Source: a virus
Lineage: Duplodnaviria > Caudoviricetes
Length of the DNA: 64,000 nt
Reading direction: 5' to 3' (one strand)
IMG/VR virus record: IMGVR_UViG_2866048730_000001
Span: 1 to 64,000 of that record
Under the pieces are notes generated by a model, which saw only the letters and a list, made by a program, of their open reading frames with translations, was not told the origin of the DNA and did not search any database. The translations under genes and the position numbers were made by a program. Positions 1 through 64,000 of this stretch are shown here, in pieces; positions within the stretch are counted from its first letter, which is position 1; the number at the start of each line of letters is the position of its first letter.

Positions 1-74
1 GACGACGACTACGACGAAGCTCCCGGCCGGCATTGGGCTCGGGAGCTTCGCTGTGTTCAGGGGCAAGTGTGGGC

Positions 75-458
75 CTACCCGGCGGTGTCCAGGTCGTCGT
101 AGCCCTCCACGTACTCGTGCCCGCTGAGGTGGGCCGCGAGCTTGCCCACGCCCCGCTCGCGCCGGTAGCGGACTGCCCGGCCGGTGACGCCCTGGAGGAC
201 TCCGGCCTCGTCGTCGGGAAGGTCCGCGCCGTACCGCAGGAGGAGGGCCTGGCGTTCGCCGAGAGAGAGCGGGGCCGTCGCCCACCCCTGCCGGATATCG
301 GCGAGGTGGGCGAACAGGACACCCGCGGTCTTCTTGTCGACGGAGCCCTTCGGCATGTCGGCGTCCGGCGCGGTGGGGTTCCTGATCCCGTACGCGGCCT
401 CCCTGTCCCACACCGCTGGGAGGAGGTGCTCGACGAGGCGCCGGTCGTACCCGCTCAC
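75..458 (-). CDS. Sigma-70 region 4-like HTH protein (C-terminal half of split sigma)
   Basis: LSLGERQALLLRY...EAGVLQGVTGRAVRYRRERGVGKL resembles ECF sigma4; paralog at 51173-51556. Confidence 0.7.
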   Translation of the reverse strand: MSGYDRRLVEHLLPAVWDREAAYGIRNPTAPDADMPKGSVDKKTAGVLFAHLADIRQGWATAPLSLGERQALLLRYGADLPDDEAGVLQGVTGRAVRYRRERGVGKLAAHLSGHEYVEGYDDLDTAG

Positions 459-796
459 CCCTCCGCCTTCCCCGCCGCGACCCGGGCGGCCTCGTAGGAG
501 ACGTGGCCGGCACGTCGCCGGGCCTCCGTCAGCCAGCGGTCCCGAAGGCGCTGGGAGAGCCAGCGGTGCAGCAGGCCCGGCCCGGCGTCCGCGAGGATGC
601 TGCGGACCTGGACGGCCCGCTCGGCCATCACCAGGAGCGCTTCTTGGTGGGCGTCGTCGTACTCCAGCGTCAGCCCGTAGTCGCGGGAGATCGAGCGGGC
701 AACGGCCTGGGCGACGCTGCCGACGTGCGGCTCGGAGAGCACGGACCAGTCGACCGCCGCAGGGGCTTCGGCCGGTTCGAGTTCTACGAGATTCAT
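455..796 (-). CDS. Sigma-70 region 2-like protein (N-terminal half of split sigma)
   Basis: EYDDAHQEALL...LLHRWLSQRLRDRWLTEARRR resembles ECF sigma2; ATG at 796 overlaps upstream stop. Confidence 0.65.
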   Translation of the reverse strand: MNLVELEPAEAPAAVDWSVLSEPHVGSVAQAVARSISRDYGLTLEYDDAHQEALLVMAERAVQVRSILADAGPGLLHRWLSQRLRDRWLTEARRRAGHVSYEAARVAAGKAEG

Positions 797-1983
797 CGGA
801 CCACCTCCTTCACGGAGGTCTCGCCGTCCTTGGTGACGGCGACCATCAGGCCGGGCGCCCCAGTGGTGCCCTTGCTGTGTCGCCACCACGTGGACTCGGA
901 CTCCATCGCCGGAGGCTGGACGAACGTCCTGGGGCCGTCGGTGTCGATGTGCTCGTGATGCAGGTGGCCGGCCAGGAGGAGATCGGCCTGGTGCATCGCC
1001 GACTGCTTGTTGAACGCCTGACCCTTCCACCAGTCGAAGTGACGGCCGGGGCGCCACTGGTGGCCGTGGGCGTGCGCCACGGTGGTGCCCGAGCAGTCCA
1101 CGACGACGGTCAGCTCGTCCGTGTCCGGCACGTACCACTCGACGTGGGAGAACTTCTCCGGGTGCAAGTCGGCCGCGTCCTTGACGGCGATCAGGGACTC
1201 GGTGTCGTGGGAGTCGTCGTACCGGGTCAGGCCCTTGCCGTTGATCCGGACGGCCTCGCCGTGGTTGCCGGGCACCGCGGCCATGGTCACCCGCTCCGCG
1301 AGCGGCGCGAAGGTGGTGAGGGCGTGAAGCATCACCCGGCGCGTCAGGCGGATCTGCTCGTTGAGGGTGAGCTGGGTACGCCACGTATTCGCGCCGCCCT
1401 GCGACTGGAATCCCTCGACATGATCGCCGAGCCAGGCCAGGTGCACGTGGCCGATGCTGAATCGCGTCCGGTACAGCTCCAGCAGGTCGGCGGCGCGGTT
1501 CAGGCAGTCGATCGTGCGGCGGAGCGTGCCGGCCGGACCGTCGCCGTCAACCTTCCCGAACTGCATGTCGCCGAGCGCGACGATGAAGGTGTGGTCGCCC
1601 GTGGTCAGCGCGTTGGGAGCCCACGGCTTGTACGCCTCGACGGCGGCCAGGAGCTCGTCGATGTCGGGCCGGTCGGTTGCGGCGTCCCTGCTGCGGGCGA
1701 AGGTGAACCGGGTGCTCACCCCCGTGTCGCCGCCCGGCATCGTCCACTCCGAGGAGCGGAACCCGGTCGCTACCCAGTCGGCCGGATCGAGGCCCTGGGC
1801 CCGCAGGTAGGCCGTGGCGGCGTCCTCCGTCACGGCGTCCACCGGGCCCCGGACGGTGACCTCGGCGGCGTCGCCGCTCACCTCGATCTGGCGAGTGAAG
1901 TCCCGCTCCGGGTCGGCCGGCCGGGACGGTATCGCGGGGCCGACGGGCTTGGAGAGGAGTTCGTCGAGCAGGGTGTCAGTCAC
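793..1983 (-). CDS. Metallophosphoesterase (calcineurin-like/Mre11-like)
   Basis: Motifs GDMQ, GDHVEG, GNHGE, HAHGH, GHLH. Confidence 0.85.
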   Translation of the reverse strand: MTDTLLDELLSKPVGPAIPSRPADPERDFTRQIEVSGDAAEVTVRGPVDAVTEDAATAYLRAQGLDPADWVATGFRSSEWTMPGGDTGVSTRFTFARSRDAATDRPDIDELLAAVEAYKPWAPNALTTGDHTFIVALGDMQFGKVDGDGPAGTLRRTIDCLNRAADLLELYRTRFSIGHVHLAWLGDHVEGFQSQGGANTWRTQLTLNEQIRLTRRVMLHALTTFAPLAERVTMAAVPGNHGEAVRINGKGLTRYDDSHDTESLIAVKDAADLHPEKFSHVEWYVPDTDELTVVVDCSGTTVAHAHGHQWRPGRHFDWWKGQAFNKQSAMHQADLLLAGHLHHEHIDTDGPRTFVQPPAMESESTWWRHSKGTTGAPGLMVAVTKDGETSVKEVVR

Positions 1984-2194
1984 GCAGGCTCTCTTCCTGG
2001 CGCAGGCGGCGCCGGTACGTACGGATGGTGGAGGCGGACACGCGGTGCCCGTAACGGCCGAGAATCCAGACGAGGTCCTCGGCTGCGGTGTCCTGGAGGA
2101 GATGCCGCTCGAACGCCTCGCGCTCCGGCCCGTTGAGGGTCTCCCAGATGGATTGGAGGCGGGGGCCGGGCGTGCCCGGCAGGCCCGCACTCAC
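1976..2194 (-). CDS. Small hypothetical protein (possible HTH)
   Basis: Coupled ORF; conserved paralog 53095-53301. Confidence 0.7.
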   Translation of the reverse strand: MSAGLPGTPGPRLQSIWETLNGPEREAFERHLLQDTAAEDLVWILGRYGHRVSASTIRTYRRRLRQEESLRD

Positions 2195-2442
2195 CAGCCC
2201 CGCCGAGCGAGGTGGTTCTGCCGGGCCTTGTTACGCAGGCTCAGCACGTTCTCCAGGTCCCTCGGGCGAGCATGGCGGACAGCACGGTCGACCTCTTCCT
2301 TCGACCAGGTGAGCCCGCCGTGCAGGCCGGACAGGTGGTCGCGGAGGAGTGCTCGTGCGGTGGGGAGGTCGCCGTCGATGGGCTGGATGTGGCCGCAGCC
2401 GCGGCCGTCCAGGAAGTTGGGACAGGTCAGGGCTTCGGTCAC
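2191..2442 (-). CDS. Hypothetical protein
   Basis: Start/stop overlap with both neighbours. Confidence 0.55.
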   Translation of the reverse strand: MTEALTCPNFLDGRGCGHIQPIDGDLPTARALLRDHLSGLHGGLTWSKEEVDRAVRHARPRDLENVLSLRNKARQNHLARRGW

Positions 2443-2618
2443 GGGCAGCCCCCGGCCAGGACGGCGGCGTGCTCCTCCAGCGCGTTCGCGCCGTGGTCGA
2501 GGCCGAGCCCGGTGTAGAAGTCCTTGCCGAGCGGGTCTTCGAGGTGCAGGTCTCGAAGGAACTGGGCGGCTTCTCGAAACGCCTGGCTGCGGGAGATGGG
2601 GGTGTCGGTGGTGGTCAT
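2439..2618 (-). CDS. Hypothetical protein (59 aa, MTTTDTPISR...)
   Basis: Fills gap with 4-bp overlaps; not in ORF track. Confidence 0.55.
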   Translation of the reverse strand: MTTTDTPISRSQAFREAAQFLRDLHLEDPLGKDFYTGLGLDHGANALEEHAAVLAGGCP

Positions 2619-2971
2619 TCGGCGTCCTCCGGGTGCAGGAGTGCTAGGCCGCCGTCGTACTCGTACGTGCCGTAGTTGTGGCAGTAGTGGCGGGAGGACC
2701 AGGCCGCGATCAGGTAGCGGCCGGGGCGGAGGCCAACCGAGCCGTAATCGCCTTCGTCGATGCCTGCGCGGTGGAACCAGCAGTCGAGGCCCTCCTCTTC
2801 GTGGAAGGCCACGTCGCAGCGGAGTTCGCCCTGCCGGTCGTGGCAGTCGGGGGTGTGCTCGGCGTGGAGGTAGTGGTCGGAGTCGGCGCCCTCGACCACC
2901 AGCCAGTGGGGCTCTCCGGCAGCCGGCAAGGGCTCGGCGTCGAGCTGGACTTGTTCGAAGAGGTTGATCAA
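2615..2971 (-). CDS. Hypothetical acidic His/Cys-rich protein
   Basis: Coupled ORF with typical codon bias. Confidence 0.6.
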   Translation of the reverse strand: MINLFEQVQLDAEPLPAAGEPHWLVVEGADSDHYLHAEHTPDCHDRQGELRCDVAFHEEEGLDCWFHRAGIDEGDYGSVGLRPGRYLIAAWSSRHYCHNYGTYEYDGGLALLHPEDAE

Positions 2972-3330
2972 GCGGCGGCCTTGTCGATGCGCTCGACGGC
3001 GGCTCCGGCGAGGGCGGCCAGGCGGACGAGGCCCTCGCGGACCTTCGCGGGTTCCCTCGTGCTGAACGCCTCGAAGGCGGCCTGGACGATCAGGCCGTCC
3101 ACGCCTCCCGTGCCGACTGCCTCGCGCCGCTTGTTGATCAGGTCCCAGTCGCCACCGCGGCTTCGGTAGATCTCGGCAGCGCGGTGCGGGTGCTGGCCGC
3201 CGATCAGCTCCTTCGGGAGGTCTGCCAGGGTGCGGGCCTCGGCGCGGGCCTCGGTCATCGCGAGGTGGAGCAGGTCCGGCTTCGGCTGCACGCGGCGGGC
3301 GGTGGTCTTCTTGACGGTCGTCTCGGTCAC
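2968..3330 (-). CDS. Hypothetical protein, possibly degenerate MazG-like fold
   Basis: C-terminal EGLVRLAALAGAAVERID; paralog 53298-53651. Confidence 0.55.
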   Translation of the reverse strand: MTETTVKKTTARRVQPKPDLLHLAMTEARAEARTLADLPKELIGGQHPHRAAEIYRSRGGDWDLINKRREAVGTGGVDGLIVQAAFEAFSTREPAKVREGLVRLAALAGAAVERIDKAAA

Positions 3331-3995
3331 TTCGACTTCTCCTCGTCGATCAGGTCGTGGAGGGACTTCTCGCCCCCGTGCAGGTAGGTCTCGGTCACGT
3401 CGCCGATGCGCAGGCGCACGCCCTTGGCGGATCGCAGGGATCGGCAGACCTTGTTGGTGAACTTCGCCCCGGCGTCGTCGGGGTCGCCCCAGACCCACAC
3501 CCGGGAGAAGCCCGCGAGCATCCGGCGGTGCCGGCCGAACCACATCTCGGAGCCCGGGGAGGCGACGGCATGCCAGCCGACCTTGCAGAGGATGATCCGG
3601 TCGAGCTCGCCCTCGGTGAGGTGGATCTCGTCTCCGGCCGCGTGGATCGAGTCGACGCCGTACAGGCGGGGCGGGTCGTCCGGCAGGGTGTTGTACTTGC
3701 CGTGCCCGAAGTCGCGGTGGTTGTGATCTTCCAGGCATCGGAAGCGGATCGTCAGGGGGTGCCCGTCGCGGTCGAGGTAGGGGATCGCCAGCATGCCCCG
3801 GTAGCGGGCGTGACCCGGGTGAGGGTCACCGACGACGCCAAGCCGGAACGTATCCACCTCGGCCTGCCCGATCCCGCGAGCGGCCAGGTAGCGAGCGGCG
3901 TCCGCCGTAAGCGCTGCCTGATAGGAAGCTGTTGCCTCCTCCAGTGCCTCTCGTTGCGAGGGCGACAGAGGCCGCAAGGGCTCGCGCTCCGACAA
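3327..3995 (-). CDS. DNA primase, TOPRIM subunit
   Basis: YLAARGI, LAIPY, TEGELD, GDPDDAG. Confidence 0.88.
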   Translation of the reverse strand: MSEREPLRPLSPSQREALEEATASYQAALTADAARYLAARGIGQAEVDTFRLGVVGDPHPGHARYRGMLAIPYLDRDGHPLTIRFRCLEDHNHRDFGHGKYNTLPDDPPRLYGVDSIHAAGDEIHLTEGELDRIILCKVGWHAVASPGSEMWFGRHRRMLAGFSRVWVWGDPDDAGAKFTNKVCRSLRSAKGVRLRIGDVTETYLHGGEKSLHDLIDEEKSK

Positions 3996-4248
3996 AGTCC
4001 GTACTCTCCTTCTCCATGATCAAGCTGTAGGAATCCCCGCCTCGTCCGCAGGAGTGGCACTTCCACACCTGGCGGTCGGTGTTGTACGAGAGGGATGGGG
4101 TGCTGTCGTCGTGCAGCGGGCAGGGCGCCATGCCGGTGGCCCGCTGCGGGTTGTACTCGACGCCGTAGTGGTCGAGGACGGATTCGAGGGTGGGCTTCTG
4201 CTCGTCCTCGTCGTCCCGGTCGTGCCGACCGATGGGCTCGAATCTCAC
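3826..4248 (-). CDS. DNA primase, CHC2 zinc-finger subunit
   Basis: CPLHDDSTPS...WKCHSCGRGGD. Confidence 0.85.
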   Translation of the reverse strand: MRFEPIGRHDRDDEDEQKPTLESVLDHYGVEYNPQRATGMAPCPLHDDSTPSLSYNTDRQVWKCHSCGRGGDSYSLIMEKESTDFVGARALAASVALATRGTGGGNSFLSGSAYGGRRSLPGRSRDRAGRGGYVPAWRRR

Positions 4249-4385
4249 GGGAGCATCCACTCCTCCAGGTCGCGCATGTTGACCTCGAAGTACTCCTCGA
4301 ACTCGAACAGCGCGGGGGCGTCGAACTCCGGGTCGTTGAGGAGGTCGAGGAACGCTTCGAAGCCCAGGACTTCGGGTTCGATCAA
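4245..4385 (-). CDS. Small acidic hypothetical protein (46 aa)
   Basis: Overlapping start/stop; similar ORF in prophage 2 at the same position. Confidence 0.5.
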   Translation of the reverse strand: MIEPEVLGFEAFLDLLNDPEFDAPALFEFEEYFEVNMRDLEEWMLP

Positions 4386-4525
4386 GCGATCCGCCGGCCT
4401 CGGAAGTGCTCGCCGATGGCGTCCCAGCCCAGCTCGTCGAGGCCGCTGGGCTCGGTATCGTTCAGCAGCTCCGCGAGCTCCCGCTCGATCCGACGGTGCT
4501 CGGCGATCTCCTCGAATTGCCTCAT
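4382..4525 (-). CDS. Small hypothetical protein (47 aa, MRQFEEIAEH...)
   Basis: Coupled ORF; paralog VRQYEEMEEQ in prophage 2. Confidence 0.55.
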   Translation of the reverse strand: MRQFEEIAEHRRIERELAELLNDTEPSGLDELGWDAIGEHFRGRRIA

Positions 4526-4917
4526 GCGGCAGCCTCCGGCGGGAGGTCGAAGTACTCCTCGACGGTGGTCAGCACATAGCCCTTGCGCCAGCTCGCGCCC
4601 CTACGACGGACGATGACGATCACGTCCACGTCGGCCGGGTCGAGTCCGCGATGCCGGGCGAAGTTGTCCCGCTCGCGCAGGGCCTCCTTGGTGAACGCCC
4701 CTGGTTCGAACTTGGCGTTCTTGGCCTCGATCACCAGGAACGGGCGGTGTCGAACTGGCTTCCGCCATCGGATGACGTGGTCGCCCTCGTCGTCCTTGCC
4801 GGTGAGCCGCAGGCGCTCGATGTCGAACTCGACCTGCCGTAGCTCGTCGCGGAGCTCGGTCTCCCAGGTGGCGCCTCGCCGCTTGTTCCGGCGGTTCCGC
4901 GCCGCAACATCAGTCAA
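4522..4917 (-). CDS. PD-(D/E)XK nuclease, Holliday junction resolvase-like
   Basis: GATWETE...DEGD...IEAKN. Confidence 0.75.
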   Translation of the reverse strand: MTDVAARNRRNKRRGATWETELRDELRQVEFDIERLRLTGKDDEGDHVIRWRKPVRHRPFLVIEAKNAKFEPGAFTKEALRERDNFARHRGLDPADVDVIVIVRRRGASWRKGYVLTTVEEYFDLPPEAAA

Positions 4918-4929
4918 CTCTTACAATCC

Positions 4930-5796
4930 TCACTTGAGAGCGTCGAGCGGCGACCATGCGCTGGTCGCGGGACGCGGGACGGGGAACAGGCGCGGCTCCA
5001 GCGCCGAGAACCGGGTGATGTCCGGCTGGCACCGCAGCGTCGCGTAGCGGCGGGCCGTGGGATCGCACGGGCCCATGCGCTGTTTGATCACCGCAATGCG
5101 GTACTCCAGGCTGGTCGGGTCCAGCGCGACTGACAGGGAGAGCTCGGGCTTCTCCGACAGGCCGCCCTTGACCTGGTCGCGGCTGGGCGGCGCCCAGGGA
5201 TCGGACTTCGCCTCCCAGCTCTTGTCCGAGGCGTGGTGGAGGACGATCACCGTTGAGCCGGTGGCGCGGGCGAGCTCGGTCAGGCCGGACATGACGGCCA
5301 TCTGCTCGGTGTAGTCCGACTCGGCGTTCTCGAAGTCCATGAGGTTGTCGAAGACCATGATGGACGGGTAGGCGTCCCAGAGCTCCACCTGCGCTTCGAG
5401 CTCCTCGTCCACGGCCTTCCACGTGATCGGGCTGCCGAACGAGAAGGTGATGCGGGAGTCGGTGAGCGCGTTGATGTAGGTCTCGCGGTAGCGGCCACCG
5501 GCCGCCATGCCGGCCTCGACCATCTCCGTCGTGTCGCCGGTCGCCATGCTGGCCAGCCGCGAGGAGGCGGTGAAGGCGGACATGTCCGCCGAGAAGTAGA
5601 GCGTCGGCAGGTTCATCGACGCCGCCCAGAACAAGGCCAGGCCGCTCTTCTGGGTGCCGGACCGACCGGCGATCATGATGACCTCGCCCTGTCTCGGGCG
5701 GCAGCCGATCTGGTACAGCGCTTGGAAGGCTTCGATGCGGGGCAGCTCGCGGCCCGCTTCGGCATGGAGGGTCAGGGACCGTCCGGGGGTGAGCAC
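4930..5796 (-). CDS. DnaB-like helicase / RecA-family ATPase
   Basis: Walker A-like GRSGTQKS, YFSAD, VFDNL, VLHH. Confidence 0.82.
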   Translation of the reverse strand: MLTPGRSLTLHAEAGRELPRIEAFQALYQIGCRPRQGEVIMIAGRSGTQKSGLALFWAASMNLPTLYFSADMSAFTASSRLASMATGDTTEMVEAGMAAGGRYRETYINALTDSRITFSFGSPITWKAVDEELEAQVELWDAYPSIMVFDNLMDFENAESDYTEQMAVMSGLTELARATGSTVIVLHHASDKSWEAKSDPWAPPSRDQVKGGLSEKPELSLSVALDPTSLEYRIAVIKQRMGPCDPTARRYATLRCQPDITRFSALEPRLFPVPRPATSAWSPLDALK

Positions 5797-5864
5797 TGCT
5801 CGGCTCCAATCGTCAGGGTGGGGGAGGGGGCGACACTAGGCCGCCCCCTCGTGCCGGCCGCGCG

Positions 5865-6302
5865 TCAGTCGAAGTCGGGCGCGGCGTCCACCGCGGCCTT
5901 CACCGCCGCGTCGCGCTGCTCGGCGTAGGCGATGACCTGGTTCTTGATGCCGGCGTCGGTCACCTGCTTCCACACCCACGCGGGGTGGGCGCCGGGCTTC
6001 TTGGCCGGGACCTGGGTGACGGTCACCAGCACCGCCTGGCCGACGACGCCTTCGAGATCTCGGGCGAGGACGGTCTGCTCGATCCGCTGGCCCTGGCTGA
6101 CCTCGGGGGTGTAGGTCTTCAGCTGGTCGGGGGTCTTGAAGACGGTCACGTCAGCGATGGCGCTGTCCTTGGGACCGTTCGGGGTGGGCCTCTGCCGCTC
6201 GAAGCCGTGCACCTCCAGGAGGATCGCGATGGCGTCCTGGTTGTCCACGGGCTTGAACCAGCCGCCGTTAGCGGTCGGCATGGTGGCGAGGGCAAACGTC
6301 AC
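5865..6302 (-). CDS. Putative ssDNA-binding protein
   Basis: Position in replication arm, beta-rich, acidic/aromatic tail APDFD; paralog 56198-56635. Confidence 0.55.
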   Translation of the reverse strand: MTFALATMPTANGGWFKPVDNQDAIAILLEVHGFERQRPTPNGPKDSAIADVTVFKTPDQLKTYTPEVSQGQRIEQTVLARDLEGVVGQAVLVTVTQVPAKKPGAHPAWVWKQVTDAGIKNQVIAYAEQRDAAVKAAVDAAPDFD

Positions 6303-6424
6303 TGAGTGTCTCCAGACTGCCGGTGTACGGCGTAGGGGATGTTGCGGGTCTTCGGTTGGGGTGCGGCCAGCGAGCCGACCGCGAGGGCGACCGCCACAGC
6401 CGCGACGAGGAAGCGGCGGCCCAT
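6299..6424 (-). CDS. Small hydrophobic peptide
   Basis: MGRRFLVAAVAVALAVGSL; conserved counterpart in prophage 2 ending PY.VHRQSGD. Confidence 0.45.
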   Translation of the reverse strand: MGRRFLVAAVAVALAVGSLAAPQPKTRNIPYAVHRQSGDTQ

Positions 6425-6861
6425 CACGCTGCCGCCTTCAGGGCCCGGCCCCGGGCCTTCCAGGCGTCCATCACGGAGGAGTCCGAGAAGGCGGCCTGGT
6501 TGGTCGCCCACAGCCGCTTGAGGTCGTCGGTGCTCGCACACTGGGCGATCTGCTCCAGCAACCCGCCCGGCGCCTCGGCCGACGAGGCGGGAGGCTTCGG
6601 GGCCTCCGTCGCGGCCGGGGCCGGGATGATCCGGGCGTCCAGGCCCTTGACGATGGTCGTGGTGGCCTGGGCGGTGCGCGTGGCCTCGACGACGAGCTCG
6701 CTCGGCGCCAGCCCGGCTACACTCTTACCATCTAGGCCGAAGTAGTCCACGATGTCCTGCTGGACCGTCTCGGCGGTGCCGCGGAAGACGACCCAGCTAT
6801 CGTCATAGCCCTTGCCATACTTGATGGTCACGGTGATCCGGCCTTCGTCGGCCACGCGCAC
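6424..6861 (-). CDS. Hypothetical phage protein
   Basis: Paralog 56754-57200. Confidence 0.7.
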   Translation of the reverse strand: MRVADEGRITVTIKYGKGYDDSWVVFRGTAETVQQDIVDYFGLDGKSVAGLAPSELVVEATRTAQATTTIVKGLDARIIPAPAATEAPKPPASSAEAPGGLLEQIAQCASTDDLKRLWATNQAAFSDSSVMDAWKARGRALKAAA

Positions 6862-6917
6862 AGCCCCTCTCTCGCGCGGGGCCGTCTGCCCCGCTTCTGT
6901 TAGTTACACTATCTCAA

Positions 6918-7838
6918 TCAGGCCGCAGAAGGAAACCGTGTCAGGGCTCCCTTCTCACCCCGCATCCGGCGGATGTCGAGAGCCAGGCGCGCGGCCTCCC
7001 AGCCCAGGCGGAGGTCCGCCCAGTAGAGGGTGCACTCGCCCTGCCCGGCGGGGAGGTGGATGATGACGCCCCAGTCCTGGTTCACGGCCGGGATGGGGCT
7101 GTACGCGGCTGCGGCGCGGTCGGCCGGCACGTCCGTCTTCTTCCACTGCGCGAGCGCCCGCTTGTCCCGCTGGTCGACCGGGAAGAGCGCGTGGTCGTAC
7201 AGCTCGCCCCTGCTGTAGACCGCGAGCTGGGCGGCCATCTTGAGTCCGCCGTACTCCACGCTGCCGGTCTTCAGGTCGCCGATGAACAGGCCCTCGACGT
7301 GCCGGCCGTCCGGCCCTGGCCCGCTGTAGCTGAGCATGCGGTCGAAGGTCCCGCCCGCGCCGAGCTCGTCGACCACGACGAACTGTTCCACGGCCGTCAC
7401 GTCGAAGTCCGCGGTGGCCACCTTGTAGGCCGCCATGTCGGCAAGGTCGCTGGCGGACGTGCCCGCCGGTAGCGCCTGGCCCTGGTCGACGAGCTCCGAG
7501 AGGGCGTGCAGGTGGGTGCCCTTCTCCCGCCGGTCGTTCGCCCCGGCGATGTCGACGGCTTGCTCGGCGGTGCGGTCCAGGGCGGCCTTGCCTTCCCGGC
7601 TGGCGGGATCCACGCTCAGCACCCCGGCCAGGAGGGCGGGCCTGCGGGCGGCGCCCACCAGGGTCATCCGCTTGCCCCAGGCGGATAGGGCGGACTTGTC
7701 CTCGATGCAGTCGATGAAGGTCGTCGTGCGGGTCAGGGCGCGGGGCTTCCCGCCACCCTTCGGTACCACGAGGGGCCGACTCCATCCGTCGCGCGGAACC
7801 TCCCGCGCTGTCGGCAGCTCGGCAATTTGCAATGCCAC
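6918..7838 (-). CDS. RecB/Cas4-like PD-(D/E)XK exonuclease
   Basis: GTHLH, GGTFDR, IGDLKTG, QLAVY. Confidence 0.8.
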   Translation of the reverse strand: MALQIAELPTAREVPRDGWSRPLVVPKGGGKPRALTRTTTFIDCIEDKSALSAWGKRMTLVGAARRPALLAGVLSVDPASREGKAALDRTAEQAVDIAGANDRREKGTHLHALSELVDQGQALPAGTSASDLADMAAYKVATADFDVTAVEQFVVVDELGAGGTFDRMLSYSGPGPDGRHVEGLFIGDLKTGSVEYGGLKMAAQLAVYSRGELYDHALFPVDQRDKRALAQWKKTDVPADRAAAAYSPIPAVNQDWGVIIHLPAGQGECTLYWADLRLGWEAARLALDIRRMRGEKGALTRFPSAA

Positions 7839-7841
7839 TGA

Positions 7842-8165
7842 TCATTCTCCAGAGTCGACGATGGATTTCAGAAAGAGCCGGATGCGCCCGCCGTCCAGAA
7901 TCTGGGGATCGCACTCGTCCAGATCCAGCAGGGCCAAGCCGCGACTCTCGGCGAAGTCGAGAACGTACCGAAGATCATCCGGATCGTGTCCAGCCTCGAC
8001 GGTAATGTGGAACTCCCACGAGTCCTCATCAATGTGCAGCCATACCCGGCCCGCACCGAAGCGGTCCCTAGCGGCACTGGAGGCCACCCCGTGGCCGTGC
8101 GACATCGCCGGCTCCTCTCCCCAAACGTCACGCAGCTTCCCTGCGGCGTGACGGTCTGTGTTCAC
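7842..8165 (-). CDS. Hypothetical protein, first gene of replication operon
   Basis: Paralog 58197-58463; start uncertain. Confidence 0.6.
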   Translation of the reverse strand: MNTDRHAAGKLRDVWGEEPAMSHGHGVASSAARDRFGAGRVWLHIDEDSWEFHITVEAGHDPDDLRYVLDFAESRGLALLDLDECDPQILDGGRIRLFLKSIVDSGE

Positions 8166-8320
8166 ACCAGCGATCCTCTACGTTCAGTAAGCCCTTGGTC
8201 AACCTGGGGGAAACAGGTGGGTTCCAAATCATCCAACGTGGGTACGCAGACCTCTTGACATCACCCCAGAGTATGACAATTCAACTACTGGGGATCATCC
8301 CTCGGGCGTATGGGGAAAAC

Positions 8321-8346
8321 GAAAAAGGGCCCCCTCGGGGGCCCTT
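8321..8346 (-). terminator. Intrinsic terminator after repressor
   Basis: AAGGGCCCCC-TC-GGGGGCCCTT hairpin with U-tract on minus strand. Confidence 0.75.
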
Positions 8347-8347
8347 G

Positions 8348-8803
8348 TCAGGCGGCGCCGCCGCCTGACTCCTTAGGCTTTACCGGCTGGCGAATCAGGT
8401 CCTTATCGGACTTCTCGCGCGGCACGTAGAAAAAGCCATCCTCGGTCGCGGGATCATAATACACGACCGTCTTTTCCTGCTCCCGCTCTGCAATCCAGGA
8501 ATCAAGGCGAGCCTGGTCTGCCGGCTTGAGCTCTTTCCCGGCGCGACGCCGCGCCTCGAACCGAAGCATAACCACAGGGTAGGCCCAGCGGTGCTCGGGC
8601 TTGATCTCCCAGGGGATCAGGTTGGTGTCCCGGGTGAGGCGGCGCTTCAGGCCCTTACGGTGCCGGAACGTGGCCCACATCGATGTCGTGGTCTGGATGC
8701 CGTACTTCTCCAGATACTTGTCGACGATCCACTGGTAGTCCCTGTTCTCTTCGATCCAGCGAATGGCCTCCTGCTCGTTCTGGACGAGAGTTCTCGCGGG
8801 CAT
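8348..8803 (-). CDS. Immunity repressor, L5 gp71-like
   Basis: N-terminal HTH, LIPW, VYYDP..DGFFYVPRE..D.DLIR; lower GC. Confidence 0.8.
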   Translation of the reverse strand: MPARTLVQNEQEAIRWIEENRDYQWIVDKYLEKYGIQTTTSMWATFRHRKGLKRRLTRDTNLIPWEIKPEHRWAYPVVMLRFEARRRAGKELKPADQARLDSWIAEREQEKTVVYYDPATEDGFFYVPREKSDKDLIRQPVKPKESGGGAA

Positions 8804-8874
8804 GTGATCCCCTTCGGTCTGCTGAACCCCCCGCGCGACGAGTTTCATGTCGCGCACTCAACCTCTACGATTGC

Positions 8875-8887
8875 ATGTAAGAGTTGA
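8875..8887 (+). promoter_or_regulatory. Operator/stoperator motif ATGTAAGAGTTGA in divergent repressor region
   Basis: Recurrent motif; identical copy at 61249-61261. Confidence 0.65.
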
Positions 8888-8918
8888 TGCAGTCAAGCGC
8901 CGAGAGGTCGTGGGGGTC

Positions 8919-9245
8919 ATGGTCGAAGTCCACGTGAAGGTAAGAGTCTGTGATAAGTGCAAGGACGTCAATCGGCCGGTGCGTAGTTACACCCTTACAG
9001 AGGGCGAGCGGGTGGTAGAGCGGGACCTGTGCGAGGAGCACGCGCGACCCGTTGAGGACCTGATGGTCGAAGACGTGTCGATCCCCGTACAGGTCCCGGC
9101 CCTCGCGGCGGCAACGAAGACCGCCGTGAAGAAGGCGCCAGCGAAGAAGGCGCCCGCCAAGAAGGCGCCGGCAGGCCGCAAGCGCGGCGCCACGAAGACG
9201 CTGACCGTCGAGGAGATCAACGCCCTGCGGAAGTCGCAGTCGTAG
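8919..9245 (+). CDS. Lsr2-like / histone-like DNA-binding protein divergent from repressor
   Basis: CxxC...RDLCEEH, KKAPA x3, TVEEIN. Confidence 0.6.
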   Translation: MVEVHVKVRVCDKCKDVNRPVRSYTLTEGERVVERDLCEEHARPVEDLMVEDVSIPVQVPALAAATKTAVKKAPAKKAPAKKAPAGRKRGATKTLTVEEINALRKSQS

Positions 9246-9257
9246 AACGAGAAGAAC

Positions 9258-9292
9258 GGCCCCACCGAACCGTGATGGTCGGTGGGGCCTTT
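9258..9292. terminator. Terminator between convergent genes
   Basis: GGCCCCACCGA...TCGGTGGGGCC-TTT. Confidence 0.65.
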
Positions 9293-9295
9293 GGG

Positions 9296-9514
9296 TTACT
9301 CGGTCTGATCCGGCTCGTCCGGGGCGACCACGCCGAGCGCGGTCAGGACCTGAACGGCCAGGGCGATCTCCGGCCGGTCCGCGTACGCGACCGCGAGAGC
9401 GGACACGATCACGCCGACCAGGGCGAGGATCGCGCCCACGCGGGTCCGGTACCGGACGGGCAGCATGCTCAAGACGGTGATCGGCTTGGCGCCGGGAATC
9501 TGATGCTTACTCAT
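9296..9514 (-). CDS. Holin-like membrane protein
   Basis: Two hydrophobic segments, directly downstream of endolysin. Confidence 0.7.
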   Translation of the reverse strand: MSKHQIPGAKPITVLSMLPVRYRTRVGAILALVGVIVSALAVAYADRPEIALAVQVLTALGVVAPDEPDQTE

Positions 9515-10266
9515 CGGCCAGCCTCCTGCTGGAGAACCGCGAAGCCGCGGCCTCCGATAGCGACGTCGTGCGAGACGCCTGCGGACTTGAACTCGGGGTG
9601 GCGGTCGTGGAATCGGGCCACTGCCGCCTGGGTGTTGGCGCCGTAGAAGTCGGTGACGGCACCCGGGATCGGGCCGTAACCGGCCTTCATCAGAAGCTCC
9701 TGGAGCAGGCGGACCTGCGGGTGGTTGACGCCCGGCTTGACGGCCGGGTCCAGCGCCACGGTGCCGCCACCGCCGCCGCCACCCGGGGCGGGCATGCCGG
9801 CCTTCACCCACGCGTACAGCCGGCCACCCGGGCACTCCGTCGCGAAGCCGTCCCGGTGACCGTGCTTCGAGAGCTGACGGCCCGTCTTCGCGCACGCCTC
9901 GTCGTACAGGGCCCGAGCGCTACGGAGGGCGGCGTCGGAGGGGGCCTGGTCGCCGCCGATGGCGATCTGCACGCCGAACGCGGAGCGGTTGTGCGACGGA
10001 CAGTGCGCGCCCTGGAGGTTCCAGCCGCGGCCCTCGTAGATGGCCCCGTTCTGGTCGATGACGAAGTTGTAGCCGACGCCGCTCCACCCGTTGTTCAGGT
10101 GCTCGCGCTCGATCGCCTGCGGGACCGAGTTGCCGGTGCGGGAGACCGCAGTGCCGCCGTCGTAGTGAATGTAGAACTCGGTGCGCTCGGACAGCGGGAC
10201 GCTGGCGACGCCGCTGGTCCACGGCTTCGCGCCCCAGGAACCACGGGAGATGATATTGACGCTCAG
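9511..10266 (-). CDS. Endolysin: amidase_2/PGRP domain plus peptidoglycan-binding domain (CTG start)
   Basis: IISRGSWGA, IHY, GYNFVI, EGRGW, GAH, GHRD, TECPG; GGAGG 6 nt before CTG. Confidence 0.85.
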   Translation of the reverse strand: MSVNIISRGSWGAKPWTSGVASVPLSERTEFYIHYDGGTAVSRTGNSVPQAIEREHLNNGWSGVGYNFVIDQNGAIYEGRGWNLQGAHCPSHNRSAFGVQIAIGGDQAPSDAALRSARALYDEACAKTGRQLSKHGHRDGFATECPGGRLYAWVKAGMPAPGGGGGGGTVALDPAVKPGVNHPQVRLLQELLMKAGYGPIPGAVTDFYGANTQAAVARFHDRHPEFKSAGVSHDVAIGGRGFAVLQQEAGR

Positions 10267-10359
10267 GGTGTGCCTCCAGGCATGGGAAAGCCCCCGGCGC
10301 GGTGCGCGTCCCGGGGGCTGGGGGTGCCGCTGGCCGCCCGTAGGGGCGGGCCGCGGAAG

Positions 10360-10701
10360 TCAGTTGGGGTGGTTCAGGTGGGAGTCGAGCCGTTCGGCGA
10401 CGGCCAGGCGCTCGGCCCGCTCGTGGGCGATCTCCCTGCGCAGGCTGGCCAGTTCCTCGTTGTGCCTCTCCTGGCCGTCTAGGACGCGGCCGAGGCCCTC
10501 GATCACCCTGTCGACGTCGTCGCGGAGGTTGGTGCCGTGGGAGTTGGCGACCTGCTCGCGGGCTTCCTGCGCGTGCTCGCGGACCTCGGCGATCGTGGCG
10601 CCCTGGCGGCGAACGAGCTCGACCAGGACGCCGACGAGTGCGGCGGTAATCGCCCCGCCGGCCGACACCATCGCGACCTGGACGGAGGGCTCAATGGTCA
10701 C
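10360..10701 (-). CDS. DUF2746-like membrane/coiled-coil lysis-region protein
   Basis: TM segment then NSHGTNLRDDVD. Confidence 0.7.
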   Translation of the reverse strand: MTIEPSVQVAMVSAGGAITAALVGVLVELVRRQGATIAEVREHAQEAREQVANSHGTNLRDDVDRVIEGLGRVLDGQERHNEELASLRREIAHERAERLAVAERLDSHLNHPN

Positions 10702-11962
10702 GCGCAAGCTCCTCGATCCGCGCCTCCAGAGCGGCGAGGCGGAGGGCCTGGTCCTGGACGACGGGCAGCAGGGCGACGCCGAGAAGGTCGTAGCGGACGC
10801 TGTCGATCTGGCCGTCCTCGTCGTGGACGACGATCTCCGGGAGGGTCTGGGCGACCTCTTCGGCGATCAGGCCGTACTCGTTCTTGCGTCCCTCGGTGAC
10901 CTTGCCGTCCTCGTCGGTCGTCGGCTTGCGGTCGTAGACGCGCGGCCGCAGGGAGAGGACGTCCGCCGGGTTGATCCGGATGTCCCGGACGTTCTCCTTG
11001 AACCGGATCGAGGAGGTGTTGCGGCAGAAATTATGGTTTCCGTCAACCCACACCGCATACCAGGTGCCGCCCGCAGGCGTGTAACTGTGCGGCCTGTCAC
11101 TGCCGTTGGCACGGTTGATTGTGCCCCAGGACTCCAGATACTGGCCGTGCCAGTGGTCGGTCGGAGGGAACTGGCCTGGCCTGCCCAGGATCTGGTCCCA
11201 CCAGTGCTGGTGCCAGGACGGCGGGAACTCGCCCGGCACGCCGAGGAGCTGGTCCCACCAGTGCTGGTGCCAGGTCGGGTTGAAGCTGCCCGGCTTGTTG
11301 ACGATGTCGTTGTAGTCGACGGTGTGAGTGTGGGTGCTTGGGGGGAACGTGGCCGGCTTGTTGGTCACGCTGGTCCACGAGACGATCGGCGCCAGGTCGG
11401 TCCAGGCCGCACCGTCCCAGTACTCCCACTTGCTCGTCGTGCGGTTCAGGCCAAGCTTGCCGACGCGGGGGTTCGACGGGCGGGTGGCGGTGGTCCAGGT
11501 GCCGACCCGCGTGCCAAGGAAGGACCGGTCGTCGGTCACCGCGGACAACGCGATGTTGGTGGCCGACGCCCCGACCGCGATCAGGCCGAGCGAGATCTCG
11601 TACAGGTCGGTGTCGGTCTGGGTGAGCGCGGGCGCGCTGCCTCCGGGCGTGCCCTTGAGCACGGCCAGCGAGATGCTGTTGAGCGTCGGATTGAGGCGGA
11701 GGATGACACGGTCGGTACGGGCTGCGGTGTCGGCCGTCGCGATGGTGAGGACCTCGATCGCGGTCGACAGGAACGCGTGGCCTCGCACGAGCGCGAAGCC
11801 GGGCTGAACGGAGACCTTCATAGCGGAGCCGTCGGCCGTGACCTTGAGGTCGAGGCCGGTGGCGGTGCCGGCCACGCCCGAGTCCTGGAGCTCGCGGAAG
11901 AGGCGGCTGAAGTCGGTCTCGGTCGTCGCCTGGCCGTCGAAGGGGTACGAGCTGGTTGCCAC
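10691..11962 (-). CDS. Tail fibre with C-terminal intramolecular chaperone (peptidase S74-like)
   Basis: HxHWWDQ..G.P..FPP repeats; SSIRFKENV, GLIAEEV. Confidence 0.8.
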   Translation of the reverse strand: MATSSYPFDGQATTETDFSRLFRELQDSGVAGTATGLDLKVTADGSAMKVSVQPGFALVRGHAFLSTAIEVLTIATADTAARTDRVILRLNPTLNSISLAVLKGTPGGSAPALTQTDTDLYEISLGLIAVGASATNIALSAVTDDRSFLGTRVGTWTTATRPSNPRVGKLGLNRTTSKWEYWDGAAWTDLAPIVSWTSVTNKPATFPPSTHTHTVDYNDIVNKPGSFNPTWHQHWWDQLLGVPGEFPPSWHQHWWDQILGRPGQFPPTDHWHGQYLESWGTINRANGSDRPHSYTPAGGTWYAVWVDGNHNFCRNTSSIRFKENVRDIRINPADVLSLRPRVYDRKPTTDEDGKVTEGRKNEYGLIAEEVAQTLPEIVVHDEDGQIDSVRYDLLGVALLPVVQDQALRLAALEARIEELARDH

Positions 11963-12025
11963 GCTGCGGGTTTCTCCCTGGAAACAGAAGAGCCCCCGCA
12001 TCGGCGGAGGCTGCACGTCGGATGG

Positions 12026-13708
12026 TCAGGCCGCCAGCGCGGCCCAGAAGCGGTTCGAGCCGTTCTCCATGCCCGCGATCGAGATCGAGGACGGCGGCGA
12101 GGTGGCGCTGATCGTCGAGTATGAGCCGAAGCGCCGTACGGTCGTCAGGCCGAAGTAGTTCGGGGGCGCCGCTCCGCTGTTCTCCAACTGGAGCATCATC
12201 GGCCCGTCGTTCGTCGAGGTGTTGTACACGTAGCGCCAGGTGACGTAGTACGTGCCCGGCGAGGCCGCCCATGGCGAGGTCAGCGGCACGGACACGGTGA
12301 CTCCGCCGGAGTTGCTCACGACCGGCGGCTCGTAGGCGCCCGCGATGTCTCCGGCCTGGGCGACCAGGTTCCCGTTCACGTCGTAGATCGCCGCCCAGGA
12401 CCCGGCCTGGAGGCCGCCCGCATATCCGCAGTAGTGCCACACGATCTTGTTGATCGTGGTCGCCTGCCGCAGCGCGACGGCCGTGACGCGGACCGTGCCC
12501 GAGCCGGGGTAGCGGCCAGCGGAGAAGCTGACGGCCGGGTCGTAGGCCCACGAGGTCAGACCGTGGTCGGCGGGTGTCCACTGCTCCGGGAGGTTCGCGA
12601 GGGGGATCTTGCCCGTCGCGTCGAGCGTGGCGTCGCCCGGCACGAGGATCTTGCCGTCGGCCTGGCGGACCTTCAGCACACCGTTCTCGGAGTAGAGGAT
12701 GGCCGTGCTCGCTGCGGCAGCCGGAGCCGACGCCGCGTTGCGCAGAGCCGTCGCGCCGGCCACGGTAAGCCGGGCCCCAGGGGCAAGGGAACTCGTGCCC
12801 ACGCCCAGGCTGGCCGTCGACCGCTTGCCGAAGAGCATGGACGCCTTCCAGGCCCCGGCGTCCGTCCAGGCGCTCAGCTCGAAGTCCGAGCCGGCGTCAC
12901 CGCCGCTCTCGGCCGAGTTGTCGACCTGGTACTCCCACCTGGTGACGTTGTTGGTGGCGAACGACAGCGTCCGGTAGGTGGGGGTAGGGGAGTCGAATCG
13001 CACGTCACCGCTGACCGAACCGCCGGTCTTCGGGATGGCGCCGACATCGGCCGCGGTGAGGGTGATGCTGGCCGCGCTCTTGCCGTTCACAGATGCGATG
13101 AGGCCGTTGGCGCCTGGGTCGCCCTTCGGCCCCTGGGCCCCGGTTGCCCCGGTAGGGCCGGGGGCTCCCTGCGGCCCGGTGGCACCAGCCGGGCCGGTCG
13201 CTCCAGTTGCGCCGGTCGCGCCGGTGGCGCCGGTGGGTCCCTTGAGGTTGCCGACCGGCGAGCCCCAGCCGGAGGCGCCGCGCTGGTACAGGTCGTAGGT
13301 GTCGGTGCGAAGGAGCACGTCGCCGGGCTTCGTGCCCGTGCTGGACGTGGTTCCGCTGTTGAGGTAGAAGGCCGCACCGCGAACGATGTCGCCTACCTTG
13401 GCCCAGGCGCCAGCGGCCCGCTGCCAGTGGGTGGCCGAGTTGCTGGTGACACCGAAGAGGGTGGTTGATTCAGGCTGGACGTAGAAGTCACCGTCCGCGC
13501 CGACAGTCGAATCGGGGACGGCCGTTCCGGTGAGGATCTTGCTGCCGGGGGCTCCGGCAGGGCCCGTTGCGCCCGTGGCTCCGGTGGCACCCTTGGCCCC
13601 AGTTGCGCCAGTCGCTCCGGCTGGACCGGCTGGCCCCTGCGGGCCGGTGGCTCCGGTCGGACCGACGACGCCGGAGTCCGCCGGGGACGGGAAGATGCTG
13701 AGTCCCAT
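12026..13708 (-). CDS. Collagen-like minor tail protein
   Basis: Two G-X-Y (GAT/GPA) tracts. Confidence 0.8.
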   Translation of the reverse strand: MGLSIFPSPADSGVVGPTGATGPQGPAGPAGATGATGAKGATGATGATGPAGAPGSKILTGTAVPDSTVGADGDFYVQPESTTLFGVTSNSATHWQRAAGAWAKVGDIVRGAAFYLNSGTTSSTGTKPGDVLLRTDTYDLYQRGASGWGSPVGNLKGPTGATGATGATGATGPAGATGPQGAPGPTGATGAQGPKGDPGANGLIASVNGKSAASITLTAADVGAIPKTGGSVSGDVRFDSPTPTYRTLSFATNNVTRWEYQVDNSAESGGDAGSDFELSAWTDAGAWKASMLFGKRSTASLGVGTSSLAPGARLTVAGATALRNAASAPAAAASTAILYSENGVLKVRQADGKILVPGDATLDATGKIPLANLPEQWTPADHGLTSWAYDPAVSFSAGRYPGSGTVRVTAVALRQATTINKIVWHYCGYAGGLQAGSWAAIYDVNGNLVAQAGDIAGAYEPPVVSNSGGVTVSVPLTSPWAASPGTYYVTWRYVYNTSTNDGPMMLQLENSGAAPPNYFGLTTVRRFGSYSTISATSPPSSISIAGMENGSNRFWAALAA

Positions 13709-14010
13709 TAGGTGGCCTCCACTCCGCTGATGTGCGCGGGGGCGGCCTGAGCGTTGCCCTGCACTTCGATCTTGTCTCCGGCGTTGAGCACCTGGCTCAT
13801 CTCGACGGTGAGCACGCCGTTGGGTGCGATGCCGACGTTGGCCAGCGCGTAGACGCCGCCGAGCTTGACGGCAACGCTCGCGGCCGAGCCGGTCGGGTTG
13901 GTGGCGACGATGTTCGTGACGATCGCCGAGGCCCCGGCCGGCACCGTGTAGACGGAGGTCAGGGCTGAGGGCAGTGGCCCCCGGAAGAAGTTCTTCGGCG
14001 TAGCCGCCAC
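13708..14010 (-). CDS. Minor tail protein
   Basis: Position and beta-rich sequence. Confidence 0.65.
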   Translation of the reverse strand: MAATPKNFFRGPLPSALTSVYTVPAGASAIVTNIVATNPTGSAASVAVKLGGVYALANVGIAPNGVLTVEMSQVLNAGDKIEVQGNAQAAPAHISGVEAT

Positions 14011-14014
14011 GTGG

Positions 14015-15223
14015 TCACCACACTCCCATCAGCGACATGATCTGGTTGTCCGAGCTGCCGCCTTCGGCCGTGCGCTCCAGCGCGGAGACGCGGGTCTCGG
14101 TGGTCTGGACGCGCCGGGTCAGCGCGGTCCTGACGTCGAACCCCGCCGGGTCGCCGAGCAGGGCGCCGACCTTGTAGCCGTCCGCGTTGGCCTTGAGGAC
14201 CATGCCGGTGACGGTGGACACGAGCTCCTGGTCCTCGACGACGACGCCGACCTGATCGCCCAGGTACCAGTCGATGCCGAACCGCATCGCGGAGTCCTCG
14301 ACCGGTACGGCCTGGACGGCGACGGAGGTGAAGCCCTCCTTGGCCATCACCTCGTTGCCGGCCTGCTGGAGTTCCGTCCAGTCGCTGGTGTTGCGCTGGT
14401 CGACGAACCGCTCGATCCGCCGGGCCCAGTCGACCTCGGCCGCGATCGAGGTGGGGGTGTCCACGGCGAGGAACTGCCGCGCGGTGAGGTCGCCCTGGCC
14501 CGCGACGAGAACCCGGGTCGCGCCGGGCGGTGAGATGGCCACCCGCTGGCCTGAGAGCGTGCGGTTGCGCACGTCGAGGCGGACCTGCCGACTGCGGTCG
14601 ACGATCTGATACGTCTCGAAGACGAGGCCGCTGCCGCGCTGCACGATGCGAAAGCCCAGGCTGGCGACGACGGCGATCTCGGTCAGCAGGCTGCCGAGCA
14701 CCGGGAAGCGCGCGCTCTTGGAGACGGCAGGTCCGCGGCCCAGGTTGGTGCCCATCGTCAGCCCGGCCCGGCGCCTCGGAGCCGGCGCGGCCGGGCCGAG
14801 GTTGGCATTCACGTAGGCGTGCATGACGGTCTCGGCCGGGCCGGTGCGGGTGTCGTGCGCCTGGCGCTGGCCGGCCATGTCCGCGTTGGACGGCTCGGGC
14901 AGGGCCAACATGTCCATGAGCATGACGCTGTCGGACACGCCCTCGAAGGTGACGGTGCCCGCCGGGTCCTCCGGGGTGGAGGCGAACTCAGGCTTTACCG
15001 TCGGGCCGGAGATCAGCACGTCGGTCGGGCCGGTGACCACCAGGCCGGAGCCGGGCGTACGCAGGACCGGGGCGAGCGGATGCTCGGCCGCCAGACTCAG
15101 CTTCCACGTCCCGACGTTGTTGAACGTCTCCTGGATCTCCAGGACGAGTTCCTCGGGGCGGATGATGCCCTGCCGCGCGAGGGTCTTGTCCCGGACCTCC
15201 ACCGTGAGGTCACTGAGCTTCAC
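14015..15223 (-). CDS. Minor tail / baseplate hub protein (Gp37-like)
   Basis: FNNVGTW, RIERFVDQR, DWYLGDQV; position after Dit. Confidence 0.75.
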   Translation of the reverse strand: MKLSDLTVEVRDKTLARQGIIRPEELVLEIQETFNNVGTWKLSLAAEHPLAPVLRTPGSGLVVTGPTDVLISGPTVKPEFASTPEDPAGTVTFEGVSDSVMLMDMLALPEPSNADMAGQRQAHDTRTGPAETVMHAYVNANLGPAAPAPRRRAGLTMGTNLGRGPAVSKSARFPVLGSLLTEIAVVASLGFRIVQRGSGLVFETYQIVDRSRQVRLDVRNRTLSGQRVAISPPGATRVLVAGQGDLTARQFLAVDTPTSIAAEVDWARRIERFVDQRNTSDWTELQQAGNEVMAKEGFTSVAVQAVPVEDSAMRFGIDWYLGDQVGVVVEDQELVSTVTGMVLKANADGYKVGALLGDPAGFDVRTALTRRVQTTETRVSALERTAEGGSSDNQIMSLMGVW

Positions 15224-16081
15224 TCAGATCACCATCCATTTCCGGGGCCGCCATGAGCAGATGACCTTAGAGTCGGCGGTGACGCCGAGGAGTTGGGCTG
15301 TGGCCGTGGAAAGGCCCGGACGGATGCTCCAGAAGCGCGGGGCGGGGCCGAGGTCTGCGTACCGGTTGGCGCCGGTCTGGTCGACGACCGTACCCGTGCG
15401 GGCGTCGAGGGTGAGCACCTCACCGGCTGCGAGGGTGCCGTTCCACGTGATCGTCTCCTTGTCGGGTGAGACGGCCTGGAACGCGTGGCCGGGGCCGTGG
15501 ATCTCCCACACGGGGTAGGCGACCGCGTCGCCCGTGTTCTCCAGGGTGATCGAGCCGATCGCCTGGGAGGCGGCGACCGGAAGGGACACCATGCTCGACA
15601 GGAACGAGCCGGTCTTGGTGTCGCCGCCGATCACCTGGGACGACGCCTCGGACGAGGTGAAGTAGGGGTCGGACGCGCGGAGGGTGACGACCGTCTGAAG
15701 GTCGCGCTCCCCGGTCGTGCCTTGCCCGTACGTCACGTCGCCGCCGCCGGTGCGGACCACTTCGGTCGTCCATCGCGACCCGTCGTCGTTGACCAGTGCG
15801 AGGGTGCAGGGTTCGGCCAGGACCAGGGCGAGGCGGGACAGTAGCTCCGCCAGGTGCTCGCGGTCCCGGCCGACGATGTCGAGCGGCAGGTCGATCTCGC
15901 GGGACAGGACACGCTTGCCCCGGTAGACCGAGCCGTCTCCTGCTCCCTCCAACCACTGGACGGACACGGGCGGCAGGCCGACGCCGGTCAAGCCGGTCAG
16001 GGCCTGCAAGCCCGTGCCCTTCTCCTGCACCTCGTTGAGGTTCAGGACGTCCAGCGGACTCTCCAGCTGGAGTCTGATCAC
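15224..16081 (-). CDS. Distal tail protein
   Basis: Immediately after tape measure; DPYF, NTGD..AYPVWEIHGP. Confidence 0.75.
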   Translation of the reverse strand: MIRLQLESPLDVLNLNEVQEKGTGLQALTGLTGVGLPPVSVQWLEGAGDGSVYRGKRVLSREIDLPLDIVGRDREHLAELLSRLALVLAEPCTLALVNDDGSRWTTEVVRTGGGDVTYGQGTTGERDLQTVVTLRASDPYFTSSEASSQVIGGDTKTGSFLSSMVSLPVAASQAIGSITLENTGDAVAYPVWEIHGPGHAFQAVSPDKETITWNGTLAAGEVLTLDARTGTVVDQTGANRYADLGPAPRFWSIRPGLSTATAQLLGVTADSKVICSWRPRKWMVI

Positions 16082-19000
16082 CAGCCCACCATCCTTGCCC
16101 GGCCAGCGGCCGTGAACAGGTCCTCTTCCGCGCTCAGGGAGCTGCCAGGAGCGGCGTAGTAGTTGAGGACCTTGGTGACGCCGCCGCCCGCAGCCGCCCC
16201 GGCGAGGCCGTTTGCTGCGGAGGCGTAGACCCCGCGTGCGGCGCGGAGTTGACCGATGGTCGGGGAGTCGAACTGGGTGCCGGCCACGTTGTCGGTCAGC
16301 CCCTTGAGGGAATGGCGTACGGCGTCGTAGCGGGACTCAAGTCCGCGGATGAAGCCCTCGATCACGAGCTGGCCGGCATTGGTCAGCAGGACACGGTCGA
16401 GGGTCTCCGGGCCCTTCCAGTCGGTGAGGCTGCTGGTCAGGTCGCCGAGCTTCTTCTTCACGTCGCCGAACATCGAGCCGATACCGGAGATGAAGCCCTT
16501 GATCAGGGACTTGCCCGCTTCCACCAGCTTGGCCCCGATGTCGCCCAGCGCCTCAAGGGCCTTGCCGGGCAGCTCCTTCATGAACGTGACGACCGCCGAG
16601 ATGCCCTCGGAGACGGCCGTCCCCAGCCCGGTCCAGGCGTCCTTGAACAGCGTGGCGACCGCGTCCCAGCCCGCCTTCGCGACGCCGCCGACGGCCTTGA
16701 GGCCCTTACCGACCAGGCCGATGATGCCGACGTTGAGCACGACCTCGATCGCGCCGAGGATCGTGTCCCAGATGCCCTTCACGAAGGAGCAGATCCCGTT
16801 CCACAGGTCCGACCAGCCGCGCTTGAACACGTCCCAGTTGCCGGTGAACAGGCCCTTGAACAGGCCCCACCAGATCTCGAAGAACCCCTTGATGAAGTTC
16901 CAGACGCCAACGAAGACTTCCTTGAGACCTTCGAGCACCAGGCCGACACCGTTGATCGCGTTGACCAGGGAGTGCGCCAGGATCTCGATGACGAACTGGA
17001 TGATCGGCACCAGGACCGGCATCAGGAAGTTGACGATCGCCAGCAGTGCCTGGAGGAACGGCTGGATCGCCTCGGCCACCCGGGCAAACGCCTCGCCGAG
17101 CTTGGGCAGGAACTCCGCGATGACCTGCTGGAGCATCGGCAGGAGCGGCGTGATGACCGCCGTGACGATCTGGAGCAGGACCGTGACGACCGGCGTCAGC
17201 GCGGTGAGGACCGTGGAGATCAGCCCGGCCAGCACCCCGAGGATCGGGGCAAGCGCGGTCACGAGCTGCTCGACCAGCGGTGCGACCGCCGCGAGGATGA
17301 CGGTGAAGACCTGGGCGATCGGCGGCAGGATCACCGACAGAGCCTGGAACGCAGCCGACAGGAGCTGGCCGACGATCGGGACGAGCTGCGTGATGATCGG
17401 CGCGAGCTGCTGAATCGCGCTAGTGAGGGCGCCGCCCAGCAGGGCGATGATCGGAGTGATCGACGGGGCGAGCGTGGTGAACGCATTCGCTAGCGGCACC
17501 AGGGCGGCCGAGACCAGCGGCCCGAGGACGAGCATGAACTGCGCGACGATGCCCATCAGGGCGCCGAGCGCCTGGCCGAGCGGGGCCATCGCCGGAGCGA
17601 GCGCCTGGACGGCAGCCTCGATGCCGGAGAACAGCAGCGTGACGCCGCCGGTCACCGCTGGCTGCGACAGCGCCGAGGCGATGGAACCGATGACCGTGCC
17701 CAGGATCGTGCCGACCTGCGGCAGAATCGTTTCTGCAAGCTGCGCGAGCTCGGTGAACAAGCCCTTGACCGCAGGCCCGGCCCCGGAGGCCAGGTTGGCC
17801 ATCGCCTCGTGGGCGGCCTTGAACGTGCCGACCAGCCCGGCCTGGAAGCCGGGGCTGTCCACGATGGCGTGGATGTGCTCCAGCGTGCCGGCCAGCATCC
17901 CCAGCGTGGAGCCGCCCGCCTCCTGGGCTGCGCGGCCGACGCCGGCCAGGATGCCGCCGAGGTTGAACAGGACCGAGCCGAGGTCCTTGACGTTCTGGAT
18001 CGCCGTCGTGATCCACGTGGCGAGCCGGCCGTCGCCCTCGGCCGCCGTGAGGAAGTCCGAGAAGCGCGTCGAGATGTTGACGAACCACTTCGCCAGCGCG
18101 GGCAGGTAGCTCGTGCCGACCTTGCCCAGGGTGGCGATGATGTTCGCGAACGCCCCGGTGCCGGTGGTGGCGATGGTGATCGACCCGGCGAGGTCGGTGA
18201 ACATCTGGTTCAGCGCCGGGTCGAGCGCGCCCTGGAGGCCAGTGGCCAGGCCGCCGAAGAACCCGCCGATCTGGGTCGCCGTCTGGGCCAGGCCCGCGGT
18301 GAACTTCGGCAGGAGGCCGTCGACCAGCTCGCGGATCGGCTTGGCGGCCTGGTCCCACAAGTTCTTGCTGATCGTGTCCTGGAGCCCGGACAGGGCGGAC
18401 TTGACCTCCGGCAGGACCTTGTTGAAGTCCTTGAAGGCGGCGATCGTGACGCCGATGCCGACCGCCATCCCGCCGAGCAGGCCGGGCAGCAGGAGCGCGG
18501 CCGGGCCGATCTGGGCGAGCGACGCACTCAGGGCGGCGAGGTTCGACGCGGCCGACAGGCCCCATCCGGCGAGGCCGGCAATCGCCAGCGCCAGGGAGCC
18601 GATGATCGGAACGGACTTGTCCAGGTTCCGGATCATGTTGCCGAGGTCCTCGAAGATGTTCGTGAGCACCCGGGCGCCCGACAGGGCCGCGAGAGCGGCG
18701 CCGACCTTGGCGACCGAGGCGTTGTCCAGCTCCGGCAGGATCGGCACCGTGCGGGGCCGGGTGAGGACCTGGAGCCGGGCGGAGATCGCGGCTCCGGTGC
18801 CGTTGGCGATGTCGAGCTTGACCTCGACCTTGAGCGGGGAGACCTTGTCCCGCCAGTGCTCAAGGTCGTGTTTGATCTTGTCGAGGTTGCCCTGGTCGAG
18901 CTCCAGCTTGACGTCGCCGCTGACCTCGACGTCGTCGGCCCGGAACTTGATCTTCTGGTCGCGAGCGCGGGCCTGGAGGTCGCGGACCGCCTGCTGGATG

Positions 19001-19257
19001 GCGCGACTCATCCCGGTGGAGTCGATCGTCGTGTAGAAGCGGACCTTGCGCGCGTCGGTCGTCTTGTTCTTGGCGTTGACCTCGCGGATCTGGGTGATCA
19101 GATCCCGCTGGAGGCCGGTGGCGTCGATCTTCGCGCCGACGATGACCTTGAGCTGCTTCTCGATCCGGTCGAGCTGCACCTGGGCCTTGGCCCGGAAGTC
19201 GTCGGTGTCCGGGAGGACCTTGACCGAGACTCGGCCGATCACCTGCCCTGCGGGCAT
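16078..19257 (-). CDS. Tape measure protein
   Basis: 1059 aa, Ala/Gly-rich helical repeats, periodic W/F. Confidence 0.93.
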   Translation of the reverse strand: MPAGQVIGRVSVKVLPDTDDFRAKAQVQLDRIEKQLKVIVGAKIDATGLQRDLITQIREVNAKNKTTDARKVRFYTTIDSTGMSRAIQQAVRDLQARARDQKIKFRADDVEVSGDVKLELDQGNLDKIKHDLEHWRDKVSPLKVEVKLDIANGTGAAISARLQVLTRPRTVPILPELDNASVAKVGAALAALSGARVLTNIFEDLGNMIRNLDKSVPIIGSLALAIAGLAGWGLSAASNLAALSASLAQIGPAALLLPGLLGGMAVGIGVTIAAFKDFNKVLPEVKSALSGLQDTISKNLWDQAAKPIRELVDGLLPKFTAGLAQTATQIGGFFGGLATGLQGALDPALNQMFTDLAGSITIATTGTGAFANIIATLGKVGTSYLPALAKWFVNISTRFSDFLTAAEGDGRLATWITTAIQNVKDLGSVLFNLGGILAGVGRAAQEAGGSTLGMLAGTLEHIHAIVDSPGFQAGLVGTFKAAHEAMANLASGAGPAVKGLFTELAQLAETILPQVGTILGTVIGSIASALSQPAVTGGVTLLFSGIEAAVQALAPAMAPLGQALGALMGIVAQFMLVLGPLVSAALVPLANAFTTLAPSITPIIALLGGALTSAIQQLAPIITQLVPIVGQLLSAAFQALSVILPPIAQVFTVILAAVAPLVEQLVTALAPILGVLAGLISTVLTALTPVVTVLLQIVTAVITPLLPMLQQVIAEFLPKLGEAFARVAEAIQPFLQALLAIVNFLMPVLVPIIQFVIEILAHSLVNAINGVGLVLEGLKEVFVGVWNFIKGFFEIWWGLFKGLFTGNWDVFKRGWSDLWNGICSFVKGIWDTILGAIEVVLNVGIIGLVGKGLKAVGGVAKAGWDAVATLFKDAWTGLGTAVSEGISAVVTFMKELPGKALEALGDIGAKLVEAGKSLIKGFISGIGSMFGDVKKKLGDLTSSLTDWKGPETLDRVLLTNAGQLVIEGFIRGLESRYDAVRHSLKGLTDNVAGTQFDSPTIGQLRAARGVYASAANGLAGAAAGGGVTKVLNYYAAPGSSLSAEEDLFTAAGRARMVGW

Positions 19258-19260
19258 GCG

Positions 19261-19973
19261 TCACCTCCGGGCGAACTGCTGGTAGATCCCCGCGACGGAG
19301 GCGTGCTTCTTGGCCGGTGCTGTCTTGGCCTTTGCGGTGGGGCGGGGCCAGGGCGGAATCTTGGGCGCCTTGCCCTTGGCCCAGTTGCCGGTGGCCCTCG
19401 TGTTGCTGTTGATCGCGTCGAAGAGATCGGCGCTCAGGTAGCGGTCGACGCCCCAGCCGAAGAGGTCCCGGCCGCCGGAGGCGAGGGCGACGGTCAGGGA
19501 GGTGTCGGGGAGCCTCTGCGCGAGCAGGAGCACCAGAGCGGGGCTTGGCCCCCGGCCTGCGATCACGTCACCGAGGTCGATGCCGTAGTGGAACCACAGG
19601 TCGGGGTACAGCCCCTCTCCGTACTCGTCGATCAGGCGGCAGAGGCCGAGGCTTCCCCCACCTGAGTGCTCGCGCCGTAGGTCTCGAAGATCTGGGCGAG
19701 CACGGCGAGGTCGCCGCCGATCGCAGCCAGGAGTGCGTCGGCCTTCTGGCCGTTGTCGGACACCAGGCGGATGGCGTCCTCCAGGAGGACCTGCTGATCG
19801 GCGTTGTCCGCTTCGAGCTGGTTCTGGAGCTCGTGAAGCTTGTCGCGGCTGGCCTTCGGCAGGCGGAGCGGGTTGATCAGGTGGACGACGTCGCCGCTGC
19901 CGAGGTCGATGTCGGTCGAGGCGTACTTGGCGTCTGCGGCGGCGCGTATGTCGTCAAGGGTGTAGCTGGCCAA
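19261..19973 (-). CDS. Tail assembly chaperones G (19632-19973) and GT via -1 frameshift
   Basis: Slippery GGGGGAA at 19653-19659 leads into the open frame ending at 19261. Confidence 0.8.
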
Positions 19974-20021
19974 GGGGGTTGTGACCTCCGGGGTGAGTCA
20001 GGGAGAGGGGAAGGACGGGGA

Positions 20022-20768
20022 TCAGGGGGCCTGGCCGGCAGTCCACGCGGTGCCGTTCCAGTACGCCTTGGAGGCGTCGCCGAGAAGAACGTGCTTGCCG
20101 GTGGTCCACGCGGTGGCCGGGCTGGCGACGACGCCGGACATGGCCGCCAGGTTGGCCGGGGTGATCGCGCCGGTCGGGGTGAAGCCGCCGGGGGTTCCGG
20201 CGGTCGCGCCGGTCGCGGGCAAGTTGGTCGCGCCGAGCGGGGTCACCGCGTACGTCCAGGCGTTGGAGCCGTAGGCCATGGGCTTCACGCCGATCGGCAG
20301 GCCGGCCAGAGACTCGGTGTCCGAGAGGGACAGGTCGTCGGCCCGGTAGATCTCTGCCTTCGGGGCGTAGAAGGCGAAGTGGTGGGTGCCGTCGATGAAC
20401 AGGGCGAGGAACGCGGCTACGGTCGGTGTCGGGTCGGTCGGGACGCCCACGCTGCCGTCGGGCAGGAGCGGCGCGTTCGAGCCGTAGAACAGGCGCAGGC
20501 CCGCCACGTCGAACTGCTGGAGGGTCAGCGCCATCGTCTCGGTGCGGGCGCCGTACTTGGTCCGCAGGTTCTTGTTCTGCAAGGTGCCGATGACGGTGGC
20601 GTCGCCGCCTTCGCTACTGATTCCGAAGATGTCTTCGAGGCTGGTGTGCCCGACGGTGTCCCAGGGGGATGTGGGGGCGAGCAGGTCGGTGGGGATCGGC
20701 GTGCCGGGCGGTGCGGTCAGGAAGTTTCCGCTGCCGACGACGAGTGTTGCGTCGTCGTTGATGGGCAA
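20022..20768 (-). CDS. Major tail protein
   Basis: W..VGHTS.ED, position before chaperones; TTG start. Confidence 0.85.
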   Translation of the reverse strand: MPINDDATLVVGSGNFLTAPPGTPIPTDLLAPTSPWDTVGHTSLEDIFGISSEGGDATVIGTLQNKNLRTKYGARTETMALTLQQFDVAGLRLFYGSNAPLLPDGSVGVPTDPTPTVAAFLALFIDGTHHFAFYAPKAEIYRADDLSLSDTESLAGLPIGVKPMAYGSNAWTYAVTPLGATNLPATGATAGTPGGFTPTGAITPANLAAMSGVVASPATAWTTGKHVLLGDASKAYWNGTAWTAGQAP

Positions 20769-20784
20769 GAGCGAGGCTCCTTAC

Positions 20785-21288
20785 TCAGGGGGATGGTTGG
20801 GCGTAAGGGCGGCTCCGCGGGCGCCGGATCTCGATCTGGTACGTGGTCTCGTACCGCCACACCCCCACCGGGAGGTCGGCGTACTGCACGGGCCCGGTCG
20901 AGGTCGCCCAGTCGGTTGCCCGGCGGGGCGCGGAGTTGATCTCCGCGCGGGTGATGTGGCCTCGGCCGGGGACGACCTTCTGGCGGAGCCAGGCGTCGCG
21001 GAGCACGACGCGGACGGCTTCGGCGAGGATCGCCGCGTCCTCGTCGCCGTCGGGGTCTTCGCAGAAGGTGTGGACCGTGACGAGGGCGGAGTCCACGAAG
21101 CGCGTGTCGCCGTTCCACTCGCCGAAGGTGGGAGCGCGGCGGACGAGCACGAGGGGGAACTTCTGGTCCTTGGCGATCAGCGACTGCACCCGGATGCCAG
21201 GCAGGCCCTCTCGCAGGAGGGCGAGCATCAGGTCTTCGACGGGGGAAAGTTCGGCGAGTGCCTTGATCTGGTCGGGAAGGCCGGCCAC
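20785..21288 (-). CDS. Tail terminator protein
   Basis: Position; LP.GVWRYE motif. Confidence 0.7.
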   Translation of the reverse strand: MAGLPDQIKALAELSPVEDLMLALLREGLPGIRVQSLIAKDQKFPLVLVRRAPTFGEWNGDTRFVDSALVTVHTFCEDPDGDEDAAILAEAVRVVLRDAWLRQKVVPGRGHITRAEINSAPRRATDWATSTGPVQYADLPVGVWRYETTYQIEIRRPRSRPYAQPSP

Positions 21289-21728
21289 TACGGTTTGCGT
21301 CTCGCCTTCTCGTTGGGGACCTGCACGCGCGGGCGCCGCTTCTTGGGCAGGTTGGAGGCCCGGGTGAGGATGAACAGGCCCTCCATGGCTCCGACCTGCA
21401 CCTCGAACTCGTTGCCGAACTTGTCCTTGCGGACGGCGGTGTAGCCGGAGCGGCCGAACTCGATCGAGGCCGCGGAGTTCGCATAGCTCTCGGCGGGGGC
21501 CTCGGGCCGGTTGGAGGTGTTCGAGTCGGCGAGGATGACGTACTTGTCGACGTCGCCTTCGTCGAGCTCGATGTGCGCGATGCCCTCGGCGCGGTGGGCC
21601 ATGAGGAGCTCCTCGGCCCGGACGCCGATCTCGAACGCCTTGGCCTCCAGGGCGGCCTGCACCCCTTCGTTCAGGGCGAGGGCCTTCTCGAACTTCCGGC
21701 CGCGCACACTGGCGTAGAGGTAAGCCAT
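21288..21728 (-). CDS. Head-tail region protein (DUF5403-like)
   Basis: AASIEFG...GLFILTRA. Confidence 0.65.
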   Translation of the reverse strand: MAYLYASVRGRKFEKALALNEGVQAALEAKAFEIGVRAEELLMAHRAEGIAHIELDEGDVDKYVILADSNTSNRPEAPAESYANSAASIEFGRSGYTAVRKDKFGNEFEVQVGAMEGLFILTRASNLPKKRRPRVQVPNEKARRKP

Positions 21729-22063
21729 CAGGGGCGCTCCCGGATGTCGATGCCCCAGTGCCGGGTGCGGCGCGATCCGTGGTGGTAGGCGGGAGGGGAG
21801 ACGATGTCCCACTGCCGGCCGTCGAACTCCACGCGGGACCACAGGGTCACGTCGCTCAGGGCAGGGTCGACGAGCATGCGGACGATGTTGATCTGCTGCT
21901 GGCCGGGCACCTCGGCCTTCGAGGAGCGTTGGGGGATGAACGCGGCCCGCACCTCATGCGGTCCGTCGCCGTCCGCGACGAGGACCTCGTTGCCGCGCTT
22001 GTCGGTGACCGTGGTGGTCTTCCAGATCCGGGCCTTCTGGCCGCGCCTGCGCTGCACGCTCAC
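21728..22063 (-). CDS. Head-to-tail stopper
   Basis: DKRGN, WSRVEFDGRQWD; synteny. Confidence 0.7.
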   Translation of the reverse strand: MSVQRRRGQKARIWKTTTVTDKRGNEVLVADGDGPHEVRAAFIPQRSSKAEVPGQQQINIVRMLVDPALSDVTLWSRVEFDGRQWDIVSPPAYHHGSRRTRHWGIDIRERP

Positions 22064-22515
22064 CAGGGCCCCCGGTCGTCGGAGAAGAGGGGGAAACGGT
22101 CCCCGGCGTAGTCGACGGGGACGAAGCCGCCTGCGCCGGGGCGGATCTTGGAGTCCCAGGCGCTGATGGCGACGCTGGACAGGCCGGGCTTGCGTCCGCC
22201 GAGCTCGGCCAGGAGGCGGATCTCCTCGCGGGTGAAGTAGACGGTTCCGGCGTCCCGGCCGATGTCCGACCAGGCCAGCGTCTCGTCGCCCGCGCGGGAC
22301 TGGGTGTAGCCGCCGGGGTTGCGCAGGTAGCGGGCCGCGGCCTTGAGGACGAGCGTCTTCACCAGGCGGGGTGCCTTGTCGGCGGGCCAGTCCCGGCCGT
22401 ACTCGGCCGCCAGGTCCGAGGCGTCCTCCAGCGCCGTAGCGGCGATGCGCAGTTCGTCCTCGTCGAGCTCCCAGTCGAGGCGGCCCTTGAGCTCGGCGAC
22501 AGTGGCGTACGCCAT
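22060..22515 (-). CDS. Head-to-tail adaptor
   Basis: MAYATVAEL, LEDAS, RNPGGY. Confidence 0.78.
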   Translation of the reverse strand: MAYATVAELKGRLDWELDEDELRIAATALEDASDLAAEYGRDWPADKAPRLVKTLVLKAAARYLRNPGGYTQSRAGDETLAWSDIGRDAGTVYFTREEIRLLAELGGRKPGLSSVAISAWDSKIRPGAGGFVPVDYAGDRFPLFSDDRGPW

Positions 22516-22583
22516 GGCGAGCCTCCTTTCGGGCAGGGCCCGGCAGGGGCCAGCTCAGGCGGGCTGGCCCCTGCACTCGGGGG

Positions 22584-23645
22584 TTAGGCGTTGGCCGGGT
22601 CGGTCTCCGGCTTCATGCCGGCCGGGGTCCACACCTTCGCGTCGGACACGCCGGTGATCTTGGCGAGCTCGGAGCCGGCGGCCGGGTAGTCGCTCTTGCC
22701 GTCGAGGGTGAGCTTGATGCCGCGCACGAAGTGCTCCTGGGTGGAGATGATCTCCTTCTCGGCCACGTCGTCCCAGCCGACCAGGATGTCCGTCACCGAC
22801 CGGAACCCGTTGTAGGTGTTTACGACCGAGCGGTCCTGGAGGTACAGGGAGTCGTAGTCGCGAATCCACCGCAGGGCGATGCCCTCGAAGCTGGTGGTTG
22901 CACCGTAGGGGACGGACTGCGGCACGGACGGGGCGCCAGAGAGGAAGATGAACGCCGAGCTGGCGAACGCGTACGCGGTGTCGGCCGGGATGGTCTGGTC
23001 GACGACGATGCGGAAGCCCATGCGGTCGCCGAGCGACGCGGTCCGCAGGGCGGACTCGGCCTCGGCATCACCGATGTTCTGGGCCAGGTTCAGCTTGTCG
23101 TCGTTCAGCAGGGCGCTCTCGAAGTCGGAGCCGACCAGCAGGTAGCGGCCTTCCTTCGGCGCGTGGAACGCGTTGAGGACCCGGCGCGCCTCAATCAGCG
23201 CGGCCCGGAGGTTCTGCTGGGCGTTGCCGATCGTCGCGTTGTAGGTCTGACCGGTCAGCGTCTTGACGGCCCGGCGCTGGAGACCGCGCGCGACGGCCTT
23301 GACCTGCGGACGGAGCAGGGTCGACCACTGGTCGATGTCGAAGTCATTCTGCTCATCCGTGAGCTTGATCGCGCTGTACGAGTTGCCGCCGAACGACACG
23401 GCGATCTTCCGCTCGGCGTACTCGTCGAACTGGATCGGCGCCGAGCGGTCGTTGCGCCACGCATAGTCGTGGAACGGCAGGATGCCTTCCACCTTCATGC
23501 TGATGGTGTCGTTGTCGGCACCCTTGAACTGGTCTATGCCCTGCTTCTGGAACAGGTTGGGGATCAGGAGCTCCTGCTCCAGCATCCCGACAGCGGTGTT
23601 GACGAGCTTCTGCGGCTTGACGACCTGGTGCTGGTTGGTAGGCAA
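22584..23645 (-). CDS. Major capsid protein
   Basis: 353 aa after scaffold; GRYLLVG; TTG start. Confidence 0.85.
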   Translation of the reverse strand: MPTNQHQVVKPQKLVNTAVGMLEQELLIPNLFQKQGIDQFKGADNDTISMKVEGILPFHDYAWRNDRSAPIQFDEYAERKIAVSFGGNSYSAIKLTDEQNDFDIDQWSTLLRPQVKAVARGLQRRAVKTLTGQTYNATIGNAQQNLRAALIEARRVLNAFHAPKEGRYLLVGSDFESALLNDDKLNLAQNIGDAEAESALRTASLGDRMGFRIVVDQTIPADTAYAFASSAFIFLSGAPSVPQSVPYGATTSFEGIALRWIRDYDSLYLQDRSVVNTYNGFRSVTDILVGWDDVAEKEIISTQEHFVRGIKLTLDGKSDYPAAGSELAKITGVSDAKVWTPAGMKPETDPANA

Positions 23646-23724
23646 GGGGTTCTGTAACTCCGGGGGCGTAGAAAAGCCCCCGGTCAGCGGACCTGGGGGC
23701 TAGGGGGAACGTTTCTTCAAGGCG

Positions 23725-24195
23725 CTAGATGCGGCGGGAGCGGCGCGCGAGCTTGCGCGGGTCCATCTCCCCGTCGTCCTCGTCAGACGGGTTCAGGCCG
23801 CCGCCCAGGGACTCGGGGGCCGGCGGCGCGAGGAAGGACCGGAGCGACTTCGCGTCGGCCTCCAGCTCCTCGACGGTCGCGCCGCGAAGCCGGGCCGCGA
23901 GCGCCTCGGGCAGCTCGAAGCGGCGGGCGACCTGGGCGACCACGAGGGAGTGCTCCAGCTCGGCGTTCTTCGCCTTCACTTCGGCGAGCGCAGACTCGAA
24001 CTCCTCCGGGCTCTTGGCCTCGGTCAGTCGCGTCTCAGCGTCACGCAGGCGTGTGCGATACGACGCAGCCTCAGTGCGAACCTTCGACAGCTCCTTGCGA
24101 GCCCAGTCTGGGAGTTCGTCCTCCGGCGACGGGGCGGGCGGGGGCTGCTCGTCGGGCTTGGTCTCGTCGGTGGGGTCAGTGTTCTGCTCAGACAC
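23725..24195 (-). CDS. Scaffolding protein
   Basis: LPDWAR..EAASYR, LRGATVEELEADA. Confidence 0.8.
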   Translation of the reverse strand: MSEQNTDPTDETKPDEQPPPAPSPEDELPDWARKELSKVRTEAASYRTRLRDAETRLTEAKSPEEFESALAEVKAKNAELEHSLVVAQVARRFELPEALAARLRGATVEELEADAKSLRSFLAPPAPESLGGGLNPSDEDDGEMDPRKLARRSRRI

Positions 24196-24197
24196 GG

Positions 24198-25328
24198 TCA
24201 CGCCTCCTGGGCTGTGGTGGTCGGTGGCCGCGCCGCCTGGGCTTCGGCCTGGTGGTGTGCGCGCTGCTGGGCTCGCAGGAAGCGGCGCCACGCGTTCAGC
24301 GCGCCCCTGCCGCTGTAGCCTTTGGTGACTTCCGGCCACAGCGCCTGGTACTGCCGGTTCAGCTCGAACAGGCCGCTGCCGTCGAACTGGTCGCGGCGGA
24401 AGACCGGCTCCGCGTAGCAGTGGCAGTGGTCGTGGAAGAGGTCGCCGTCCTTGTAGGTGGCGGACCGCTCGCTCTTGTAGGCGACTCCACGGCTGATCAA
24501 CATCGCGCAGAAGCCGCACGGGGTGCCGGTGCGGGACAGCCGCACATACCCGAGGGCCCGGCGGTCGCGGCTGGTGTGGTTCCAGATCGCCGACCGGCCG
24601 CCGTTCATCGCGACCCGGGAGGCGGCCCCGGCCTGCTGGGCGCCCGCCTGGCGGTGGGCCTCCTCACGCTGCCGGTCCGCGTCCCTGGCGGCCTGCTGGT
24701 TGTCGACCTGCGCCAGCCGCTTGTCGAGGTTGCGGGTGCCGAGCGCGTCGAGGACGGTACGGAGTTCCTCCTCCGCCTCCCGCTCGATCCGCTCCTCGTC
24801 GTCGCGAAGGCCCTCCAACTCCTCGACGAGGATGCGCTCCCAGTCCTCCGCGTGGTCGTCGAGCTGGTGCTCGTCACCGTTCTGCGGTGCCTCCCGGGCG
24901 GCGTCTGCGGTGCGGCTGGCCTGCTCGCTGACCGGCTGGTCGGCCGCCTTGTCCGGGCGGGCGGAGCCGTCGGTGGACGGGGCCGGGGCGGGCACCTCGT
25001 AGGTGCCGGCCAGGGTGGCGAACTGGCGCCGCAGGTCGCCGAGCGTCACCGTCGAGGGCTCCGGGTGGTACGGGTCGGCGACCGTCGTACCGGTCTGGAG
25101 CGCGCGGGCCAGGCGGTAGTAGGCGCGGGCCAGGTCGCGGGCCATGCGCCTGCGGCCCATCACCAGCGTGATCGCCCGACGCAGCCAGCCCGGCGCCGTA
25201 GCCGCGCGTTGCGCGGCCGGGACCTCCGACCAGAGCTTGAACGCCTCGGCGGTGGTCTCGACGCCGATCTGGCTCAGGGCGAGGTGGAACGCCTCGGCCG
25301 CCTGGTCGGCTTCGGCCTGCCGCTTCAC
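24198..25328 (-). CDS. Capsid maturation / MuF-like minor head protein
   Basis: CGFCAMLISRG, FHDHCHC. Confidence 0.75.
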   Translation of the reverse strand: MKRQAEADQAAEAFHLALSQIGVETTAEAFKLWSEVPAAQRAATAPGWLRRAITLVMGRRRMARDLARAYYRLARALQTGTTVADPYHPEPSTVTLGDLRRQFATLAGTYEVPAPAPSTDGSARPDKAADQPVSEQASRTADAAREAPQNGDEHQLDDHAEDWERILVEELEGLRDDEERIEREAEEELRTVLDALGTRNLDKRLAQVDNQQAARDADRQREEAHRQAGAQQAGAASRVAMNGGRSAIWNHTSRDRRALGYVRLSRTGTPCGFCAMLISRGVAYKSERSATYKDGDLFHDHCHCYAEPVFRRDQFDGSGLFELNRQYQALWPEVTKGYSGRGALNAWRRFLRAQQRAHHQAEAQAARPPTTTAQEA

Positions 25329-26767
25329 GCCGCCACCGGGGCGGGCCGGGCGGCCGGCTCAGGCGTTGCCCGCTTGAGCGCACTGGCCAACTGGCCGACC
25401 GAGTCGTCCTGTTCGGCCTTGTGCTCCCAGTCCTCCAGCTCGGTCTGGGTGACCCCGGGCACGCGCGCCCACAGGCCGCGAGCCGGGATGCCGAGCTGTT
25501 CGCGGAGCTTGCCGAGCGCGTCGGCGGACTGCGCGAGGCTGCGGGACTCCATGTCGCGCCACATGACCTCGCCCCGGTAGTCCCCAGCGGAGGCGATGTG
25601 CCCGGACAGCTCAGCCGCGAGACGGAAGACCCTCTCCCACGACTCGCCGAACGCGACGCGGAACTCCGCGATCTTCCTGCTCAGGGCAGTCTCGGCTGCC
25701 AGGAGGGCCTCGGCGCTCAAGTTGGCGATCTGGCCCAGGAGATGGTGCGGCGGGGTCTGGGAGACGGCACTCAGGTGCCGCACGGACATGTCGATCGAGT
25801 CGATGAACCCCTGCAACGGTGTCTCGTCCAGCGAGCCGAACCGCACGTCCGGGTCCTCGGCGAACAAGAACCGCTTCGCGTTGTGGTTGATCGGCAACGG
25901 CACGGGGTTGCCGGCCGCGTCCAGAACCGGCTCGCCCGTCTCCGGGTCGCGCTGGATCGGTGGCGCCATGCCGGAGACCGTCCGCACCTTGGTAGACCCG
26001 TAGGTCTGCGCGAGGAGCAGGTCGAAGACGCTCTGGTTGATGCGGTCCTGGAGGGCGATCATCGGCTCGATCACGCCGACGGTGCGGCCCTCCAGGTCGA
26101 CCGAGGCGGCGAAGCGGGTGACCGGGCATTCGCTCGCGCCGTGCCGCCGCAGATCCGAGACGGTGACGCTGTCCGGGTCGTCCAGCGACAGGAAGCGCAC
26201 CACATACTCGCTGCGGGCATCCCACAGCCGGGCCCGGCCCGGGTCGTCGCCCATCGGCCAGGTCACGACCGTCAACGCCGCGAAGGGCGTCTCGTCGTTG
26301 GCCGGGTCCTCGAACAGCGCGGCCGTCCGCAGCGCGGACAGGCCCTTCGTACGGACCTGCCCGTTGCGGGCCCGCTCGGTCAGCGTGAAGCTGTGGCCGT
26401 ACGTCAGCGCGCCCCGGTACACCGCGGCCTGCCGCGCGTCGAGCCGACTGCGCTGCCAGTGCTCCCACTCCACGGTCGTGGAGTCCGCAGCGGCCGGCAC
26501 GCCCCCGCCCGATTCGCCGGGCCGGAAGGCGTCGACGTACAGAGCCTGGGCGGGCGTCGAGACGAGCAGGGGCATCCAGTTGGACACCGCCCGCCTGGCC
26601 AGGAGCCGGTACTCGTCGTCGGCCTGCGGCGGCATGTACGGGTCGTCGTGCTGCCCGTGGAGGTAGTCGTCGATCCTGCGCAGTCGGGCACCGTCGCGGC
26701 CGAGGACGGCGAGGAGCTGCCGCGCGAGCGCGGCAGGAGAGACGGAGGCGGCCAGGGGAATCACCAC
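25325..26767 (-). CDS. Portal protein
   Basis: 480 aa after terminase; NWMPLLV, QDRIN, NLSAEAL, FGESWE. Confidence 0.88.
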   Translation of the reverse strand: MVIPLAASVSPAALARQLLAVLGRDGARLRRIDDYLHGQHDDPYMPPQADDEYRLLARRAVSNWMPLLVSTPAQALYVDAFRPGESGGGVPAAADSTTVEWEHWQRSRLDARQAAVYRGALTYGHSFTLTERARNGQVRTKGLSALRTAALFEDPANDETPFAALTVVTWPMGDDPGRARLWDARSEYVVRFLSLDDPDSVTVSDLRRHGASECPVTRFAASVDLEGRTVGVIEPMIALQDRINQSVFDLLLAQTYGSTKVRTVSGMAPPIQRDPETGEPVLDAAGNPVPLPINHNAKRFLFAEDPDVRFGSLDETPLQGFIDSIDMSVRHLSAVSQTPPHHLLGQIANLSAEALLAAETALSRKIAEFRVAFGESWERVFRLAAELSGHIASAGDYRGEVMWRDMESRSLAQSADALGKLREQLGIPARGLWARVPGVTQTELEDWEHKAEQDDSVGQLASALKRATPEPAARPAPVAA

Positions 26768-26791
26768 CTTCGTTACACTCTTACCATCGGG

Positions 26792-28454
26792 TCACAGGAA
26801 GAAACCGCGGCCGGAGCGGGCGCGGACCTTCTTGCCTCGGGCGCGCAGGTCGACGAGGCACTCGTGCGCGAGCATCAGCGCCGCGTAGAGGTCGACTTTG
26901 CGGGGGCTGTCCTTCGACTCCTTGCCGAAGCTCAACCCGTAGTTGTTGGTGCGGCGGACCGCATTGAGGGCGTGCCGGCGCAAGGCTCGGTCGCCGTCGT
27001 GGCGGAGCTTGCGGTCGAGGATCGAGCGCAGGAGACGCTCGTGCGCGAGGGTGCTGGCCTTGAGCGAGGAGCGCATGTCCCAGCCGATCGAGTCCCGGCC
27101 GGGGGCCTTCACGGCCAGGCCCTCGCCGTAGGTGTCGGACCACTCGGAGATGTAGGACTCCCAGAGCGCGACGTCGGCGTACATGCCCTGGACCTTGAAG
27201 ACGCGGAAGGCGTCGTGCACCGCCGAGTCGACCAGGTCGCGGGGGACCTCCCAGCCGTCGCCGCGTGGGCCGTCGGGCTTCTCCCACAGGCCGAGCACGA
27301 AGGCCGCCATGTCGCTCACGCGCAGAGCCACCAGAGCTGTGCTGTCGTCGCGGAGGCCGCCGTCGAACCCGATCACGATCTCGTCGCCGGGCTTGAGCAC
27401 CTTGGTCTCGTCGCGGAGCACGTCCCAGTCCGCCGGGCCGAGGAGGGCGTCCTCGCTCGCCACGATCTGGTTCAGCCACATCCGCCGCGAGCGCGAGGGC
27501 GCCAGCGTGGTGTCGAGGATGGACTGGAGGATCGTCTCGACCCTCAACCAGATGGCGTCACCGCGGATCTTCGGCAGGACGATCCGGATGGCCTCCGGGG
27601 TCAGCGGAGTCGCGGGGTGGGCCTCGATCGAGTCGTACATGAACCCGATGTCCGAGGCTCGGCCTTCGCGGATCTTCTCGAATGCCTCGCGCATTCGCTC
27701 GGCAACGGAATCCTCGCCGGGCAGATATGCATTGGTGATCGCCAGATAGCGCGAATCTTTCTTCGTCGCATTTCCGTCGATCGTCTCGTACATTCGGTCG
27801 CCGCCATTGCCGGTGACCCAGTGGTGCGTTTCATTGAGAACGGTGAACGTGGACTAAGGAGCGCGCGCCTTCGAGGGCGCGGTAGCTGCTTGTCACCGCC
27901 TCAAGTCGCTGGCGTCCGCCGTGGGCTCGAATCAATTCGGCGCCGGCCTTGATGCCGTACGTCTCGATGAGCTTGTCGCTCATGAGGCTCGGCATCAGCG
28001 TCATGGTGTTGCGGGTCTGGTCGCGGCTGACGGCCGCGATCTGCACCCACGCCTGGGGATGCGGCACGCCCACCGGCCGGCCGTCCTCGTCCCAGTGCGA
28101 GAAGCGGCTCGGGCCGACGAACTCGACCAGGGCCACGACCGCCAACAGCGGGTCCTTGCCCCAGCCCTTGAGCCGCTGCAACACGCCCTTGCGGTAGACG
28201 AAGCGGCCGGTGTCGTCGACCGCGTACCACCAGAGCACCCAGCGCAGTTGCTCGCGGGTGAATCGCCAGGGGCCGCCGTCCTCGCTCTTGAGGTACTCGG
28301 CAGCCCAGCCGGCCACCTGCCAGCCGATGGTGTGCTCGGGGAGCGTCCACGATCCGTCCGGCTCCCGCAGCCACGTGGGCCCGAGGAAGCTCGGTTCGAG
28401 GGCGTCGATCTCTTCCTCGGTCAGTGCGGCGGGAGCCTTCGGCATGCGGCTCAC
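26792..28454 (-). pseudogene. terL: Terminase large subunit, frameshifted by a 7-bp insertion near 27851-27860
   Basis: RLKGWGKDP Walker A in first ORF; NETHHW and GFDG in next frame; removing 7 bp restores EGARSTFTVLNETHHW. Confidence 0.85.
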
Positions 28455-28462
28455 CCCCGGCG

Positions 28463-28891
28463 TTACTCGGCGAGTCCGAGGTCCTTCTTGTAGTCGGCGA
28501 TGGCGAGCACCGCGGCCGACTGGACCTCGGGCTCCGGCTCGTGCAGCTCGATGCGCACCCGGCGCCGGTCACCCTCGGACACGAGGAGGCGCTCGAAAGC
28601 GGAGTAGATCGTCTGGAGCATCTGGCCGCTCCGTTTACCGGCGTTCTTGTAATGGCTCAGGTCTTCGCACAGAGAAAAGGCGAAGGCCCAGTCGGAATTC
28701 TGGTAGAAGTCCGACTGGCCGGAACTCCTCAGGGAGTCCCACAGGCGCTGGGCGATCGGATGCCAGTCGGGGTCGCCGTCCGGGATTTCCACTTCCCGCA
28801 TGACGCCCTTGGTGACGGGCTGGATATCGCTGCCCTTGCGCTCGCGCGGACGGGCGAGGTCCGCCTCTCGATTGGGCACGGGGCCGGGCAC
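28463..28891 (-). CDS. terS: Terminase small subunit
   Basis: WHPIA..W.SL..SGQ..FY..SDW, L..EGDRRR. Confidence 0.8.
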   Translation of the reverse strand: MPGPVPNREADLARPRERKGSDIQPVTKGVMREVEIPDGDPDWHPIAQRLWDSLRSSGQSDFYQNSDWAFAFSLCEDLSHYKNAGKRSGQMLQTIYSAFERLLVSEGDRRRVRIELHEPEPEVQSAAVLAIADYKKDLGLAE

Positions 28892-28902
28892 TCGCCACCT
28901 CC

Positions 28903-29214
28903 TTACAGCAGGCCGGGATGATCCTCGGTCCTACGGAAACGCCGGTCGTTGCGGCGCCTGGCGGCTGCCTGCGCGGCGGCCCCTTCTCTGGACGACTTGA
29001 CCCGGTGATGCCACCCGCAGAGCGATTGAAGGTTGGCCTCTCGGTGGTCGTCACCCGGTCGGATGTGGTCCACGTCGGTGGCCGGCTCGGTGCAGCGCAC
29101 GCCGTAGTGGTCCGTGGCGATGCACCGGTGGCCGTCTCTGGCCAGGACGCGGCGCCGTATCTGCGGCCAGTTCGGCGGCAGGCGAAGCCGTCTGTCAGAC
29201 GTAGTCCAGGACAC
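28903..29214 (-). CDS. HNH endonuclease (packaging-associated)
   Basis: RDGHRC...DVDHI...NLQSLCGWHH. Confidence 0.88.
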   Translation of the reverse strand: MSWTTSDRRLRLPPNWPQIRRRVLARDGHRCIATDHYGVRCTEPATDVDHIRPGDDHREANLQSLCGWHHRVKSSREGAAAQAAARRRNDRRFRRTEDHPGLL

Positions 29215-29580
29215 GAGCCTCCTACGTCAGGCCCGAAGGCAACGGCGAAGGGCTTCGGCAAGCGGCCCCCGGCAGGGGGCCAGCGGGAAGCGGCAACGGC
29301 GAAGGGGCTTCGAGGAGTTGGGCGCCTCCGGCGCCCCCAAGGGGAAGCCTCTACGACTTCAGCCTTCTACTCATATATACGGAGCTCGGGCCTGGATCTG
29401 GAAACGCCTCCAGCCGTGACGGCAGTCACACTCTTGCGATGCTCCGCTCGGAAAGCGAGTTCAAGTCTTGCATTCGAAGTGACACTCTTACTATGGTTCG
29501 TTCGACAACCCGTCAGACGCAACAGGCCCCGGAAGCGCGCCTACGCTCCCAGGGCCCCGACCTAGAGATGAGTCCTCTAG

Positions 29581-30546
29581 ATGCGAGTGCATCGTAACCG
29601 GCACGACCGCGCCTTCGTCGTCGTGCCCAACGCCGCCGCCCGTCACGACCGGCTCTCGCTGGCCGCCGTCGGCCTGCTGGTCCGCCTGCTGTCCCTGCCG
29701 GACGGTACCGCCGTCACGATAGAGAAGATCACGGAGCAGGTCGACGAGGGCAAGACGGCCGTGGCCAAGGCGTTCAAGGCGCTAGAGGAGGCGGGCTACC
29801 TTCGCCGCCAGCGCTCCCAGGACCGCGACACCGGCCGCTGGTACACCCAGACCCACGTCTCCGACATCCCGATGACCCACATCCCGGCGGTCGGTGAGCC
29901 GGAGGTCCGGAGCGTCGGCGATCTCCCCAAGGGGGAAAAGCACCAGGTAAAGAACCTCCTCCCGAAGCCCTCTCCGAAGAGCGACGGCCAGCGGCCGGAC
30001 GCGGCCGGCACCGAGGAGGAGGAGATCAAGTCCCAGGACGAGCAGGCCCAGGCCGCCCCGGCTGACGCCGAGACCGGCCGGGCCGCTGCGGTCCTCGCCA
30101 AGCTCGGCGACAACGACCGCCGCCTCGGGCTTGGCACCGCGGATGTCCTCCGCCTGGCCCCGCTCGCCGCCGAGTGGCTCGCCGAGGGCCACAGCCAGGC
30201 GAAGCTCCTCGCGGTCCTGACCGCCCGGCTGCCGGAGCGGATCGACTCCCCGGCCGCGCTGGTCGCCTACCGCCTCAAGACCCACCGCCCGGCCCATCCC
30301 GCGCCGTCCACGCCGAAGCCCGCCCCGGCGCCGGACACCCGCGCCCGCTGCCAGCAGTGCGACGCCCCGTTCCCCGCCGGAGTTATCCACAGCCTGTGCA
30401 AGACGTGCACCGCCGAGGCCCGGCGTGACCAGGCCGCGACCGTCGGCGGCGACGCGGCGGGACTGCTCTCCGCCATCCGCCAGCGCCGCGAGTCCGGCGC
30501 CTTCGCCAAGGGTGCCAAGTCCCGGTTCATCCCGGCCGCCGCCTGA
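29581..30546 (+). CDS. Winged-HTH replication-initiator-like protein
   Basis: FVVVPN...LSLAAVGLL..LLSLPDG...LEEAGYL; C-terminal CxxC..CxxC. Confidence 0.65.
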   Translation: MRVHRNRHDRAFVVVPNAAARHDRLSLAAVGLLVRLLSLPDGTAVTIEKITEQVDEGKTAVAKAFKALEEAGYLRRQRSQDRDTGRWYTQTHVSDIPMTHIPAVGEPEVRSVGDLPKGEKHQVKNLLPKPSPKSDGQRPDAAGTEEEEIKSQDEQAQAAPADAETGRAAAVLAKLGDNDRRLGLGTADVLRLAPLAAEWLAEGHSQAKLLAVLTARLPERIDSPAALVAYRLKTHRPAHPAPSTPKPAPAPDTRARCQQCDAPFPAGVIHSLCKTCTAEARRDQAATVGGDAAGLLSAIRQRRESGAFAKGAKSRFIPAAA

Positions 30547-30574
30547 TCCGCCGACGCACAGAGAGCTCACGCAC

Positions 30575-31384
30575 ATGCATTCGATGCACATGCCCTGGTA
30601 CGCCCGCGTCGTCTTCACCGCTGGCAGGCCGTTCGTCCTCGTGGCAGCCCTGGTGATGTCCGTGCCCGGCGAGATCCGGATGGCACAGATCGCCGGGTGG
30701 CACGGCTGGGTCACCTGGCTGATGCCGGTGTCCGTGTCCGTCTACGCCGGTTGCGCCGCCGTCATCTCCGAGGTCCGTCGCCGTGCCAAGGGGCCCGGCC
30801 GCACCACTGCCACCATCGGCGCCGGAGCGGCGCTCGGCCTGGCACTGGCAGCCCAGGTGATGGCACACCTGATCGACCAGGGGTACATGACCACCTCCGC
30901 CGTGCTGGTGGCCGGCGTCTCCTCGGTGCCGCCGCTGGTGGTGGCACACATGCTGCACATGGCAGCGACCCCGCCCGCCACCATGACCGCCGAGGAGCGG
31001 ATGCGCGAGCTCCAGGAGGCGCTCGCCGAGGCCCTCGCCCACCTCGCCGACGCGATCGACCGCGAGGGGCGGGAGCTGGTGTCCAAGGCGCACGGCGTGC
31101 GCAACGGCTACGAGGAGCTGGCCGAGGAGGCCGACGAGTTGGCAGACGAGGCGGACGAGACCGCTGATGAACTGGCAGGCGAGCTGGCAGAGACCGGGCT
31201 GGCAGAGCGCCAGCCGCGACGGCGGAGCCGTGCCAGGAAGGCCGTGCCACTGGCAGTGGTCGAGGAGACCGTCGCCGCGATGCAGGCCGACGGTGTGAAG
31301 GTCAACGGCAAGGCACTGGCGAAGCGGCTCCAGTGCTCCGTCCGCTCCGGGTACCGCTACCTCAGCGAGATCCAGGCGGCATGA
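30575..31384 (+). CDS. DUF2637/SpdA-like membrane protein with C-terminal HTH
   Basis: Four hydrophobic segments, coiled coil, LAKRLQCSVRSGYRYL. Confidence 0.6.
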   Translation: MHSMHMPWYARVVFTAGRPFVLVAALVMSVPGEIRMAQIAGWHGWVTWLMPVSVSVYAGCAAVISEVRRRAKGPGRTTATIGAGAALGLALAAQVMAHLIDQGYMTTSAVLVAGVSSVPPLVVAHMLHMAATPPATMTAEERMRELQEALAEALAHLADAIDREGRELVSKAHGVRNGYEELAEEADELADEADETADELAGELAETGLAERQPRRRSRARKAVPLAVVEETVAAMQADGVKVNGKALAKRLQCSVRSGYRYLSEIQAA

Positions 31385-31388
31385 CCTC

Positions 31389-31424
31389 GGTAGCGCCACC
31401 GCCGTGACAGGTGGTGGCGCTACC
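31389..31424. terminator. Hairpin terminator
   Basis: GGTAGCGCCACC...GGTGGCGCTACC inverted repeat. Confidence 0.6.
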
Positions 31425-31458
31425 GTCATTGGCACAACACCACAGGAACGGAGACAGC

Positions 31459-31899
31459 GTGGGAGCCATCCAGCAACCCACCCGAGCGATGGGCCCGTAC
31501 AGGGTCGAGATCCGGTCGGAGTCGTTCTACCTCACCCGCACCGCGGCCGAGCACTGCACCGCCCCCAGCCGGCACCAGGCCGTGGTGCCAGCGTCGGACC
31601 TGCGGCACCTGGCAGCGGCCTTTCGCCAGGTGCGCGGCCACAAAGCCTGGCGCGAGAAGGAGTGGGCCGACGGCGATCCGTCCGACACATCCTGGACGTT
31701 GCCGCCGGGCGGGGAGGGCGAGGCGCCGGCCGCCTCCTGGGAGGTCAGCCTCGACGGCGAGAAGCTCAGCATCCGGGGGCCGTGGATCGTGTACGCCGAG
31801 CCCGACCGAGGACTGCTCTCCACCGAGATTGCCTACCTCAACCTGGCGGACCTCGACGATGCGCTGAAGGCGCTCGACGGCGCGCCGGCCACATCCTGA
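31459..31899 (+). CDS. Hypothetical protein
   Basis: GGAG RBS, GTG start, typical codon bias. Confidence 0.55.
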   Translation: MGAIQQPTRAMGPYRVEIRSESFYLTRTAAEHCTAPSRHQAVVPASDLRHLAAAFRQVRGHKAWREKEWADGDPSDTSWTLPPGGEGEAPAASWEVSLDGEKLSIRGPWIVYAEPDRGLLSTEIAYLNLADLDDALKALDGAPATS

Positions 31900-32224
31900 C
31901 CCAGGCCCTCGACGGGGCCGAGCATTCGCCCGCCTCGGTCTCCGTCGTTCCGGCCCTGCGGACTGAGCGACCTTGGAACCGTGGCAGAATCCGAGCGGCT
32001 AAGACGTGGCGGTCCGCGAATCGTTTCTCCGGGGGTCATACCCCCACCCCCTACCGGCCGGGTCGCCATGCCCTAGGGTCGCGCGTCGCACGCGGGCACA
32101 CTCGCACCCCCACACCCCCTAGGGGGAACGCGCGCATGACCGGCCAGCAGGGCCCGGCAGGCCCGTCACAGGGCCACTCAGCGCGGCATCACATGGCCTC
32201 TGACCTGCGCTTATGTGGGCCGAT

Positions 32225-32253
32225 TTGCAAGAGTGTGACTAGATGCGTAATGT
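32225..32253 (+). promoter_or_regulatory. Early promoter TTGCAA-N17-TAATGT with overlapping operator
   Basis: Near-consensus sigma-70 hexamers with 17-bp spacer; GCAAGAGTGTGAC motif overlaps -35 and spacer. Confidence 0.75.
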
Positions 32254-32260
32254 TCTCCCC

Positions 32261-33195
32261 GTCGCCACCACGGGACGCCAGCCGCAAGACAGGGCAAACT
32301 ACCTGAAGCGGCAAGCAAGTTGAGCGAACGTAAGAGTTGCGAACGCAAGGCCAGCCCGCTAGGGTTGGAACCAACGCCGAACCCGGGAAGCCGAGAACGG
32401 GCCGCAAGAGCGGCGCCGCCGGAAGGATGGGCAGGCGGGATCGCAACCCCGGATCGTAAGAGTTGCGAAACGCGGGACCGGCCCGATAGGGTCGGGCTCG
32501 ACGCCAACCGGCCAGGCTGGAAGGCGCACAGATCTTGAGCTTGACGCTCACCCGGCCCCGCCCCTTCGGGGGAAGGATGTCGCAGCCGCCAGCAGGCGGT
32601 GTGGGTGAGTGCAGGGCATAGGTGGGCTCGAAGGGGCGCGTACGGAGGCGGGGCATCTCGCCGGTGATGGAAGCGCTTTGGAGATGACGCCGAACCCCTG
32701 GGGTACAGCCAACGTAACAGGCAGTGGCGCGGATTCTTCGTCCGCATGTCCCGCTCGTACGGCCTTGGTGAAGCCGCGAACCGCTCCGACTTGTCGGGGT
32801 AGGCGTGGTGGGGAACTGTCCACGGATGCCCGTGGGTGGTGGTGTCAGGGGAACCGTGCGGACTTCCGAGGTCAGGGCTCACCGTTCACTCGAACGGGCC
32901 GGAGAGATCCGGCCGGAACGAAGAGAAGCGGCCGGGGAAACTGGCCAGTCCTGCGGGTGGGGACGGTGAGCCCGGTGGTCGGAGTAATCCTGCCGCTGAA
33001 CCCCGAGATGGACACCCGAGTTGAACTGTCCGGCCCGAACGGGCCGGGTGCCTTCCGGGCGCCGTTGGGCGTAGGTGCGAAGCCGCCGGAAGGTTCTAGG
33101 CGCCCCTATTGTAAGAGTGTAACTAGCCGGGGAGCGCTCACCGCCCGTCGCCCGACGGTGCGGCGCGAGGCCGGGCGCTGCCCGGCGAGACCTTG
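32261..33195 (+). ncRNA. Large structured non-coding leader RNA (candidate)
   Basis: No convincing ORF; many hairpins and long-range helices, several GNRA loops. Confidence 0.6.
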
Positions 33196-33204
33196 AGGAG
33201 AAAC

Positions 33205-33456
33205 ATGAACATCACCGTGACCGGCGTGACCCTGGCCAAGGCTGCCGCCCCCGCGATGAGCGCCGAGGAGACGATCGCCAACCTGACCGAGCGGAACTTC
33301 GAGCTCGGCCGGCTGCTGGACGCCGCCCGTGGCGAGATCGCCCGACGCGACCTGTGCGACGACATCTGGACGGTCGTCTTCGTCGGCCTGATCGAGCGGA
33401 TCGAGGAGCTGGAGCTGATGACCGGCGCCCTGGACGTCGCGGTCTTCAAGGTCTGA
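33205..33456 (+). CDS. Hypothetical early protein
   Basis: GAGGAG RBS, ATG at 33205. Confidence 0.7.
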   Translation: MNITVTGVTLAKAAAPAMSAEETIANLTERNFELGRLLDAARGEIARRDLCDDIWTVVFVGLIERIEELELMTGALDVAVFKV

Positions 33457-33518
33457 GGCGAAACGCCCTTCGGGGCGTCCGCCCGGGGTGGTGCCCGGGT
33501 GCTGATGAGCCAGCCGCT
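33457..33518 (+). ncRNA. Hammerhead ribozyme 1 (type II), cleavage after C33479
   Basis: ggc-GAAA-C[gccc ttcg gggc]GTC-[cgcccggg gtggtg cccgggtg]-CTGATGA-gcc. Confidence 0.9.
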
Positions 33519-33539
33519 CAATGCTGAAAGCGAGAGAAC

Positions 33540-34346
33540 ATGAGCCCCCGTACCTGTGACGTCGATGACGAGGTGCTGGCCGAGTATGCGGCCTACCTGG
33601 AGGACGACTACCGCTGTTGGCCGTCGTGGCAGACCTCCTGGAGCCGCCGGGGCGAGATCCCCACGCACGTCGAGGTGTTTACCTACACCGAGTACCCCCT
33701 GAACCTCATGGACAAGTCCAACTTCCGCACCGCGGCCACACTGATCCGGTGCGCGGCCGACGAGGACTGCGAGGGCACCGAGAATTCGGACGAGCAGGTC
33801 GTCCAGATCGACGGCTCGTCTATTCACTACGGCTCCGCCTACAGCCTGTACGTCCAGGTGTACGAGGGCGGCTGCGACGTGGAGTGCCCCGGCACCCACA
33901 CCGAGGAGTGCGAGCCGGGCTGTGAGCCCGACGTCGACTTCTGCTTCGGCGACGCCTGTGAGGGCGACTGCAAAGGCACCCGCACTTACACCAAGGCGTT
34001 CCGCGAGGCCGTCTCCCTGGCCGAGTACGTGAAGCACGGCTACCCGTTCCTCGATGAAGACGACCACTCCGAGCTGGAGTCCGAGGTGTTCGAGGAGAAC
34101 CTCCAAGAGGCCCTTGACGAGGCGCGCAAGGCGTACGACCTGGACACCGACGAGGACCGCGAGGCCATCGTCGAGCACGCCAGCGAGGACCTGTACGACC
34201 TGAAGTACGAGGGATCGGACGGCGAGGTGTCCTGGATCAGGACGGCCGAGGTGTACGCCGAGCACCGCGACCAGTACTTCCTCGGTCTGGCTCGGGAGAT
34301 CCTGCGGGGTGCCATCCCGGGCCAGATCGAACTGATCGCGGCCTGA
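33540..34346 (+). CDS. Acidic Cys-rich hypothetical protein
   Basis: 268-aa ORF with strong codon bias. Confidence 0.75.
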   Translation: MSPRTCDVDDEVLAEYAAYLEDDYRCWPSWQTSWSRRGEIPTHVEVFTYTEYPLNLMDKSNFRTAATLIRCAADEDCEGTENSDEQVVQIDGSSIHYGSAYSLYVQVYEGGCDVECPGTHTEECEPGCEPDVDFCFGDACEGDCKGTRTYTKAFREAVSLAEYVKHGYPFLDEDDHSELESEVFEENLQEALDEARKAYDLDTDEDREAIVEHASEDLYDLKYEGSDGEVSWIRTAEVYAEHRDQYFLGLAREILRGAIPGQIELIAA

Positions 34347-34360
34347 TTGTAAGAGTGTAA

Positions 34361-34427
34361 CTAGCGAAACGCCCCCTCCGGGGGCGTCGCCCCGGGGTGG
34401 TGCCCGGGGCCTGACGAGCCAGCCGCT
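34361..34427 (+). ncRNA. Hammerhead ribozyme 2 (type II), cleavage after C34388
   Basis: gc-GAAA-C[gccccc tcc gggggc]GTC-[gccccggg gtggtg cccggggc]-CTGACGA-gc. Confidence 0.87.
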
Positions 34428-34447
34428 CACATCGAAACGAGGTCCCC

Positions 34448-34837
34448 ATGATGAAGACCCTGCGCAAGCTCAACCCCTGGGCCAACCGCCGCGCCGAGCG
34501 AGAGGCATGGGCGCGCACCTTCACCTATGCGAGCGAGACGATCCACAAGCTTGACCACGAAGTGGCCGTGCTGCGCTCGGCCGTGGACGAGTTCGCGGAC
34601 GTGTTCAACGACGGCATGCTCGCCTCCATGGTCGGCGGCAAGTTCACCTGCGGTGAGGCCGATTCGCTGGTCCGCTTCTTCGCCCGGGTCGGCCGCCAGG
34701 AGGTCGCCGAGCTGTGGCTGGAGTGCCACGCCGAAGACGACGACGAGGGCGACCTCCACAAGACCTTCGACGACGAGGACACCCCGGACGGGACCGTCGT
34801 CGACCTTGGCGAGTACCTCCTCGAACTGGCCGCGTGA
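34448..34837 (+). CDS. Hypothetical protein
   Basis: GAGG RBS; FTCGEAD...HAEDDDEGDLH. Confidence 0.72.
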   Translation: MMKTLRKLNPWANRRAEREAWARTFTYASETIHKLDHEVAVLRSAVDEFADVFNDGMLASMVGGKFTCGEADSLVRFFARVGRQEVAELWLECHAEDDDEGDLHKTFDDEDTPDGTVVDLGEYLLELAA

Positions 34838-34845
34838 GGCCACAC

Positions 34846-34929
34846 GGCGAAACGCACACGCCTGCCCGCGAGGTGGCCGGCGTGTGCGTCGCGGGGGAGT
34901 GGTGTCCCCCTCCTGACGATGCCAGCCGC
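34846..34929 (+). ncRNA. Hammerhead ribozyme 3 (type II), cleavage after C34890
   Basis: ggc-GAAA-[cgcacacgcc...ggcgtgtgc]GTC-[gcggggga gtggtg tccccctc]-CTGACGA-t-gcc. Confidence 0.85.
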
Positions 34930-34950
34930 ATCACGATCCACGAGGTGCAC

Positions 34951-35697
34951 ATGAACAGCCAGAACAACCCCATGCTCGCCAAGGTCCGGGCGATCCTGGC
35001 CAAGGCCGAAGACCCCGCGGCCTCCCCCGAGGAGGCCCAGGCGTACTTCGCCAAGGCCGCCGCGCTGATGGCGAAGTACGGGATCGAGCGGGCCATGCTC
35101 GCTGACGCCAAGCCGGAGACCGACCGGCCCACCACGCGGGTCATCGTCGAGAGCGGCTCCTACGTGCTCGACCGCGTGAACCTGCTGATGTCGATCAACG
35201 AGGCACTCGGCGGACAGTCCGTCCGCTGGCGCACCTGGGACACGACCGCCCGCCGGTACGTCCAGAAGGTCGAGCTCCACGGCTACGAGTCGACGCTCGA
35301 CCGCGTCGAGATGCTCTACACGTCCCTCATGCTCCAGGCCCTGAACGGCATGAAGCACGGCACGCCCGGCATGGGCGAGTCCACCACCGCCTACCGCAAG
35401 ACCTGGCTCGCCGGGTTCCGCAGCGCGGTGTACCGGCGCCTGACCGACTCCGAGCGCCAGGCCGCAGCCGAGGCCGACCTTGCGCTCCCGGCCGGCAGTC
35501 GCTCGGCCGAGCTCGTGCTCAGCTCCCGCGACGACGCGATCCGCGCCCTCTTCAAGGCCGCGCACCCGAAGGTTCGCACCCCCGCGAAGCGGCGCCTGAC
35601 CGGCTCCGGCTGGAACGCGGGCAACGCGGCGGGCAAGCGCGCCAACCTCGGAGACAACCACCTCGCCAACGCCCGCCGCACCGCCCTGGCCGCGTGA
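34951..35697 (+). CDS. DUF2786-domain protein
   Basis: LAKVRAILAKAED....EEA.AY..KAAALMAKYGI. Confidence 0.8.
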   Translation: MNSQNNPMLAKVRAILAKAEDPAASPEEAQAYFAKAAALMAKYGIERAMLADAKPETDRPTTRVIVESGSYVLDRVNLLMSINEALGGQSVRWRTWDTTARRYVQKVELHGYESTLDRVEMLYTSLMLQALNGMKHGTPGMGESTTAYRKTWLAGFRSAVYRRLTDSERQAAAEADLALPAGSRSAELVLSSRDDAIRALFKAAHPKVRTPAKRRLTGSGWNAGNAAGKRANLGDNHLANARRTALAA

Positions 35698-35701
35698 TCC
35701 C

Positions 35702-35902
35702 GTGATCCGCCGCCACCGCCGATTCCTCCTCGCCCTCGCCGCCGGGGCCCTCCTTCTGGGAGCCCCCATCCAGCACGGCTACGACGCTCGGCACCACGCC
35801 CACGCGACCGTCACCGACTTCAACGACGGCTTTGCCGACTCCAAGCGCGACGACTGCGAGCACGGCTTCGCCGCCGCCTGCCAGTGGCTCGAAGCCCGCT
35901 GA
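35702..35902 (+). CDS. Small secreted/membrane hypothetical protein
   Basis: Signal-like N-terminus; FNDGFADSK. Confidence 0.55.
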   Translation: MIRRHRRFLLALAAGALLLGAPIQHGYDARHHAHATVTDFNDGFADSKRDDCEHGFAAACQWLEAR

Positions 35903-35928
35903 CCACCCACCCCCGAAAGGCAGTTCAC

Positions 35929-36180
35929 ATGGATCAGATCAAGACCCTCGCCCGCGAAGTCCTCGCGATACACCGCGAGGTGGAGGAGTGGCGGGAGGAC
36001 CACGACCCGGGCTCGCAGGAGTGGTACACCCTGGTCAACCTCGCCGACGTGGCGGCCCGGCTCATCTTCGCCCTGCCCGTCGAGATGCTCCCCGAGGAGG
36101 AGGTCCGCACGCCGAACCCCCGCGAGTACCAGGTGCTCGACGAGCTCATGACCGCACTCAACGAGGCGGGCAACCGATGA
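35929..36180 (+). CDS. Hypothetical protein
   Basis: GAAAGG RBS, ATG at 35929. Confidence 0.65.
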   Translation: MDQIKTLAREVLAIHREVEEWREDHDPGSQEWYTLVNLADVAARLIFALPVEMLPEEEVRTPNPREYQVLDELMTALNEAGNR

Positions 36181-36572
36181 GCTGGAAGTACGAGGTGCTC
36201 GTCTGCGCGGCGCCGGACAACCACGACGACTCGTGCGACCTGTGGACCCCGGGCGACACCTTCTTCGACTACGGGTTCCGTGACGCCTTCAAGGCCGCAG
36301 CCACCCAGGCCCACGCCATCGTCCGCACGGTCAGCCCGCACAACGGCAAGACCCGCACCGCCTTCCACCACATCGAAGGTGGCGGCCTGTGCGAATGGTG
36401 CGGCCCGGCGACCGGCCGCCGAGGCCCGTGGATGCGCACACCCGCCGAAGAGCGGTTCATGTGCGAGCCCTGCGTGACCGACGCCCAGAACTCCATGGAC
36501 GCCCTGCACAAGGCGAACGGCTGGTCGCGCAGCCGCTCGTACTGGCCGGTCCTGGAGAAGGCCGAGAGGTAG
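36177..36572 (+). CDS. Cys-rich hypothetical protein
   Basis: ATGA coupling; CEWC, CEPC. Confidence 0.65.
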   Translation: MSWKYEVLVCAAPDNHDDSCDLWTPGDTFFDYGFRDAFKAAATQAHAIVRTVSPHNGKTRTAFHHIEGGGLCEWCGPATGRRGPWMRTPAEERFMCEPCVTDAQNSMDALHKANGWSRSRSYWPVLEKAER

Positions 36573-36582
36573 ATCCCGACAA

Positions 36583-36644
36583 GGCGAAACCCCTGAAAGG
36601 GGGTCGCGGGGGAGTGGTGTCCCCCGCCTGACGAAGCCAGCCCT
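36583..36644 (+). ncRNA. Hammerhead ribozyme 4 (type II), cleavage after C36605
   Basis: ggc-GAAA-C[ccct gaaa gggg]GTC-[gcggggga gtggtg tcccccgc]-CTGACGA-a-gcc. Confidence 0.87.
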
Positions 36645-36664
36645 ACATCGAACTGTGAGGACAC

Positions 36665-37216
36665 ATGCCCGCGACCCTGACCGACATCGACGCCCCGCGC
36701 GTTTGGATCGGCTGCCTGGCCTGCTACAACGCCGGCTATCTGACCGGCGACTGGCACGACGCCGACGTGGCCGACCTGGTCACCCCCGAGGACCTGCACT
36801 CCAAGGCGACCGACCACGAGGAGCTGTGGGTCATGGACCACGAGAACTTCCTCGGCTTGATCGAGGGCGAGTGCTCCCCGGCCCACGCGGCCGAGATGGC
36901 CGAGCTCCTCGCCGAGATCCCCCCGTACGAGCGTCAGCCCTTCGCGATCTGGTTCAGCGTCTACGCCGACGACAACGCCGACCGGGCCGGGCTCGTCGAC
37001 GAGTTCCGCGACGCGTTCTGCGGTGAGTGGCGGTCCGAGGCCGACTACGCCCAGGAGCAGGCCGAGGAGCAGATGGACGAGGAGCGCAAGAAGCTCCTGA
37101 CCCAGTGGCCGTTCACCGACATCGACTGGGAGCGCGCATCCCACCACCTGTTCACCGGCGGCTACTCCGCCGAGGACGCCCCCGGAGGCGGCATCTATGT
37201 CTTCTACATCGGCTGA
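36665..37216 (+). CDS. ardA: Antirestriction protein ArdA
   Basis: VWIGCLACYNAG.LTGDW.D, EELWVMDHENF, GEW.SEADYA, IDWE; highly acidic. Confidence 0.85.
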   Translation: MPATLTDIDAPRVWIGCLACYNAGYLTGDWHDADVADLVTPEDLHSKATDHEELWVMDHENFLGLIEGECSPAHAAEMAELLAEIPPYERQPFAIWFSVYADDNADRAGLVDEFRDAFCGEWRSEADYAQEQAEEQMDEERKKLLTQWPFTDIDWERASHHLFTGGYSAEDAPGGGIYVFYIG

Positions 37217-37319
37217 CTGGCGGCCTGCCTGCCTGGAGTGCGGCGACGTGCCCGAACTCCTCGACGAAGACCTCACCTGCGGCCCGTGCCGCATCCGCAT
37301 CTACCTCAAGGGCCAGAGC

Positions 37320-37541
37320 ATGAAGAAGACCGTCAAGTTCAGCATCGAGCGGACCACCGAGGCCGAGGTTGAGCTCGAACTGACCATCCCGGACGAGTTC
37401 CTCGACGAAGACGGCGAGATCAGCGACGAGGACGGCTTCTGTGAGTGGCTCAACGACAACCCGGGTGAGTGGGATCTGTCGGAGCCCTTCTTCGAGGAGA
37501 TCCAGGACACCACGGTCCTCGAACTCCTCAACAGCTACTGA
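37320..37541 (+). CDS. Small very acidic protein
   Basis: Asp/Glu-rich; start uncertain (37197 or 37320). Confidence 0.6.
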   Translation: MKKTVKFSIERTTEAEVELELTIPDEFLDEDGEISDEDGFCEWLNDNPGEWDLSEPFFEEIQDTTVLELLNSY

Positions 37542-37602
37542 GTTAGCCGAACAACCACGGCACCCGTCCCCCGATCTGCCATGACTGCGGGACGGGCGCC
37601 GA

Positions 37603-37670
37603 GGCGAAACCCCGGTGGTGAGCCGGGGTCGGGGCGGGGTGGTGCCCGCCTCCTGACGATGCCAGCCGAC
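37603..37670 (+). ncRNA. Hammerhead ribozyme 5 (type II), cleavage after C37630
   Basis: ggc-GAAA-C[cccggt ggtga gccggg]GTC-[ggggcggg gtggtg cccgcctc]-CTGACGA-t-gcc. Confidence 0.87.
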
Positions 37671-37694
37671 ATCAATCACTTCGAAGGATACGAG

Positions 37695-37958
37695 ATGCTG
37701 CCCACCCTCATGCCGCCAACCGCGGAACCACCAGCCAACGTGGTCCGCTGCGTGGCGTGCGACGGTCCGATCCGCCACATCGAGCGCAAGCCGTACGAGT
37801 GCGCGCACTGCTCGCGCAACCTCTACCAGCACGACGGTCTGATCCGCCCCGGCTACCACTGGGAGATCACCGATGCCGGGTGGCTCATCAGCGTCGAAAC
37901 GGTGGACGACGAGGACGACGACTATGACGAGACGGAAGAGGAGTTCCTCGGATGGTGA
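37695..37958 (+). CDS. Zn-ribbon hypothetical protein with acidic tail
   Basis: CVAC...CAHC; AAGGA RBS. Confidence 0.6.
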   Translation: MLPTLMPPTAEPPANVVRCVACDGPIRHIERKPYECAHCSRNLYQHDGLIRPGYHWEITDAGWLISVETVDDEDDDYDETEEEFLGW

Positions 37959-38200
37959 AGCCAACCTCTTACCGTCTCCACCTTCCCCTCGACTTCGAGA
38001 CGGCCGCCGACGCGCTCGCCTGGTTCGACGAGGCCCAGCGTTCCGGCTTGATCCCGGCCGACGTCGACCTGTTCCACCCCGACGCCCTCGACACCGCCCA
38101 GCACGGCTTCACCGCCCGGGACCTCATCGTCCGGCGCTCCCGCGACCGGATGGCCTCCCTCGCCGTCCGCGCCGGCAAGGGGGTCCGCCGTGGCCGTTGA
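37952..38200 (+). CDS. Hypothetical protein
   Basis: Overlapping operon ORF. Confidence 0.55.
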   Translation: MVKPTSYRLHLPLDFETAADALAWFDEAQRSGLIPADVDLFHPDALDTAQHGFTARDLIVRRSRDRMASLAVRAGKGVRRGR

Positions 38201-38423
38201 GTACGGGAAGTGCCCATGCGGATGCGGCAAGAGCCGACTCCTCAAGGTGCGCATACCGGCGATCACCGTCATCGTCGATCGCGACCGCTGGACCGAGGAG
38301 GACGGCACCGGGCCCGACAACGAGGCGGTACGCGCCTCCGTCATCGAGTACGTGTGCAGCAGCGTCGAGTGGCTGCCGATGTTCGACGCCACCGGGGCAA
38401 CGATCAAGGTTGCTACCCGGTGA
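38190..38423 (+). CDS. Hypothetical protein
   Basis: CPCGCG; overlaps both neighbours. Confidence 0.55.
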   Translation: MAVEYGKCPCGCGKSRLLKVRIPAITVIVDRDRWTEEDGTGPDNEAVRASVIEYVCSSVEWLPMFDATGATIKVATR

Positions 38424-39670
38424 GCGCCACCGCGGCCGTCCTCCCCGACCTGGAGGAGCTGGTCGACTGGTCGATGGAGGAGCTCGAACAGCTCGCCGCC
38501 CCCTGGCCGGCACGGTGGCTCCTGCCGCCGAAGCCCGGCGATCCGGAGCGCGTCGTCTATCTCTTCGCCGGTCCGGGCGGACTCGAAGTCGGCACGCGGG
38601 ACGTCCTCGGCCGCGAACTCGACATCATCGGTGTCGAGTTCAACAAGGACGCCGCCGCGACCGCGGTGAAGGCCGGGTTCCGGCGGATCGTCGCCGACGT
38701 GCGAACGCTCGACCCGAACCACCCCGCCCTGCGCTGGACCCGCGGCCTGATCGTCACCGCGCCGTGCCAGTGCTGGACGCCCGCAGGCAAGCGTGCCGGC
38801 CAGGACCCGCACAACCAGCAGATCCTTCTGGACATGTTCGCCTGCGCGTGGGAGGCCACCGTTGGCGTCTGGGAGGAAGGCCGCGAGTGCGGGCAGGACT
38901 GCCCGGAAGGCTGCGAGGACTGCTGGGACGGCTGGTCCGGCCCCATCTACGGCATCGACGAGGTCAGGGCCATGGCCAAGGACCTGACCGACGACCGGAT
39001 CGGCCTCCTCGCCGAGGTGGTGATCTGGGGCCTCGCCCTGTCCGTCGCCTCGCCCGACTTCGGGTGGATCGCCATGGAGCAGTCCAGCGCCCTGCCGCAG
39101 GTCATCATCGACGGCATCCGCGAGGAGCTGAAGTGCGCCGACTGGCTGTCCGTGGACTTCCAGATTCTCGACGCCGTGGACTACGGACTGGCCAGCCGCC
39201 GGAAGCGCGTGTTCATGCTCGCCGCCCGGCACCGGTACTCCGTCGCCAGCACCCGCCCCGAGAGCCAGATCCCCACCACCACAGCGGCACAGGCCCTCGG
39301 CTGGCCGCCGGGCGTGCGGGTCAACACGAGAGGCACCAGAAAGACCGCTGGAGGCAATTGCTGGAGCGCGGACAAACCCGCGACCGCCATCACCAGCAAG
39401 ATCCGAGGTTGGTACTGGGAGCACGACAAGGAGAGACGCTTCTCCCTCGACGAGGCCGCCCTCCTGGCCGGGTTCCGCCCCGGACATCCGTGGACCGGCT
39501 CTCGCTCGTCCTGCACCCAGCAGATCGGCGACGTCGTCGCGCCCCCGATGGGCGCCGTCGTCCTCGGGGCACTCCTCGGCATGGCCTGGGAGGCCCGGCT
39601 CCGTGAGTACCTCGCCGAGATCTACAACACCCGCCCGACCGTCCGAAGCGAACACGCGTTGGCAGCCTGA
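38420..39670 (+). CDS. DNA (cytosine-5) methyltransferase
   Basis: LFAGPGG (I), PCQ (IV), EQ (VI variant), YGLASRRKR (VIII), QIGD (X). Confidence 0.85.
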   Translation: MSATAAVLPDLEELVDWSMEELEQLAAPWPARWLLPPKPGDPERVVYLFAGPGGLEVGTRDVLGRELDIIGVEFNKDAAATAVKAGFRRIVADVRTLDPNHPALRWTRGLIVTAPCQCWTPAGKRAGQDPHNQQILLDMFACAWEATVGVWEEGRECGQDCPEGCEDCWDGWSGPIYGIDEVRAMAKDLTDDRIGLLAEVVIWGLALSVASPDFGWIAMEQSSALPQVIIDGIREELKCADWLSVDFQILDAVDYGLASRRKRVFMLAARHRYSVASTRPESQIPTTTAAQALGWPPGVRVNTRGTRKTAGGNCWSADKPATAITSKIRGWYWEHDKERRFSLDEAALLAGFRPGHPWTGSRSSCTQQIGDVVAPPMGAVVLGALLGMAWEARLREYLAEIYNTRPTVRSEHALAA

Positions 39671-39861
39671 TGACCACGAACACCACCGCGCCCGAGCCGG
39701 CCGTCCACCTCGCCTGTCCGTTCTGCAAGTCCACCCACATCACCCTGAACGTCCGCGAGTGGGCCGTCTGCGACACCTGCAAGCGCGGCGACATGTGGGG
39801 CCAGTTCATGATCTGCAACTGCTGGGGCTACGACTGCCCGGCGATCCTCAACTTCTCCTGA
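39670..39861 (+). CDS. Small Zn-finger protein
   Basis: CPFC...CDTC. Confidence 0.6.
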   Translation: MTTNTTAPEPAVHLACPFCKSTHITLNVREWAVCDTCKRGDMWGQFMICNCWGYDCPAILNFS

Positions 39862-39872
39862 AAGAGAGCGAC

Positions 39873-40196
39873 ATGAGCAAGTACACCGACACTGTCACCC
39901 TGACCGACGGCACCACGCTGAAGATCCGCATCGAGCGCGGAATCGCTGGCACGGTCTTCCGCGAGGTCCCCAGCCGCCAGCGACCGGCCGGCAGCCTCAT
40001 GCGGATCGGCACCGCGATGCACCTCGTCACCCGCAGCCACCTGACCCCCATCGTCCCTGACCGCTGGGCCAGCGCCGCCGACGACGCCGAGGGCGCCGAG
40101 ATCGCCCTCGCCTTCTTCACCGAGAGCGCCGAGGCGTGCATCGAGCACGCGAGCGCCGAAGGCATCCCGGTCGAACAGTGCTACTCGATCACCTGA
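39873..40196 (+). CDS. Hypothetical protein
   Basis: ATG at 39873 after purine-rich RBS. Confidence 0.6.
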   Translation: MSKYTDTVTLTDGTTLKIRIERGIAGTVFREVPSRQRPAGSLMRIGTAMHLVTRSHLTPIVPDRWASAADDAEGAEIALAFFTESAEACIEHASAEGIPVEQCYSIT

Positions 40197-40212
40197 TTGT
40201 AAGAGTGTGACC

Positions 40213-40274
40213 GGCGAAACCTCCGAAGGGAGGTCGTCGCGGGGTGGCGCCCGCGGCCTGACGAGCCAGCCACC
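40213..40274 (+). ncRNA. Hammerhead ribozyme 6 (type II), cleavage after C40235
   Basis: ggc-GAAA-C[ctcc gaag ggag]GTC-[gtcgcggg gtggcg cccgcggc]-CTGACGA-gcc; loop GTGGC pairs with tail GCCAC. Confidence 0.9.
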
Positions 40275-40293
40275 AACAAGCAAGGAGACACAC

Positions 40294-40914
40294 ATGGCCA
40301 GCGACCTGCTGATCGAGCGCCTCGACAGCACCGACCCGCGCCACCGAGCGGCGGACCCCTGGACGACCACCTACGCGGTCACCGGCAGGCGGATCACCGG
40401 CACCGTCGAGGTCGCTCCCCGGTTCAACGCACACGGCTGGGAGTTCATGCCGACCGACCTGCACGTGGCCTACGGCTGGGACAAGTACAGCCGCCACGTG
40501 GGCACCCTCCACGTGAACGGCATCCAGCTCGAAGGCGCGCTGCACATGTCCACGAAGACGCCGCCCCGCTGGGCGCTGATCACGATCCGCCGCGTCACGG
40601 AGGGTTCGTACGGCGAAGCCCCTGACGCCACCCAGCGACGCAGCCGGGAGATCCTCCAGGCCGTGGTGCAGGCGCACGTCGAGGACGAGCAGCACGCCTA
40701 CGAGAAGGCCGCCCAGTACGCGCGGCACCTGCGGGCTGGTCGCCTCCATGAGCTCCGCGCCAGCGAGCGCGAGGCCCTGCGGGCACTTCGTGAGGCCCAG
40801 GCTGCGGTTCGCACCGCGAGCGCCCGCATCGACGAGCTCGAAGAGAACTTCGACTGGGTCCTCGGCCTGCATGCACCCCAGCCCACCATCCCGGCCGTGC
40901 CGTTGGATGCCTGA
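40294..40914 (+). CDS. Hypothetical protein with C-terminal coiled coil
   Basis: AAGGAG RBS, ATG at 40294. Confidence 0.7.
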   Translation: MASDLLIERLDSTDPRHRAADPWTTTYAVTGRRITGTVEVAPRFNAHGWEFMPTDLHVAYGWDKYSRHVGTLHVNGIQLEGALHMSTKTPPRWALITIRRVTEGSYGEAPDATQRRSREILQAVVQAHVEDEQHAYEKAAQYARHLRAGRLHELRASEREALRALREAQAAVRTASARIDELEENFDWVLGLHAPQPTIPAVPLDA

Positions 40915-40929
40915 CCCCAGGAGACAGCA

Positions 40930-41502
40930 GTGACCACCGCGATCAAGATGCCCCGGCTCATCGGACTCTCCGGTCTCGCCCAGTCCGGCAAGGACTCCGC
41001 GGCTGGCTTCCTCGCCGATCAGGGCTGGAAGCGCCGCGCCTTCGCCGACCCGCTCCGCCAGATGCTGTACTCGCTCGACCCGCTCGTGCCCAGCCCGAAC
41101 GGCGACTGGCCCATGCGCCTGCGGGCCGCCATCGACACGCTTGGCTGGGACAAGGCGAAGATCCAGATCCCCGAGGTCCGCGTGCTCCTCCAGCGCCTCG
41201 GCACGGATGCCGGCCGGGCCACCCTCGGCGAGACCGTGTGGGTCGACCAGATGTTCCGTCAGCGGGCCTCGTGGGGGCCGACCGTCATCACCGACTGCCG
41301 CTTTCCGAACGAGGCCGACGCGGTGAAGAAGCACGGCGGCCTGGTCGTCCAGATCGTCCGGCAGAACCAGAAGCTCATCCAGGACTCCGGTCACGTCAGC
41401 GAGCAGGCGCTCGCCGGATATCCCTTCGACGTCACGATCCTGAACAGCGGCACCCTGGCGGAGCTCGGCGACAGCATCCGCGCGGTTGCGGCACGAATGT
41501 AA
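40930..41502 (+). CDS. Deoxynucleoside monophosphate kinase
   Basis: IGLSGLAQSGKD, AFADPLR, LQRLGT, DCRFPNE, HVSE. Confidence 0.88.
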   Translation: MTTAIKMPRLIGLSGLAQSGKDSAAGFLADQGWKRRAFADPLRQMLYSLDPLVPSPNGDWPMRLRAAIDTLGWDKAKIQIPEVRVLLQRLGTDAGRATLGETVWVDQMFRQRASWGPTVITDCRFPNEADAVKKHGGLVVQIVRQNQKLIQDSGHVSEQALAGYPFDVTILNSGTLAELGDSIRAVAARM

Positions 41503-41558
41503 GAGTTGATTCGACCGATCCATCGAGATAGTGTGACTAGCGAAGAAAGGGGTCCCCC

Positions 41559-42008
41559 TTGACCAGCACAAACACCCTCGTTCGCACCCCTGCGATCCTG
41601 GACCAACTGCCCATCGGTACGGAGGTCCAGGACTCGGACGGCGACAGCGGGACCAAGACCGCCGACGGCTTCACCGTCCCCGGCTGGAAGACCCCGTTGG
41701 ACGCCGACTGGTTCAACTACCCCGTGACCGTCCTCAACCCGACGCCGGCCACCTCCAACCTCGTCGCTGACCTGTCCAGCGAGCTCAACCTGCACACCGT
41801 GCTCGAAGAGCTCCGACAGCTCCTCGACAAAGCCGAGGCGATGTACCAGCGCCAGGACGCCGCGATCGAGGCACTGGCCAGCCGGCCCGGTCTCAACACC
41901 GCCAAGATCGAGCGGCTCGAAGCCCGCTACGACCGCGAGGCCGCCCGGATGCTCGATGAGGTCCTCTCTGTCATCGAGACGCTCACCGACCGCCGGAGCG
42001 GCCCGTGA
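41559..42008 (+). CDS. Hypothetical protein
   Basis: TTG start after AAGGGG. Confidence 0.6.
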   Translation: MTSTNTLVRTPAILDQLPIGTEVQDSDGDSGTKTADGFTVPGWKTPLDADWFNYPVTVLNPTPATSNLVADLSSELNLHTVLEELRQLLDKAEAMYQRQDAAIEALASRPGLNTAKIERLEARYDREAARMLDEVLSVIETLTDRRSGP

Positions 42009-42433
42009 GGCTGACGCCCCGCAAGGAGGAAGTCTCCGCGATCAAGGCCGTCCTGGAGTCGCCCGACTTCGACAACGCCGACCAGATGGCCAAGGCGGTC
42101 ATCAAGGAAGTCGGCGAGGTCCTCCAGATGCGCGATTGGTACGCCCTCGTCCACACCTGGAAGGACGGCAGCCGCGGCCTGAACTTCGGTCCCTTCGCCA
42201 ACGAGGCCGAGATCAAGACCTTCGCCTCGAAGATCGCCATCGGGGGCACGGGCAAGGTCGTCAAGCTCTACAGCCCCGGCGTCATGCTCGCCAATGTGAA
42301 CGGCAAGAAGGGCTGGACCGGCTACTGCCAGGACCCCGACTGCGGCCACGCCCCCGCCAACCACTCTGCCGTGAGCGCCGCTCGCGGTGCCTGCCACATC
42401 CCCACCTGCCCCTGCGGGCAGTTCCGAAAGTAG
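42005..42433 (+). CDS. Hypothetical protein with Cys/His C-terminus
   Basis: Coupled ORF; CGH...CH...CPC. Confidence 0.65.
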   Translation: MRLTPRKEEVSAIKAVLESPDFDNADQMAKAVIKEVGEVLQMRDWYALVHTWKDGSRGLNFGPFANEAEIKTFASKIAIGGTGKVVKLYSPGVMLANVNGKKGWTGYCQDPDCGHAPANHSAVSAARGACHIPTCPCGQFRK

Positions 42434-42448
42434 ACGGAGGAACCGGCT

Positions 42449-42685
42449 ATGACGGCAAAGACCGTCGACTTCAGGGCCTGCCCGTGCGGGTCGAAGCGCG
42501 CCTACGAAGACCCCCGAGATGCCGCCAAGGCGCTCGGCAAGGCCCAGGCCAAGCGCTCCAGGATCGCCGACCGCCGGGGCACCGGCCGAGGCATCCGCCA
42601 CGAGAGCCGCACCTACCAGTGCGACTACGGCATGTACCACCTCACCTCCCAGTCCCGCACCCAGTACCTGGGGGTCGCCGCTTGA
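42449..42685 (+). CDS. Small Zn-binding basic protein
   Basis: CPCGSKRAY...YQCDYGMYHLTS. Confidence 0.65.
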   Translation: MTAKTVDFRACPCGSKRAYEDPRDAAKALGKAQAKRSRIADRRGTGRGIRHESRTYQCDYGMYHLTSQSRTQYLGVAA

Positions 42686-42938
42686 GCCCCACCGAGGCCG
42701 CCCTGGCCAACGGCTGGAGTTGGGTCCTTGGGGTCAGTGGCGAACAGACCTGCTGCTACCCGGCCGGCACCACGCTGCCGCCGGAGACCGCCGAGGAAGC
42801 CCTCGCAGAGATCGCCTGGCGGCTCGGCCTCGCGCGGCCCGACGTGGAGCAGATCCTCGACCGGATCGACCAGCTCCGCCGCGACTACCGCACCGCTCTC
42901 CGCGCCGCCGTCCTCATCACCCACGGCCCGGACGCCGG

Positions 42939-43118
42939 ATGAAGGGCGGCAGTAACAGCCTCCTCACCCCGGCCGAAGTCGCCGACTGGCTCAAGGTCAG
43001 CGAGATCACCGTCAAGAACAAGTACCGAACCTGGGGCCTTCCAGCACAGAAGGTCGGCAGGCTGCTGCGCTTTCGCGAGCGCGACATCGTGACCTACCTC
43101 GACAGCAGATACGGGTAG
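42939..43118 (+). CDS. xis: Excisionase (HTH)
   Basis: LLTPAEVADWLKVS...KVGRLLRFR, directly upstream of integrase. Confidence 0.8.
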   Translation: MKGGSNSLLTPAEVADWLKVSEITVKNKYRTWGLPAQKVGRLLRFRERDIVTYLDSRYG

Positions 43119-43162
43119 CTCCAAGCAGGCCGCACCGCCCCACCGACACAGAAAGGGGCCAC

Positions 43163-44443
43163 GTGGCCACCGTCTTTCAGCCCTGCAAAGAAGAAGAGCA
43201 GGATCGTTTCTATCCCTGCACGAAGGCCCGCTGCGGCCACAAGTGGCTCGTCCGCTACCGGGAGCCGGGCGGCCGGTCCGGGAGACAGCGCGAGAAGAGC
43301 TTCGCCAAGAAGACCGGGCCCGACGGCGCTGACGCCTTCGCCAGCAAGGTCGAGCACGACAAGGGCATGGGCGTCTACCTCGACCCCCAGCGGGGCGCCA
43401 TCACCCTCCGGGCCTACGCCAAGGAGTGGCTGGAGCGGCAGATCCTCGCGGAGGGCACCTTCCGGAACTACGAAGGCTTCATCCGAAACCACCTGATACC
43501 GCACCTCGGGCGCAAGACCCTGGCCGGCCTCGCCCAGAGCGACTTCGAGCGGTTCGTCGCCACCCTCCACCGCAAGGGCGAGGGCATGGCCGCCTCGACG
43601 ATCAACGACCGCATGAACATCCCGATCGCGATGCTCGAAGCGGCGATCGTCGAGAAGCGCATCTCCGAGAACCCGGCCAAGGGCGTCAAGATCCCCCGGA
43701 CGAGCAGTATCGCCGTCGACGAGGACGAGATCCCCACCCTCGAAGAAGTCGATCTCCTCGGCAAGCACATCTCCCCGCAGTACCGCCTGACGGTCTACCT
43801 CATGGCGGGGGCCGGGCTACGGCCAAGCGAAGCTCTCGCCTTCGCCTGTGAATGCCGCCGCACCGAGTTCATTCGAATCCGCTGGCAGGTCAGCGCGAAG
43901 GCGAGCCGCGGCGACAGCCGAACCAGGTTCGTTCCGCTGAAGCACCGCGCGGAAGGCGAGTACCGGGATATCCCGATCGCCCCGTTCCTGGACGAGGAGA
44001 TCGACGCCCACGAGGAGCAGTGGGCGCCCATCCCGGTCGCCTTCAAGGACAAGGCTGGTAAGGACAGGGAGCTCGAAGTCTTCTTCGCCCCGCGCGAGCG
44101 GGGCAAGGGCACCATGCCCACGGCCAACACCTTCGGCTACCACTTCAAGAAGGCATGCATCGCGGCCGGGCTCGTCGACTCGAACGGCAAGCCGAAGTAC
44201 ACCCCGCACGCTCTGCGACATTTCTTCGCCTCGACCGCCCTCGCGAACGGAATTCCTATCCACGAGGTCTCCCGATGGCTCGGACACAAGTCCATCAAGA
44301 TCACCGTGGACACCTACGGACACCTCGTCCCGGGTGCCTGGCACCGCTGCCGCGAGGTCATGCAGGCCGCCATGCGGCCGGTACCGTTGGACCTGGATCG
44401 GCCGGCACCCGGCGGTGCCGACGACTACGGCCCTGCCGCGTAG
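43163..44443 (+). CDS. int: Tyrosine integrase
   Basis: GLRPSEA, HALRHFFAS, LGH, TYGH. Confidence 0.93.
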   Translation: MATVFQPCKEEEQDRFYPCTKARCGHKWLVRYREPGGRSGRQREKSFAKKTGPDGADAFASKVEHDKGMGVYLDPQRGAITLRAYAKEWLERQILAEGTFRNYEGFIRNHLIPHLGRKTLAGLAQSDFERFVATLHRKGEGMAASTINDRMNIPIAMLEAAIVEKRISENPAKGVKIPRTSSIAVDEDEIPTLEEVDLLGKHISPQYRLTVYLMAGAGLRPSEALAFACECRRTEFIRIRWQVSAKASRGDSRTRFVPLKHRAEGEYRDIPIAPFLDEEIDAHEEQWAPIPVAFKDKAGKDRELEVFFAPRERGKGTMPTANTFGYHFKKACIAAGLVDSNGKPKYTPHALRHFFASTALANGIPIHEVSRWLGHKSIKITVDTYGHLVPGAWHRCREVMQAAMRPVPLDLDRPAPGGADDYGPAA

Positions 44444-44445
44444 CT

Positions 44446-44746
44446 GTGCTGACCTGTTCCGACGGTGCTGATTCCGTGCTGACTTGGACCCTCAGAATTG
44501 ACGTTTCTGCAGGTCACAGCGTTGTGGTGGAAGTTCCGCTTCAACGTGTGATGAGTGACATAGCACGCCACTCCTGATCTGGCAAACGCGCAGGTCAGAG
44601 GGGGTCCCTCCCTTCGGGGGTGGACCCCCTTTTCATTCCCGTGCTGACTTGGTGCTGACCTGGAAGCACCCCCCATCACCCCCCAGAACCCCTTCCGTGC
44701 TGACTTGGTGCTGACCATCCGAACGGGTGATGGGCGCGGCGCTGAC
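44446..44746 (+). repeat. att region: GTGCTGAC arm-type direct repeats flanking putative core
   Basis: Copies at 44446, 44465, 44476, 44641, 44652, 44697, 44708 (variant at 44739); 22-bp direct repeat at 44639 and 44695. Confidence 0.75.
44599..44634 (+). terminator. Intrinsic terminator in att region
   Basis: AGGGGGTCC...TTCG...GGACCCCC-TTTT. Confidence 0.65.
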
Positions 44747-44747
44747 C

Positions 44748-45044
44748 TCAGCGGGGCTTTCGGTGTCGGCCCGTGCCTGGCGCCAGCGGCTGTCGCGCTG
44801 GGCTCGGCGTAGTCGAGGGGGACGTCTGGGCCTCGGGGTACAGGATGCGCTTGGCCTCTGCGAGGCTGGCCGCGAAGGCGTACGGCTCCCAGGAGTAGCC
44901 GTTCCATCGCTCGATGGCCCGCGGGGCGTCGGGGTTCAGGTGCGCCCCTCTGGGGCCGTCGCCGGTGACGATGGGGACAGCGCGAAGCCGGCCGATCTTC
45001 GCTTCACGGCGCTCCGCCCACTCCTCCAGTGGCTCGTCGTTCAT
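44748..45044 (-). CDS. Hypothetical protein (DUF6087-like)
   Basis: HLNPDAPRAIERWNGYSWEP. Confidence 0.6.
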   Translation of the reverse strand: MNDEPLEEWAERREAKIGRLRAVPIVTGDGPRGAHLNPDAPRAIERWNGYSWEPYAFAASLAEAKRILYPEAQTSPSTTPSPARQPLAPGTGRHRKPR

Positions 45045-45053
45045 CCTGCCAAC

Positions 45054-45428
45054 CTAGTGGTCCCCGAGCCCTGTGACGGGCTGTCCGGTGAGACGCTGGG
45101 CGATCTGCCAGAGCATGCCGCCTCGTGAGGCTTTCATGAGCACCTTGTCGCCGGGCACGAGGATCTTTTCCAGGAAGTCGGCGGCGGTCTCGTTGTCAGC
45201 AACGAGGGCAAGGTTGGGTACGCCGGCCGCGCCCGCGTGGAGGACGAGTTGCTTCACGTTGGGGCTGTTGCCGACACCGAGCAGGATCTCGACTCCTTGC
45301 TCGGCTGCGTAGCGCCCGATCTCGCGATGGGCCTCAAGCGAGTCGTCGCCCAGTTCGAGCATCTCTCCGAGTACGGCGATCGTCCGGCCGCCGTCGGCCG
45401 GGCGCGTTCCGCCGTCTGCCTCGGTCAT
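45054..45428 (-). CDS. Stand-alone Mur ligase C-terminal domain (MurF-like)
   Basis: RTIAVLGEMLELG...AHREIG...GDKVLMKASRG. Confidence 0.8.
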   Translation of the reverse strand: MTEADGGTRPADGGRTIAVLGEMLELGDDSLEAHREIGRYAAEQGVEILLGVGNSPNVKQLVLHAGAAGVPNLALVADNETAADFLEKILVPGDKVLMKASRGGMLWQIAQRLTGQPVTGLGDH

Positions 45429-45973
45429 CAAGAGTCTCCGTTGTTTAGGGGCGCGAAGGTGATCGCGCGTCCGGTGTATGAGTGGGAGAGGCGACTGAGC
45501 GGTACCTGGTCGTTCTCCTGGCCCCAGGCCGATGGGTCGCGGAAGTGGATGGTTGGGTCCGGGCCGCTCTCGTAGCCGCGAAGGATGACGAGGTGCCCGC
45601 CCTTGCGGCCGTCCTCGGGGAATTGCTCGGTCACGGACACGATGAGCGGAGCGTCGTCGAGGCGGCCGAGCAGACCTTCAACGGGGACGGCTTCCGCCTG
45701 GGAGTGAATTCCGAGCTCGGTCGCCAGGTTCGCGATCCCCGCGTGAAGCGCTCCACGCGGGGTCAAAACCTCGTGCTTTACGGCGAGCTTCAGGAGTTCC
45801 GTCACCGTTGGTGCCTCGCACCCGTAGGCCAGCAAAACCATTCTCAGTGACGCCAGGCCGCACGCCCGGTTGGACCACTCGATCCTGTCTCCCAGTGCCC
45901 ATCCTCCGTGGTGATCCCATTCGGCGGGGGTGATGAGCTGTCGGCACATGGGGACTTCGTGGGCGCGCGGCAC
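45428..45973 (-). CDS. C39-like cysteine peptidase
   Basis: ACGLASLRMVL, GHLVILRGY, FRDP. Confidence 0.75.
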   Translation of the reverse strand: MPRAHEVPMCRQLITPAEWDHHGGWALGDRIEWSNRACGLASLRMVLLAYGCEAPTVTELLKLAVKHEVLTPRGALHAGIANLATELGIHSQAEAVPVEGLLGRLDDAPLIVSVTEQFPEDGRKGGHLVILRGYESGPDPTIHFRDPSAWGQENDQVPLSRLSHSYTGRAITFAPLNNGDS

Positions 45974-45986
45974 AGTGGCATTGCTC

Positions 45987-47078
45987 CTACAGGGAGACGG
46001 CAGCCTCCCGCGTCACCGTGGTGCTGGAGAACACGGGAGTGGGCAGGGGGACATCGTACGGCGGCCGGGCCAGGGCCTCATGAAGCATCGCCAGCACGAC
46101 ATCCGTGTGCGTGAGCCCGACCATCGCCGCCCCGACCGCGAAGTTGCTGTCACGGGACATGCCCGGCGTGCTGTTGACCTCCAGCACGTACGCGTCGCCT
46201 TCCTCGGTGACGATGAAGTCGATGCGGGCCGAGCCGCGTAGTCCGATCCCATCCCACAGCGTCCGGGCATCCCTGGCGATCCGGTTCATCGCTACGGGCT
46301 CCAGCTCGGCGCTTCGGACGGTGACGGCGCCCTTCGAGTCCACGTCGAGCTTGGTGTCGGCGTCGTAGAACTCGGCATCGGTCGCCTCGGTGGTCAGCGG
46401 CGGGAAGACGATCACCGAGCCGCCCGGAAGCTCCAGCATTCCCACGGTCACGGGGGTACCGACGATGTAGTCCTCGACGAGCACCTCGTCACCGCTTTCG
46501 CCAGCGGCCTCCGATAGGGCGCGGGGCAGGTTGGCCGCGTCGCGGACGAGGCTCATGCCCACGCTGGACCCGCCGAAGGGCGGCTTCACCATGACGTCCC
46601 GGGTGCCCCAGTTCACCGGCCCGCCGGACCAGACGCGCCAACCGGGCGTCGGGACGCCGAGGGTCAGCATGACCCGCTTGCAGAGGATCTTGTCAGCGGC
46701 CACCGCGGATGCCTGTACCCCGCTGCCGCAGTAGGGCACGCGAAGGTAGTCGAGCAGGCCCTGAAGACGACCGTCCTCACCGTAGGGGCCGTGCAGGTTC
46801 GAGAGGGCCACGTCGTACGAGACCAGCTCCCTGATGAAGTCGGGCTGGGTGGGGTCCAGCACGTTCCACCGCGCGCCGAGCTCTTCGAGGGCCTCGCCCA
46901 GCGCGGTCACGGATCGCTGCTCGACTGGGCACTCGGAGTGGTAGAGCCTGTCTTCGGCGGACACCGGTCCGTAAATGAGGGCGACGCCGAGGCCCTGCCG
47001 GCCTCGCCCCCACTCGCGGAGTTTCTCGGCGGCGTTCTGCGCCGCTTGCTTCGAGGTCGAGTCGAGAAAGACGGTCAT
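45987..47078 (-). CDS. ddl: D-Ala-D-Ala ligase-family ATP-grasp enzyme
   Basis: LHGPYGEDG.LQGLL, VKP..GGSSVG, FYD, RIDF, EVNSTPG. Confidence 0.88.
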   Translation of the reverse strand: MTVFLDSTSKQAAQNAAEKLREWGRGRQGLGVALIYGPVSAEDRLYHSECPVEQRSVTALGEALEELGARWNVLDPTQPDFIRELVSYDVALSNLHGPYGEDGRLQGLLDYLRVPYCGSGVQASAVAADKILCKRVMLTLGVPTPGWRVWSGGPVNWGTRDVMVKPPFGGSSVGMSLVRDAANLPRALSEAAGESGDEVLVEDYIVGTPVTVGMLELPGGSVIVFPPLTTEATDAEFYDADTKLDVDSKGAVTVRSAELEPVAMNRIARDARTLWDGIGLRGSARIDFIVTEEGDAYVLEVNSTPGMSRDSNFAVGAAMVGLTHTDVVLAMLHEALARPPYDVPLPTPVFSSTTVTREAAVSL

Positions 47079-47875
47079 GCGTATACCCCTTCGAAGGTCT
47101 GGGTGACCGGTCCGCCAACCCAGGCGGCCCGTTCCGGGCGGTCGTGGTGCGGGCGGACGGTGAGCGGTTCACCGGCCCGGTTGTGAACGGTGACCTCGCG
47201 CTTGGCGACGAGGCCGCGCATGGTGGCGACGACAACGGCTGCGACGGCCCCGCTGCCGCAGGAGAGCGTCTCGGCTTCGACACCGCGTTCGTAGGTGCGG
47301 ATCTTGAGTGCCTGGCGGCCGAGGCGCTGGACGAAGTTGACGTTCGTGCCGATCGGCGCCACGTTCTTGTGGTGCCGAACGACTCGGCCGACCACTTCCG
47401 CGTGGATGGCGTCCACGTCGTCCACGACGGCGACGACGTGTTCCGTGCCGGTGTGCGCGCTGTCGAACCACGTTGGCCTGCCGTTGATGATCGTCTGTAA
47501 GACGCGGGGCTCGATGGCGCCCACTTCGGCTGTGACCCATACGGAGTTGGTGTCGACGGTTGCCTCGTGCAGGACACCTGCCATGCGAAGCTGCATCGTC
47601 CGGAAGCCCTGATCGCACTGGGCTGCCCACGCCGCACAGCGCAGCGCGTTGCCGCACATCGTGGCGACCGAGCCGTCCGCGTTGAAGCAGTCGACTTCGA
47701 GAACGGTCGGCTCATCGCTGACCCGGCTGCTGATGACAAGGCCGTCCGCACCGATGCCAGTACGTCTGGCGCAGAGGCGTTCGGCCTCCTTCGGCCACTC
47801 CCTTTTGTCGGCCGGGCCGAGGTCGGTAAGCAGGACGAAGTCGTTGCCGGCCCCGTGAATCTTGCGGAAGCGCAT
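47075..47875 (-). CDS. dapF: Diaminopimelate epimerase-family enzyme
   Basis: HGAGNDF, GIGADG, NADGS..MCGN, ERGVEAETLSCGSG. Confidence 0.9.
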   Translation of the reverse strand: MRFRKIHGAGNDFVLLTDLGPADKREWPKEAERLCARRTGIGADGLVISSRVSDEPTVLEVDCFNADGSVATMCGNALRCAAWAAQCDQGFRTMQLRMAGVLHEATVDTNSVWVTAEVGAIEPRVLQTIINGRPTWFDSAHTGTEHVVAVVDDVDAIHAEVVGRVVRHHKNVAPIGTNVNFVQRLGRQALKIRTYERGVEAETLSCGSGAVAAVVVATMRGLVAKREVTVHNRAGEPLTVRPHHDRPERAAWVGGPVTQTFEGVYA

Positions 47876-47935
47876 GGCGAAGCTCCTCGCGGCGTGAGGT
47901 GAGAAGGGTCGAGAGATACTCGGATGCGTTTTGGG

Positions 47936-48184
47936 TCAGAGAAGTTCGAGGGGCCGGTAGATAGTCCGGGGCTCGCGCATGATCACCGGGGCGCGCCCGG
48001 TGAAGTGCAGGACGCGGTGGGCTGATGTGCCGGCGGCCCTCATGTCCCGGACTCGCTGGAACGCTCCATCGAGGTACAGGAAGTCGCCTATGCGCACATC
48101 GCCCGGCGGCCTGTTCCGCTGCTCGACTGTCCCGACAGGGGGAGTCGGCTTGGCTTGCAATTCCCCAGCCTTGCGCTTGTGCAT
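47936..48184 (-). CDS. Small hypothetical protein
   Basis: VRIGDFLYLDG...V.DMR; coupled ORF. Confidence 0.55.
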   Translation of the reverse strand: MHKRKAGELQAKPTPPVGTVEQRNRPPGDVRIGDFLYLDGAFQRVRDMRAAGTSAHRVLHFTGRAPVIMREPRTIYRPLELL

Positions 48185-48269
48185 CAGCCCCTCCAGATGG
48201 CGTAGAGGAGGGTGCCGCCGAGCATCACAAGGCTGGCAAGGTAGGTGAGTTGTTCGTTTCGGGGGCTCA

Positions 48270-48809
48270 TCAGGTTCCGATCAGGAGGCTCTCCAGACGG
48301 CCGCGGAGCGGCGGCATGCTGACTTCGGACAGCGGCACCCAGGCCGCCGCGCCCGCTTCCAGCACCGACGAGCGCACGGCGCTTGCGTGTGCCCGGAAGA
48401 GGTAACGAATGCCGACCCGGAGGCGGGGGCCATACGCGTGCTGACTCGCGGGCGTCACGTCGACCAGGAAGGGGCCTTCGTTTCCGGGTTGCGTCCACAC
48501 GTCCCGGATGCCGACCTCCTCGACCAGCAGGCGGAGGGCCGCCTCGCTGAGTGAGTCGTCCTGATCCTCCGGCTCGGCCTCCGCGAGGGCGTAGCCGCCC
48601 TGGTGCCGCAGGCACAGGACGCGGTCCCGCTCGTCGACGACGACGGCCGCCGTCATCACGAGCGGACAGCGCTGGTCGTGCGTGCAGGCTTGGCGCCGCG
48701 AGTGGTCGAGGGCGGCGTCGTACACCGGCATCAACGCCATCTGGTCGCCGGGGTGTTCGTGGAGATAGTGGGAGAGCTCCCGGATGATCTGGTCTTCCTT
48801 GACGCTCAT
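48270..48809 (-). CDS. NUDIX-fold protein (degenerate Nudix box)
   Basis: AVVVDERDRVL...EAALRLLVEEVGI. Confidence 0.65.
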   Translation of the reverse strand: MSVKEDQIIRELSHYLHEHPGDQMALMPVYDAALDHSRRQACTHDQRCPLVMTAAVVVDERDRVLCLRHQGGYALAEAEPEDQDDSLSEAALRLLVEEVGIRDVWTQPGNEGPFLVDVTPASQHAYGPRLRVGIRYLFRAHASAVRSSVLEAGAAAWVPLSEVSMPPLRGRLESLLIGT

Positions 48810-49189
48810 GGCGCGCCCAGCCCGTTGCGCTCGGTGTAGACCCAGAGCAGCCGCCGCGTGAGCGTAGCGACGTCCCGGGCGTAGAGCCACGCCCCGAAGG
48901 TCGGCGTCTCTGCGGTCGGGCGCTCCTTGGAGTCGATCAGGGTAAGACCCTTGCGGACGAGCTGCTGAACCTCGGCGTCCTCGTCCGCCCCCAGGTCCTG
49001 GTCGAGCAGGAGGTTCAGGTGTTGGACGACTGCCGGCGTGACCTCGTCGATGTCCTCGCGGGTCGTGGACCCCATCCGCATCGCGAGGATCGAATCCGTG
49101 CGTAAGGAAATTCCTTCGGTGTCGACGGGGGGATTCTCGGCCGATTCCTCGGCCGCCCCCAACGCCTTGCCGGTACTTGCCAAAGCCAT
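48806..49189 (-). CDS. Hypothetical protein (DUF6415-like)
   Basis: Coupled to NUDIX ORF; start uncertain. Confidence 0.5.
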   Translation of the reverse strand: MALASTGKALGAAEESAENPPVDTEGISLRTDSILAMRMGSTTREDIDEVTPAVVQHLNLLLDQDLGADEDAEVQQLVRKGLTLIDSKERPTAETPTFGAWLYARDVATLTRRLLWVYTERNGLGAP

Positions 49190-49343
49190 CCCAGCCTCCT
49201 CCGGGCAAGTTCTGGAGCCGTGGCATCAAGCTACGGATGGAGATATCCGGAGCACCACGAAATTGCCCACACTTGCCAGGAGGTAGTGAAACGTGCCGGA
49301 ACTTGCCGCGCTCAAGCGGAACTTGCCCGGACTTGCCAGTCGG

Positions 49344-50186
49344 TCACCCGAACGATTCGATGGCAGTGGTGATTATTTCCCGAGCAGCCGAGCCGAACAC
49401 GGCCATCTCGTAAAGCTCGGCAAAGGTCTGTGCATACATGCGGAGTTCAGGCTCCTGCTCGACCGTAAGGTGGGCTGAGACGAGTTCGACTTTGACTGTG
49501 TGGTCGTCGAACATGAAGAAGCCTTCGACGGGCATGAGCGGTCGCTCGATGTGGCGGGGAATGATCCCGATAGCCACTCTGGGGAGGGCCATGGCGCTGA
49601 GCAGGTAGCCGAGTTGGCCAACCATCACATCGGGGCCGCCCATCCGGTTGTAGAGGGCGCTCTCCTCCAAGAGGATGGCGAATGTGCGCTGCGTGTATAC
49701 GATCTTCTGTTTTTCAAGGCGGACCTCAACAGCCGCGTCGACATCGTCGATCGTGTTGCGACGGTCGCGGATGGAGGTCAGCAACGCCTTGATGTAGGAG
49801 GCCGTCTGCACCGGTCCAGGGATCAGCCACGGCGAGTAAAAGCGGAACTGCTGAGTCCGATCCCAAAGGGGAAGGGCTGACTGTTGGGCCTGCTTGAGCC
49901 CGCCGCTCTCCAACTGTTGCCACTGGACGTACATGCCCTCGATGCGGCGGGCAGTCTGGACGAGAAGGTCCGCTTGGTCCTCAGCACCGCATGCGCTGCA
50001 CCATTCGCGAAGATCGCGCTCCGAGGGCGCGCGTTTGGCGCTCTCGAAGCGCGATGCTTTCGATTCGTGCCACTCCAGTTTTTCAGAAAGGGCTCGCTTG
50101 GTGAGTCCGGCCGCAACCCGGATCTCTGCGAGGCGTTTCCCGAGCGCCTTGCGTGCTTCCTGGGCGCTCGAAGATGCCGATTCCAT
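49344..50186 (-). CDS. XRE HTH regulator with DUF5753 domain
   Basis: LGKRLAEIRVAAGLT...SRFES; IPGPVQT..Y, LEESAL. Confidence 0.85.
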   Translation of the reverse strand: MESASSSAQEARKALGKRLAEIRVAAGLTKRALSEKLEWHESKASRFESAKRAPSERDLREWCSACGAEDQADLLVQTARRIEGMYVQWQQLESGGLKQAQQSALPLWDRTQQFRFYSPWLIPGPVQTASYIKALLTSIRDRRNTIDDVDAAVEVRLEKQKIVYTQRTFAILLEESALYNRMGGPDVMVGQLGYLLSAMALPRVAIGIIPRHIERPLMPVEGFFMFDDHTVKVELVSAHLTVEQEPELRMYAQTFAELYEMAVFGSAAREIITTAIESFG

Positions 50187-50212
50187 GGGAGTGACGGTCC
50201 TATGCGTGGTGC

Positions 50213-50725
50213 CTAGCGGGCTTCGAACTCGGCATGCGGGATCGCCCTGCGCCAGATGGCATCGAAGGCCGACTCGCAGAGCTTCGCGATCTCCGGGTCT
50301 TCGGTGATCTCGGGCTCTGTGGGTTCGCCTTCGCCGTCGAAGTGGTTCAGGTACAGCAGCCGGGAGTCGAACAGCCAGAAGTCATTGCCCGGCACGAGTA
50401 GATCCGAAGCGTTCCGCCGAGGGAGCCACCGCACCTGCTCGCCCGCCGCGATGTTGAGCCCCTCGGTCACCTCGTGCTCGAAGCGGATGTACTCGCTCAC
50501 AGGCGTCGAGACGATGCGCGCTCGACGCACCTCGACACCTCGCGAGACCGCCTCCGAGACGATCGAGTGCCATGCGGACCAGCGCTCAGCCGGGTCGATC
50601 TGCCTGCCGGCCTTCCAGTCGACGAAGGTCGAGTGCGTCTTGCTGTAGGCGTCGCGGGCTTCCAGGTGGACGGCTGTCCGCTGGCAGTCGCGGAACAGCT
50701 CTTTAAACGTCGGGGGATTCGACAC
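50213..50725 (-). CDS. DUF6879-like protein
   Basis: AVHLEARDAY, RRARIVS.P.SEY, AGEQVRW, DFWLFD. Confidence 0.75.
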   Translation of the reverse strand: MSNPPTFKELFRDCQRTAVHLEARDAYSKTHSTFVDWKAGRQIDPAERWSAWHSIVSEAVSRGVEVRRARIVSTPVSEYIRFEHEVTEGLNIAAGEQVRWLPRRNASDLLVPGNDFWLFDSRLLYLNHFDGEGEPTEPEITEDPEIAKLCESAFDAIWRRAIPHAEFEAR

Positions 50726-50972
50726 CCTTCTCCACCTCCGGCTCGGTGTCCTTGGTAGCGGCCTCCCTGTCCTCTGCCAGGAAGAACTGCGCCATATAGC
50801 GGGGAATCTCCACCGCCCCCTCGTGCGGGGGGAGGTTCAGCTGCTTGAGCCGCTCCTCGTCCAGGACCTTGAACCCCTGGACGAGGTACCTGTCGGTCTC
50901 GTCGTCCACGTAGATCGTAGGCGAGTTGCCGTCAGGGCTGTTGGGGTCCTTACCGAGCATGCGCAGGGCCAT
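50703..50972 (-). CDS. Small protein of the XRE module
   Basis: LGKDPNSP..NSPTIY...YLVQG. Confidence 0.65.
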   Translation of the reverse strand: MALRMLGKDPNSPDGNSPTIYVDDETDRYLVQGFKVLDEERLKQLNLPPHEGAVEIPRYMAQFFLAEDREAATKDTEPEVEKGVESPDV

Positions 50973-51172
50973 GATGTCCTCCTCGGATGCGGGTGATGCT
51001 TCCCATGCCAGAGCTTGCCCCCGCCCCCGTTGGAACGCGAGGAACTTGCCCGAACTTGCCAGCACTTCACGGGCGACTGTAGGTGCGCGGAGGAGCGGGG
51101 GACGAGAAGTCGATCAGCCGTTCGCGGAGCGCTGGATTGGCCGAATTGGACTGATCGACTTCGCGTCCAGGG

Positions 51173-51556
51173 CTATGCCGCCTCCGCCAAGCCGTCGTAG
51201 CCGTCCACGTAGGGCCTGCCGTTCAGGTGCGCGGCGATCTTTCCGACCCCACGTTCGAGCCGGTATCGGACGGCTCGGTCCGTCACGCCCTGGAGGGTGG
51301 CGGCCTCCGCGTCGGGGAGATCGGCGCCGTACCGCAGGACGATGGCCTGGCGCTCGCCGGGGGTGAGCGGTGCAGTTACCCAACCCCGCCGGATGTCGGC
51401 GAGGTGGGCGAACAACAGGCTTGCCGTCTTCGGATCGACGCTGCCCTTGGGCATGTCGGCGTCCGGGGCCTGCAAGTTGCGGATGCCGTAGGCCGCCTCG
51501 TCATCCCATACCGCCGGAAGCAGATGCTCGACCAGGGCCCGGTCGTATCCGGTCAC
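51173..51556 (-). CDS. Sigma region 4-like half (prophage 2)
   Basis: Paralog of 75-458. Confidence 0.7.
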   Translation of the reverse strand: MTGYDRALVEHLLPAVWDDEAAYGIRNLQAPDADMPKGSVDPKTASLLFAHLADIRRGWVTAPLTPGERQAIVLRYGADLPDAEAATLQGVTDRAVRYRLERGVGKIAAHLNGRPYVDGYDGLAEAA

Positions 51557-51900
51557 CGGCCCCCGCTTTCGGCGACGGTGCGTGCGGCCTCGTACGACAC
51601 GTGTCCGGACCGGCGCTTCGCCTCGGTCAGCCACCGGTCGCGGAGCCTCTGCGAGAGCCAGCGGTGCAGCAGTCCGGCCCCGCCCTCGGCGACGAGCTGG
51701 CGCACGTAAGCGGCGCGCTCGGCGGCGATGATGACCGATTCCTGCAAGGCGTCCTCGTACTCCAACGTCAGCCCGTAGTCGCGTGAGAAGCCCCGCGCCA
51801 CGGCGCGGCAGACGCTGTCCACCTGCGGCTCGGCCAAGACAGTCCAGTCGGCTGTGGCGGCCTGCGGTGGATGCTCGATGTCCTGGAGCGTGATGGTCAT
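51553..51900 (-). CDS. Sigma region 2-like half (prophage 2)
   Basis: Paralog of 455-796. Confidence 0.65.
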   Translation of the reverse strand: MTITLQDIEHPPQAATADWTVLAEPQVDSVCRAVARGFSRDYGLTLEYEDALQESVIIAAERAAYVRQLVAEGGAGLLHRWLSQRLRDRWLTEAKRRSGHVSYEAARTVAESGGR

Positions 51901-53090
51901 CGAACGACCTCCTTCACCGGGACCTCGCCGTCCTTCGTGATCATGACCATCAGGCCGGGGGCTCCCCGGGTGCCGGTGCGGTGCCGCCACCACGTCGACT
52001 CGGACTCCATGGCCGGAACCTGGATGAACGTCCTCGGGCCGTCGGTGTCCACGAACTCGTGGTGCAGGTGGCCGGCCAGCAGCACGTCCGCCTGGTGCAT
52101 GGCGCTGGCCTTGTTGAAGCTCTGGCCCTTCCACCACTCGAAGTGCTTGCCCGACCTCCACTGGTGGCCGTGGGCATGGGCGATCACGCTTCCCGAGCAC
52201 TCGACCACGACGGTCAGCTCGTCGGTATCAGGCACGAAGAACTCCACGTGCCCGAACTCCTTCGGGGCCAGCGAGACGGCCTCCTGCACGGCAATGAGGG
52301 CGTCGGTGTCGTGGGAGTCGTCGTACCGCGTGACGCCTTTGCCGTTGAACCTGACGGCCTCGCCATGATTGCCGGGGACGGCCGCCACGGTGAGGCGCTC
52401 GACCAGCGGGGCGAGTCGCAGGACGGCGTGGGCCATCACGCGGCGGGTGAGGCGGATCTGCTCCGTCAGCGTCAGCGAGGTCCGCCAGGCGTTTGCACCG
52501 CCCTGGGACTGGTAGCCCTCGATATGGTCCCCGAGCCATGCAAGGTGGACATGCCCGATCGCGAACCGCTTCCGGTATTCGGGCAGGAGAGCTGCGGCCT
52601 TGTCGATGCAGGCGATCGTCCGCTGGAGGGTGCCGGCCACCCCGTCGCCGTCTGCCTTGCCGAACTGCATGTCTCCGAGCGCGACGATCAGGGTGTGGTC
52701 GCCCTGGCGCTGGGCGGTCGACAGGCGGGGCGGGTCGTAGCGGTCGACGAGGGCCAGGAGCTCGTCGAGGTTCGGGCGCTCGGCCTCGGGGTCCTGGCGC
52801 CGGGCGAAGGTGAAGCGCGCGGACACCCCCAGCTCGCCGTTCGGCAGAGTCCACTCGGAGCTGCGGAACGCCTTTACGTCCCAGTCGGCAGGGTCGAGCT
52901 GATGGGCGCGCAGCACGTCGGCGGCTGAGGTGTCCGGGTCCATCTCAACCGGGCCGCGCACGGTGACCTCGGCCGCGTTGCCGGAGACTTCGATCTGCCT
53001 CGTGTAGTCGCGGTCAGGGTCGGTCTGGCGGGCAGGTATGGGTGGAGGGGTGGGTGTGGCCAGAAGGTCGGTCAGTAGAGAGGTAGTCAC
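51897..53090 (-). CDS. Metallophosphoesterase
   Basis: GDMQ, GDHIEG, GNHGE, GHLH. Confidence 0.85.
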   Translation of the reverse strand: MTTSLLTDLLATPTPPPIPARQTDPDRDYTRQIEVSGNAAEVTVRGPVEMDPDTSAADVLRAHQLDPADWDVKAFRSSEWTLPNGELGVSARFTFARRQDPEAERPNLDELLALVDRYDPPRLSTAQRQGDHTLIVALGDMQFGKADGDGVAGTLQRTIACIDKAAALLPEYRKRFAIGHVHLAWLGDHIEGYQSQGGANAWRTSLTLTEQIRLTRRVMAHAVLRLAPLVERLTVAAVPGNHGEAVRFNGKGVTRYDDSHDTDALIAVQEAVSLAPKEFGHVEFFVPDTDELTVVVECSGSVIAHAHGHQWRSGKHFEWWKGQSFNKASAMHQADVLLAGHLHHEFVDTDGPRTFIQVPAMESESTWWRHRTGTRGAPGLMVMITKDGEVPVKEVVR

Positions 53091-53094
53091 GGGC

Positions 53095-53301
53095 TTACGC
53101 GGTCTCCTGAAGGGATCGACGGTACGTGCGGATGGTGGACGCGGACACGGCGTGCCCATGTCTGCGCAGGACGAGGGCAAGGCGCTCGGCGGAGGAGCCG
53201 TCGAAGAGGCGGATCATTACGGACTCGCGCTCGTCGGGTTCCAGTTCGTCGTAGATGCGCTGGAGGGTGGGGCCGGGGCTGCCGGGCAGTCCTTCGCTCA
53301 C
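53095..53301 (-). CDS. Small hypothetical protein
   Basis: Paralog of 1976-2194. Confidence 0.7.
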   Translation of the reverse strand: MSEGLPGSPGPTLQRIYDELEPDERESVMIRLFDGSSAERLALVLRRHGHAVSASTIRTYRRSLQETA

Positions 53302-53651
53302 GCGGCCTCCCGGTCGATGGTCTCCACGGCTGCTATGGCGAGGGCGGCCAGGCGGACGAGCCCGTCACGAGAGTGCTGGGTGTCCTGCTCGGCGAAGGCT
53401 TCAAAGCAGGCCGCCAGGAGCGTGGAGTCCCAGCCGGGGGTGCTGGCGAGTTGGCGGCTCGTCTCGATCGACCGCCATCGATTCGCCTCGCGCTGGTGGT
53501 GGGCTCGCCCCTTGGTGGGGCGCTGGCCTCCGGCGAGGGGCATGGGCTTGTCCCCGAGGAGCTTGCGAGCTGCCCTCACCTCGGTGAAGATCGCCGTTGC
53601 GGGGTCGGGCCTTCGGCCTGCCGGCCGTCGCGTCGTCTTGCCCTCGGTCAC
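53298..53651 (-). CDS. Hypothetical protein
   Basis: Paralog of 2968-3330. Confidence 0.6.
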   Translation of the reverse strand: MTEGKTTRRPAGRRPDPATAIFTEVRAARKLLGDKPMPLAGGQRPTKGRAHHQREANRWRSIETSRQLASTPGWDSTLLAACFEAFAEQDTQHSRDGLVRLAALAIAAVETIDREAA

Positions 53652-54316
53652 TGCTGGCCCTCCTCGCTGATCAGGTTGAGAAGGGCTTGCGCGCCCTCCT
53701 TCATGTAGGTCTCGGTCACATCGCCGTCGCGCAGGCGGACCCCTCGGGCTGATCGCAGAGAGCGGCAGACGCGGGTCGTGAGTTCGGCGCCAGCCTCGTC
53801 CGGGTCGGCCCACACCCACACTCGCGAGAAGCCTGCGAGCATCCGGCGATGGCGCGGACGCCAAAGGGCTGCCCCAGGGACCGCCACTGCGTGGAGGCCC
53901 ACCCGCCGCAGGGTGATGGTGTCGAGCTCGCCCTCCGTCACGTGGATCTCGTCGCCCGCTGCGTGGATCGCGTCAATGCCGTACAGGCGTGGCGGATCGT
54001 CCTTGAGCGAGTTGTACTTGCCGTGCCCGAAGTCGCGGTGGCTGTGCGTTTCGAGGCACCTGAACCGCATGGTCAGGACGCGTCCGTCGTGCCCGAGGTA
54101 GGGAATGGCGAGCCGTCCGGCCTGGCGCTCGTGTCCAGGGAGGGGGTTAGCTACGACGCCAAGCCGGTACGTAGCCGCCTCGTCCTCGGTGATCCCGCGC
54201 CCGAGAAGGTACTGAGCGGCGTCCGCCGTAAGCGCTGCCTGATAGGCGGCGGTCGCCTCCTCCAGCATCGTCCGTTGCGAGGGCGAGAGAGGCCGCAAGG
54301 GTTCGTGCTCCGGCAA
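53648..54316 (-). CDS. DNA primase, TOPRIM subunit
   Basis: TEGELD, DPDEAG. Confidence 0.88.
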   Translation of the reverse strand: MPEHEPLRPLSPSQRTMLEEATAAYQAALTADAAQYLLGRGITEDEAATYRLGVVANPLPGHERQAGRLAIPYLGHDGRVLTMRFRCLETHSHRDFGHGKYNSLKDDPPRLYGIDAIHAAGDEIHVTEGELDTITLRRVGLHAVAVPGAALWRPRHRRMLAGFSRVWVWADPDEAGAELTTRVCRSLRSARGVRLRDGDVTETYMKEGAQALLNLISEEGQQ

Positions 54317-54566
54317 AGGTGGTCTTCTCCTTCTTCATGATCAGCGTGTAGCTGTCGCCTCCCTCGCCGCAGGAGTGGCACTTCCACAGGCCACGGTCCA
54401 GGTGGTACGAGAACGACGGCGTGTTGTCCTCGTGGAGGGGGCACGGGGCCATGCCCGACGTGCGCTCGGGGTTGTAGTCGATTTCGTAGTGATCGAGGAC
54501 GGCCGCCAGGGTGGGCTTCTCGTGCTCCTGGTCCTCGAAGTCGTTCCGGAGACGCGCCAGGTTCAC
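54147..54566 (-). CDS. DNA primase, CHC2 zinc-finger subunit
   Basis: CPLHEDNTPS...CHSC. Confidence 0.85.
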   Translation of the reverse strand: MNLARLRNDFEDQEHEKPTLAAVLDHYEIDYNPERTSGMAPCPLHEDNTPSFSYHLDRGLWKCHSCGEGGDSYTLIMKKEKTTFAGARTLAASLALATDDAGGGDRRLSGSAYGGRRSVPSRARDHRGRGGYVPAWRRS

Positions 54567-54845
54567 GGCAGCATCCATTCGTCGAGGTCATGTACAGGGA
54601 TCTCGAAGAACTCCTCCAACTCCATGAGGAGTTGGCCGTCGAAGTCGGGATCGTTGAGGCAGTCGAGGAACGCCTCGAACCCGCAGACCTCCTCGGCCGG
54701 CATCACGCGACGCGCTCCCCCCGGAAGAAGCGGGCGTACGGGTCATAGCCGATCTCGCGAAGTCCCTGGGGAGTGGTGAAGTCGTCCATCAGTTCGCCGA
54801 GTTCGCGACAGATGCGGGCCTGCTCTTCCATCTCCTCGTACTGCC

Positions 54846-55238
54846 TCACGAGTCCGTCTCCGGCGGGAGGTCGAAGAACTCCTCGACCGTGCTCAGCACG
54901 TACGCCTGGCGCCAACTCGCACCCCTGCGCCGGACGATCACAGCCACGTCTACGTCCCGCGGATCGAGGCCCCGGTGCTTCGCGTAGTTGTCGCGCTCGC
55001 GGAGGGCTTCCTTGATGAAGGTCCCGGGCTCGAACTTGGCGTTCTTGGTCTCGGTGATCAGGAAGGGGCGGTGCCGCACGGGCTGTCGGCGAATGACGTG
55101 GTCGCCCTCGTCCTCGACTCCGGTGAGCCGTAGCCGCTCGATGTCGAACCCCGCCTCGCGGAGCTGATCGCGGAACTCGGTCTCCCACCGTGCCCCTGCC
55201 CGCTTGTTCCGGCGGTTCCGCGCCGTAATGTCGTTCAA
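54846..55238 (-). CDS. Holliday junction resolvase-like nuclease
   Basis: Paralog of 4522-4917. Confidence 0.75.
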   Translation of the reverse strand: MNDITARNRRNKRAGARWETEFRDQLREAGFDIERLRLTGVEDEGDHVIRRQPVRHRPFLITETKNAKFEPGTFIKEALRERDNYAKHRGLDPRDVDVAVIVRRRGASWRQAYVLSTVEEFFDLPPETDS

Positions 55239-55250
55239 CTCTTACAATCC

Positions 55251-56120
55251 TCACTGCTTCAGGGCGTCGAGCGGCGACCACTGTCGTGGTGCGGCCGGGG
55301 GAAGGGGGGAGATGCGAGGCTCAGGCTTGGCGAAGCGGGTGTACTCGGGCTGGCACCGCAAGGTCGCGTACCGCTTCGCGGTCGGATCGCAGGCCCCCAT
55401 TCGTTGCTTGATCACCGCGATCCGGAACTCCATCGACGTGGGGTCCAGAGCCACGGACAGCGACAGCTCGGGCTTCTCGCTCAACCCGCCCTTGACCTGG
55501 TCTCGGGAGGGCGGAGCCCACGGGTCGCTCTTCGCCTCCCAGCTTTTGTCGCTGGCGTGGTGGAGGACGATCACCGTCGCGCCGGTCGCGCGGGAGAGTT
55601 CGGTCAGGCCCGACATCACAGCCATCTGTTCGGTGTAATCGGATTCCGCCGAGTCGAAGTCCATGAGGTTGTCGAACACCATCACGGCCGGATAGGCGTC
55701 CCACAGTTCGACGTACGCCTCCAGCTCCTCGTCCACCGCCTTCCAGGTGATCGGGCTGCCGAAGCTGAAGGTGATGTTCAGGTGCGCCAGCGCGGCGAGG
55801 TACTCCTCGCGGTACCGGCCGCCAGCGGCCATGCCGGCCTCGACCATCGTCGTGGTGTCGCCGGTCATCATGCTGGCCAGCCGGGACGACGCCGTGAATG
55901 CGCTCATGTCCGCGCTGAAGTACAGCGTCGGCAAGTTCATCTGGGCGGCCCAGAACAGGGCCAGACCGGATTTCTGGGTGCCGGACCGACCGGCGATCAT
56001 CACGACCTCGCCGTGGCGTGGGCGGCAACCGATGTTGTAGAGCGGCTCGAAGGCGTCGATCCGCGGCAGCTCCTTGCCGGACTCGGCGTGCAGGGTCAGG
56101 GATCGTGCAGGGCTGAGCAA
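55251..56120 (-). CDS. DnaB-like helicase
   Basis: Paralog of 4930-5796. Confidence 0.82.
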   Translation of the reverse strand: MLSPARSLTLHAESGKELPRIDAFEPLYNIGCRPRHGEVVMIAGRSGTQKSGLALFWAAQMNLPTLYFSADMSAFTASSRLASMMTGDTTTMVEAGMAAGGRYREEYLAALAHLNITFSFGSPITWKAVDEELEAYVELWDAYPAVMVFDNLMDFDSAESDYTEQMAVMSGLTELSRATGATVIVLHHASDKSWEAKSDPWAPPSRDQVKGGLSEKPELSLSVALDPTSMEFRIAVIKQRMGACDPTAKRYATLRCQPEYTRFAKPEPRISPLPPAAPRQWSPLDALKQ

Positions 56121-56197
56121 GCGTGAGCTCCTCCTCATCACCCGCCAGGCAGGGGCGGCCACGAAAGCCGCCCCTGCCCAGCGGAGGTCGGGTGCGG

Positions 56198-56635
56198 TCA
56201 GTCGAAGGACGGGGCGGCGGCCACGGCCGCGTCGACTGCCGCGTCACGCTGCTCGGCGTACGCGATGACCTTGTTGCGGATGCCCATGTCGGTGATCTGC
56301 TTCCAGACCCATGCCGGGTGGGCGCCGGGCTTGGTTGCGGGGACCTGGGTGACGGTGACGAGGACGGCGCTGCCGACGAGCGTCGCCAGGTCTCGGGCGA
56401 GGACCGTCTGTTCGATGCGCTGCCCCTTCGAGACCTCGGGCGCGAGCCGGTCGAGCTGCTCCGGGGTCTTGAAGACGGTCACATCGCACAGTGCGCTGTC
56501 CTTCGGCCCATTGGGCGTGGGGCGCTGGCGTTCGTAGTCCTTGACCTCGACGAGGATGGCCATGGCCTCTGCGGCTTCCTTCGGCTTGAACCATCCGCCG
56601 TTGGCGGTAGGGATGTCCTTCAGGTTCAGCGGCAC
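56198..56635 (-). CDS. Putative ssDNA-binding protein
   Basis: Paralog of 5865-6302. Confidence 0.55.
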   Translation of the reverse strand: MPLNLKDIPTANGGWFKPKEAAEAMAILVEVKDYERQRPTPNGPKDSALCDVTVFKTPEQLDRLAPEVSKGQRIEQTVLARDLATLVGSAVLVTVTQVPATKPGAHPAWVWKQITDMGIRNKVIAYAEQRDAAVDAAVAAAPSFD

Positions 56636-56753
56636 TACTGATCTCCACTCTGTCGGTGAACGGGGTAGGGGGTGCGGCGGACTGGGGCGCGGCCCTTGAG
56701 GGTGCCCGCTGCGATGGCTACGGCGATGGCCGCGCCGAGAAGGCGGTTCTTCA

Positions 56754-57200
56754 TCACGAACCCGCCAGGGCCCGGCCTCGGGCCTTCCACGCGTCCATCA
56801 CCGCCGGGTCGGTGAAGGCGTGCTGGTTGGTGGCCCACAGGCGACGGAGGTCGTCGGTGGTGGCACAAGCTGTGATCTGTTCGAGGAGCGGGTTCTCCGT
56901 CTCCTGGTGGCCTGCCGGGGGCGTGGTGCTCTGGGCGCTCTCGTTCCGCTCATCGCCCTGCGGGACGACGCGGGCGCCAGGGAAGCCCCGCATGACAGTC
57001 GAGGCGCCCTGCGCGAGCTGGTTCGCCTCTGCGACGAGCTCATGGAGAGTCAAGCCAGATACACTCTTACGATCGAAGCCGAAACAGGCGGCGATGTCTT
57101 CCTGGACCTCGGCACTCGGCCCTCGAAACGAGAGCTGCGGGTCTTCCTGCGCTGCTCCGCACTTGATGGTGACGGTGACGGATCGGCCTTCGCCGGTCAC
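56754..57200 (-). CDS. Hypothetical phage protein
   Basis: Paralog of 6424-6861. Confidence 0.7.
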   Translation of the reverse strand: MTGEGRSVTVTIKCGAAQEDPQLSFRGPSAEVQEDIAACFGFDRKSVSGLTLHELVAEANQLAQGASTVMRGFPGARVVPQGDERNESAQSTTPPAGHQETENPLLEQITACATTDDLRRLWATNQHAFTDPAVMDAWKARGRALAGS

Positions 57201-57259
57201 TGATGAACCCCTTCCTTCGATGCGAGAGGTGAACCGCCCCTCGCTCTGGATACACTATA

Positions 57260-58183
57260 TCAATCGTTCGGGCTGAATGGAACCAGCGCATTCTTGATCG
57301 CCCTCGCGCGGCGGACATCCAGCGCCAGGCGCGCGGCGTCCCAGCCGACTCGCAGGTCTGCCCAGTAGAGCGTGCAGCGCGCCTCGCCCGCAGGAAGGTG
57401 GATGATCACGCCCCAGTCCTGATTCACGTTGGGGATGCGCGAGTAGGCCGTCGCGGCGAAGTTCGCCGGCACTTCACGCTTCTTCCATGCCGCCAGCTCT
57501 CCGGCATCTTCGGCATCCACGGGAAACGCCGCGTGGTCGTACAGCTCGCCCCGCGAGTAGACCGCGAGCTGCGAGGACATCTTCAGGGCCCCGTACTGGA
57601 CGCTGCCGGTCTTCAGGTCGCCGATGATCAGTCCGTCGATGAGGCGCCCGTCAGGGCCGGGGCCGGTATATCGGAGCAGCCGGTCGAAGGTCCCTCCGGT
57701 GCCCAGCTCGTCGACCACGACGAACTGTTCCATCGCCACCACATCGAACATCGCGGTGGCGGCCTTGTACGCCGCCATGTCTGCGACATCCGAAGCGGAC
57801 GTGCCGAGCGGTAGCTCTCTCTCCTGGTCCACCAGCTCGGACAGGCTGTGCAGGTGGGTACCCCGCTCCCGCTTCGCGTTGGCTCCGGCGGCGGTTACCG
57901 CCCGCTCGGCGAGCCGGTCGAGGGCCGCCTTCCCTTCGCGAGTCTCGGGGTTCAAGTATTGCAAAGCGGTCAGCAGAGCGGGCTCGCGGGCCGCACCGAG
58001 GAGCGTCATGCGCTTGCCCCAGGCGGTTAGCGCGCTCTTGTCTTCGATGGCATCGATGAAGGTGGTGACCCGCGTGAGCCCGCGCGGCCTACCGCCACCC
58101 CTCGGGATGACGAGCGGGCGCCCCCAGCGGTCACGGGGTACGCCAAGGGCTCGTGCGGGGAGATCGACGAGAGTGATGGGCAA
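57260..58183 (-). CDS. RecB/Cas4-like exonuclease
   Basis: Paralog of 6918-7838; GDLKTG. Confidence 0.8.
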   Translation of the reverse strand: MPITLVDLPARALGVPRDRWGRPLVIPRGGGRPRGLTRVTTFIDAIEDKSALTAWGKRMTLLGAAREPALLTALQYLNPETREGKAALDRLAERAVTAAGANAKRERGTHLHSLSELVDQERELPLGTSASDVADMAAYKAATAMFDVVAMEQFVVVDELGTGGTFDRLLRYTGPGPDGRLIDGLIIGDLKTGSVQYGALKMSSQLAVYSRGELYDHAAFPVDAEDAGELAAWKKREVPANFAATAYSRIPNVNQDWGVIIHLPAGEARCTLYWADLRVGWDAARLALDVRRARAIKNALVPFSPND

Positions 58184-58196
58184 GCGAGCTCCAAGA

Positions 58197-58463
58197 TCAG
58201 GATGTGGACTGTAGGTAGAGGCGGACCGAGTCGTCGGCAAGGAGGACGGGAACGCAGGCGTCCTGGTCCAGCAGGTCGAGGCCGCGGCTCTGGGCAGCCG
58301 CAATGATGCGTCGCAGGTGGCCGGGAGCGTGGTCAGGGCTCACGGTGATGTGGTAGTCCCAGTCGTCGTGGTCTACATGAAGCGTGACCCCAGGAAGGGA
58401 GACGAGCTCGACCGTCCTGATCGCCTCGTCCTCAGTGGCGGCCACCGGCCAGTCGTGTGTCAT
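58197..58463 (-). CDS. Hypothetical protein
   Basis: Paralog of 7842-8165. Confidence 0.6.
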   Translation of the reverse strand: MTHDWPVAATEDEAIRTVELVSLPGVTLHVDHDDWDYHITVSPDHAPGHLRRIIAAAQSRGLDLLDQDACVPVLLADDSVRLYLQSTS

Positions 58464-58758
58464 GCGCTAGCTCCCCTCTCCCCGGACTGGCATCCTCCGC
58501 GCCAGTCGATCGAACATGCGTGCGACACCTCCAGGATCTTGCCTGGTGGTCAACAACGGGTCAACCCTTTCAAACCGTATCCGGAGTCACAGCGTCCACG
58601 TGATCGGATTTCACGACGCGAAATGAGCCTCAATGCGGCGCTGATCTGCGGTTTCCGTCGACCTGGGCAAGATCATTTCGTGAGGTGAAAAGAGGTGCGG
58701 AGGGGTGTCCGCAGCACCCTAGAGTTGATCGCTCCAGCGACACCCACAAGGAATGATC

Positions 58759-59706
58759 ATGCGTGCAATTGTCATAGCCAGACCCGGCGGACCGGAGGTG
58801 CTTCAGGTCCAGGAAGTGCCCGCACCTGCGCCCATCGCCGGGCATCATGTGGTGAAGGTCTCACGGGCTGGGGTGAACTACGCAGACATTCACCTGCGAG
58901 AAAACGGCTACTTGACACCGGTCGAATACCCCGTCACGCCTGGCAATGAAGTCATGGGAACTCTCGCTGATGGCCGCAGGGTGGTTGCACTAAGCCGTGG
59001 TGGCGGATATGCCGAACAGGCCCTTGCGCACCGCGCAGTCACGTGGGAGGTGCCCGATGAAATCAGCGACGAGCAGGCCGTAGCCCTCGCCCTCCAGGGC
59101 CAGTCCGCCTGGCATCTGCTGCACACGGTGCTCCAGCTCGGCAAGGGCGACTCGATTCTCATCCCTGCGGCAGCCGGTGGTGTCGGCTCCCTCGCCGTCC
59201 AGCTCGCCAAGGCTGCCGGTGCCCGCGTGATCGCCATGGCCGGCAGCCCCGAGAAGGCAGACCTTGTCCGCAGCCTGGGCGCGGACGCTGTCCTTGACTC
59301 ATCCACGCATCAGGACCTGACAGCACGCATCCTCGACGCCAACGAGGGCCCTGTCACGCGCGCGCTGGAGATGACTGGCGGCGAGGTGTTCGACGCCACG
59401 CTCGCCGCCCTCGCGCCCCGGGGCCACATGGCCGTCTACGGCTGCGTCTCGGGCGACCAGCGCGAAGCCCCCGTCGCCCAACTCATGCAGGCATCCAAGA
59501 CCGTCTCAGGCTTCTGGCTCCCGAACCTCTACGGGGTCCGGTATGCCTTGCGGGACTCGATGAAGGCCCTGTTCGAGGCCACCGCTCGCGGTGATCTTCG
59601 CCCGGTCATCGGTCCGTGCTACGCGCTCAGCAACGCGGCCCAGGCCCACTCAGATCTCGGAAGCCGCAAGACCACAGGTAAAGTGACGATCAAGACAACT
59701 CGGTAG
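58759..59706 (+). CDS. NADPH:quinone oxidoreductase (MDR family) moron
   Basis: GGPEVL, GVNYAD, AAAGGVG, TTGKV. Confidence 0.88.
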   Translation: MRAIVIARPGGPEVLQVQEVPAPAPIAGHHVVKVSRAGVNYADIHLRENGYLTPVEYPVTPGNEVMGTLADGRRVVALSRGGGYAEQALAHRAVTWEVPDEISDEQAVALALQGQSAWHLLHTVLQLGKGDSILIPAAAGGVGSLAVQLAKAAGARVIAMAGSPEKADLVRSLGADAVLDSSTHQDLTARILDANEGPVTRALEMTGGEVFDATLAALAPRGHMAVYGCVSGDQREAPVAQLMQASKTVSGFWLPNLYGVRYALRDSMKALFEATARGDLRPVIGPCYALSNAAQAHSDLGSRKTTGKVTIKTTR

Positions 59707-59830
59707 TAACAAGTCCGACTCGGTAGTAACCTCTCTGTTCGGTCCGCCTGCGGGGTAGAGCGCGCGAACCAGCCAATTCAGGTTCCCGTCGTGCCGCCGC
59801 GTGCGTGTGCGGCGGACGTTCAGGGAAGTC

Positions 59831-60619
59831 ATGGGCAAAGGAACAGCACACGGAAAGAAAGTCTTCCTGGTTCAGCGTGCATTCGCTGATCTCGAAGGAG
59901 ACAGTCACGGCCCCACGGCCATCGCCAAACAAACGGATCTTGATGCGGCGACCGTATACCGCATCCTCCAGGACGGCTTGGCGGACGGCACCTTCGTGCA
60001 GGAGGCCGGGGGACGGTACCGACTGGGGCCGGGAGCCTTCCGGCTCTCGATGCAGGCCCTGTCGCAGACGCCCGACCCCGAGGCCACGCAGGCGGTTCTC
60101 GACAAGCTCCAGCGGATGACTGGCGGCCTGGTCGCCTACTACGCCGTCGTCGGCGCCCGACGCATCTGCACCGACTACGCGATCGGCGACTTCGACCCGC
60201 GCAGCATCGGCATCGACCCCTTCGAGCTGGTCAAGTACAGCCGTTCCCTGCGCACCGGAGCGTCGGGCAGGGTCATCCTGGCCCACATGCCGCCGCCCAT
60301 CCAGGAGAAGGTTCTCGCCGAATCCGTACCTGAAGGCGTCGGCCCGGGAGTGATCCGGGACAACGAGGCCCTCATCGAGTCCCTCAAGGACATCCGGGCC
60401 ATGGGATTCGCCATCGGACGGCAGGAGTGCATGGCCGGCTGGGATTCGGTGGCCGTACCCGTCATGTGGGGGGACACCATTCACGGCTCCCTCCTGCTGT
60501 GGGTGCACGTCGACAAAATGCCCGAGGACCCGAGCCAGCTTGTAGCCGCAACGATGACCGCTGCCGAAATGCTGAGCCGCTTGGCTTCGATGCCGTGGGC
60601 CCCCGAGTCCGTGGCCTAA
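59831..60619 (+). CDS. IclR-family regulator
   Basis: HTH ATVYRIL, YRLGP, TGASGRVILA, SVAVPV. Confidence 0.85.
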   Translation: MGKGTAHGKKVFLVQRAFADLEGDSHGPTAIAKQTDLDAATVYRILQDGLADGTFVQEAGGRYRLGPGAFRLSMQALSQTPDPEATQAVLDKLQRMTGGLVAYYAVVGARRICTDYAIGDFDPRSIGIDPFELVKYSRSLRTGASGRVILAHMPPPIQEKVLAESVPEGVGPGVIRDNEALIESLKDIRAMGFAIGRQECMAGWDSVAVPVMWGDTIHGSLLLWVHVDKMPEDPSQLVAATMTAAEMLSRLASMPWAPESVA

Positions 60620-60698
60620 CGCGCACGAGCCGCTTCCCTTCGCTTATAAGGAAGCGGCTCGTGGCGGTTTTTGCCTGCCAAGAAACGGTAAAGGCGGG

Positions 60699-61172
60699 CT
60701 AGCTAGCGCTCTTAGTGCGCGTCGACTTGCTGCGCAGGAGTGCGGGATTGTCCGGCACTCGAATGAGATCCGTATCCCGGTCTTCTCGGGGGACGGCGTA
60801 GAAGCCGTCCTTCGTCTCGGGGTCGTAGTAGATGACGAGCTTGTCCTCTTCGAGCCACTTCTTCCAGCTCGCCAACTTGGAGGCTTCCTCGTCGTTCAGC
60901 TTTTCCCCGGCCCGCTGGCGAGCTTCACAGCGCAGCATGACGAGGTTGTAGTTCCAGCGGTGCTCCTTCGCGATCTTCCACGGAATGAGATCGGTATCGC
61001 GAACAAGCCGGAGCGGGAGATCCGCGCGATTGGCATACGTGGCCCAGTACCCGGGAGAAGTCTTGATGTTGTACTTCTCCTGGTACGTCTTGACCATCCA
61101 GGCGTACGACTTGCCTTCAAGGAGCCAGCGCTTGGCTTCGTCGTGATTCTGTACTTTGCTCCTCGGCGGCAT
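60699..61172 (-). CDS. Immunity repressor (prophage 2)
   Basis: Paralog of 8348-8803; LIPW, YYDPETKDGFY.VPRE. Confidence 0.8.
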   Translation of the reverse strand: MPPRSKVQNHDEAKRWLLEGKSYAWMVKTYQEKYNIKTSPGYWATYANRADLPLRLVRDTDLIPWKIAKEHRWNYNLVMLRCEARQRAGEKLNDEEASKLASWKKWLEEDKLVIYYDPETKDGFYAVPREDRDTDLIRVPDNPALLRSKSTRTKSAS

Positions 61173-61279
61173 GTGTAGCCCTTCCTCGCGTTCGTCCTCC
61201 CTTATGCGTGACACCCTGTGGTCGCAAGGCGCACAGCCCAACAGTGACATGTAAGAGTTGAACCAGTCAAGACGATCGA

Positions 61280-61642
61280 GTGGAGGCAATGGTTGTGGGA
61301 GATGGAACAACTACTGTCTGTGGTGTTTGTCGCCGTCCCGGTCTGCCAGTAGTCAGGTACACCATTACAGCGGAGGACGGCCGTGAGGGCGAGGTCGACC
61401 GCTGCGCCGATCACGCCGAACCTTTCGAGACCGCGCTGACCCAGGCCGATCGGCGGTCGACGAGCCGGGCCCGCAGGCGCACCACAGTGACGACCGTCGA
61501 GGAGATCAACAGGACGAAGGCGTCCGAGTCGGCACCCGCACCGCAGCCCCAGAAGTCCGGCAGCGGCTCCCGCAAGCGCAGGCGTACCACGGTGACGACC
61601 GTCGAGGAGATCAACCGCTCCAAGGAAGCCGACAAGGCGTGA
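61280..61642 (+). CDS. Lsr2-like DNA-binding protein with duplicated RRRTTVTTVEEINR
   Basis: Syntenic with 8919-9245; CxxC...DRCADH. Confidence 0.6.
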   Translation: MEAMVVGDGTTTVCGVCRRPGLPVVRYTITAEDGREGEVDRCADHAEPFETALTQADRRSTSRARRRTTVTTVEEINRTKASESAPAPQPQKSGSGSRKRRRTTVTTVEEINRSKEADKA

Positions 61643-61691
61643 AACGCAGTGAAGCCCCCCGCTGACCACATGGGCCGGCGGGGGGCTGGGG

Positions 61692-61919
61692 TTACTGCGA
61701 CTCCTCCGGGGAGTCGTCCTCGCTCGGGGCAACCACGCCGAGCGCCGTGAGGATCTGGACGATGACGGCCACCTCCGGACTGTCGGCGTAGACGATGGCG
61801 GCGATGGACACCGCGACACCCACCGCGGACAGCACCGCACCGACGCGTGTGCGGTAGCGGACAGGCAGCAGGCTCACCAGCGAGATGGGCTTGGAACCGG
61901 GCATCAGCATCTTGCTCAT
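61692..61919 (-). CDS. Holin-like protein
   Basis: Paralog of 9296-9514. Confidence 0.7.
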   Translation of the reverse strand: MSKMLMPGSKPISLVSLLPVRYRTRVGAVLSAVGVAVSIAAIVYADSPEVAVIVQILTALGVVAPSEDDSPEESQ

Positions 61920-62686
61920 CAGCGACCCGCCGGAGCCATCAGGCGAGTCCAGGTCGACGGGCCCGGATAGCCGTCCGCCTCCGAACCGCTCCAGCCCTGT
62001 GCCCGCTGGAACGCCTCGGTCGCCTTGCGGTCGGCCTCGGTGAAGCGGGGGCCCGGACCCTCGGAGTAGAAGCGGCCGAGGCCGTGCGCGACGAGTCGCT
62101 TGCCCAGGGTGGTCACGGCGGGGTGGGACTGGCCGAGACGGAATGCCTGCCGGCCGGGGAACGGGGTGCTGTCTCCCCTGTCCTTGCTGCTCTTCCATGC
62201 CGGGTCCGCAGAGTCGATACCCTCGGCGAAAGCCGGATAGCCGTAGCCATACACGTACGAGCTGCGGCGCTCGCGCTTCTTCAGGTACACGCCATCGCCC
62301 TCGGCCGAGCCGTCCGCGTTGGTGTTGCCCTCGACGGTGTAGATGTACGTGGAGTCGTAGGCGTACACGATGCCGGTGTGGGTGCCGCCGCCCGATCCGT
62401 AGAAGACCTGGGCGCCAACTGCCGGATAGGCACTCCAGCGGTTACGGCTCTTGAACCACTCGACCCCCGTCGCGCACGACGCGGTACGCGGGTAGAGGCT
62501 GGCGAGTCCGGCCTTCATGGCGACCCAGGAGGCGAACACGGCGCACCAAGCCTGATTCTGGCTCCACTCCAGGCCGGGGACGGCCGGGCTGTACTTCTGC
62601 CAGTTGGTCCAGTGCCCGTTGGATCGGCCCTCGTGGTAGCCGACCTCGGCCTTGGCGATGTTGATGATGGTCTGGGCGTTGCCCAA
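61919..62686 (-). CDS. Endolysin: CHAP domain plus peptidoglycan-binding domain
   Basis: AWCAVFASW, HTGIV, TVEGNT; FQRAQGW...ADGYPG. Confidence 0.85.
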   Translation of the reverse strand: MGNAQTIINIAKAEVGYHEGRSNGHWTNWQKYSPAVPGLEWSQNQAWCAVFASWVAMKAGLASLYPRTASCATGVEWFKSRNRWSAYPAVGAQVFYGSGGGTHTGIVYAYDSTYIYTVEGNTNADGSAEGDGVYLKKRERRSSYVYGYGYPAFAEGIDSADPAWKSSKDRGDSTPFPGRQAFRLGQSHPAVTTLGKRLVAHGLGRFYSEGPGPRFTEADRKATEAFQRAQGWSGSEADGYPGPSTWTRLMAPAGR

Positions 62687-62762
62687 GTGACTTACTCCTT
62701 CGAGACATGGCGAAGGCCCCGTCCGGAGGACCGGAACGGGGCCAATAGGCAGCGGATTTGGC

Positions 62763-63116
62763 TCAGTTGGGGTTGGGGACAGAAGCCGTTATGTGCGAAT
62801 CGAGTCGCTCGGCGACTGCGAGGCGTTCTGCCCTCTCGTGGGCAAGGTCTGTGCGCAGGGCAGTGATGTCCCGGCTGTGTTGGGCCTGGCCGTCGAGGAC
62901 GCGATCGAGTCCCTGAATCACGCGGTCCACGTCATCACGGAGATTCGTGGTGTGGTCGTTGGAGACCTGCTCGCGCGCCTCCTGGGCATGCTCGCGCACC
63001 TCGGCCAGCGCAGTGCCCTGCCTCCGTACGAGCTCGACGAGGACGCCGACGAGGGCAGCGACGACGGCGCCGGCAGCCGAGACGAGAGCCACCTGCACAG
63101 AGGGCTCAAGCTGCAC
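62763..63116 (-). CDS. DUF2746-like membrane protein
   Basis: Paralog of 10360-10701. Confidence 0.7.
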   Translation of the reverse strand: MQLEPSVQVALVSAAGAVVAALVGVLVELVRRQGTALAEVREHAQEAREQVSNDHTTNLRDDVDRVIQGLDRVLDGQAQHSRDITALRTDLAHERAERLAVAERLDSHITASVPNPN

Positions 63117-64000
63117 GGGCAAGCTCCTCGACGAGGGCCTCCAGGCGCTCGATTCGCTTGGCCTGGTCCTGCACGACCGGCAGCAGGGCGACGCCGAGCA
63201 GGTCGTAGCGGAGGGCGTCGATGCGTCCCTCCTCGTCGTACGTGACGATTTCGGGAAGTGTCGCTGCGACCTCTTCGGCGATGAGGCCGTACTCGTCCTT
63301 GCGTGACTGCGGCTTGCCCTCGGTCGGCTTCCGGTCGTAGATGCGGGGCCGCAAGGCGAGGACGGCGGCAGGGTCGATCTCGATGTCCCGGACGTTTTCC
63401 TTGTAGCGGATGGAGGACGTGTTCCGGCAGAACGTCCCGTCGCCCTCGACCCACACCGCGTACCAAGTGCCGGAACCGCTCGCGCTGTTGTTGTGCGGCA
63501 TCTTCGAGCCGTTGGCCCAGGAGATCGTGCTGCCGGAGGTGAGGTACTCACCGTGCGAGTGCCCTGACGGCGGGTAGGACCCGGGCTTGTCGGAGATCTG
63601 TCCCCATGAATGGCCGTGGGACGTCGGGGGGAAGTACGACGGCTTGCCGACGACGCTGTCCCAATTGTGAGAGTGCTCAGCCGCCGGGAAGGCTGTCGGC
63701 TTCTCGGTGATCTCCCCCCACGCGTGCGAGTGCACAGACGGCCAGAACGAAGAGGGCTTGCCCGTGAGGGACGCCCACGAGACGGTCGGTGCCAGATCGG
63801 CCCAGGTCGAGCCATCCCACCACTCCCACCGAGCCAAGGAGTTGTTGAAGCCGAGCTGCCCCTTGCGCGGAGAGGACGGGCGGGTGGACGTGGCCCAGAC
63901 GCCGACCCGGTGGCCGACAACGGGACGCGTCGCCGAGACATCTGCACTCGTGATCGTCGTGACGTTGGCAGCCACGGTGACGTTCGCGAGCGCCATCTCG
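63106..64000 (-). CDS. Tail fibre with S74-like chaperone (5' end outside window)
   Basis: HSH.W..I..KP repeats; SSIRYKENV, GLIAEEV. Confidence 0.8.
   Translation of the reverse strand, partial: EMALANVTVAANVTTITSADVSATRPVVGHRVGVWATSTRPSSPRKGQLGFNNSLARWEWWDGSTWADLAPTVSWASLTGKPSSFWPSVHSHAWGEITEKPTAFPAAEHSHNWDSVVGKPSYFPPTSHGHSWGQISDKPGSYPPSGHSHGEYLTSGSTISWANGSKMPHNNSASGSGTWYAVWVEGDGTFCRNTSSIRYKENVRDIEIDPAAVLALRPRIYDRKPTEGKPQSRKDEYGLIAEEVAATLPEIVTYDEEGRIDALRYDLLGVALLPVVQDQAKRIERLEALVEELARAA

Follow-up and report, generated by a model that had tools for sequence, protein, structure and literature searches.

A conserved non-coding early leader with promoter-like modules and local hairpins beside the cos site of an R4-like prophage

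The early region of an R4-like temperate prophage opens with a stretch of about 940 nt (32261–33204, + strand) that lies between the early promoter and the first early gene. The stretch is non-coding, conserved in related prophages and adjacent to the cos site, and it combines promoter- and operator-type modules with local hairpins that carry compensatory changes. We consider it reasonably probable that this early leader is a repressor-controlled triple promoter array joined to a constrained RNA of about 600–700 nt, presumed to accumulate early in lytic growth. Positions throughout are those of the window, the whole 64,000-nt stretch of DNA that was analysed, which is a segment of a high-G+C actinobacterial chromosome (G000:C1:4436526–4500525).

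A preliminary description of this DNA, made from the sequence alone, had proposed a highly structured non-coding leader, possibly a new class of large phage RNA. The long non-coding leader behind an early promoter is borne out and is kept in related prophages. Among the observations on which that description was built, the absence of genes, the promoter, the presence of the quoted helices and the downstream hammerhead all stand, and the long-range helices and the recurrent GGAAGG motif are not borne out. Its interpretation survives as a non-coding leader with local covarying hairpins; a single highly structured scaffold is not supported.

A non-coding leader beside the cos site

The prophage occupies approximately 8.3–44.5 kb of the window, and the following landmarks place the leader within it.

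8348–8857, − strand, R4-type immunity repressor gene (phrog_3929, E 2e-60)
25325–26767, portal protein gene of the same prophage
31963–32062, + strand, cos block, matching the left end of phage Hydra reverse-complemented (L157) and then the start of its right end (L009)
33205–33456, + strand, first early gene (gene 1), 83 aa, no known family, GC3 0.94, preceded by a ribosome-binding site (RBS)
33456–33519, + strand, type II hammerhead (Rfam RF02276, 58.9 bits against a gathering score of 37)
43163–44443, tyrosine integrase gene of the same prophage

The product of the repressor gene shares 49–62% identity with proteins annotated as immunity repressors in 172 R4-like (BD cluster) Streptomyces phages. 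Since the block at 31963–32062 equals the two ends of Hydra joined, it is the cos site; it is also kept in four of the loci introduced below (L008, L015, L136, and L155) and in several IMG/VR contigs. The leader starts about 260 bases inside the cos site, and lies at the cos-proximal right end of an R4-like phage, the position that the early promoter Pleft holds in mycobacteriophage L5.

The region was judged non-coding because the GC3 frame plot stays level between about 31900 and 33190 and no open frame is common, in frame or extent, to the six homologues compared; the flanking + strand genes (31411–31899 and 33205–33456) have GC3 values of at least 0.9. Stop-free frames of 195–210 codons do occur on both strands of the region, as expected at its G+C content of 67%. 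Neither a codon-position signal nor a preserved frame was seen across the region, in agreement with the earlier statement that no credible ORF separates the promoter from the RBS. An Rfam scan, which had been proposed as a check, covered 4227 models at gathering scores and at E values up to 10 and returned no family inside the region (best sub-threshold match E 0.67) and none in the leaders of the homologues; downstream of the region it returned type II hammerheads. ARAGORN found no tRNA or tmRNA in the region, and none adjoins it.

The downstream boundary is likewise as first described, with an RBS (GAGGAG, 33195–33200) and an ATG at 33205. Gene 1 is kept in the homologues and shares 57% protein identity with its counterpart in L044 (see below). 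The hammerhead at its end is followed by five more of type II, so that six lie between the downstream genes, all on the + strand. Because a genuine RF02276 hammerhead bounds the leader, the suggestion that self-cleavage there would release the leader together with one small ORF, as an RNA of about 1.2 kb, is plausible.

A second copy lies within the same genome, and further homologues were retrieved with a pattern built from the conserved 5′ hairpin. Including the window copy, six full-length leaders are available, each about 940 nt from the hairpin to the first start codon, and these form two clades that are about 65% identical to each other. The five other than the window copy are as follows.

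L008, diverged second copy in a neighbouring (sister) prophage of the same genome as the window
L044, Kitasatospora sp., closest homologue, 88% identical over 1.4 kb
L015, Streptomyces sp.
L136 and L155, two IMG/VR proviruses

The same pattern matches about 20 R4-like phage contigs and phage Hydra, where the stem-loop core lies approximately 230–310 nt from the contig end; these relatives were recovered by the very 5′ stem-loop that is then scored as conserved in them. They share with the window an upstream block, CTCTGACC, the promoter layout, the 5′ stem-loop, and 0.65–1.3 kb without a clear gene. In a profile search of the R4-like leaders, only the six-member subfamily matched beyond the first 110 or so profile positions. 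No match came up when the region was compared by blastn with 50,697 phage records, nor was a further copy detected at the DNA level in 400 other genomes of the family. Gene 2, used as a protein query against genome contigs, likewise returned nothing. An exact-pattern scan with the three-way-junction block described below found only L136 among viral contigs and nothing in metagenomes. Since the core of the leader is absent from the 50,697 phage records and the 400 genomes, only six sequences are usable for tests of structure.

Promoter-like modules and a putative operator motif

The first part of the region, together with the promoter immediately before it, is organized as three successive modules.

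32225–32253, + strand, P1, early lytic promoter: −35 TTGCAA (32225–32230), 17 nt, −10 TAATGT (32248–32253)
32329–32378, + strand, U1 module: half-site CGTAAGAGTTGCGAA; −35 TTGCGA (32337–32342), 17 nt, −10 TAGGGT (32360–32365); hairpin with a GCUA loop (32351–32368)
32455–32525, + strand, U2 module: half-site CGTAAGAGTTGCGAA; −35 TTGCGA (32463–32468), 18 nt, −10 TAGGGT (32487–32492); hairpins 32478–32495 and 32503–32525
33109–33126, + strand, second full copy of the putative operator/stoperator motif, 79 nt before the gene 1 start codon

The promoter that had been noted before the region is present, and its geometry is kept in the six homologues and in R4-like phage contigs. In every one of the six leaders, a scan for TTGNNN-(16–18)-TANNNT returned exactly three matches, all of them on the + strand, compared with about 0.1 matches in dinucleotide shuffles, and a promoter-like match occupies the U1 position in all six. 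The same scan gave six matches in Hydra and two in the L5 leader, all co-oriented with the early genes. An E. coli-type promoter scanner called no promoter in the region, where the −10 hexamers follow the actinobacterial TANNNT pattern instead.

An 18-nt asymmetric motif, TTGYAAGAGTGTRACTAG, occurs eight times in the window against an expectation of 0.01, and it points the same way as the genes around it, whether these lie on the + or the − strand. The leader is flanked by two perfect copies, beginning at 32225 and 33109, and other copies lie directly 5′ of hammerheads. The first of the two (32225–32242) overlaps P1, and a motif is found at the position of the second in all homologues. R4-like phages are reported, second-hand, to use repressor–stoperator control like that of mycobacteriophage L5, and the operator motif of R4 itself differs from the one found here (TGTGCAAGTGTNGC; PMC10276819). 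Given that the prophage encodes an R4-type immunity repressor, we infer that the 18-nt motif is a putative operator/stoperator of this repressor, and the product of 8348–8857 is its presumed reader.

The half-site CGTAAGAGTTGCGAA opens both U1 and U2 and occurs nowhere else in the window. It resembles TTGNAAKAGTTGAAC, a dispersed motif of the sister prophage, which has eight sites over a 108-kb stretch, among them the P1, U1, and U2 of that prophage. A second motif type has the same role in the neighbouring prophage, its U1 and U2 included. Together, the three promoter-like matches and the stoperator-like half-sites indicate that the first 250 nt or so are better explained as DNA signals, that is, an operator/stoperator followed by two tandem promoter-like modules. 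A further block, GGGTACAG, with the small hairpin that precedes it, is also present in 8 of 17 R4-like leaders, where it lies within a promoter-like module (TTGCAC-18-TACAGT in Hydra); in the window leader the −35 of this module is gone, suggesting that the leader evolves by duplication and decay of promoter–hairpin modules.

Conserved core and local hairpins

The features of the leader that bear on RNA structure are listed below, with the conserved core in which several of them lie.

32254–32297, + strand, 5′ stem-loop of the predicted transcript, core GTCGCC-N5-GGGAC from 32261, pattern GTCGCCRCMACGGGACRCC
32398–32426, + strand, hairpin GCCGC-ANGA-GCGGC, then GCCGCCGGA
32550–32900, + strand, sequence-conserved core, 94–98% identical to L044
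32647–32662, + strand, hairpin A, GGCGGG-GCAU-CUCGCC, invariant apex GGGCAUC
32820–32835, + strand, hairpin B, CCACGG-AUGC-CCGUGG, invariant apex GAUGCCC
32875–32973, + strand, 11-bp pair and the hairpins it encloses
33027–33094, + strand, 3′ domain: hairpin 33029–33047, then a three-way junction (33050–33094)
33029–33047, + strand, hairpin with five different loops among the homologues
33143–33186, + strand, two covarying hairpins in the gene 1 5′ UTR, before the RBS

In the comparison with L044, the flanks of the core, the 5′ UTR, and the neighbouring genes are 62–85% identical, and the blocks GTCAGGGCTCACCGT, GGGTACAGCCA, and GGGCGTAGGTGCRAAGCCGCCGG are invariant across both clades. Judged by these alignments, a core of about 600 nt (about 32530–33100) is under strong sequence constraint and has conserved local hairpins. 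No promoter-like or stoperator motif was found in 32530–33100; 3′ of the core, the leader continues from the three-way junction to the second putative stoperator. Antisense pairing of the leader with other transcripts of the prophage was considered and set aside, as the search gave only weak 18–20-nt matches of a generic GC hairpin (at 9174 and 18685) that are not repeated in the sister prophage.

Folding energies and alignments were used to gauge structure. The + strand has an MFE of −477.6 kcal/mol against −447.4 ± 7.3 kcal/mol for shuffles (z −4.1), and the − strand has a z of −2.8. Sliding alifold windows, scored against column shuffles, gave three zones.

32276–32590, + strand, alifold z −1.7 to −3.2
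32514–32957, + strand, alifold z about 0, not significant
32958–33179, + strand, alifold z −3.9 to −5.9, the most significant part

The − strand scored weaker than the + strand in every significant window. The null result at 32514–32957 is weak evidence, because the cross-clade alignment there is visibly wrong; the AUGC hairpin, to take one case, is displaced by about 25 columns. Twelve simple hairpins are kept in position in at least five of the six sequences, compared with 3.3 ± 1.7 in column shuffles. In a less circular, held-out test, structure was predicted from some sequences and substitutions were scored in the one left out: of the double substitutions, 18 of 28 preserved pairing in L155, where random canonical position pairs gave 6.2 ± 2.5, and 10 of 13 did so in L136 (1.8 ± 1.3 expected), and pairing over all changed pairs was kept modestly above chance (0.45 versus 0.35 and 0.56 versus 0.44, respectively). 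Pairs changed on both sides number 12 in the named helices of the 5′ part (6.0 ± 1.6 in shuffles, none of 500 reaching 12) and 6 in those of the 3′ part (3.4 ± 1.4; 30 of 500 shuffles). The global MFE structure of the window, by comparison, draws no support from the substitutions in L044, since 18 of 46 changed pairs stay canonical, a fraction of 0.39 against a null of about 0.37–0.38.

Covariation among homologues was thus checked directly, and compensatory changes were seen in local hairpins. RNA structure is supported for about a dozen of these and for one three-way junction, not for a global fold, so that the description of the leader as highly structured holds at the level of local elements and not as a single scaffold. 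The best-supported elements are the U1 and U2 hairpins, hairpins A and B, the hairpins at 32882–32897 and 33029–33047, the three-way junction, and the two hairpins before the RBS. Mismatches of the G·U type and of the A·C type are nearly balanced in the conserved hairpins (35 versus 31), a strand-neutral count without strand bias, and hence the hairpins alone do not prove a + strand RNA over DNA palindromes. RNA is favoured by the better + strand z-scores, by stems that covary beneath unchanging loops, and by the location of the leader within a transcription unit.

Individual elements differ in how they have changed. The outer stem of the 5′ stem-loop keeps pairing, with two pairs changed on both sides. 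The U1 hairpin has changes on both sides in 6 of its 10 pairs, and its arms are entirely different in the window, L008, L136, L155, and Hydra; in the U2 hairpins, G·U to A-U and C-G to U·G changes keep the pairs. The GCCGC-ANGA-GCGGC hairpin is near-invariant in five of six homologues, its second loop base being variable, and is replaced in L155. Hairpin A pairs fully in all six sequences (one pair changed on both sides, three on one side, none broken), and the stems of hairpin B vary among homologues as CGCAG/CUGCG, CAUGG/CUGUG, and CCGUGG/CUGCGG. The apexes of A and B are each unique, invariant in all six sequences, and mutually complementary at a distance of 159–174 nt, and are compatible with a loop–loop contact or an alternative helix. 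The three-way junction consists of a 9-bp closing helix, CCUUCCGG/CCGGAAGG, and two small hairpins; the closing helix becomes CCUCCCGG/CCGGGAGG in homologues, and in the 3′ domain as a whole 93% of cells pair, with compensatory changes present. By eye only, a possible k-turn was seen beside hairpin A and a T-loop-like hairpin in the three-way junction; neither is advanced as a finding.

The helices singled out in the preliminary description are all present in the sequence, and their fates diverge. The 11-bp pair 32875–32885/32963–32973, put forward as a long-range structure, is the core of a 21-nt inverted repeat that is 81% complementary. It shows no covariation, its 5′ arm being invariant and its 3′ arm degraded in L008, L015, and L155 and replaced in L136; moreover, its CCGU overlaps the local hairpin 32882–32897, which covaries (U-A to C-G), and the two compete. 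The pair GCGGGGCAT/ATGTCCCGC is in competition with hairpin A, a covarying element, and is mismatched even in L044; GCTCACCC/GGGTGAGT occurs only in the clade of the window, and neither is kept outside the closest relative. GGCCGGA-gaga-TCCGGCC sits in the least conserved 50 nt (32900–32949, 76% identity). CCGGCCC-gaac-GGGCCGG and CCACGG-atgc-CCGTGG, by contrast, are real and covarying. The recurrent GGAAGG has four copies against 1.1 expected, but only one or two in homologues, and was rejected as a functional motif because it is not conserved among them.

Relation to other early leaders and possible functions

The leader does not lack precedent, since an abundant non-coding RNA arises from the corresponding position in cluster A mycobacteriophages (PMC5712189). 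In L5, D29, and StarStuff, a non-coding region of about 500 nt from Pleft to the first gene yields the most abundant phage RNA, which is stable and processed to species of 100–400 nt, with about 90% of transcripts ending before the first gene; part of this leader could not be deleted, clones of it were toxic, and its function was left unexplained (PMC5712189). Like the Pleft leader, the region described here separates the first early gene from a repressor-controlled early promoter located at the right genome end, has no conserved ORF, and combines an operator at the promoter with further oriented stoperator sites inside the leader, both the control and the sites being putative in the present case. 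The two leader stoperators of L5 are followed 17 nt later by TAAGCT and TAGAGT, an arrangement like that of U1 and U2. The −35 elements of the three units are spaced by about 115 and 126 nt in L5 and by 112 and 126 nt here, an agreement that may be due to chance because the spacing in Hydra differs. The leader described here is longer (about 940 nt versus about 500 nt), belongs to a different phage lineage and host, and has a hammerhead as its downstream boundary. Abundance, stability, toxicity, and essentiality were shown for the L5 leader. With filters off, nhmmer found no sequence similarity between the leader profile and the right end of L5; because no sequence in common is detectable, the leader is best described as sharing the layout of Pleft-type leaders and not as a member of that group by homology.

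Closer relatives are found among the R4-like phages. Hydra (NC_042052; R4-like, BD cluster, Arquatrovirinae) shares the cos-proximal position, the CTCTGACC block, the promoter layout, and the GTCGCC-N5-GGGAC core. R4-like right ends in general have tandem co-oriented promoter-like modules, several with a hairpin that includes the −10 hexamer, and a phrog_4313 gene lies downstream there as it does here. The window leader and its subfamily differ from these right ends in having the 600-nt core with hairpins A and B as well as the three-way junction. A search of the Hydra early region detected no hammerheads, the R4-like phage records inspected carry no annotation in the right-end region, and a literature search found no published transcriptome of an R4-like phage.

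More distant comparisons are less close. GOLLD, ROOL, and HEARO are alike in size class (several hundred nt) and prophage location, but the leader has no Rfam match, no adjoining tRNA, and covariation for local hairpins only. Coliphage T7 has tandem early promoters, A1–A3, and an early polycistronic RNA that is cut between genes by RNase III; it is lytic, unrelated, and without repressor or stoperators, and its short leader has no known RNA role. Both systems stack promoters at one genome end, with RNase III cuts in T7 and hammerheads here, and the analogy is functional only. The put-like RNA of phage HK022 is a cis-acting two-stem element just 3′ of an early promoter that makes RNA polymerase resistant to terminators; of its properties, the 5′ stem-loop would match only position and wide conservation.

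From these features we infer a course of events that involves transcription, abundance, repressor binding, and possibly a trans-acting role. In the lysogen, the R4-type repressor would keep the region silent by occupying two copies of the oriented 18-nt motif, one at P1 and one at 33109, and perhaps the half-sites of U1 and U2. Once the prophage is induced, or a new cell infected, host RNA polymerase would initiate at P1 and probably at U1 and U2 as well, producing a leader of about 0.7–0.95 kb with the family-wide 5′ stem-loop, the constrained core of about 600 nt with its hairpins, and the closing three-way junction. Transcription would continue into the early genes, and the hammerhead at 33456–33519 would separate the leader and gene 1 from the rest. 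By analogy with Pleft, the leader probably yields an abundant RNA like that of the mycobacterial phages, which would accumulate in stable form and act early in lytic growth.

The main rival to this combination of promoter array and constrained RNA, and one that we regard as rather unlikely, is that the region serves mainly as control at the DNA level, with repressor sites and tandem promoters beside cos that tightly silence the region in the lysogen and strongly recruit host RNA polymerase to the DNA end near the early genes. The RNA would then be a by-product and the conserved blocks protein-binding sites. Such a role fits the co-oriented promoter-like modules, three in every homologue, six in Hydra, and two in L5, as well as the stoperator-type motifs at both leader ends (and inside U1 and U2 in the sister prophage) and the adjoining cos site; the lack of strand bias in wobble-type mismatches and a core conserved in sequence, not merely in pairing, point the same way. 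Yet that core, 600 nt without a promoter-like or stoperator motif, is the most conserved part of the leader. Stems that covary under fixed loops are typical of RNA, the + strand alifold z is better in every significant window, and the toxic, partly essential product in L5 was described as RNA (PMC5712189).

The opposite extreme, the preliminary proposal of one globally folded, 'ornate' RNA of about 940 nt, a new class held together by long-range helices such as 32875–32885/32963–32973 and serving as an antitermination, decoy, or anti-defence scaffold, is improbable. The fold z of −4.1, the existence of the cited helices in the sequence, the lack of any matching Rfam family, and the complementary invariant apexes of hairpins A and B, which hint at a tertiary contact, are in keeping with it. 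The long-range helices, however, lack covariation and are missing or changed in homologues, the substitutions in L044 lend the global MFE no support, promoter and operator modules take up the first third, and several of the cited hairpins lie in the least conserved segment; with a core absent from the 50,697 phage records and the 400 family genomes, six sequences are all there is for testing. Even less credit is due to a decayed protein-coding gene or another DNA element, for instance a replication origin, that looks structured only through its 67% G+C. High G+C does produce chance helices and long chance ORFs on both strands (195–210 codons), but length and blocks are kept in six homologues without a common frame, the neighbouring genes are less conserved than the core, neither iterons nor an A+T-rich stretch was seen, and compensatory changes are in excess.

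A bolder hypothesis, speculative and held with little confidence, is that the core of about 600 nt (about 32530–33100) represents a new class of trans-acting structured phage RNA. Three stacked promoters under repressor control would supply such an RNA in large amounts, it would form a GCAU–AUGC loop–loop contact, and the phage would depend on it at an early stage of lytic growth, perhaps for seizing a host machine such as RNA polymerase, a ribonuclease, or a defence system. If this were true, the toxic Pleft RNAs of mycobacteriophages would be explained as well, by convergence. Cluster A mycobacteriophages include therapeutic phages, and the role of their toxic Pleft RNA has been unexplained since 2017; the leader described here offers a second genetically tractable system, with conserved hairpins to mutate. 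Should the RNA be only a leader, its description would still improve the annotation of the right ends of hundreds of Streptomyces phages, which are now blank. The layout of an operator-promoter, two stoperator-promoter modules, and a constrained non-coding region beside cos recurs in the sequence-unrelated R4-like phages of Streptomyces and Kitasatospora as it does in cluster A, suggesting that such leaders are a general solution among stoperator-controlled actinophages.

Extent and repressor gene of prophage 1

The joined ends of the R4-like Streptomyces phage Hydra correspond to a conserved block at window 31963-32062, which by sequence comparison is the cos site of prophage 1, with the early promoter approximately 225 nt downstream. 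The integrase and repressor genes occupy opposite ends of the prophage, and the repressor shares 49-62% identity with repressors from 172 Streptomyces phages.

Landmark features of prophage 1 (window coordinates)
8348-8857, - strand, R4-type immunity repressor gene (phrog_3929)
8983-9000, - strand, copy of the 18-nt operator/stoperator candidate, upstream region of the repressor gene
43163-44443, tyrosine integrase

Elements around the promoter, leader and downstream genes

A block, CTCTGACCTGCG, lies at window 32196-32210, about 15-30 nt 5' of the -35 element, and is nearly invariant in the six leader homologues and, upstream of the promoter, in most R4-like phage contigs (L132-L152); this block may be an additional protein-binding site. 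Just 3' of the transcript start, seven classical R4-like phages (L132, L134, L139, L140, L146, L149, and L150) carry CACTTGCACA, about 55-65 nt past the 5' hairpin. Read on the opposite strand, CACTTGCACA matches the core of the stoperator reported for R4, TGTGCAAGTG (PMC10276819); the early promoter of these phages would then have an operator copy on each side, the two in inverted orientation.

Within prophage 1, the leader hairpin GGCCGCAAGAGCGGCGCC has near-copies at window 9174-9191 and 18685-18702 (+ strand), each with one mismatch. Chance formation of GC-rich hairpins probably accounts for them, as the sister prophage contains no such extra copies. Downstream of the leader, the Kitasatospora homologue (L044) lacks the phrog_4313 gene and has the stoperator motif and hammerhead immediately 3' of gene 1 (5560-5660), so the gene cassettes between ribozymes vary among prophages that are otherwise 85-88% identical.

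In mycobacteriophage L5 (L156), a T-arm-like TCGGGTTCGATTCCCGA precedes CTACCCA close to where the Pleft RNA is reported to end on its 3' side, and the complementary GGGTAG lies upstream. The stretch (about 51130-51230 of the record, or about 1069-1165 on its reverse complement) appears tRNA-like by eye, but ARAGORN called no tRNA in it.

Immunity of the tandem prophages

The neighbouring prophage 2 has its own oriented motif, TTGNAAKAGTTGAAC, distinct from the 18-nt motif of prophage 1. Eight sites occur over a 108-kb stretch, four of them inside the prophage 2 leader.

Sites of TTGNAAKAGTTGAAC
55233, - strand, window
57950, - strand, window
61249, + strand, window
3152-4045, sites in L008 (prophage 2)

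The promoter-like leader modules U1 and U2 of prophage 1 are closer to TTGNAAKAGTTGAAC than to the motif of their own prophage. Given the separate oriented motifs, it seems likely that the tandem prophages differ in immunity specificity.

Follow-up and report, generated by a model that had tools for sequence, protein, structure and literature searches.

Six type II hammerhead ribozymes with predicted self-cleavage in the early arm of a Streptomyces prophage

Six related intergenic elements lie on one strand between 33.4 and 40.3 kb of the window, the 64-kb stretch of prophage DNA analysed here, and they raise the question whether they are self-cleaving ribozymes and, if so, what their cleavage would do to the genes that they separate. 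A sequence-only reading had claimed that they are six complete type II hammerheads in the sense strand, that they lie between genes, and that they cut the early transcript into cassettes. We first consider the identity and placement of the elements, then their conservation in related phages, and finally what processing of the transcript could mean.

Identity and placement of the six elements

A search of the window with the Rfam models (Infernal cmscan, Rfam 15) gave exactly six matches above the gathering score, each of them to RF02276 (Hammerhead_II) on the + strand, which is what the earlier reading had led one to expect. The six copies score 42.1 to 59.9 bits whereas the gathering score is 37 bits, their E-values, taken over the entire 64-kb window, lie between 7e-10 and 3e-5, and each of them covers model positions 1-66 end to end, including the consensus core, the helices and the AGCC tail. 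Six matches are far beyond chance, since the same model matched nothing in 14 control genomes or in 116 of the 120 genomes that were sampled from this genus. No further hammerhead was found in the window by a permissive scan of 27-47 kb, nor an extra copy by a clade-specific hammerhead model.

When the sequence is read directly, all six elements have GAAA, a closed stem III, GUC, a stem I of 8 positions with the loop GUGGYG, and CUGAYGA, in keeping with the layout described earlier (with CUGANGA), followed by an open stem II. This stem is 3 bp long, GGC/GCC, except in HH2 where it is AGC/GCC. The covariance-model alignment and structure counts give the type II permutation in every copy, in which loops close stems I and III whereas stem II is left open, and a pseudoknot of 4-5 bp between loop I and the 3' tail, a contact that type II hammerheads usually have but do not require, is present in 6/6 copies. 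Compared to RF02276, the differences are an extra nucleotide in half of the copies of this lineage, an extended stem III in HH3, and the 3-bp stem II. In the window the extra nucleotide lies between A9 and G10.1 in HH3, HH4, and HH5. The six early-arm elements are thus confirmed as genuine type II hammerheads for which self-cleavage is predicted from sequence.

The coordinates that follow are all on the + strand and the bit scores refer to RF02276. HH1 (33456-33519, 58.9 bits), whose 5' end coincides with the stop codon of an 87-aa ORF (33193-33456), has its predicted cut after C33479 and is followed by an ATG at 33540 that begins cassette 1 (33540-34346), a single gene of the phage family phrog_4313. 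HH2 (34362-34428, 59.9 bits; predicted cut after C34388, next ATG 34448) is abutted at its 5' end by a copy of a 13-mer motif (34349-34361) and precedes cassette 2 (34448-34837), also a single gene (phrog_1178). HH3 (34845-34931, 42.1 bits; predicted cut after C34890) has a stem III that is 22 nt longer, one C-U mismatch in stem I and an extra U after A9; its next ATG, 34951, belongs to a DUF2786 gene, and cassette 3 (34951-36572) consists of this gene and three small ones, neighbours overlapping or lying no more than 26 nt apart. HH4 (36582-36646, 47.9 bits; predicted cut after C36605), with an extra A after A9, stands before the ATG at 36665 of the ArdA anti-restriction gene (PF07275, E=4e-19) and cassette 4 (36665-37541) consists of this gene and one small gene that overlaps it. 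HH5 (37602-37671, 49.6 bits; predicted cut after C37630, next ATG 37695) has an extra U after A9, and folding places a strong hairpin before it at about 37563-37597; cassette 5 (37695-40196) has six translationally coupled genes, including that for a C5 cytosine DNA methyltransferase (38420-39670). In HH6 (40212-40275, 52.1 bits; predicted cut after C40235, next ATG 40294), which is abutted by another copy of the 13-mer (40199-40211), the loop GUGGCG and the tail GCCAC pair perfectly over 5 bp. The stretch after the last cut (40294-42685) has one gene, a dNMP kinase gene (40930-41502) and three more genes, and no further hammerhead was found in it. A degenerate motif with a GCGAA remnant is seen at 41524-41545. 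The predicted cuts are the positions that had been read from the sequence, and the cassette sizes given earlier, 909, 502, 1715, 1025, and 2605 nt, follow from them.

The placement of the elements is regular. Between 33.4 and 40.3 kb all six of the gaps of at least 83 nt hold a hammerhead, at the remaining junctions the genes overlap or are separated by 26 nt or less, and the blocks so delimited have 1-6 genes each. That each element follows a stop codon and would cleave about 60 nt before the next start had also been proposed, and we measured 58-64 nt from the predicted cut to the start codon in all six, with a ribosome binding site (RBS) before the start. Over 40 copies of the lineage the median of this distance is 59 nt, with 32 of the 40 at 51-64 nt, and 16 of the 17 copies of an independent array have 61-70 nt.

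The prophage genes include those for the small terminase subunit, portal, a tape-measure-sized ORF, ArdA, a methylase and integrase, and the home of the array is the early arm (replication, anti-restriction, nucleotide metabolism) of an integrated R4-like Streptomyces phage. A candidate start region for this arm, 29420-29500 on the + strand, has TTGCAT-N18-TATGGT and two copies of the 13-mer GTNACACTCTTAC and lies where the small terminase gene, on the minus strand, and the first early gene (29581) diverge. It is put forward from its sequence as a candidate promoter only; a consensus scan found no promoter in this region. No terminator-like sites were found between 32.0 and 44.6 kb. The minimum-free-energy z-scores of the junction regions, -0.04 to -1.75, are unremarkable, as is usual for GC-rich sequence.

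Conservation in the R4-like lineage

Conservation was examined in an alignment of 40 copies from this genome and the phages Alvy, Bowden, and Salutena. Eleven positions of the core are the same in all 40, namely, C3, U4, G5, A6, G8, A9, G12, A13, A14, and the A15.1-U16.1 pair, while N7 is C or U. The cleavage triplet is GUC in 34 copies, GUU in five and GUA in one, and it never ends in G, as the NUH rule demands. Helix cells are paired in 97.0% of cases compared to 39-54% with slid partners. In the seven copies of this genome alone the values are 94.8% and 43-52%, which bears out the claim that the stems differ between copies yet pairing is kept. Compensatory double changes occur in 13 of the 17 helix pairs, the covariation score of 0.544 exceeds the 0.148 of shuffles and the values of no more than 0.116 that slid partners give, and none of 500 shuffles matched either the observed score or the observed paired percentage. 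The pseudoknot varies in the same compensatory manner (GUGAC/GUCAC, UGGGCA/UGCCCA, GGGU/ACCC, GGCU/AGCC) and a loop I pairs with its own tail over a mean of 4.43 bp compared to 3.38 +/- 0.12 bp for shuffled tails. An invariant core, adherence to the NUH rule, and covariation of both helices and pseudoknot in 40 copies argue for selection on RNA catalysis.

A survey of related phages had been suggested as a check and it showed that the array is not confined to this prophage. The five cultured R4-like phages have 9-12 copies each (Alvy 11, Bowden 11, Salutena 12, R4 9, phiScoe1 10), in the early arm and on its strand only, and another genome of the genus has 17 hammerheads, one per gene. Judged by these sequences, dense hammerhead arrays are a hallmark of cultivable R4-like Streptomyces phages. 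An orthologous junction between a hammerhead and the DUF2786 gene is common to this prophage, Alvy, Bowden, and Salutena although the stems differ. Several hammerheads of the lineage stand before anti-restriction genes; HH4 directly precedes ArdA, and in a second element HH7 precedes ArdA by one small ORF.

Processing of the early transcript and its alternatives

It is likely that the six elements are active and that they cleave the early polycistron co-transcriptionally into cassettes, the probable benefit being that these become independent messages. According to this proposal the early arm would be transcribed as a long polycistronic RNA in which each motif, 64-87 nt long, would fold, stems III and I forming as hairpins and the 3-bp stem II closing last, while the pseudoknot between loop I and the 3' tail would lock stems I and II in parallel. 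Each motif would then cleave itself after C17 of the GUC, giving five internal RNAs of the above sizes and the 5' and 3' flanks. By the chemistry established for the family, an upstream product would carry a 2',3'-cyclic phosphate at the end of its GC-rich stem III hairpin, and a downstream product would begin with a 5'-OH on a fully paired stem I nucleotide, followed by a common leader of about 59 nt comprising stem I, the core remnant, the pseudoknot tail and the Shine-Dalgarno sequence. In this way a translationally coupled block would become an independent message whose stability and translation start are freed from the upstream context. Such self-processing of one early transcript is plausible by analogy, with direct experimental precedent only in other prophages. 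The extra nucleotide in three copies and the stem I mismatch in HH3 may make cleavage slower, and because a ribosome terminating 0-15 nt upstream would overlap strands of stems II and III, folding may compete with translation. The 13-mer abutting HH2 and HH6, which could mark internal promoters or operators, and the strong hairpin before HH5 could speak against a single transcription unit.

Alternatively, the elements could matter at the level of DNA, as a shared recombination linker of 60 nt, constant in its core and variable in its stems, at which R4-like phages shuffle cassettes, the shuffled unit being the 3' half of the hammerhead with the RBS and the gene block, and cleavage being secondary. 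In line with this, the content and order of the cassettes differ from those in Alvy, Bowden, and Salutena with hammerheads at the junctions, and one gene, accompanied by a hammerhead in both Alvy and Bowden, has only a remnant here. Moreover, the similarity patterns of the two ribozyme halves are nearly independent (r = 0.16), and HH3 and HH4 share 95% identity over the stem I half and 17% over the stem III half, but this comparison rests on very short stems of low complexity and convergence could explain it. Since recombination alone leaves the invariant core, the NUH rule and the covariation in 40 copies unexplained, we regard it as an unlikely substitute for cleavage, with which it may coexist instead of replacing it.

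A second question is whether cleavage would stabilise the RNA. The earlier proposal that the 5'-OH end resists decay is not secure, for RNase J is encoded by the host (508 bits), and in Bacillus subtilis RNase J1 specifically degrades the 5'-OH product of the glmS ribozyme (Collins et al. 2007, reviewed in PMC3328962). The same two facts, along with the RNase E/G that the host also encodes, would fit an opposite role in which cleavage lowers expression. RNase J, recruited by the exposed 5'-OH, would degrade the RNA downstream or chase the polymerase, and the hammerheads would thereby make expression fall stepwise from one end of the arm to the other or keep read-through low in the lysogen. However, the 5' nucleotide of each downstream product is paired within a GC-rich hairpin of 8 bp that leaves no single-stranded overhang, and flush 5' stem-loops (stabilisers) hinder 5'-end-dependent nucleases. 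Also, an RBS and a start codon stand at a fixed distance in nearly all copies, which suggests that the processed RNA is meant for translation. A role in lowering expression is therefore improbable in our judgment, and if the end is protected at all, it must be by the flush 5' hairpin and not by the 5'-OH.

It is more doubtful still that the cassettes are joined again, or circularised, by the reverse hammerhead reaction of chimeric ribozymes or by host RtcB into circular or re-assorted early mRNAs. After cleavage the halves are held together only by the 3-bp stem II, and since this stem is common to the copies (apart from the AGC/GCC of HH2) the ends of one or two cassettes can rebuild a complete hammerhead; the 2',3'-cyclic phosphate and the 5'-OH are substrates of RtcB, which the host has (419 bits). 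Were this true it would amount to RNA-level shuffling of cassettes, or a circular-mRNA system, in a bacterial virus, but so short a stem II favours dissociation of the products, and spliced or circular products were sought from prophage arrays and none were found (Perreault 2011, PMC3088659). Finally, that the elements are catalytically dead repeats serving only as hairpin terminators, stabilisers or protein-binding sites is scarcely credible, for although both hairpins are strong enough that they could protect RNA ends without cleavage and three copies have a core insertion, the eleven core positions are invariant while the stems vary and keep pairing, the cleavage nucleotide follows the NUH rule, the pseudoknot covaries, and relatives of the same design cleave in vitro (PMC3088659).

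Comparison with known hammerheads and other ribozymes

The earlier reading had considered an organised array in a Streptomyces phage to be unfamiliar. The R4-like lineage is indeed a new home, as the main text of PMC3088659 makes no mention of it, but prophage hammerhead clusters flanking genes or short blocks were published in 2011, together with the proposal that their cleavage divides long phage transcripts into mRNAs the length of a gene (Perreault et al., PLoS Comput Biol, PMC3088659). In that work triple prophage arrays cleaved completely in vitro and one of them also in E. coli, array cleavage being shown for Clostridium scindens, Azorhizobium caulinodans, and Agrobacterium tumefaciens, and the pseudoknot between loop I and the tail was needed for fast cleavage at 0.5 mM Mg2+ (PMC3088659). 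In those clusters as in the present one, several hammerheads on one prophage strand flank genes singly or in short blocks, the topology is type II and includes the loop I/3'-tail pseudoknot, processing of long phage transcripts is the proposed role, and an ardA gene stands directly downstream of a hammerhead (PMC3088659). What sets the present arrays apart is the host lineage, Streptomyces with R4-like Arquatrovirinae, as well as their greater size and regularity (6 hammerheads here, 9-12 in the cultured phages, 17 in another genome), their occurrence in the early arm only, and their fusion to an RBS at a constant spacing of about 59 nt. Whereas the arrays of Perreault and co-workers were cleaved in vitro, those of R4-like Streptomyces phages are known from sequence alone.

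Two other systems are instructive. RiboJ is a synthetic ribozyme insulator, reportedly from Lou et al. 2012, and as in RiboJ a hammerhead in the 5' leader would remove the upstream context and leave a uniform leader that starts with a hairpin before the RBS. The likeness is a functional analogy and not a family, since the present elements are natural, type II in topology and repeated along an operon, and their insulating effect is deduced here; by this analogy the array would do in nature what ribozyme insulators do in synthetic constructs (for the term and its use, see PMC7536230). The glmS ribozyme has the same cleavage chemistry, a 5'-OH downstream product, and a Gram-positive host with RNase J. 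Its product is destabilised, whereas here the 5' end would be flush in a hairpin that is followed by an RBS, and it is plausible that the hairpin-capped cassettes would have the opposite outcome.

The role of bacterial and phage hammerheads is still called an open question (2017 review, PMC6155905). R4, Alvy, Caelum, and their relatives are cultivable and genetically tractable and grow on Streptomyces lividans or S. coelicolor, and because dense early-arm arrays fused to an RBS occur in tractable phages, their function can be tested by ordinary phage genetics. The use of the array is thus mainly as a tractable experimental system. In every phage record examined the hammerheads are unannotated, and in several cases a small 'hypothetical protein' call or a gene start overlaps one of them.

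Six type II hammerheads in the early arm of the prophage

The Rfam 15 covariance models were applied to the entire 64-kb window with the gathering score of each family as the cut-off, and exactly six matches to any family rose above it, each of them a + strand match to Hammerhead_II (RF02276). Numbered 5' to 3', these are HH1 (33456-33519, 58.9 bits), HH2 (34362-34428, 59.9 bits), HH3 (34845-34931, 42.1 bits), HH4 (36582-36646, 47.9 bits), HH5 (37602-37671, 49.6 bits), and HH6 (40212-40275, 52.1 bits). The six type II hammerheads that the sequence-only reading had proposed were thus all recovered at their sites and on that strand. Direct reading of the sequence found all the elements described for each copy and the same cuts, namely, after 33479, 34388, 34890, 36605, 37630, and 40235. 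Since these positions agree, the predicted cassettes, that is, the blocks between successive cuts, are 909, 502, 1715, 1025, and 2605 nt long. There is one additional nucleotide between A9 and G10.1 in HH3, HH4, and HH5. Stem I of HH3 contains a C-U mismatch, and its stem III is long. In each of the six copies, loop I (GUGGYG) forms a 4-5 bp pseudoknot with the tail after stem II. Because RF02276 found no match in 14 control genomes and none in 116 of the 120 genomes sampled from the same genus, the six-copy result is beyond chance. The clade-specific hammerhead covariance model R1 found no further copies in the window, and a permissive Rfam scan of 27-47 kb gave the six hammerheads, two chance-level matches, and no ribozyme of another class. 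When the six junctions were folded thermodynamically, stems I and III were recovered with z-scores that were not significant and, for this reason, folding energies were set aside as evidence. A masking hairpin seen in the folds, which pairs CAG of the conserved 3' tail with CUG of the core, was rejected because it is not kept where the pseudoknot sequence differs.

The window contains a prophage, the structural arm of which is on the minus strand and carries the genes for the small terminase subunit (28463-28888) and an SPP1-type portal (25325-26764) and a tape-measure-sized ORF of 1059 aa. A divergent gap at 28.9-29.58 kb separates it from the + arm, which begins at 29581 with a DnaD/replication-initiator-like gene and ends with a tyrosine integrase gene (43163-44440), beyond which is the host D-Ala-D-Ala ligase gene. 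The hammerheads are in the + arm, and the genes among them are, in order, phrog_4313; phrog_1178; a DUF2786 gene and three small genes; ArdA and a further small gene; a set of six coupled genes, one of which is a C5 DNA methylase; and an unknown gene with a dNMP kinase after it. Pfam and PHROG gave no function for most cassette genes. From 33.4 to 40.3 kb, all six gaps of at least 83 nt hold a hammerhead and the remaining junctions overlap or are 26 nt or less. Since hammerheads are present only in the long gaps and the other junctions are tight, the ribozymes separate translationally coupled blocks. Scans of 28-46 kb, which are uninformative for Streptomyces-type signals, found no consensus sigma-70 promoters and five terminator-like sites (6.5 were expected), all of them outside the array; 32.0-44.6 kb is free of terminator-like sites.

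Two other features of this arm were observed. The stretch from the stop codon at 37541 to HH5 contains a strong hairpin of at least 8 bp without a U-tract (37563-37597), which is unique among the junctions and could be a factor-independent pause, a terminator, or an additional 3' stabiliser. Just past the integrase gene there are three direct copies, two of them identical, of the 22-nt repeat CCGTGCTGACTTGGTGCTGACC (44463-44716) and a terminator-like hairpin (44616-44629), which may be att sites, or arm-type sites for the integrase, at the end of the prophage.

Conservation of pairing, leader and arrangement among relatives

Forty copies were aligned, namely, the seven of this genome (HH1-HH6 and HH7, which lies outside the window) and all from the phages Alvy, Bowden, and Salutena. 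All eleven core positions and the A15.1-U16.1 pair did not vary, N7 was C or U, and the cleaved nucleotide was C, U, or A but in no copy G. In this alignment, which favours the structure because the model it was fitted to had been built from the copies in the window, 97.0% of the cells in the stems were paired as against 39-54% with slid partners, compensatory changes were seen at 13 of 17 pairs, and no shuffle reached the covariation score or the paired percentage. Both the slid controls and the Rfam model, which is independent, argue for a real signal, and the earlier claim that stems vary between copies with pairing kept holds in this larger set. The pseudoknot also covaries (GUGAC/GUCAC, UGGGCA/UGCCCA, GGGU/ACCC, and GGCU/AGCC) and is 4.43 bp with a copy's own tail as against 3.38 +/- 0.12 with shuffled tails. 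A hammerhead lies directly 5' of the DUF2786 gene in four of four genomes, and orthologous junctions keep the ribozyme while the stems change. Judged from these comparisons, the ribozymes appear to be under selection for catalysis.

In HH1-HH6, the next SD-preceded start codon is 58-64 nt from the cut, in agreement with the proposal that each copy follows a stop codon and cleaves roughly 60 nt before the next start. In the 40 copies the median is 59 nt, with 32 of them at 51-64 nt and first members of tandem pairs as the main outliers, and the ribozyme starts at a median of 15 nt after the upstream stop codon. The unit therefore consists of a stop codon, a ribozyme, a short spacer with an RBS, and a start codon. 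The back-to-back hammerheads at the Alvy locus (1484-1550 and 1553-1617) and the Bowden locus (1498-1565 and 1568-1632) would release an RNA of 69-70 nt with a 5'-OH and a cyclic phosphate end.

When the region was searched by blastn, the matches were Arquatrovirinae Streptomyces phages and the match ends coincided with hammerheads. HH1 alone matched 53 Streptomyces phage records, in which the underlying feature was 'none', 'hypothetical protein', or 'acetyltransferase'. A survey of related phages had been suggested as a check on the array, and Rfam scans of whole records found Hammerhead_II arrays in all five phages scanned, with 9-12 copies each: 11 in Alvy, 11 in Bowden, 12 in Salutena, 9 in R4, and 10 in phiScoe1. 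All of these copies are inside the right (early) arm and on the strand of that arm, and the structural arm has none. At the Alvy locus, unannotated hammerheads are overlapped by annotated gene starts or by small genes listed as 'hypothetical protein' (CDS 2902-2976, 1536-1811, 3129-3263, 7179-8009, and 8335-8712). RBS-preceded starts about 59 nt past the cut, for example 7278 and 8383 in Alvy, look more likely than the annotated ones, and the annotation error may be systematic in the R4-like phage group.

In the sample of 120 genomes of the genus, copies were found in four other genomes. One of these, G042, has 17 type II hammerheads in 10.3 kb, all on the same strand and strictly alternating with single genes, and stem II is GCC/GGC there. 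A single ORF of 83-270 aa starts 61-70 nt after each hammerhead and its stop is mostly about 7-13 nt before the next; among the 10 ORFs tested, none matched Pfam and two matched PHROG, and neither database gave a function. HH7 (37.6 bits, with an imperfect stem I) is at 10850-10914 of a second phage-like element about 24 kb beyond the window, and precedes a 62-aa ORF and the genes for ArdA (11187-11726) and a C5 methylase (13489-14778). It is the single hammerhead of this element, where R1 with filters off found only HH7.

Proposed self-cleavage of the early transcript and alternative roles

In hammerhead cleavage the 2'-OH of C17 attacks its own 3' phosphate, which gives a 2',3'-cyclic phosphate and a 5'-OH. 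In 2011, Perreault et al. showed that three such arrays cleaved completely in vitro and one in E. coli, that the pseudoknot was required at 0.5 mM Mg2+, and that ardA lies immediately 3' of hammerheads in Agrobacterium and Legionella (PMC3088659). Based on this precedent we read the present locus as the same system, in which the early-arm transcript would self-cleave co-transcriptionally into cassettes. The upstream product of each cut would end in the stem III hairpin, and the downstream product would start at a base-paired stem I nucleotide with a uniform leader. We infer that the most likely benefit is for each block to become independent of its neighbours in stability and translation, as with synthetic ribozyme insulators. 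It had also been argued that the 5'-OH/hairpin end should resist 5'-monophosphate-dependent decay. The host has genes for RNase J, RNase E/G, and RtcB, and in Bacillus subtilis RNase J1 specifically targets the 5'-OH RNA that the glmS ribozyme produces (PMC3328962). Since RNase J is present in the host and RNase J1 attacks the glmS product, the 5'-OH is not protective per se, and if the end is protected at all, this would be due to the flush hairpin, whose stabilising effect is uncertain. The earlier interpretation was right in kind and uncertain in its stability argument.

A role at the DNA level, in which hammerheads serve as recombination linkers, may coexist with cleavage. It fits the mosaic order of cassettes, the probable loss of a hammerhead at 41.5 kb, and the finding that the two halves of the ribozymes differ independently in their similarity, but it cannot account for the conservation of the core and pseudoknot. 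The downstream RNA may be destabilised by RNase J, or the cut RNAs re-ligated or circularised by RtcB, but nothing here supports either reading, and for the latter Perreault et al. detected no circular products (PMC3088659). That the hammerheads are dead repeats is very unlikely.

The novelty claimed for an organised array was overstated because the arrangement was published in 2011 (PMC3088659) and restated in a 2017 review, which treats its function as an open question (PMC6155905). Within the literature searched, no description of these arrays in Streptomyces phages or actinobacteriophages, or of hammerheads in R4-like phages, was found. What is added here is the lineage-wide distribution in cultivable phages, the confinement of the array to the early arm, the fixed leader joined to an RBS, and the recurrent association with anti-restriction genes. 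Hammerhead ribozymes are bound by aminoglycosides. Aminoglycosides made by Streptomyces stop phage infection at an early step (PMC9239200), and it is a speculation that the hammerhead-rich early transcripts of R4-like phages are their target.

A recurrent 13-mer and a probable lost hammerhead

An asymmetric, operator-like 13-mer, GTNACACTCTTAC, has 12 matches with two or fewer mismatches as against 1.5 expected. Nine of the 12 are in the prophage, within or beside intergenic gaps and in constant orientation relative to the local gene direction, with copies at 6716, 8986, 26772, 29425, and 29479 on the + strand and at 32227, 33111, 34349, and 40199 on the - strand. Two are between TTGCAT and TATGGT hexamers at 29.47 kb, and two directly adjoin HH2 and HH6. 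The Alvy, Bowden, and Salutena loci lack the exact 15-mer form. The pattern recalls the 'stoperator' sites of the mycobacteriophage L5 repressor or, alternatively, a phage-specific promoter.

Two 13-mers flank a stretch of about 940 nt (32240-33190) with repeated CGTAAGAGTTGCGAA boxes. It has no credible ORF (no GC3 signal, and the longest frame is without a PHROG match) and no Rfam match, and may represent either an extended, structured leader or a non-coding RNA 5' of HH1. At 41524-41545, a degenerate 13-mer is followed by ACTAGCGAA with no ribozyme after it. In Alvy and Bowden, a hammerhead lies immediately 5' of the ortholog of the neighbouring gene (at 42005 in the window), and 41524-41545 is probably the scar of a lost hammerhead.

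Follow-up and report, generated by a model that had tools for sequence, protein, structure and literature searches.

Hammerhead ribozymes as probable punctuation of the early operon mRNA of a Streptomyces prophage

What might a phage gain from placing one hammerhead ribozyme after another between the genes of a single operon? The question is raised by a viral sequence of 64,000 nucleotides (hereafter the window), which belongs to a prophage of a Streptomyces host and to the R4-like group of the Arquatrovirinae. An integrase is encoded at 43163-44443, the structural genes, those for the tail among them, occupy the other arm, and the early operon includes antirestriction, methylase and nucleotide-kinase genes; many of its ORFs are very small.

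Rfam cmscan, run at gathering thresholds (37 bits for RF02276), returned exactly six Hammerhead_II matches in the window, all on the + strand (42.1-59.9 bits), and a family-specific covariance model built here likewise found exactly six (63.9-79 bits). They are, with their predicted cleavage sites:

HH1, 33456..33519, + strand: type II hammerhead, cleaving after C33479 (C33479/C33480); Rfam 58.9 bits, own model 77.6
HH2, 34362..34428, + strand: type II hammerhead, cleaving after C34388 (C34388/G34389); Rfam 59.9 bits, own model 71.9
HH3, 34845..34931, + strand: type II hammerhead with extended stem III, cleaving after C34890 (C34890/G34891); Rfam 42.1 bits, own model 63.9
HH4, 36582..36646, + strand: type II hammerhead, cleaving after C36605 (C36605/G36606); Rfam 47.9 bits, own model 77.2
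HH5, 37602..37671, + strand: type II hammerhead, cleaving after C37630 (C37630/G37631); Rfam 49.6 bits, own model 76.5
HH6, 40212..40275, + strand: type II hammerhead, cleaving after C40235 (C40235/G40236); Rfam 52.1 bits, own model 79

For HH6 our script placed the cleavage site at 40238 and the Rfam alignment at 40235, in agreement with the preliminary description, and the latter is used throughout. The catalytic core (CUGAYGA, CGAAAC with its GAAA, and the GUC cleavage triplet) is intact in all six copies; in HH3-5 one additional base follows A9, a feature shared by about half of 47 related copies. The six elements are genuine type II hammerheads, with predicted self-cleavage activity. From the sequence and the script, the fragments expected between successive sites measure 909, 502, 1715, 1025 and 2605 nt. 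Rfam, our own model and the sequence bear out the preliminary description on the hammerheads, on where they cleave and on the fragments of 909 and 502 nt. Hammerhead cleavage leaves a 5'-OH on one product and a 2',3'-cyclic phosphate on the other, and by this established chemistry the same ends would be expected at these six sites.

Each ribozyme occupies a gap between + strand ORFs, and together they delimit blocks of 1, 1, 4, 2 and 6 genes. HH1 overlaps the stop codon of the preceding 83-aa ORF and leaves 20 nt between its own end and the ATG at 33540; across the window, 18-23 bases separate the end of a ribozyme from the next start codon. The genes carried by the predicted fragments, and two operator-like motifs that adjoin ribozymes, are as follows:

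33540..34346, + strand: gene of fragment 1 (909 nt), 268-aa protein, phrog_4313, conserved in 142 Streptomyces phages
34347..34361, + strand: operator/stoperator-like 15-mer, abutting HH2 on its upstream side
34448..34837, + strand: gene of fragment 2 (502 nt), 129-aa protein, phrog_1178
34951..36572, + strand: four genes of fragment 3 (1715 nt), a DUF2786 protein at 34951-35697 and small ORFs at 35702-35902, 35929-36180 and 36177-36572
36665..37541, + strand: fragment 4 (1025 nt), ArdA antirestriction protein at 36665-37216 (Pfam ArdA 70.1 bits, phrog_2059) and a 114-aa ORF at 37197-37541
37695..40196, + strand: six genes of fragment 5 (2605 nt), including a C5 cytosine DNA methyltransferase at 38420-39670
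40197..40211, + strand: second copy of the operator/stoperator-like 15-mer, abutting HH6 on its upstream side

The 15-mer occurs 13 times in the window against 0.09 copies expected, and its strand follows gene direction. The ardA gene (start 36665) lies directly downstream of HH4 (end 36646), an order repeated in three related prophages, and by synteny HH4 is the one copy that three related prophages have kept.

The pattern of sequence change among copies indicates selection at the level of RNA. In an alignment of 47 copies, drawn from this prophage and from relatives, 87% of cells are paired (70% in shuffles), and none of 500 shuffles reached the covariation score of 0.45 (0.16 in shuffles). 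Because pairing and covariation exceed those of the shuffles, the hammerheads are selected RNA structures rather than chance matches. Compensatory changes occur at 16 of the 21 pairs and support all three helices; stem II is the open one, and stems I and III are capped. Loop I also forms a pseudoknot with the 3' tail, whose pairs 77-105, 78-104 and 80-103 are kept in 43-46 of the 47 copies; one pair shows U-G to C-G changes, and the outer pairs are weak. A selfish or recently spread DNA repeat is ruled out, since compensatory changes distinguish the copies and the exact runs they have in common are only 9-23 nt long.

Related phages extend this picture. A search of 400 Streptomyces genomes returned mosaic relatives only, at 63-80% identity, megablast of the window against phages gave only short matches, and ArdA had no tblastn match in the phage collection. 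One unpublished genome was among those sampled, and none of the conclusions draws on it. All 138 scored copies have the orientation of the operon. In relatives (94 copies), the median distance from ribozyme to start codon is about 20 nt (most fall within 14-33 nt), and the preceding stop codon mostly lies 0-20 nt before the ribozyme. Related prophages carry as many as 17-19 hammerheads, with exactly one ORF in each inter-ribozyme segment, and three relatives have an operon that is similar except for containing just one hammerhead. Among cultured Streptomyces phages, Thestral, Daudau and Celia have 9-11 hammerheads.

In other relatives the position is taken by a different element. A pistol ribozyme stands in for the hammerhead before the same gene (83% amino acid identity), the DNA shared between the two arrangements beginning 19 and 14 nt past the ribozyme. 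In Hydra and Hippo (Likavirus) and Dexers (Camvirus), a covarying tRNA-like minihelix occupies the hammerhead slot before the phrog_4313 gene at the same spacing; in Hippo another precedes an Ocr-like gene, again at the same spacing. These three phages have 7-10 such elements, in slots of the operon that match those of the hammerheads in Thestral, Daudau and Celia; elements of both kinds often stand directly ahead of an antirestriction gene. In several lineages antirestriction genes directly follow an element of one kind or another, in line with what Perreault et al. (2011) saw for ardA. Minihelix and hammerhead were never found together in one genome among the sampled phages, and a search for known ribozymes in the hammerhead-free Hydra, Hippo and Dexers (Rfam, E up to 5) found none. 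ARAGORN called none of their elements a tRNA and single-sequence folds gave z-scores near 0; covariation and a T-loop consensus are the whole basis on which we call these putative elements tRNA-like. Since relatives put a pistol ribozyme or a tRNA-like minihelix at matching junctions, what selection keeps would seem to be cutting at that spot, rather than a given end chemistry or a DNA repeat.

We therefore think it likely, at a probability of roughly 0.7, that the hammerheads punctuate the mRNA of the early lytic operon co-transcriptionally. The starting points are what we observed, namely what the ribozymes are, where and in which orientation and spacing they lie, how they covary, and that in relatives other RNA-cutting or processing elements replace them; from these sequence features we infer cleavage in vivo and its effects on mRNA stability and translation. 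As RNA polymerase passes an intergenic gap, the ribozyme would fold and cut, so that the long transcript would be split into mono- or oligocistronic mRNAs. The two products of a type II hammerhead with a stem II of 2-3 bp would fall apart at once. The upstream mRNA would end in the stem III hairpin followed by GUC with its 2',3'-cyclic phosphate, and the downstream mRNA would begin with a 5'-OH placed directly at the foot of the G+C-rich stem I hairpin, continuing into a standard leader of about 20 nt, the Shine-Dalgarno sequence and the start codon. By virtue of these cleavage ends, each cistron would acquire defined, hairpin-capped termini and a context-independent leader. The caps may shield it from 5'-end-dependent decay by RNase E/J and from 3' exonucleases, its stability and translation would be uncoupled from those of its neighbours, and the cutting itself would require no host enzyme. 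Predicted Shine-Dalgarno accessibility was 0.526 in cleaved and 0.482 in uncleaved RNA (higher in 33 of 49 cases), a small difference, computed without a control, that shortening of the RNA alone would be expected to produce. Dense punctuation is not essential, as three relatives manage with one hammerhead.

Punctuation of this kind has a well-known parallel. In coliphage T7, whose early transcript begins with an antirestriction gene, RNase III cuts the polycistronic RNA between cistrons and leaves protective terminal hairpins. The two systems would work alike without being homologous, but T7 needs a host enzyme and double-stranded RNA sites, whereas here the RNA is predicted to cut itself and to leave a 5'-OH and a cyclic phosphate. 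Engineered ribozyme insulators such as RiboJ, which sit just upstream of the ribosome-binding site, likewise remove upstream RNA context and leave a hairpin at the new 5' end; RiboJ is synthetic, while the elements described here are natural, arrayed and phage-borne.

Could the ribozyme-bearing gaps act instead, or in addition, at the level of DNA? The preliminary description proposed that the repeated units bracket genes and could serve as recombination points for gene shuffling, and that breakpoints in related phages should fall at hammerheads. We mapped breakpoints in more distant prophages and in pairs of closely related phages. On this reading, hammerhead gaps would be conserved DNA linkers through which homologous recombination exchanges whole ORFs, either as a side effect of the RNA role or beside it. 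It is true that single genes or short blocks lie between ribozymes, and relatives do exchange cassettes with ORF precision: between segment 8 of one related array, L032, and segment 10 of another, L033, the flanking hammerheads and about 50 nt are 75-84% identical around unrelated genes. Swaps also often adjoin hammerheads, as a comparison of L032 with L033 places 14 of the 17 block boundaries no more than 60 nt from one (about 31% would be expected at random positions) and three of six indels among the close phage pairs touch a hammerhead junction. However, every junction in L032 and L033 has a hammerhead, so that selection for intact genes accounts for the enrichment there equally well, and about 36% of the junctions in the phage pairs carry one, so that three of six is not an excess.

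Where joints could be mapped finely, they fell at stop codons, in ribosome-binding-site spacers or at start codons, never within the ribozyme, and the recombinant gene of L032 segment 14 was joined inside its coding sequence. Junctions without a hammerhead were as fluid as those with one: in five related prophages the window's junctions were conserved equally rarely (3-5 of 25 with a hammerhead, 5 of 30 without), and the single-hammerhead relatives are equally mosaic. Nor is there any sign of recombination between paralogous copies, given that gene order is colinear and that exact identity between copies extends over such short runs. Of the shuffling proposal, the bracketing of genes and their ORF-precise exchange in relatives hold. 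We consider conserved linkers unlikely, and the case for a DNA recombination role of the ribozymes weak. An integron-like attC reading of the elements was also rejected: the mapped joints lie outside the element, and stems that tolerate G-U pairs together with a conserved ribozyme core point to selection on RNA.

A broader proposal would combine these strands. Hammerheads, pistol ribozymes and tRNA-like minihelices might form one interchangeable class of punctuation in actinophage early operons, with module and leader doubling as patches of homology for ORF-precise exchange between co-infecting phages, in effect RNA-defined, integron-like cassettes, and perhaps with some circular mRNA made by RtcB as a by-product. 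In its entirety we regard this as improbable.

The cuts might also serve mainly to break coupling on the nascent RNA, releasing Rho or 5'-to-3' exonucleases arriving from upstream, which would prevent polarity from poorly translated small early genes. An operon of many very small ORFs would suit such a role, as would a ribozyme right behind the stop codon and a downstream fragment that opens with a hairpin at its 5'-OH, but sequence data cannot separate this from the general punctuation model, and we hold it to be very improbable as the main function.

Circular mRNAs, which the preliminary description had also suggested, would be the selected product if fragments were joined head to tail by the host RtcB or by hammerhead reverse ligation into exonuclease-proof, translatable rings. 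Here the chemistry is permissive: RtcB accepts ends of the predicted kind, 5'-OH and 2',3'-cyclic phosphate, and a full-length copy of this ligase is encoded by the host (419 bits). The strands of stem II are identical in the six copies, so that any 5' half can pair with any 3' half, and chimeric hammerheads are predicted to be as stable as native ones (ddG -3.2 to -5.6 against -0.9 to -5.2 kcal/mol). Yet a stem II of only 2-3 bp, with association energies of -1 to -5.6 kcal/mol, should not keep the halves together. Over the 100 nt at either end, the fragments are no more complementary than random pairs of operon segments (z +0.1 to +1.8), and MFE folds show only 3-5 terminal pairs. The fragments are densely coding and not rod-like, and if the tRNA-like element in the same slots of relatives is processed by RNase P/Z, the ends there would not be of the RtcB type. 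In addition, Perreault et al. (2011; PMC3088659) sought circular or spliced products of such arrays and found none. Of the earlier suggestion, then, the chemical possibility and the host ligase stand, and circularization itself goes unsupported; as the selected outcome we judge it most improbable.

Hammerhead circles, ligated by tRNA ligase or RtcB-type enzymes, are known from viroids (Avsunviroidae), satellite RNAs and retrozymes (PMC6765202). Those hammerheads share ribozyme class and end chemistry with ours, but they are of type I or III, with an open helix that holds the ends, and act in non-coding, highly self-complementary RNAs derived from repeats of one ribozyme; here the ribozymes are of type II, the open helix has 2-3 bp, the fragments are coding and their ends show no complementarity beyond background. 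Of the features that hold together the ends of a viroid- or retrozyme-type circular RNA, we found neither a stable open helix (stem II again being 2-3 bp) nor extensive self-complementarity (end duplexes at background).

The multi-hammerhead prophage arrangement itself was already known. Perreault et al. (2011, PLoS Comput Biol; PMC3088659) described such operons, including one with a hammerhead just before ardA, reported that comparable prophage arrays were cleaved in vitro and in E. coli, and raised both processing into gene-length mRNAs and possible circular or spliced products. Our array resembles theirs in its type II hammerheads, the loop I/3'-tail pseudoknot, the single orientation, the delimitation of single genes or short blocks, the nearby integrase and the copy before ardA. 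It differs in its Streptomyces host and Arquatrovirinae phage, in copy number (six here, up to 17-19 in relatives), in the repressor-operator-like motif that some copies directly abut, and in the substitution of a pistol ribozyme or tRNA-like minihelix in relatives. Within the collection of papers searched, we found nothing relevant on hammerheads in actinobacteriophages, on tRNA-like elements in Streptomyces phages or on hammerhead/RtcB circles in phages.

Circles and shuffling are thus old ideas that find little support at this locus. What hammerheads do in bacteria and phages, where thousands are known, has been a standing question since 2011 (PMC3088659), and a 2019 review called the purpose of the bacterial ones unresolved (PMC6765202). 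This locus does not answer that question, but sets it in a workable system: cultured phages, held in public collections, that carry hammerheads or tRNA-like elements in matching slots.

Six hammerheads were recovered in the window with the curated thresholds of Rfam, all of them type II (RF02276), on the + strand and scoring 42–60 bits against a cut-off of 37:

33456-33519, + strand: hammerhead 1, predicted cleavage after C33479
34362-34428, + strand: hammerhead 2, predicted cleavage after C34388
34845-34931, + strand: hammerhead 3, predicted cleavage after C34890
36582-36646, + strand: hammerhead 4, predicted cleavage after C36605
37602-37671, + strand: hammerhead 5, predicted cleavage after C37630
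40212-40275, + strand: hammerhead 6, predicted cleavage after C40235

The fragments between predicted cleavage sites measure 909, 502, 1715, 1025 and 2605 nt, so the coordinates and sizes given in the preliminary description are correct. The GUC cleavage triplet can be read from the sequence of all six copies, as can CGAAAC and CUGAYGA. A permissive scan of the 64-kb window found no ribozymes beyond these six, and the whole 6.66-Mb genome holds one extra hammerhead copy, 24 kb outside the window. When 47 copies, taken from the window prophage and from related elements, are aligned, pairing holds in 87% of cells (70% in shuffles) and compensatory changes occur at 16 of 21 pairs, counting a three-pair stem II and a pseudoknot between loop I and the 3' tail; the covariation score of 0.45 (0.16 in shuffles) was reached by none of 500 shuffles. 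The window hammerheads are selected ribozyme folds and not DNA repeats; the exact runs that the six copies share span only 9–23 nt.

The window is a chromosomal region of a Streptomyces-type genome. Structural genes occupy the - strand between about 9.5 and 28.9 kb, and an early operon runs on the + strand from 29.5 kb up to the integrase at 43163-44443. The hammerheads split this operon into blocks of 1, 1, 4, 2 and 6 genes:

Block 1, hammerheads 1-2, + strand: one gene, phrog_4313 protein
Block 2, hammerheads 2-3, + strand: one gene, phrog_1178 protein
Block 3, hammerheads 3-4, + strand: DUF2786 protein and three small ORFs
Block 4, hammerheads 4-5, + strand: ArdA and one ORF
Block 5, hammerheads 5-6, + strand: six genes, a C5 DNA methyltransferase among them

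The ArdA gene begins 19 nt downstream of hammerhead 4; in Agrobacterium and Legionella, too, ardA is found directly downstream of a hammerhead (PMC3088659). A homologue of the phrog_4313 gene occurs in the same right-arm operon of 142 Streptomyces phages, and its presence places the window element among the R4-like Arquatrovirinae.

The window also contains an asymmetric 15-nt motif, TTGTAAGAGTGTAAC, with 13 sites at 6716-61263 against 0.09 expected, examples being:

32225, 33109, 34347 and 40197, + strand: TTGTAAGAGTGTAAC sites
26772 and 29479, - strand: TTGTAAGAGTGTAAC sites

The strand of the copies matches gene direction, and one copy directly adjoins each of hammerheads 2 and 6. The motif is operator-like, with a likeness to the stoperators found in cluster A mycobacteriophages, and is not shared by the relatives examined.

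Counted with Rfam and our own model, the elements of the relatives are as follows:

Thestral, Bowden, TinaBelcher: 11 hammerheads each
VieEnRose, Celia, Itza: 11 hammerheads each, one of them weak
Daudau: 9 hammerheads
Streptomyces prophages G042 and G176: 17-19 hammerheads within about 10 kb
Streptomyces prophage G128: 11-12 hammerheads within about 6 kb
G176, hammerhead operon, L033 (G176:C2:731000-747000) 1112-1180, 2159-2227 and 2628-2693: 3 pistol ribozymes, 68-70 bits
Hydra, L001 1350-8621: 0 hammerheads, 10 tRNA-like elements
Hippo, L003 1204-5089: 0 hammerheads, 7-8 tRNA-like elements
Dexers, L004 733-5876: 0 hammerheads, 9 tRNA-like elements

Every hammerhead of the relatives lies on the operon strand, and the 16 segments between ribozymes in G042 contain exactly one ORF apiece. 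Hydra, Hippo and Dexers, three sampled Likavirus and Camvirus Streptomyces phages, yielded no hammerhead in a search to E up to 5. The gaps of roughly 100 nt between their early genes carry a repeat about 50 nt long, in which an acceptor-like stem of 5 bp is stacked on one of 6 bp that ends in a T-loop (GGUUCGAGYCC). This minihelix covaries (6 of 11 pairs within Hydra alone) and is probably a substrate of RNase P/Z; ARAGORN calls no tRNA for it in the three phages, where it is also unannotated, and its model has no match in the window or in any hammerhead-bearing locus searched.

Two further arrangements were observed. In Thestral (L002), the hammerheads at 1496-1563 and 1566-1630 stand back to back, 2 nt apart, as they also do in Bowden and TinaBelcher; such a pair would free an RNA of about 70 nt without an ORF, consisting of a 3' half and a 5' half. 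The early-operon leader of G042 contains a 220-nt match to bacterial 16S rRNA (L032, G042:C21:48000-66000, 2081-2299; model positions 101-347, 127 bits), an insertion relative to G176 that may represent rRNA captured by the prophage or else an artefact of assembly.

Hammerheads and tRNA-like elements are placed alike. From the end of a hammerhead to the next start codon the median distance is about 20 nt (mostly 14–33 nt; 18–23 nt in the window, counted as bases between), and most hammerheads begin 0–20 nt after the upstream stop codon; tRNA-like elements end 10–36 nt ahead of the next start. At matching junctions the elements replace one another: (i) in the window, Thestral, Daudau and VieEnRose the phrog_4313 gene follows a hammerhead, and in Hydra, Hippo and Dexers it follows a tRNA-like element; (ii) the Ocr-like antirestriction gene of Thestral, Bowden and Celia is preceded by a hammerhead, and that of Hippo by a tRNA-like element; and (iii) the same gene (83% amino acid identity) has a hammerhead before it in G042 and a pistol ribozyme in G176, the shared DNA at this junction beginning 14 and 19 nt past the ribozyme. 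One slot is thus shared by three devices that are unrelated and differ in end chemistry, which suggests from sequence comparison that it is a cut at this position between genes that selection maintains.

The most likely function of the hammerheads is self-contained mRNA punctuation, through which each early cistron would receive defined, hairpin-capped ends and a standard leader, much as early T7 RNA is processed by RNase III.

The flanked cassettes had also been proposed as gene-shuffling units. Cassette-like, ORF-precise gene exchange is real among the relatives; that ribozyme DNA has a specific role in it, as a contributing side effect, we consider rather unlikely. Between G042 and G176, 14 of 17 block boundaries fall within 60 nt of a hammerhead and conserved ribozyme linkers enclose unrelated ORFs, as such a role would have it; however, these prophages carry a ribozyme at every junction, and their gene order is still colinear. 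Moreover, one G042 gene (L032 11175-12005) spans two G176 genes (L033 9425-9979 and 10084-10989), with 80% identity over 81 amino acids to the start of the first and 55% over 181 to most of the second, which implies a putative recombination or fusion within coding sequence, with loss of the intervening hammerhead. Among close phage pairs, 3 of 6 indels touch a hammerhead junction, where about 36% of junctions carry one, and the mapped joints fall at a stop codon (Thestral gp67 indel), a start codon (VieEnRose/Celia gene replacement) or an RBS spacer that is repeated (Celia gp58); none falls inside a ribozyme.

Five related prophages (G171, G154, G351, G190 and the genome's own second prophage, 50–70% identical in amino acids to the window prophage in shared genes) are mosaic from phrog_4313 to the kinase and conserved from kinase to integrase. 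Three of them retain just one hammerhead, in each case that in front of ardA, and these three are no less mosaic than the rest. In the second prophage (L031, G000:C1:4512000-4531999) this hammerhead lies upstream of ardA:

L031 12851-12915: single hammerhead, separated from ardA by one predicted 62-aa ORF

The same layout recurs in G171 and G154. By our own count of window junctions with at least one partner gene present, adjacency is kept in 3–5 of 25 cases at hammerhead junctions versus 5 of 30 at hammerhead-free ones, the five relatives being non-independent. A specific role of ribozyme DNA in cassette exchange is neither required nor shown.

That circular RNAs are the selected function, the other proposal, is very improbable, although trace circles may form. 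In its favour, the host encodes RtcB, and the stem II strands are universal, so that pairing in a chimera of two halves equals that in the native hammerhead. Against it, the halves are held by only 2–3 bp (-1 to -5.6 kcal/mol), complementarity between fragment termini does not exceed that of random operon segments (z +0.1 to +1.8), coding sequence fills the fragments densely, the alternative tRNA-like element would leave no RtcB-type ends, and circular or spliced products were explicitly considered in 2011 with neither detected (PMC3088659).

Both proposals repeat old speculation; here the circles find no support and the shuffling units find weak support. Single genes or short gene blocks flanked by multiple hammerheads are often found in prophages (Perreault et al., 2011; PMC3088659), and the same study reported that arrays of this type are cleaved both in vitro and in E. 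coli and already proposed processing into gene-length mRNAs. The window array is a new Streptomyces member of this group, real and ordinary for its kind. A 2019 review still listed the purpose of such ribozymes as unresolved (PMC6765202). What our comparison adds is that hammerheads, pistol ribozymes and tRNA-like minihelices interchange in matching slots of cultured Streptomyces phages, and this makes the question of function accessible to experiment.
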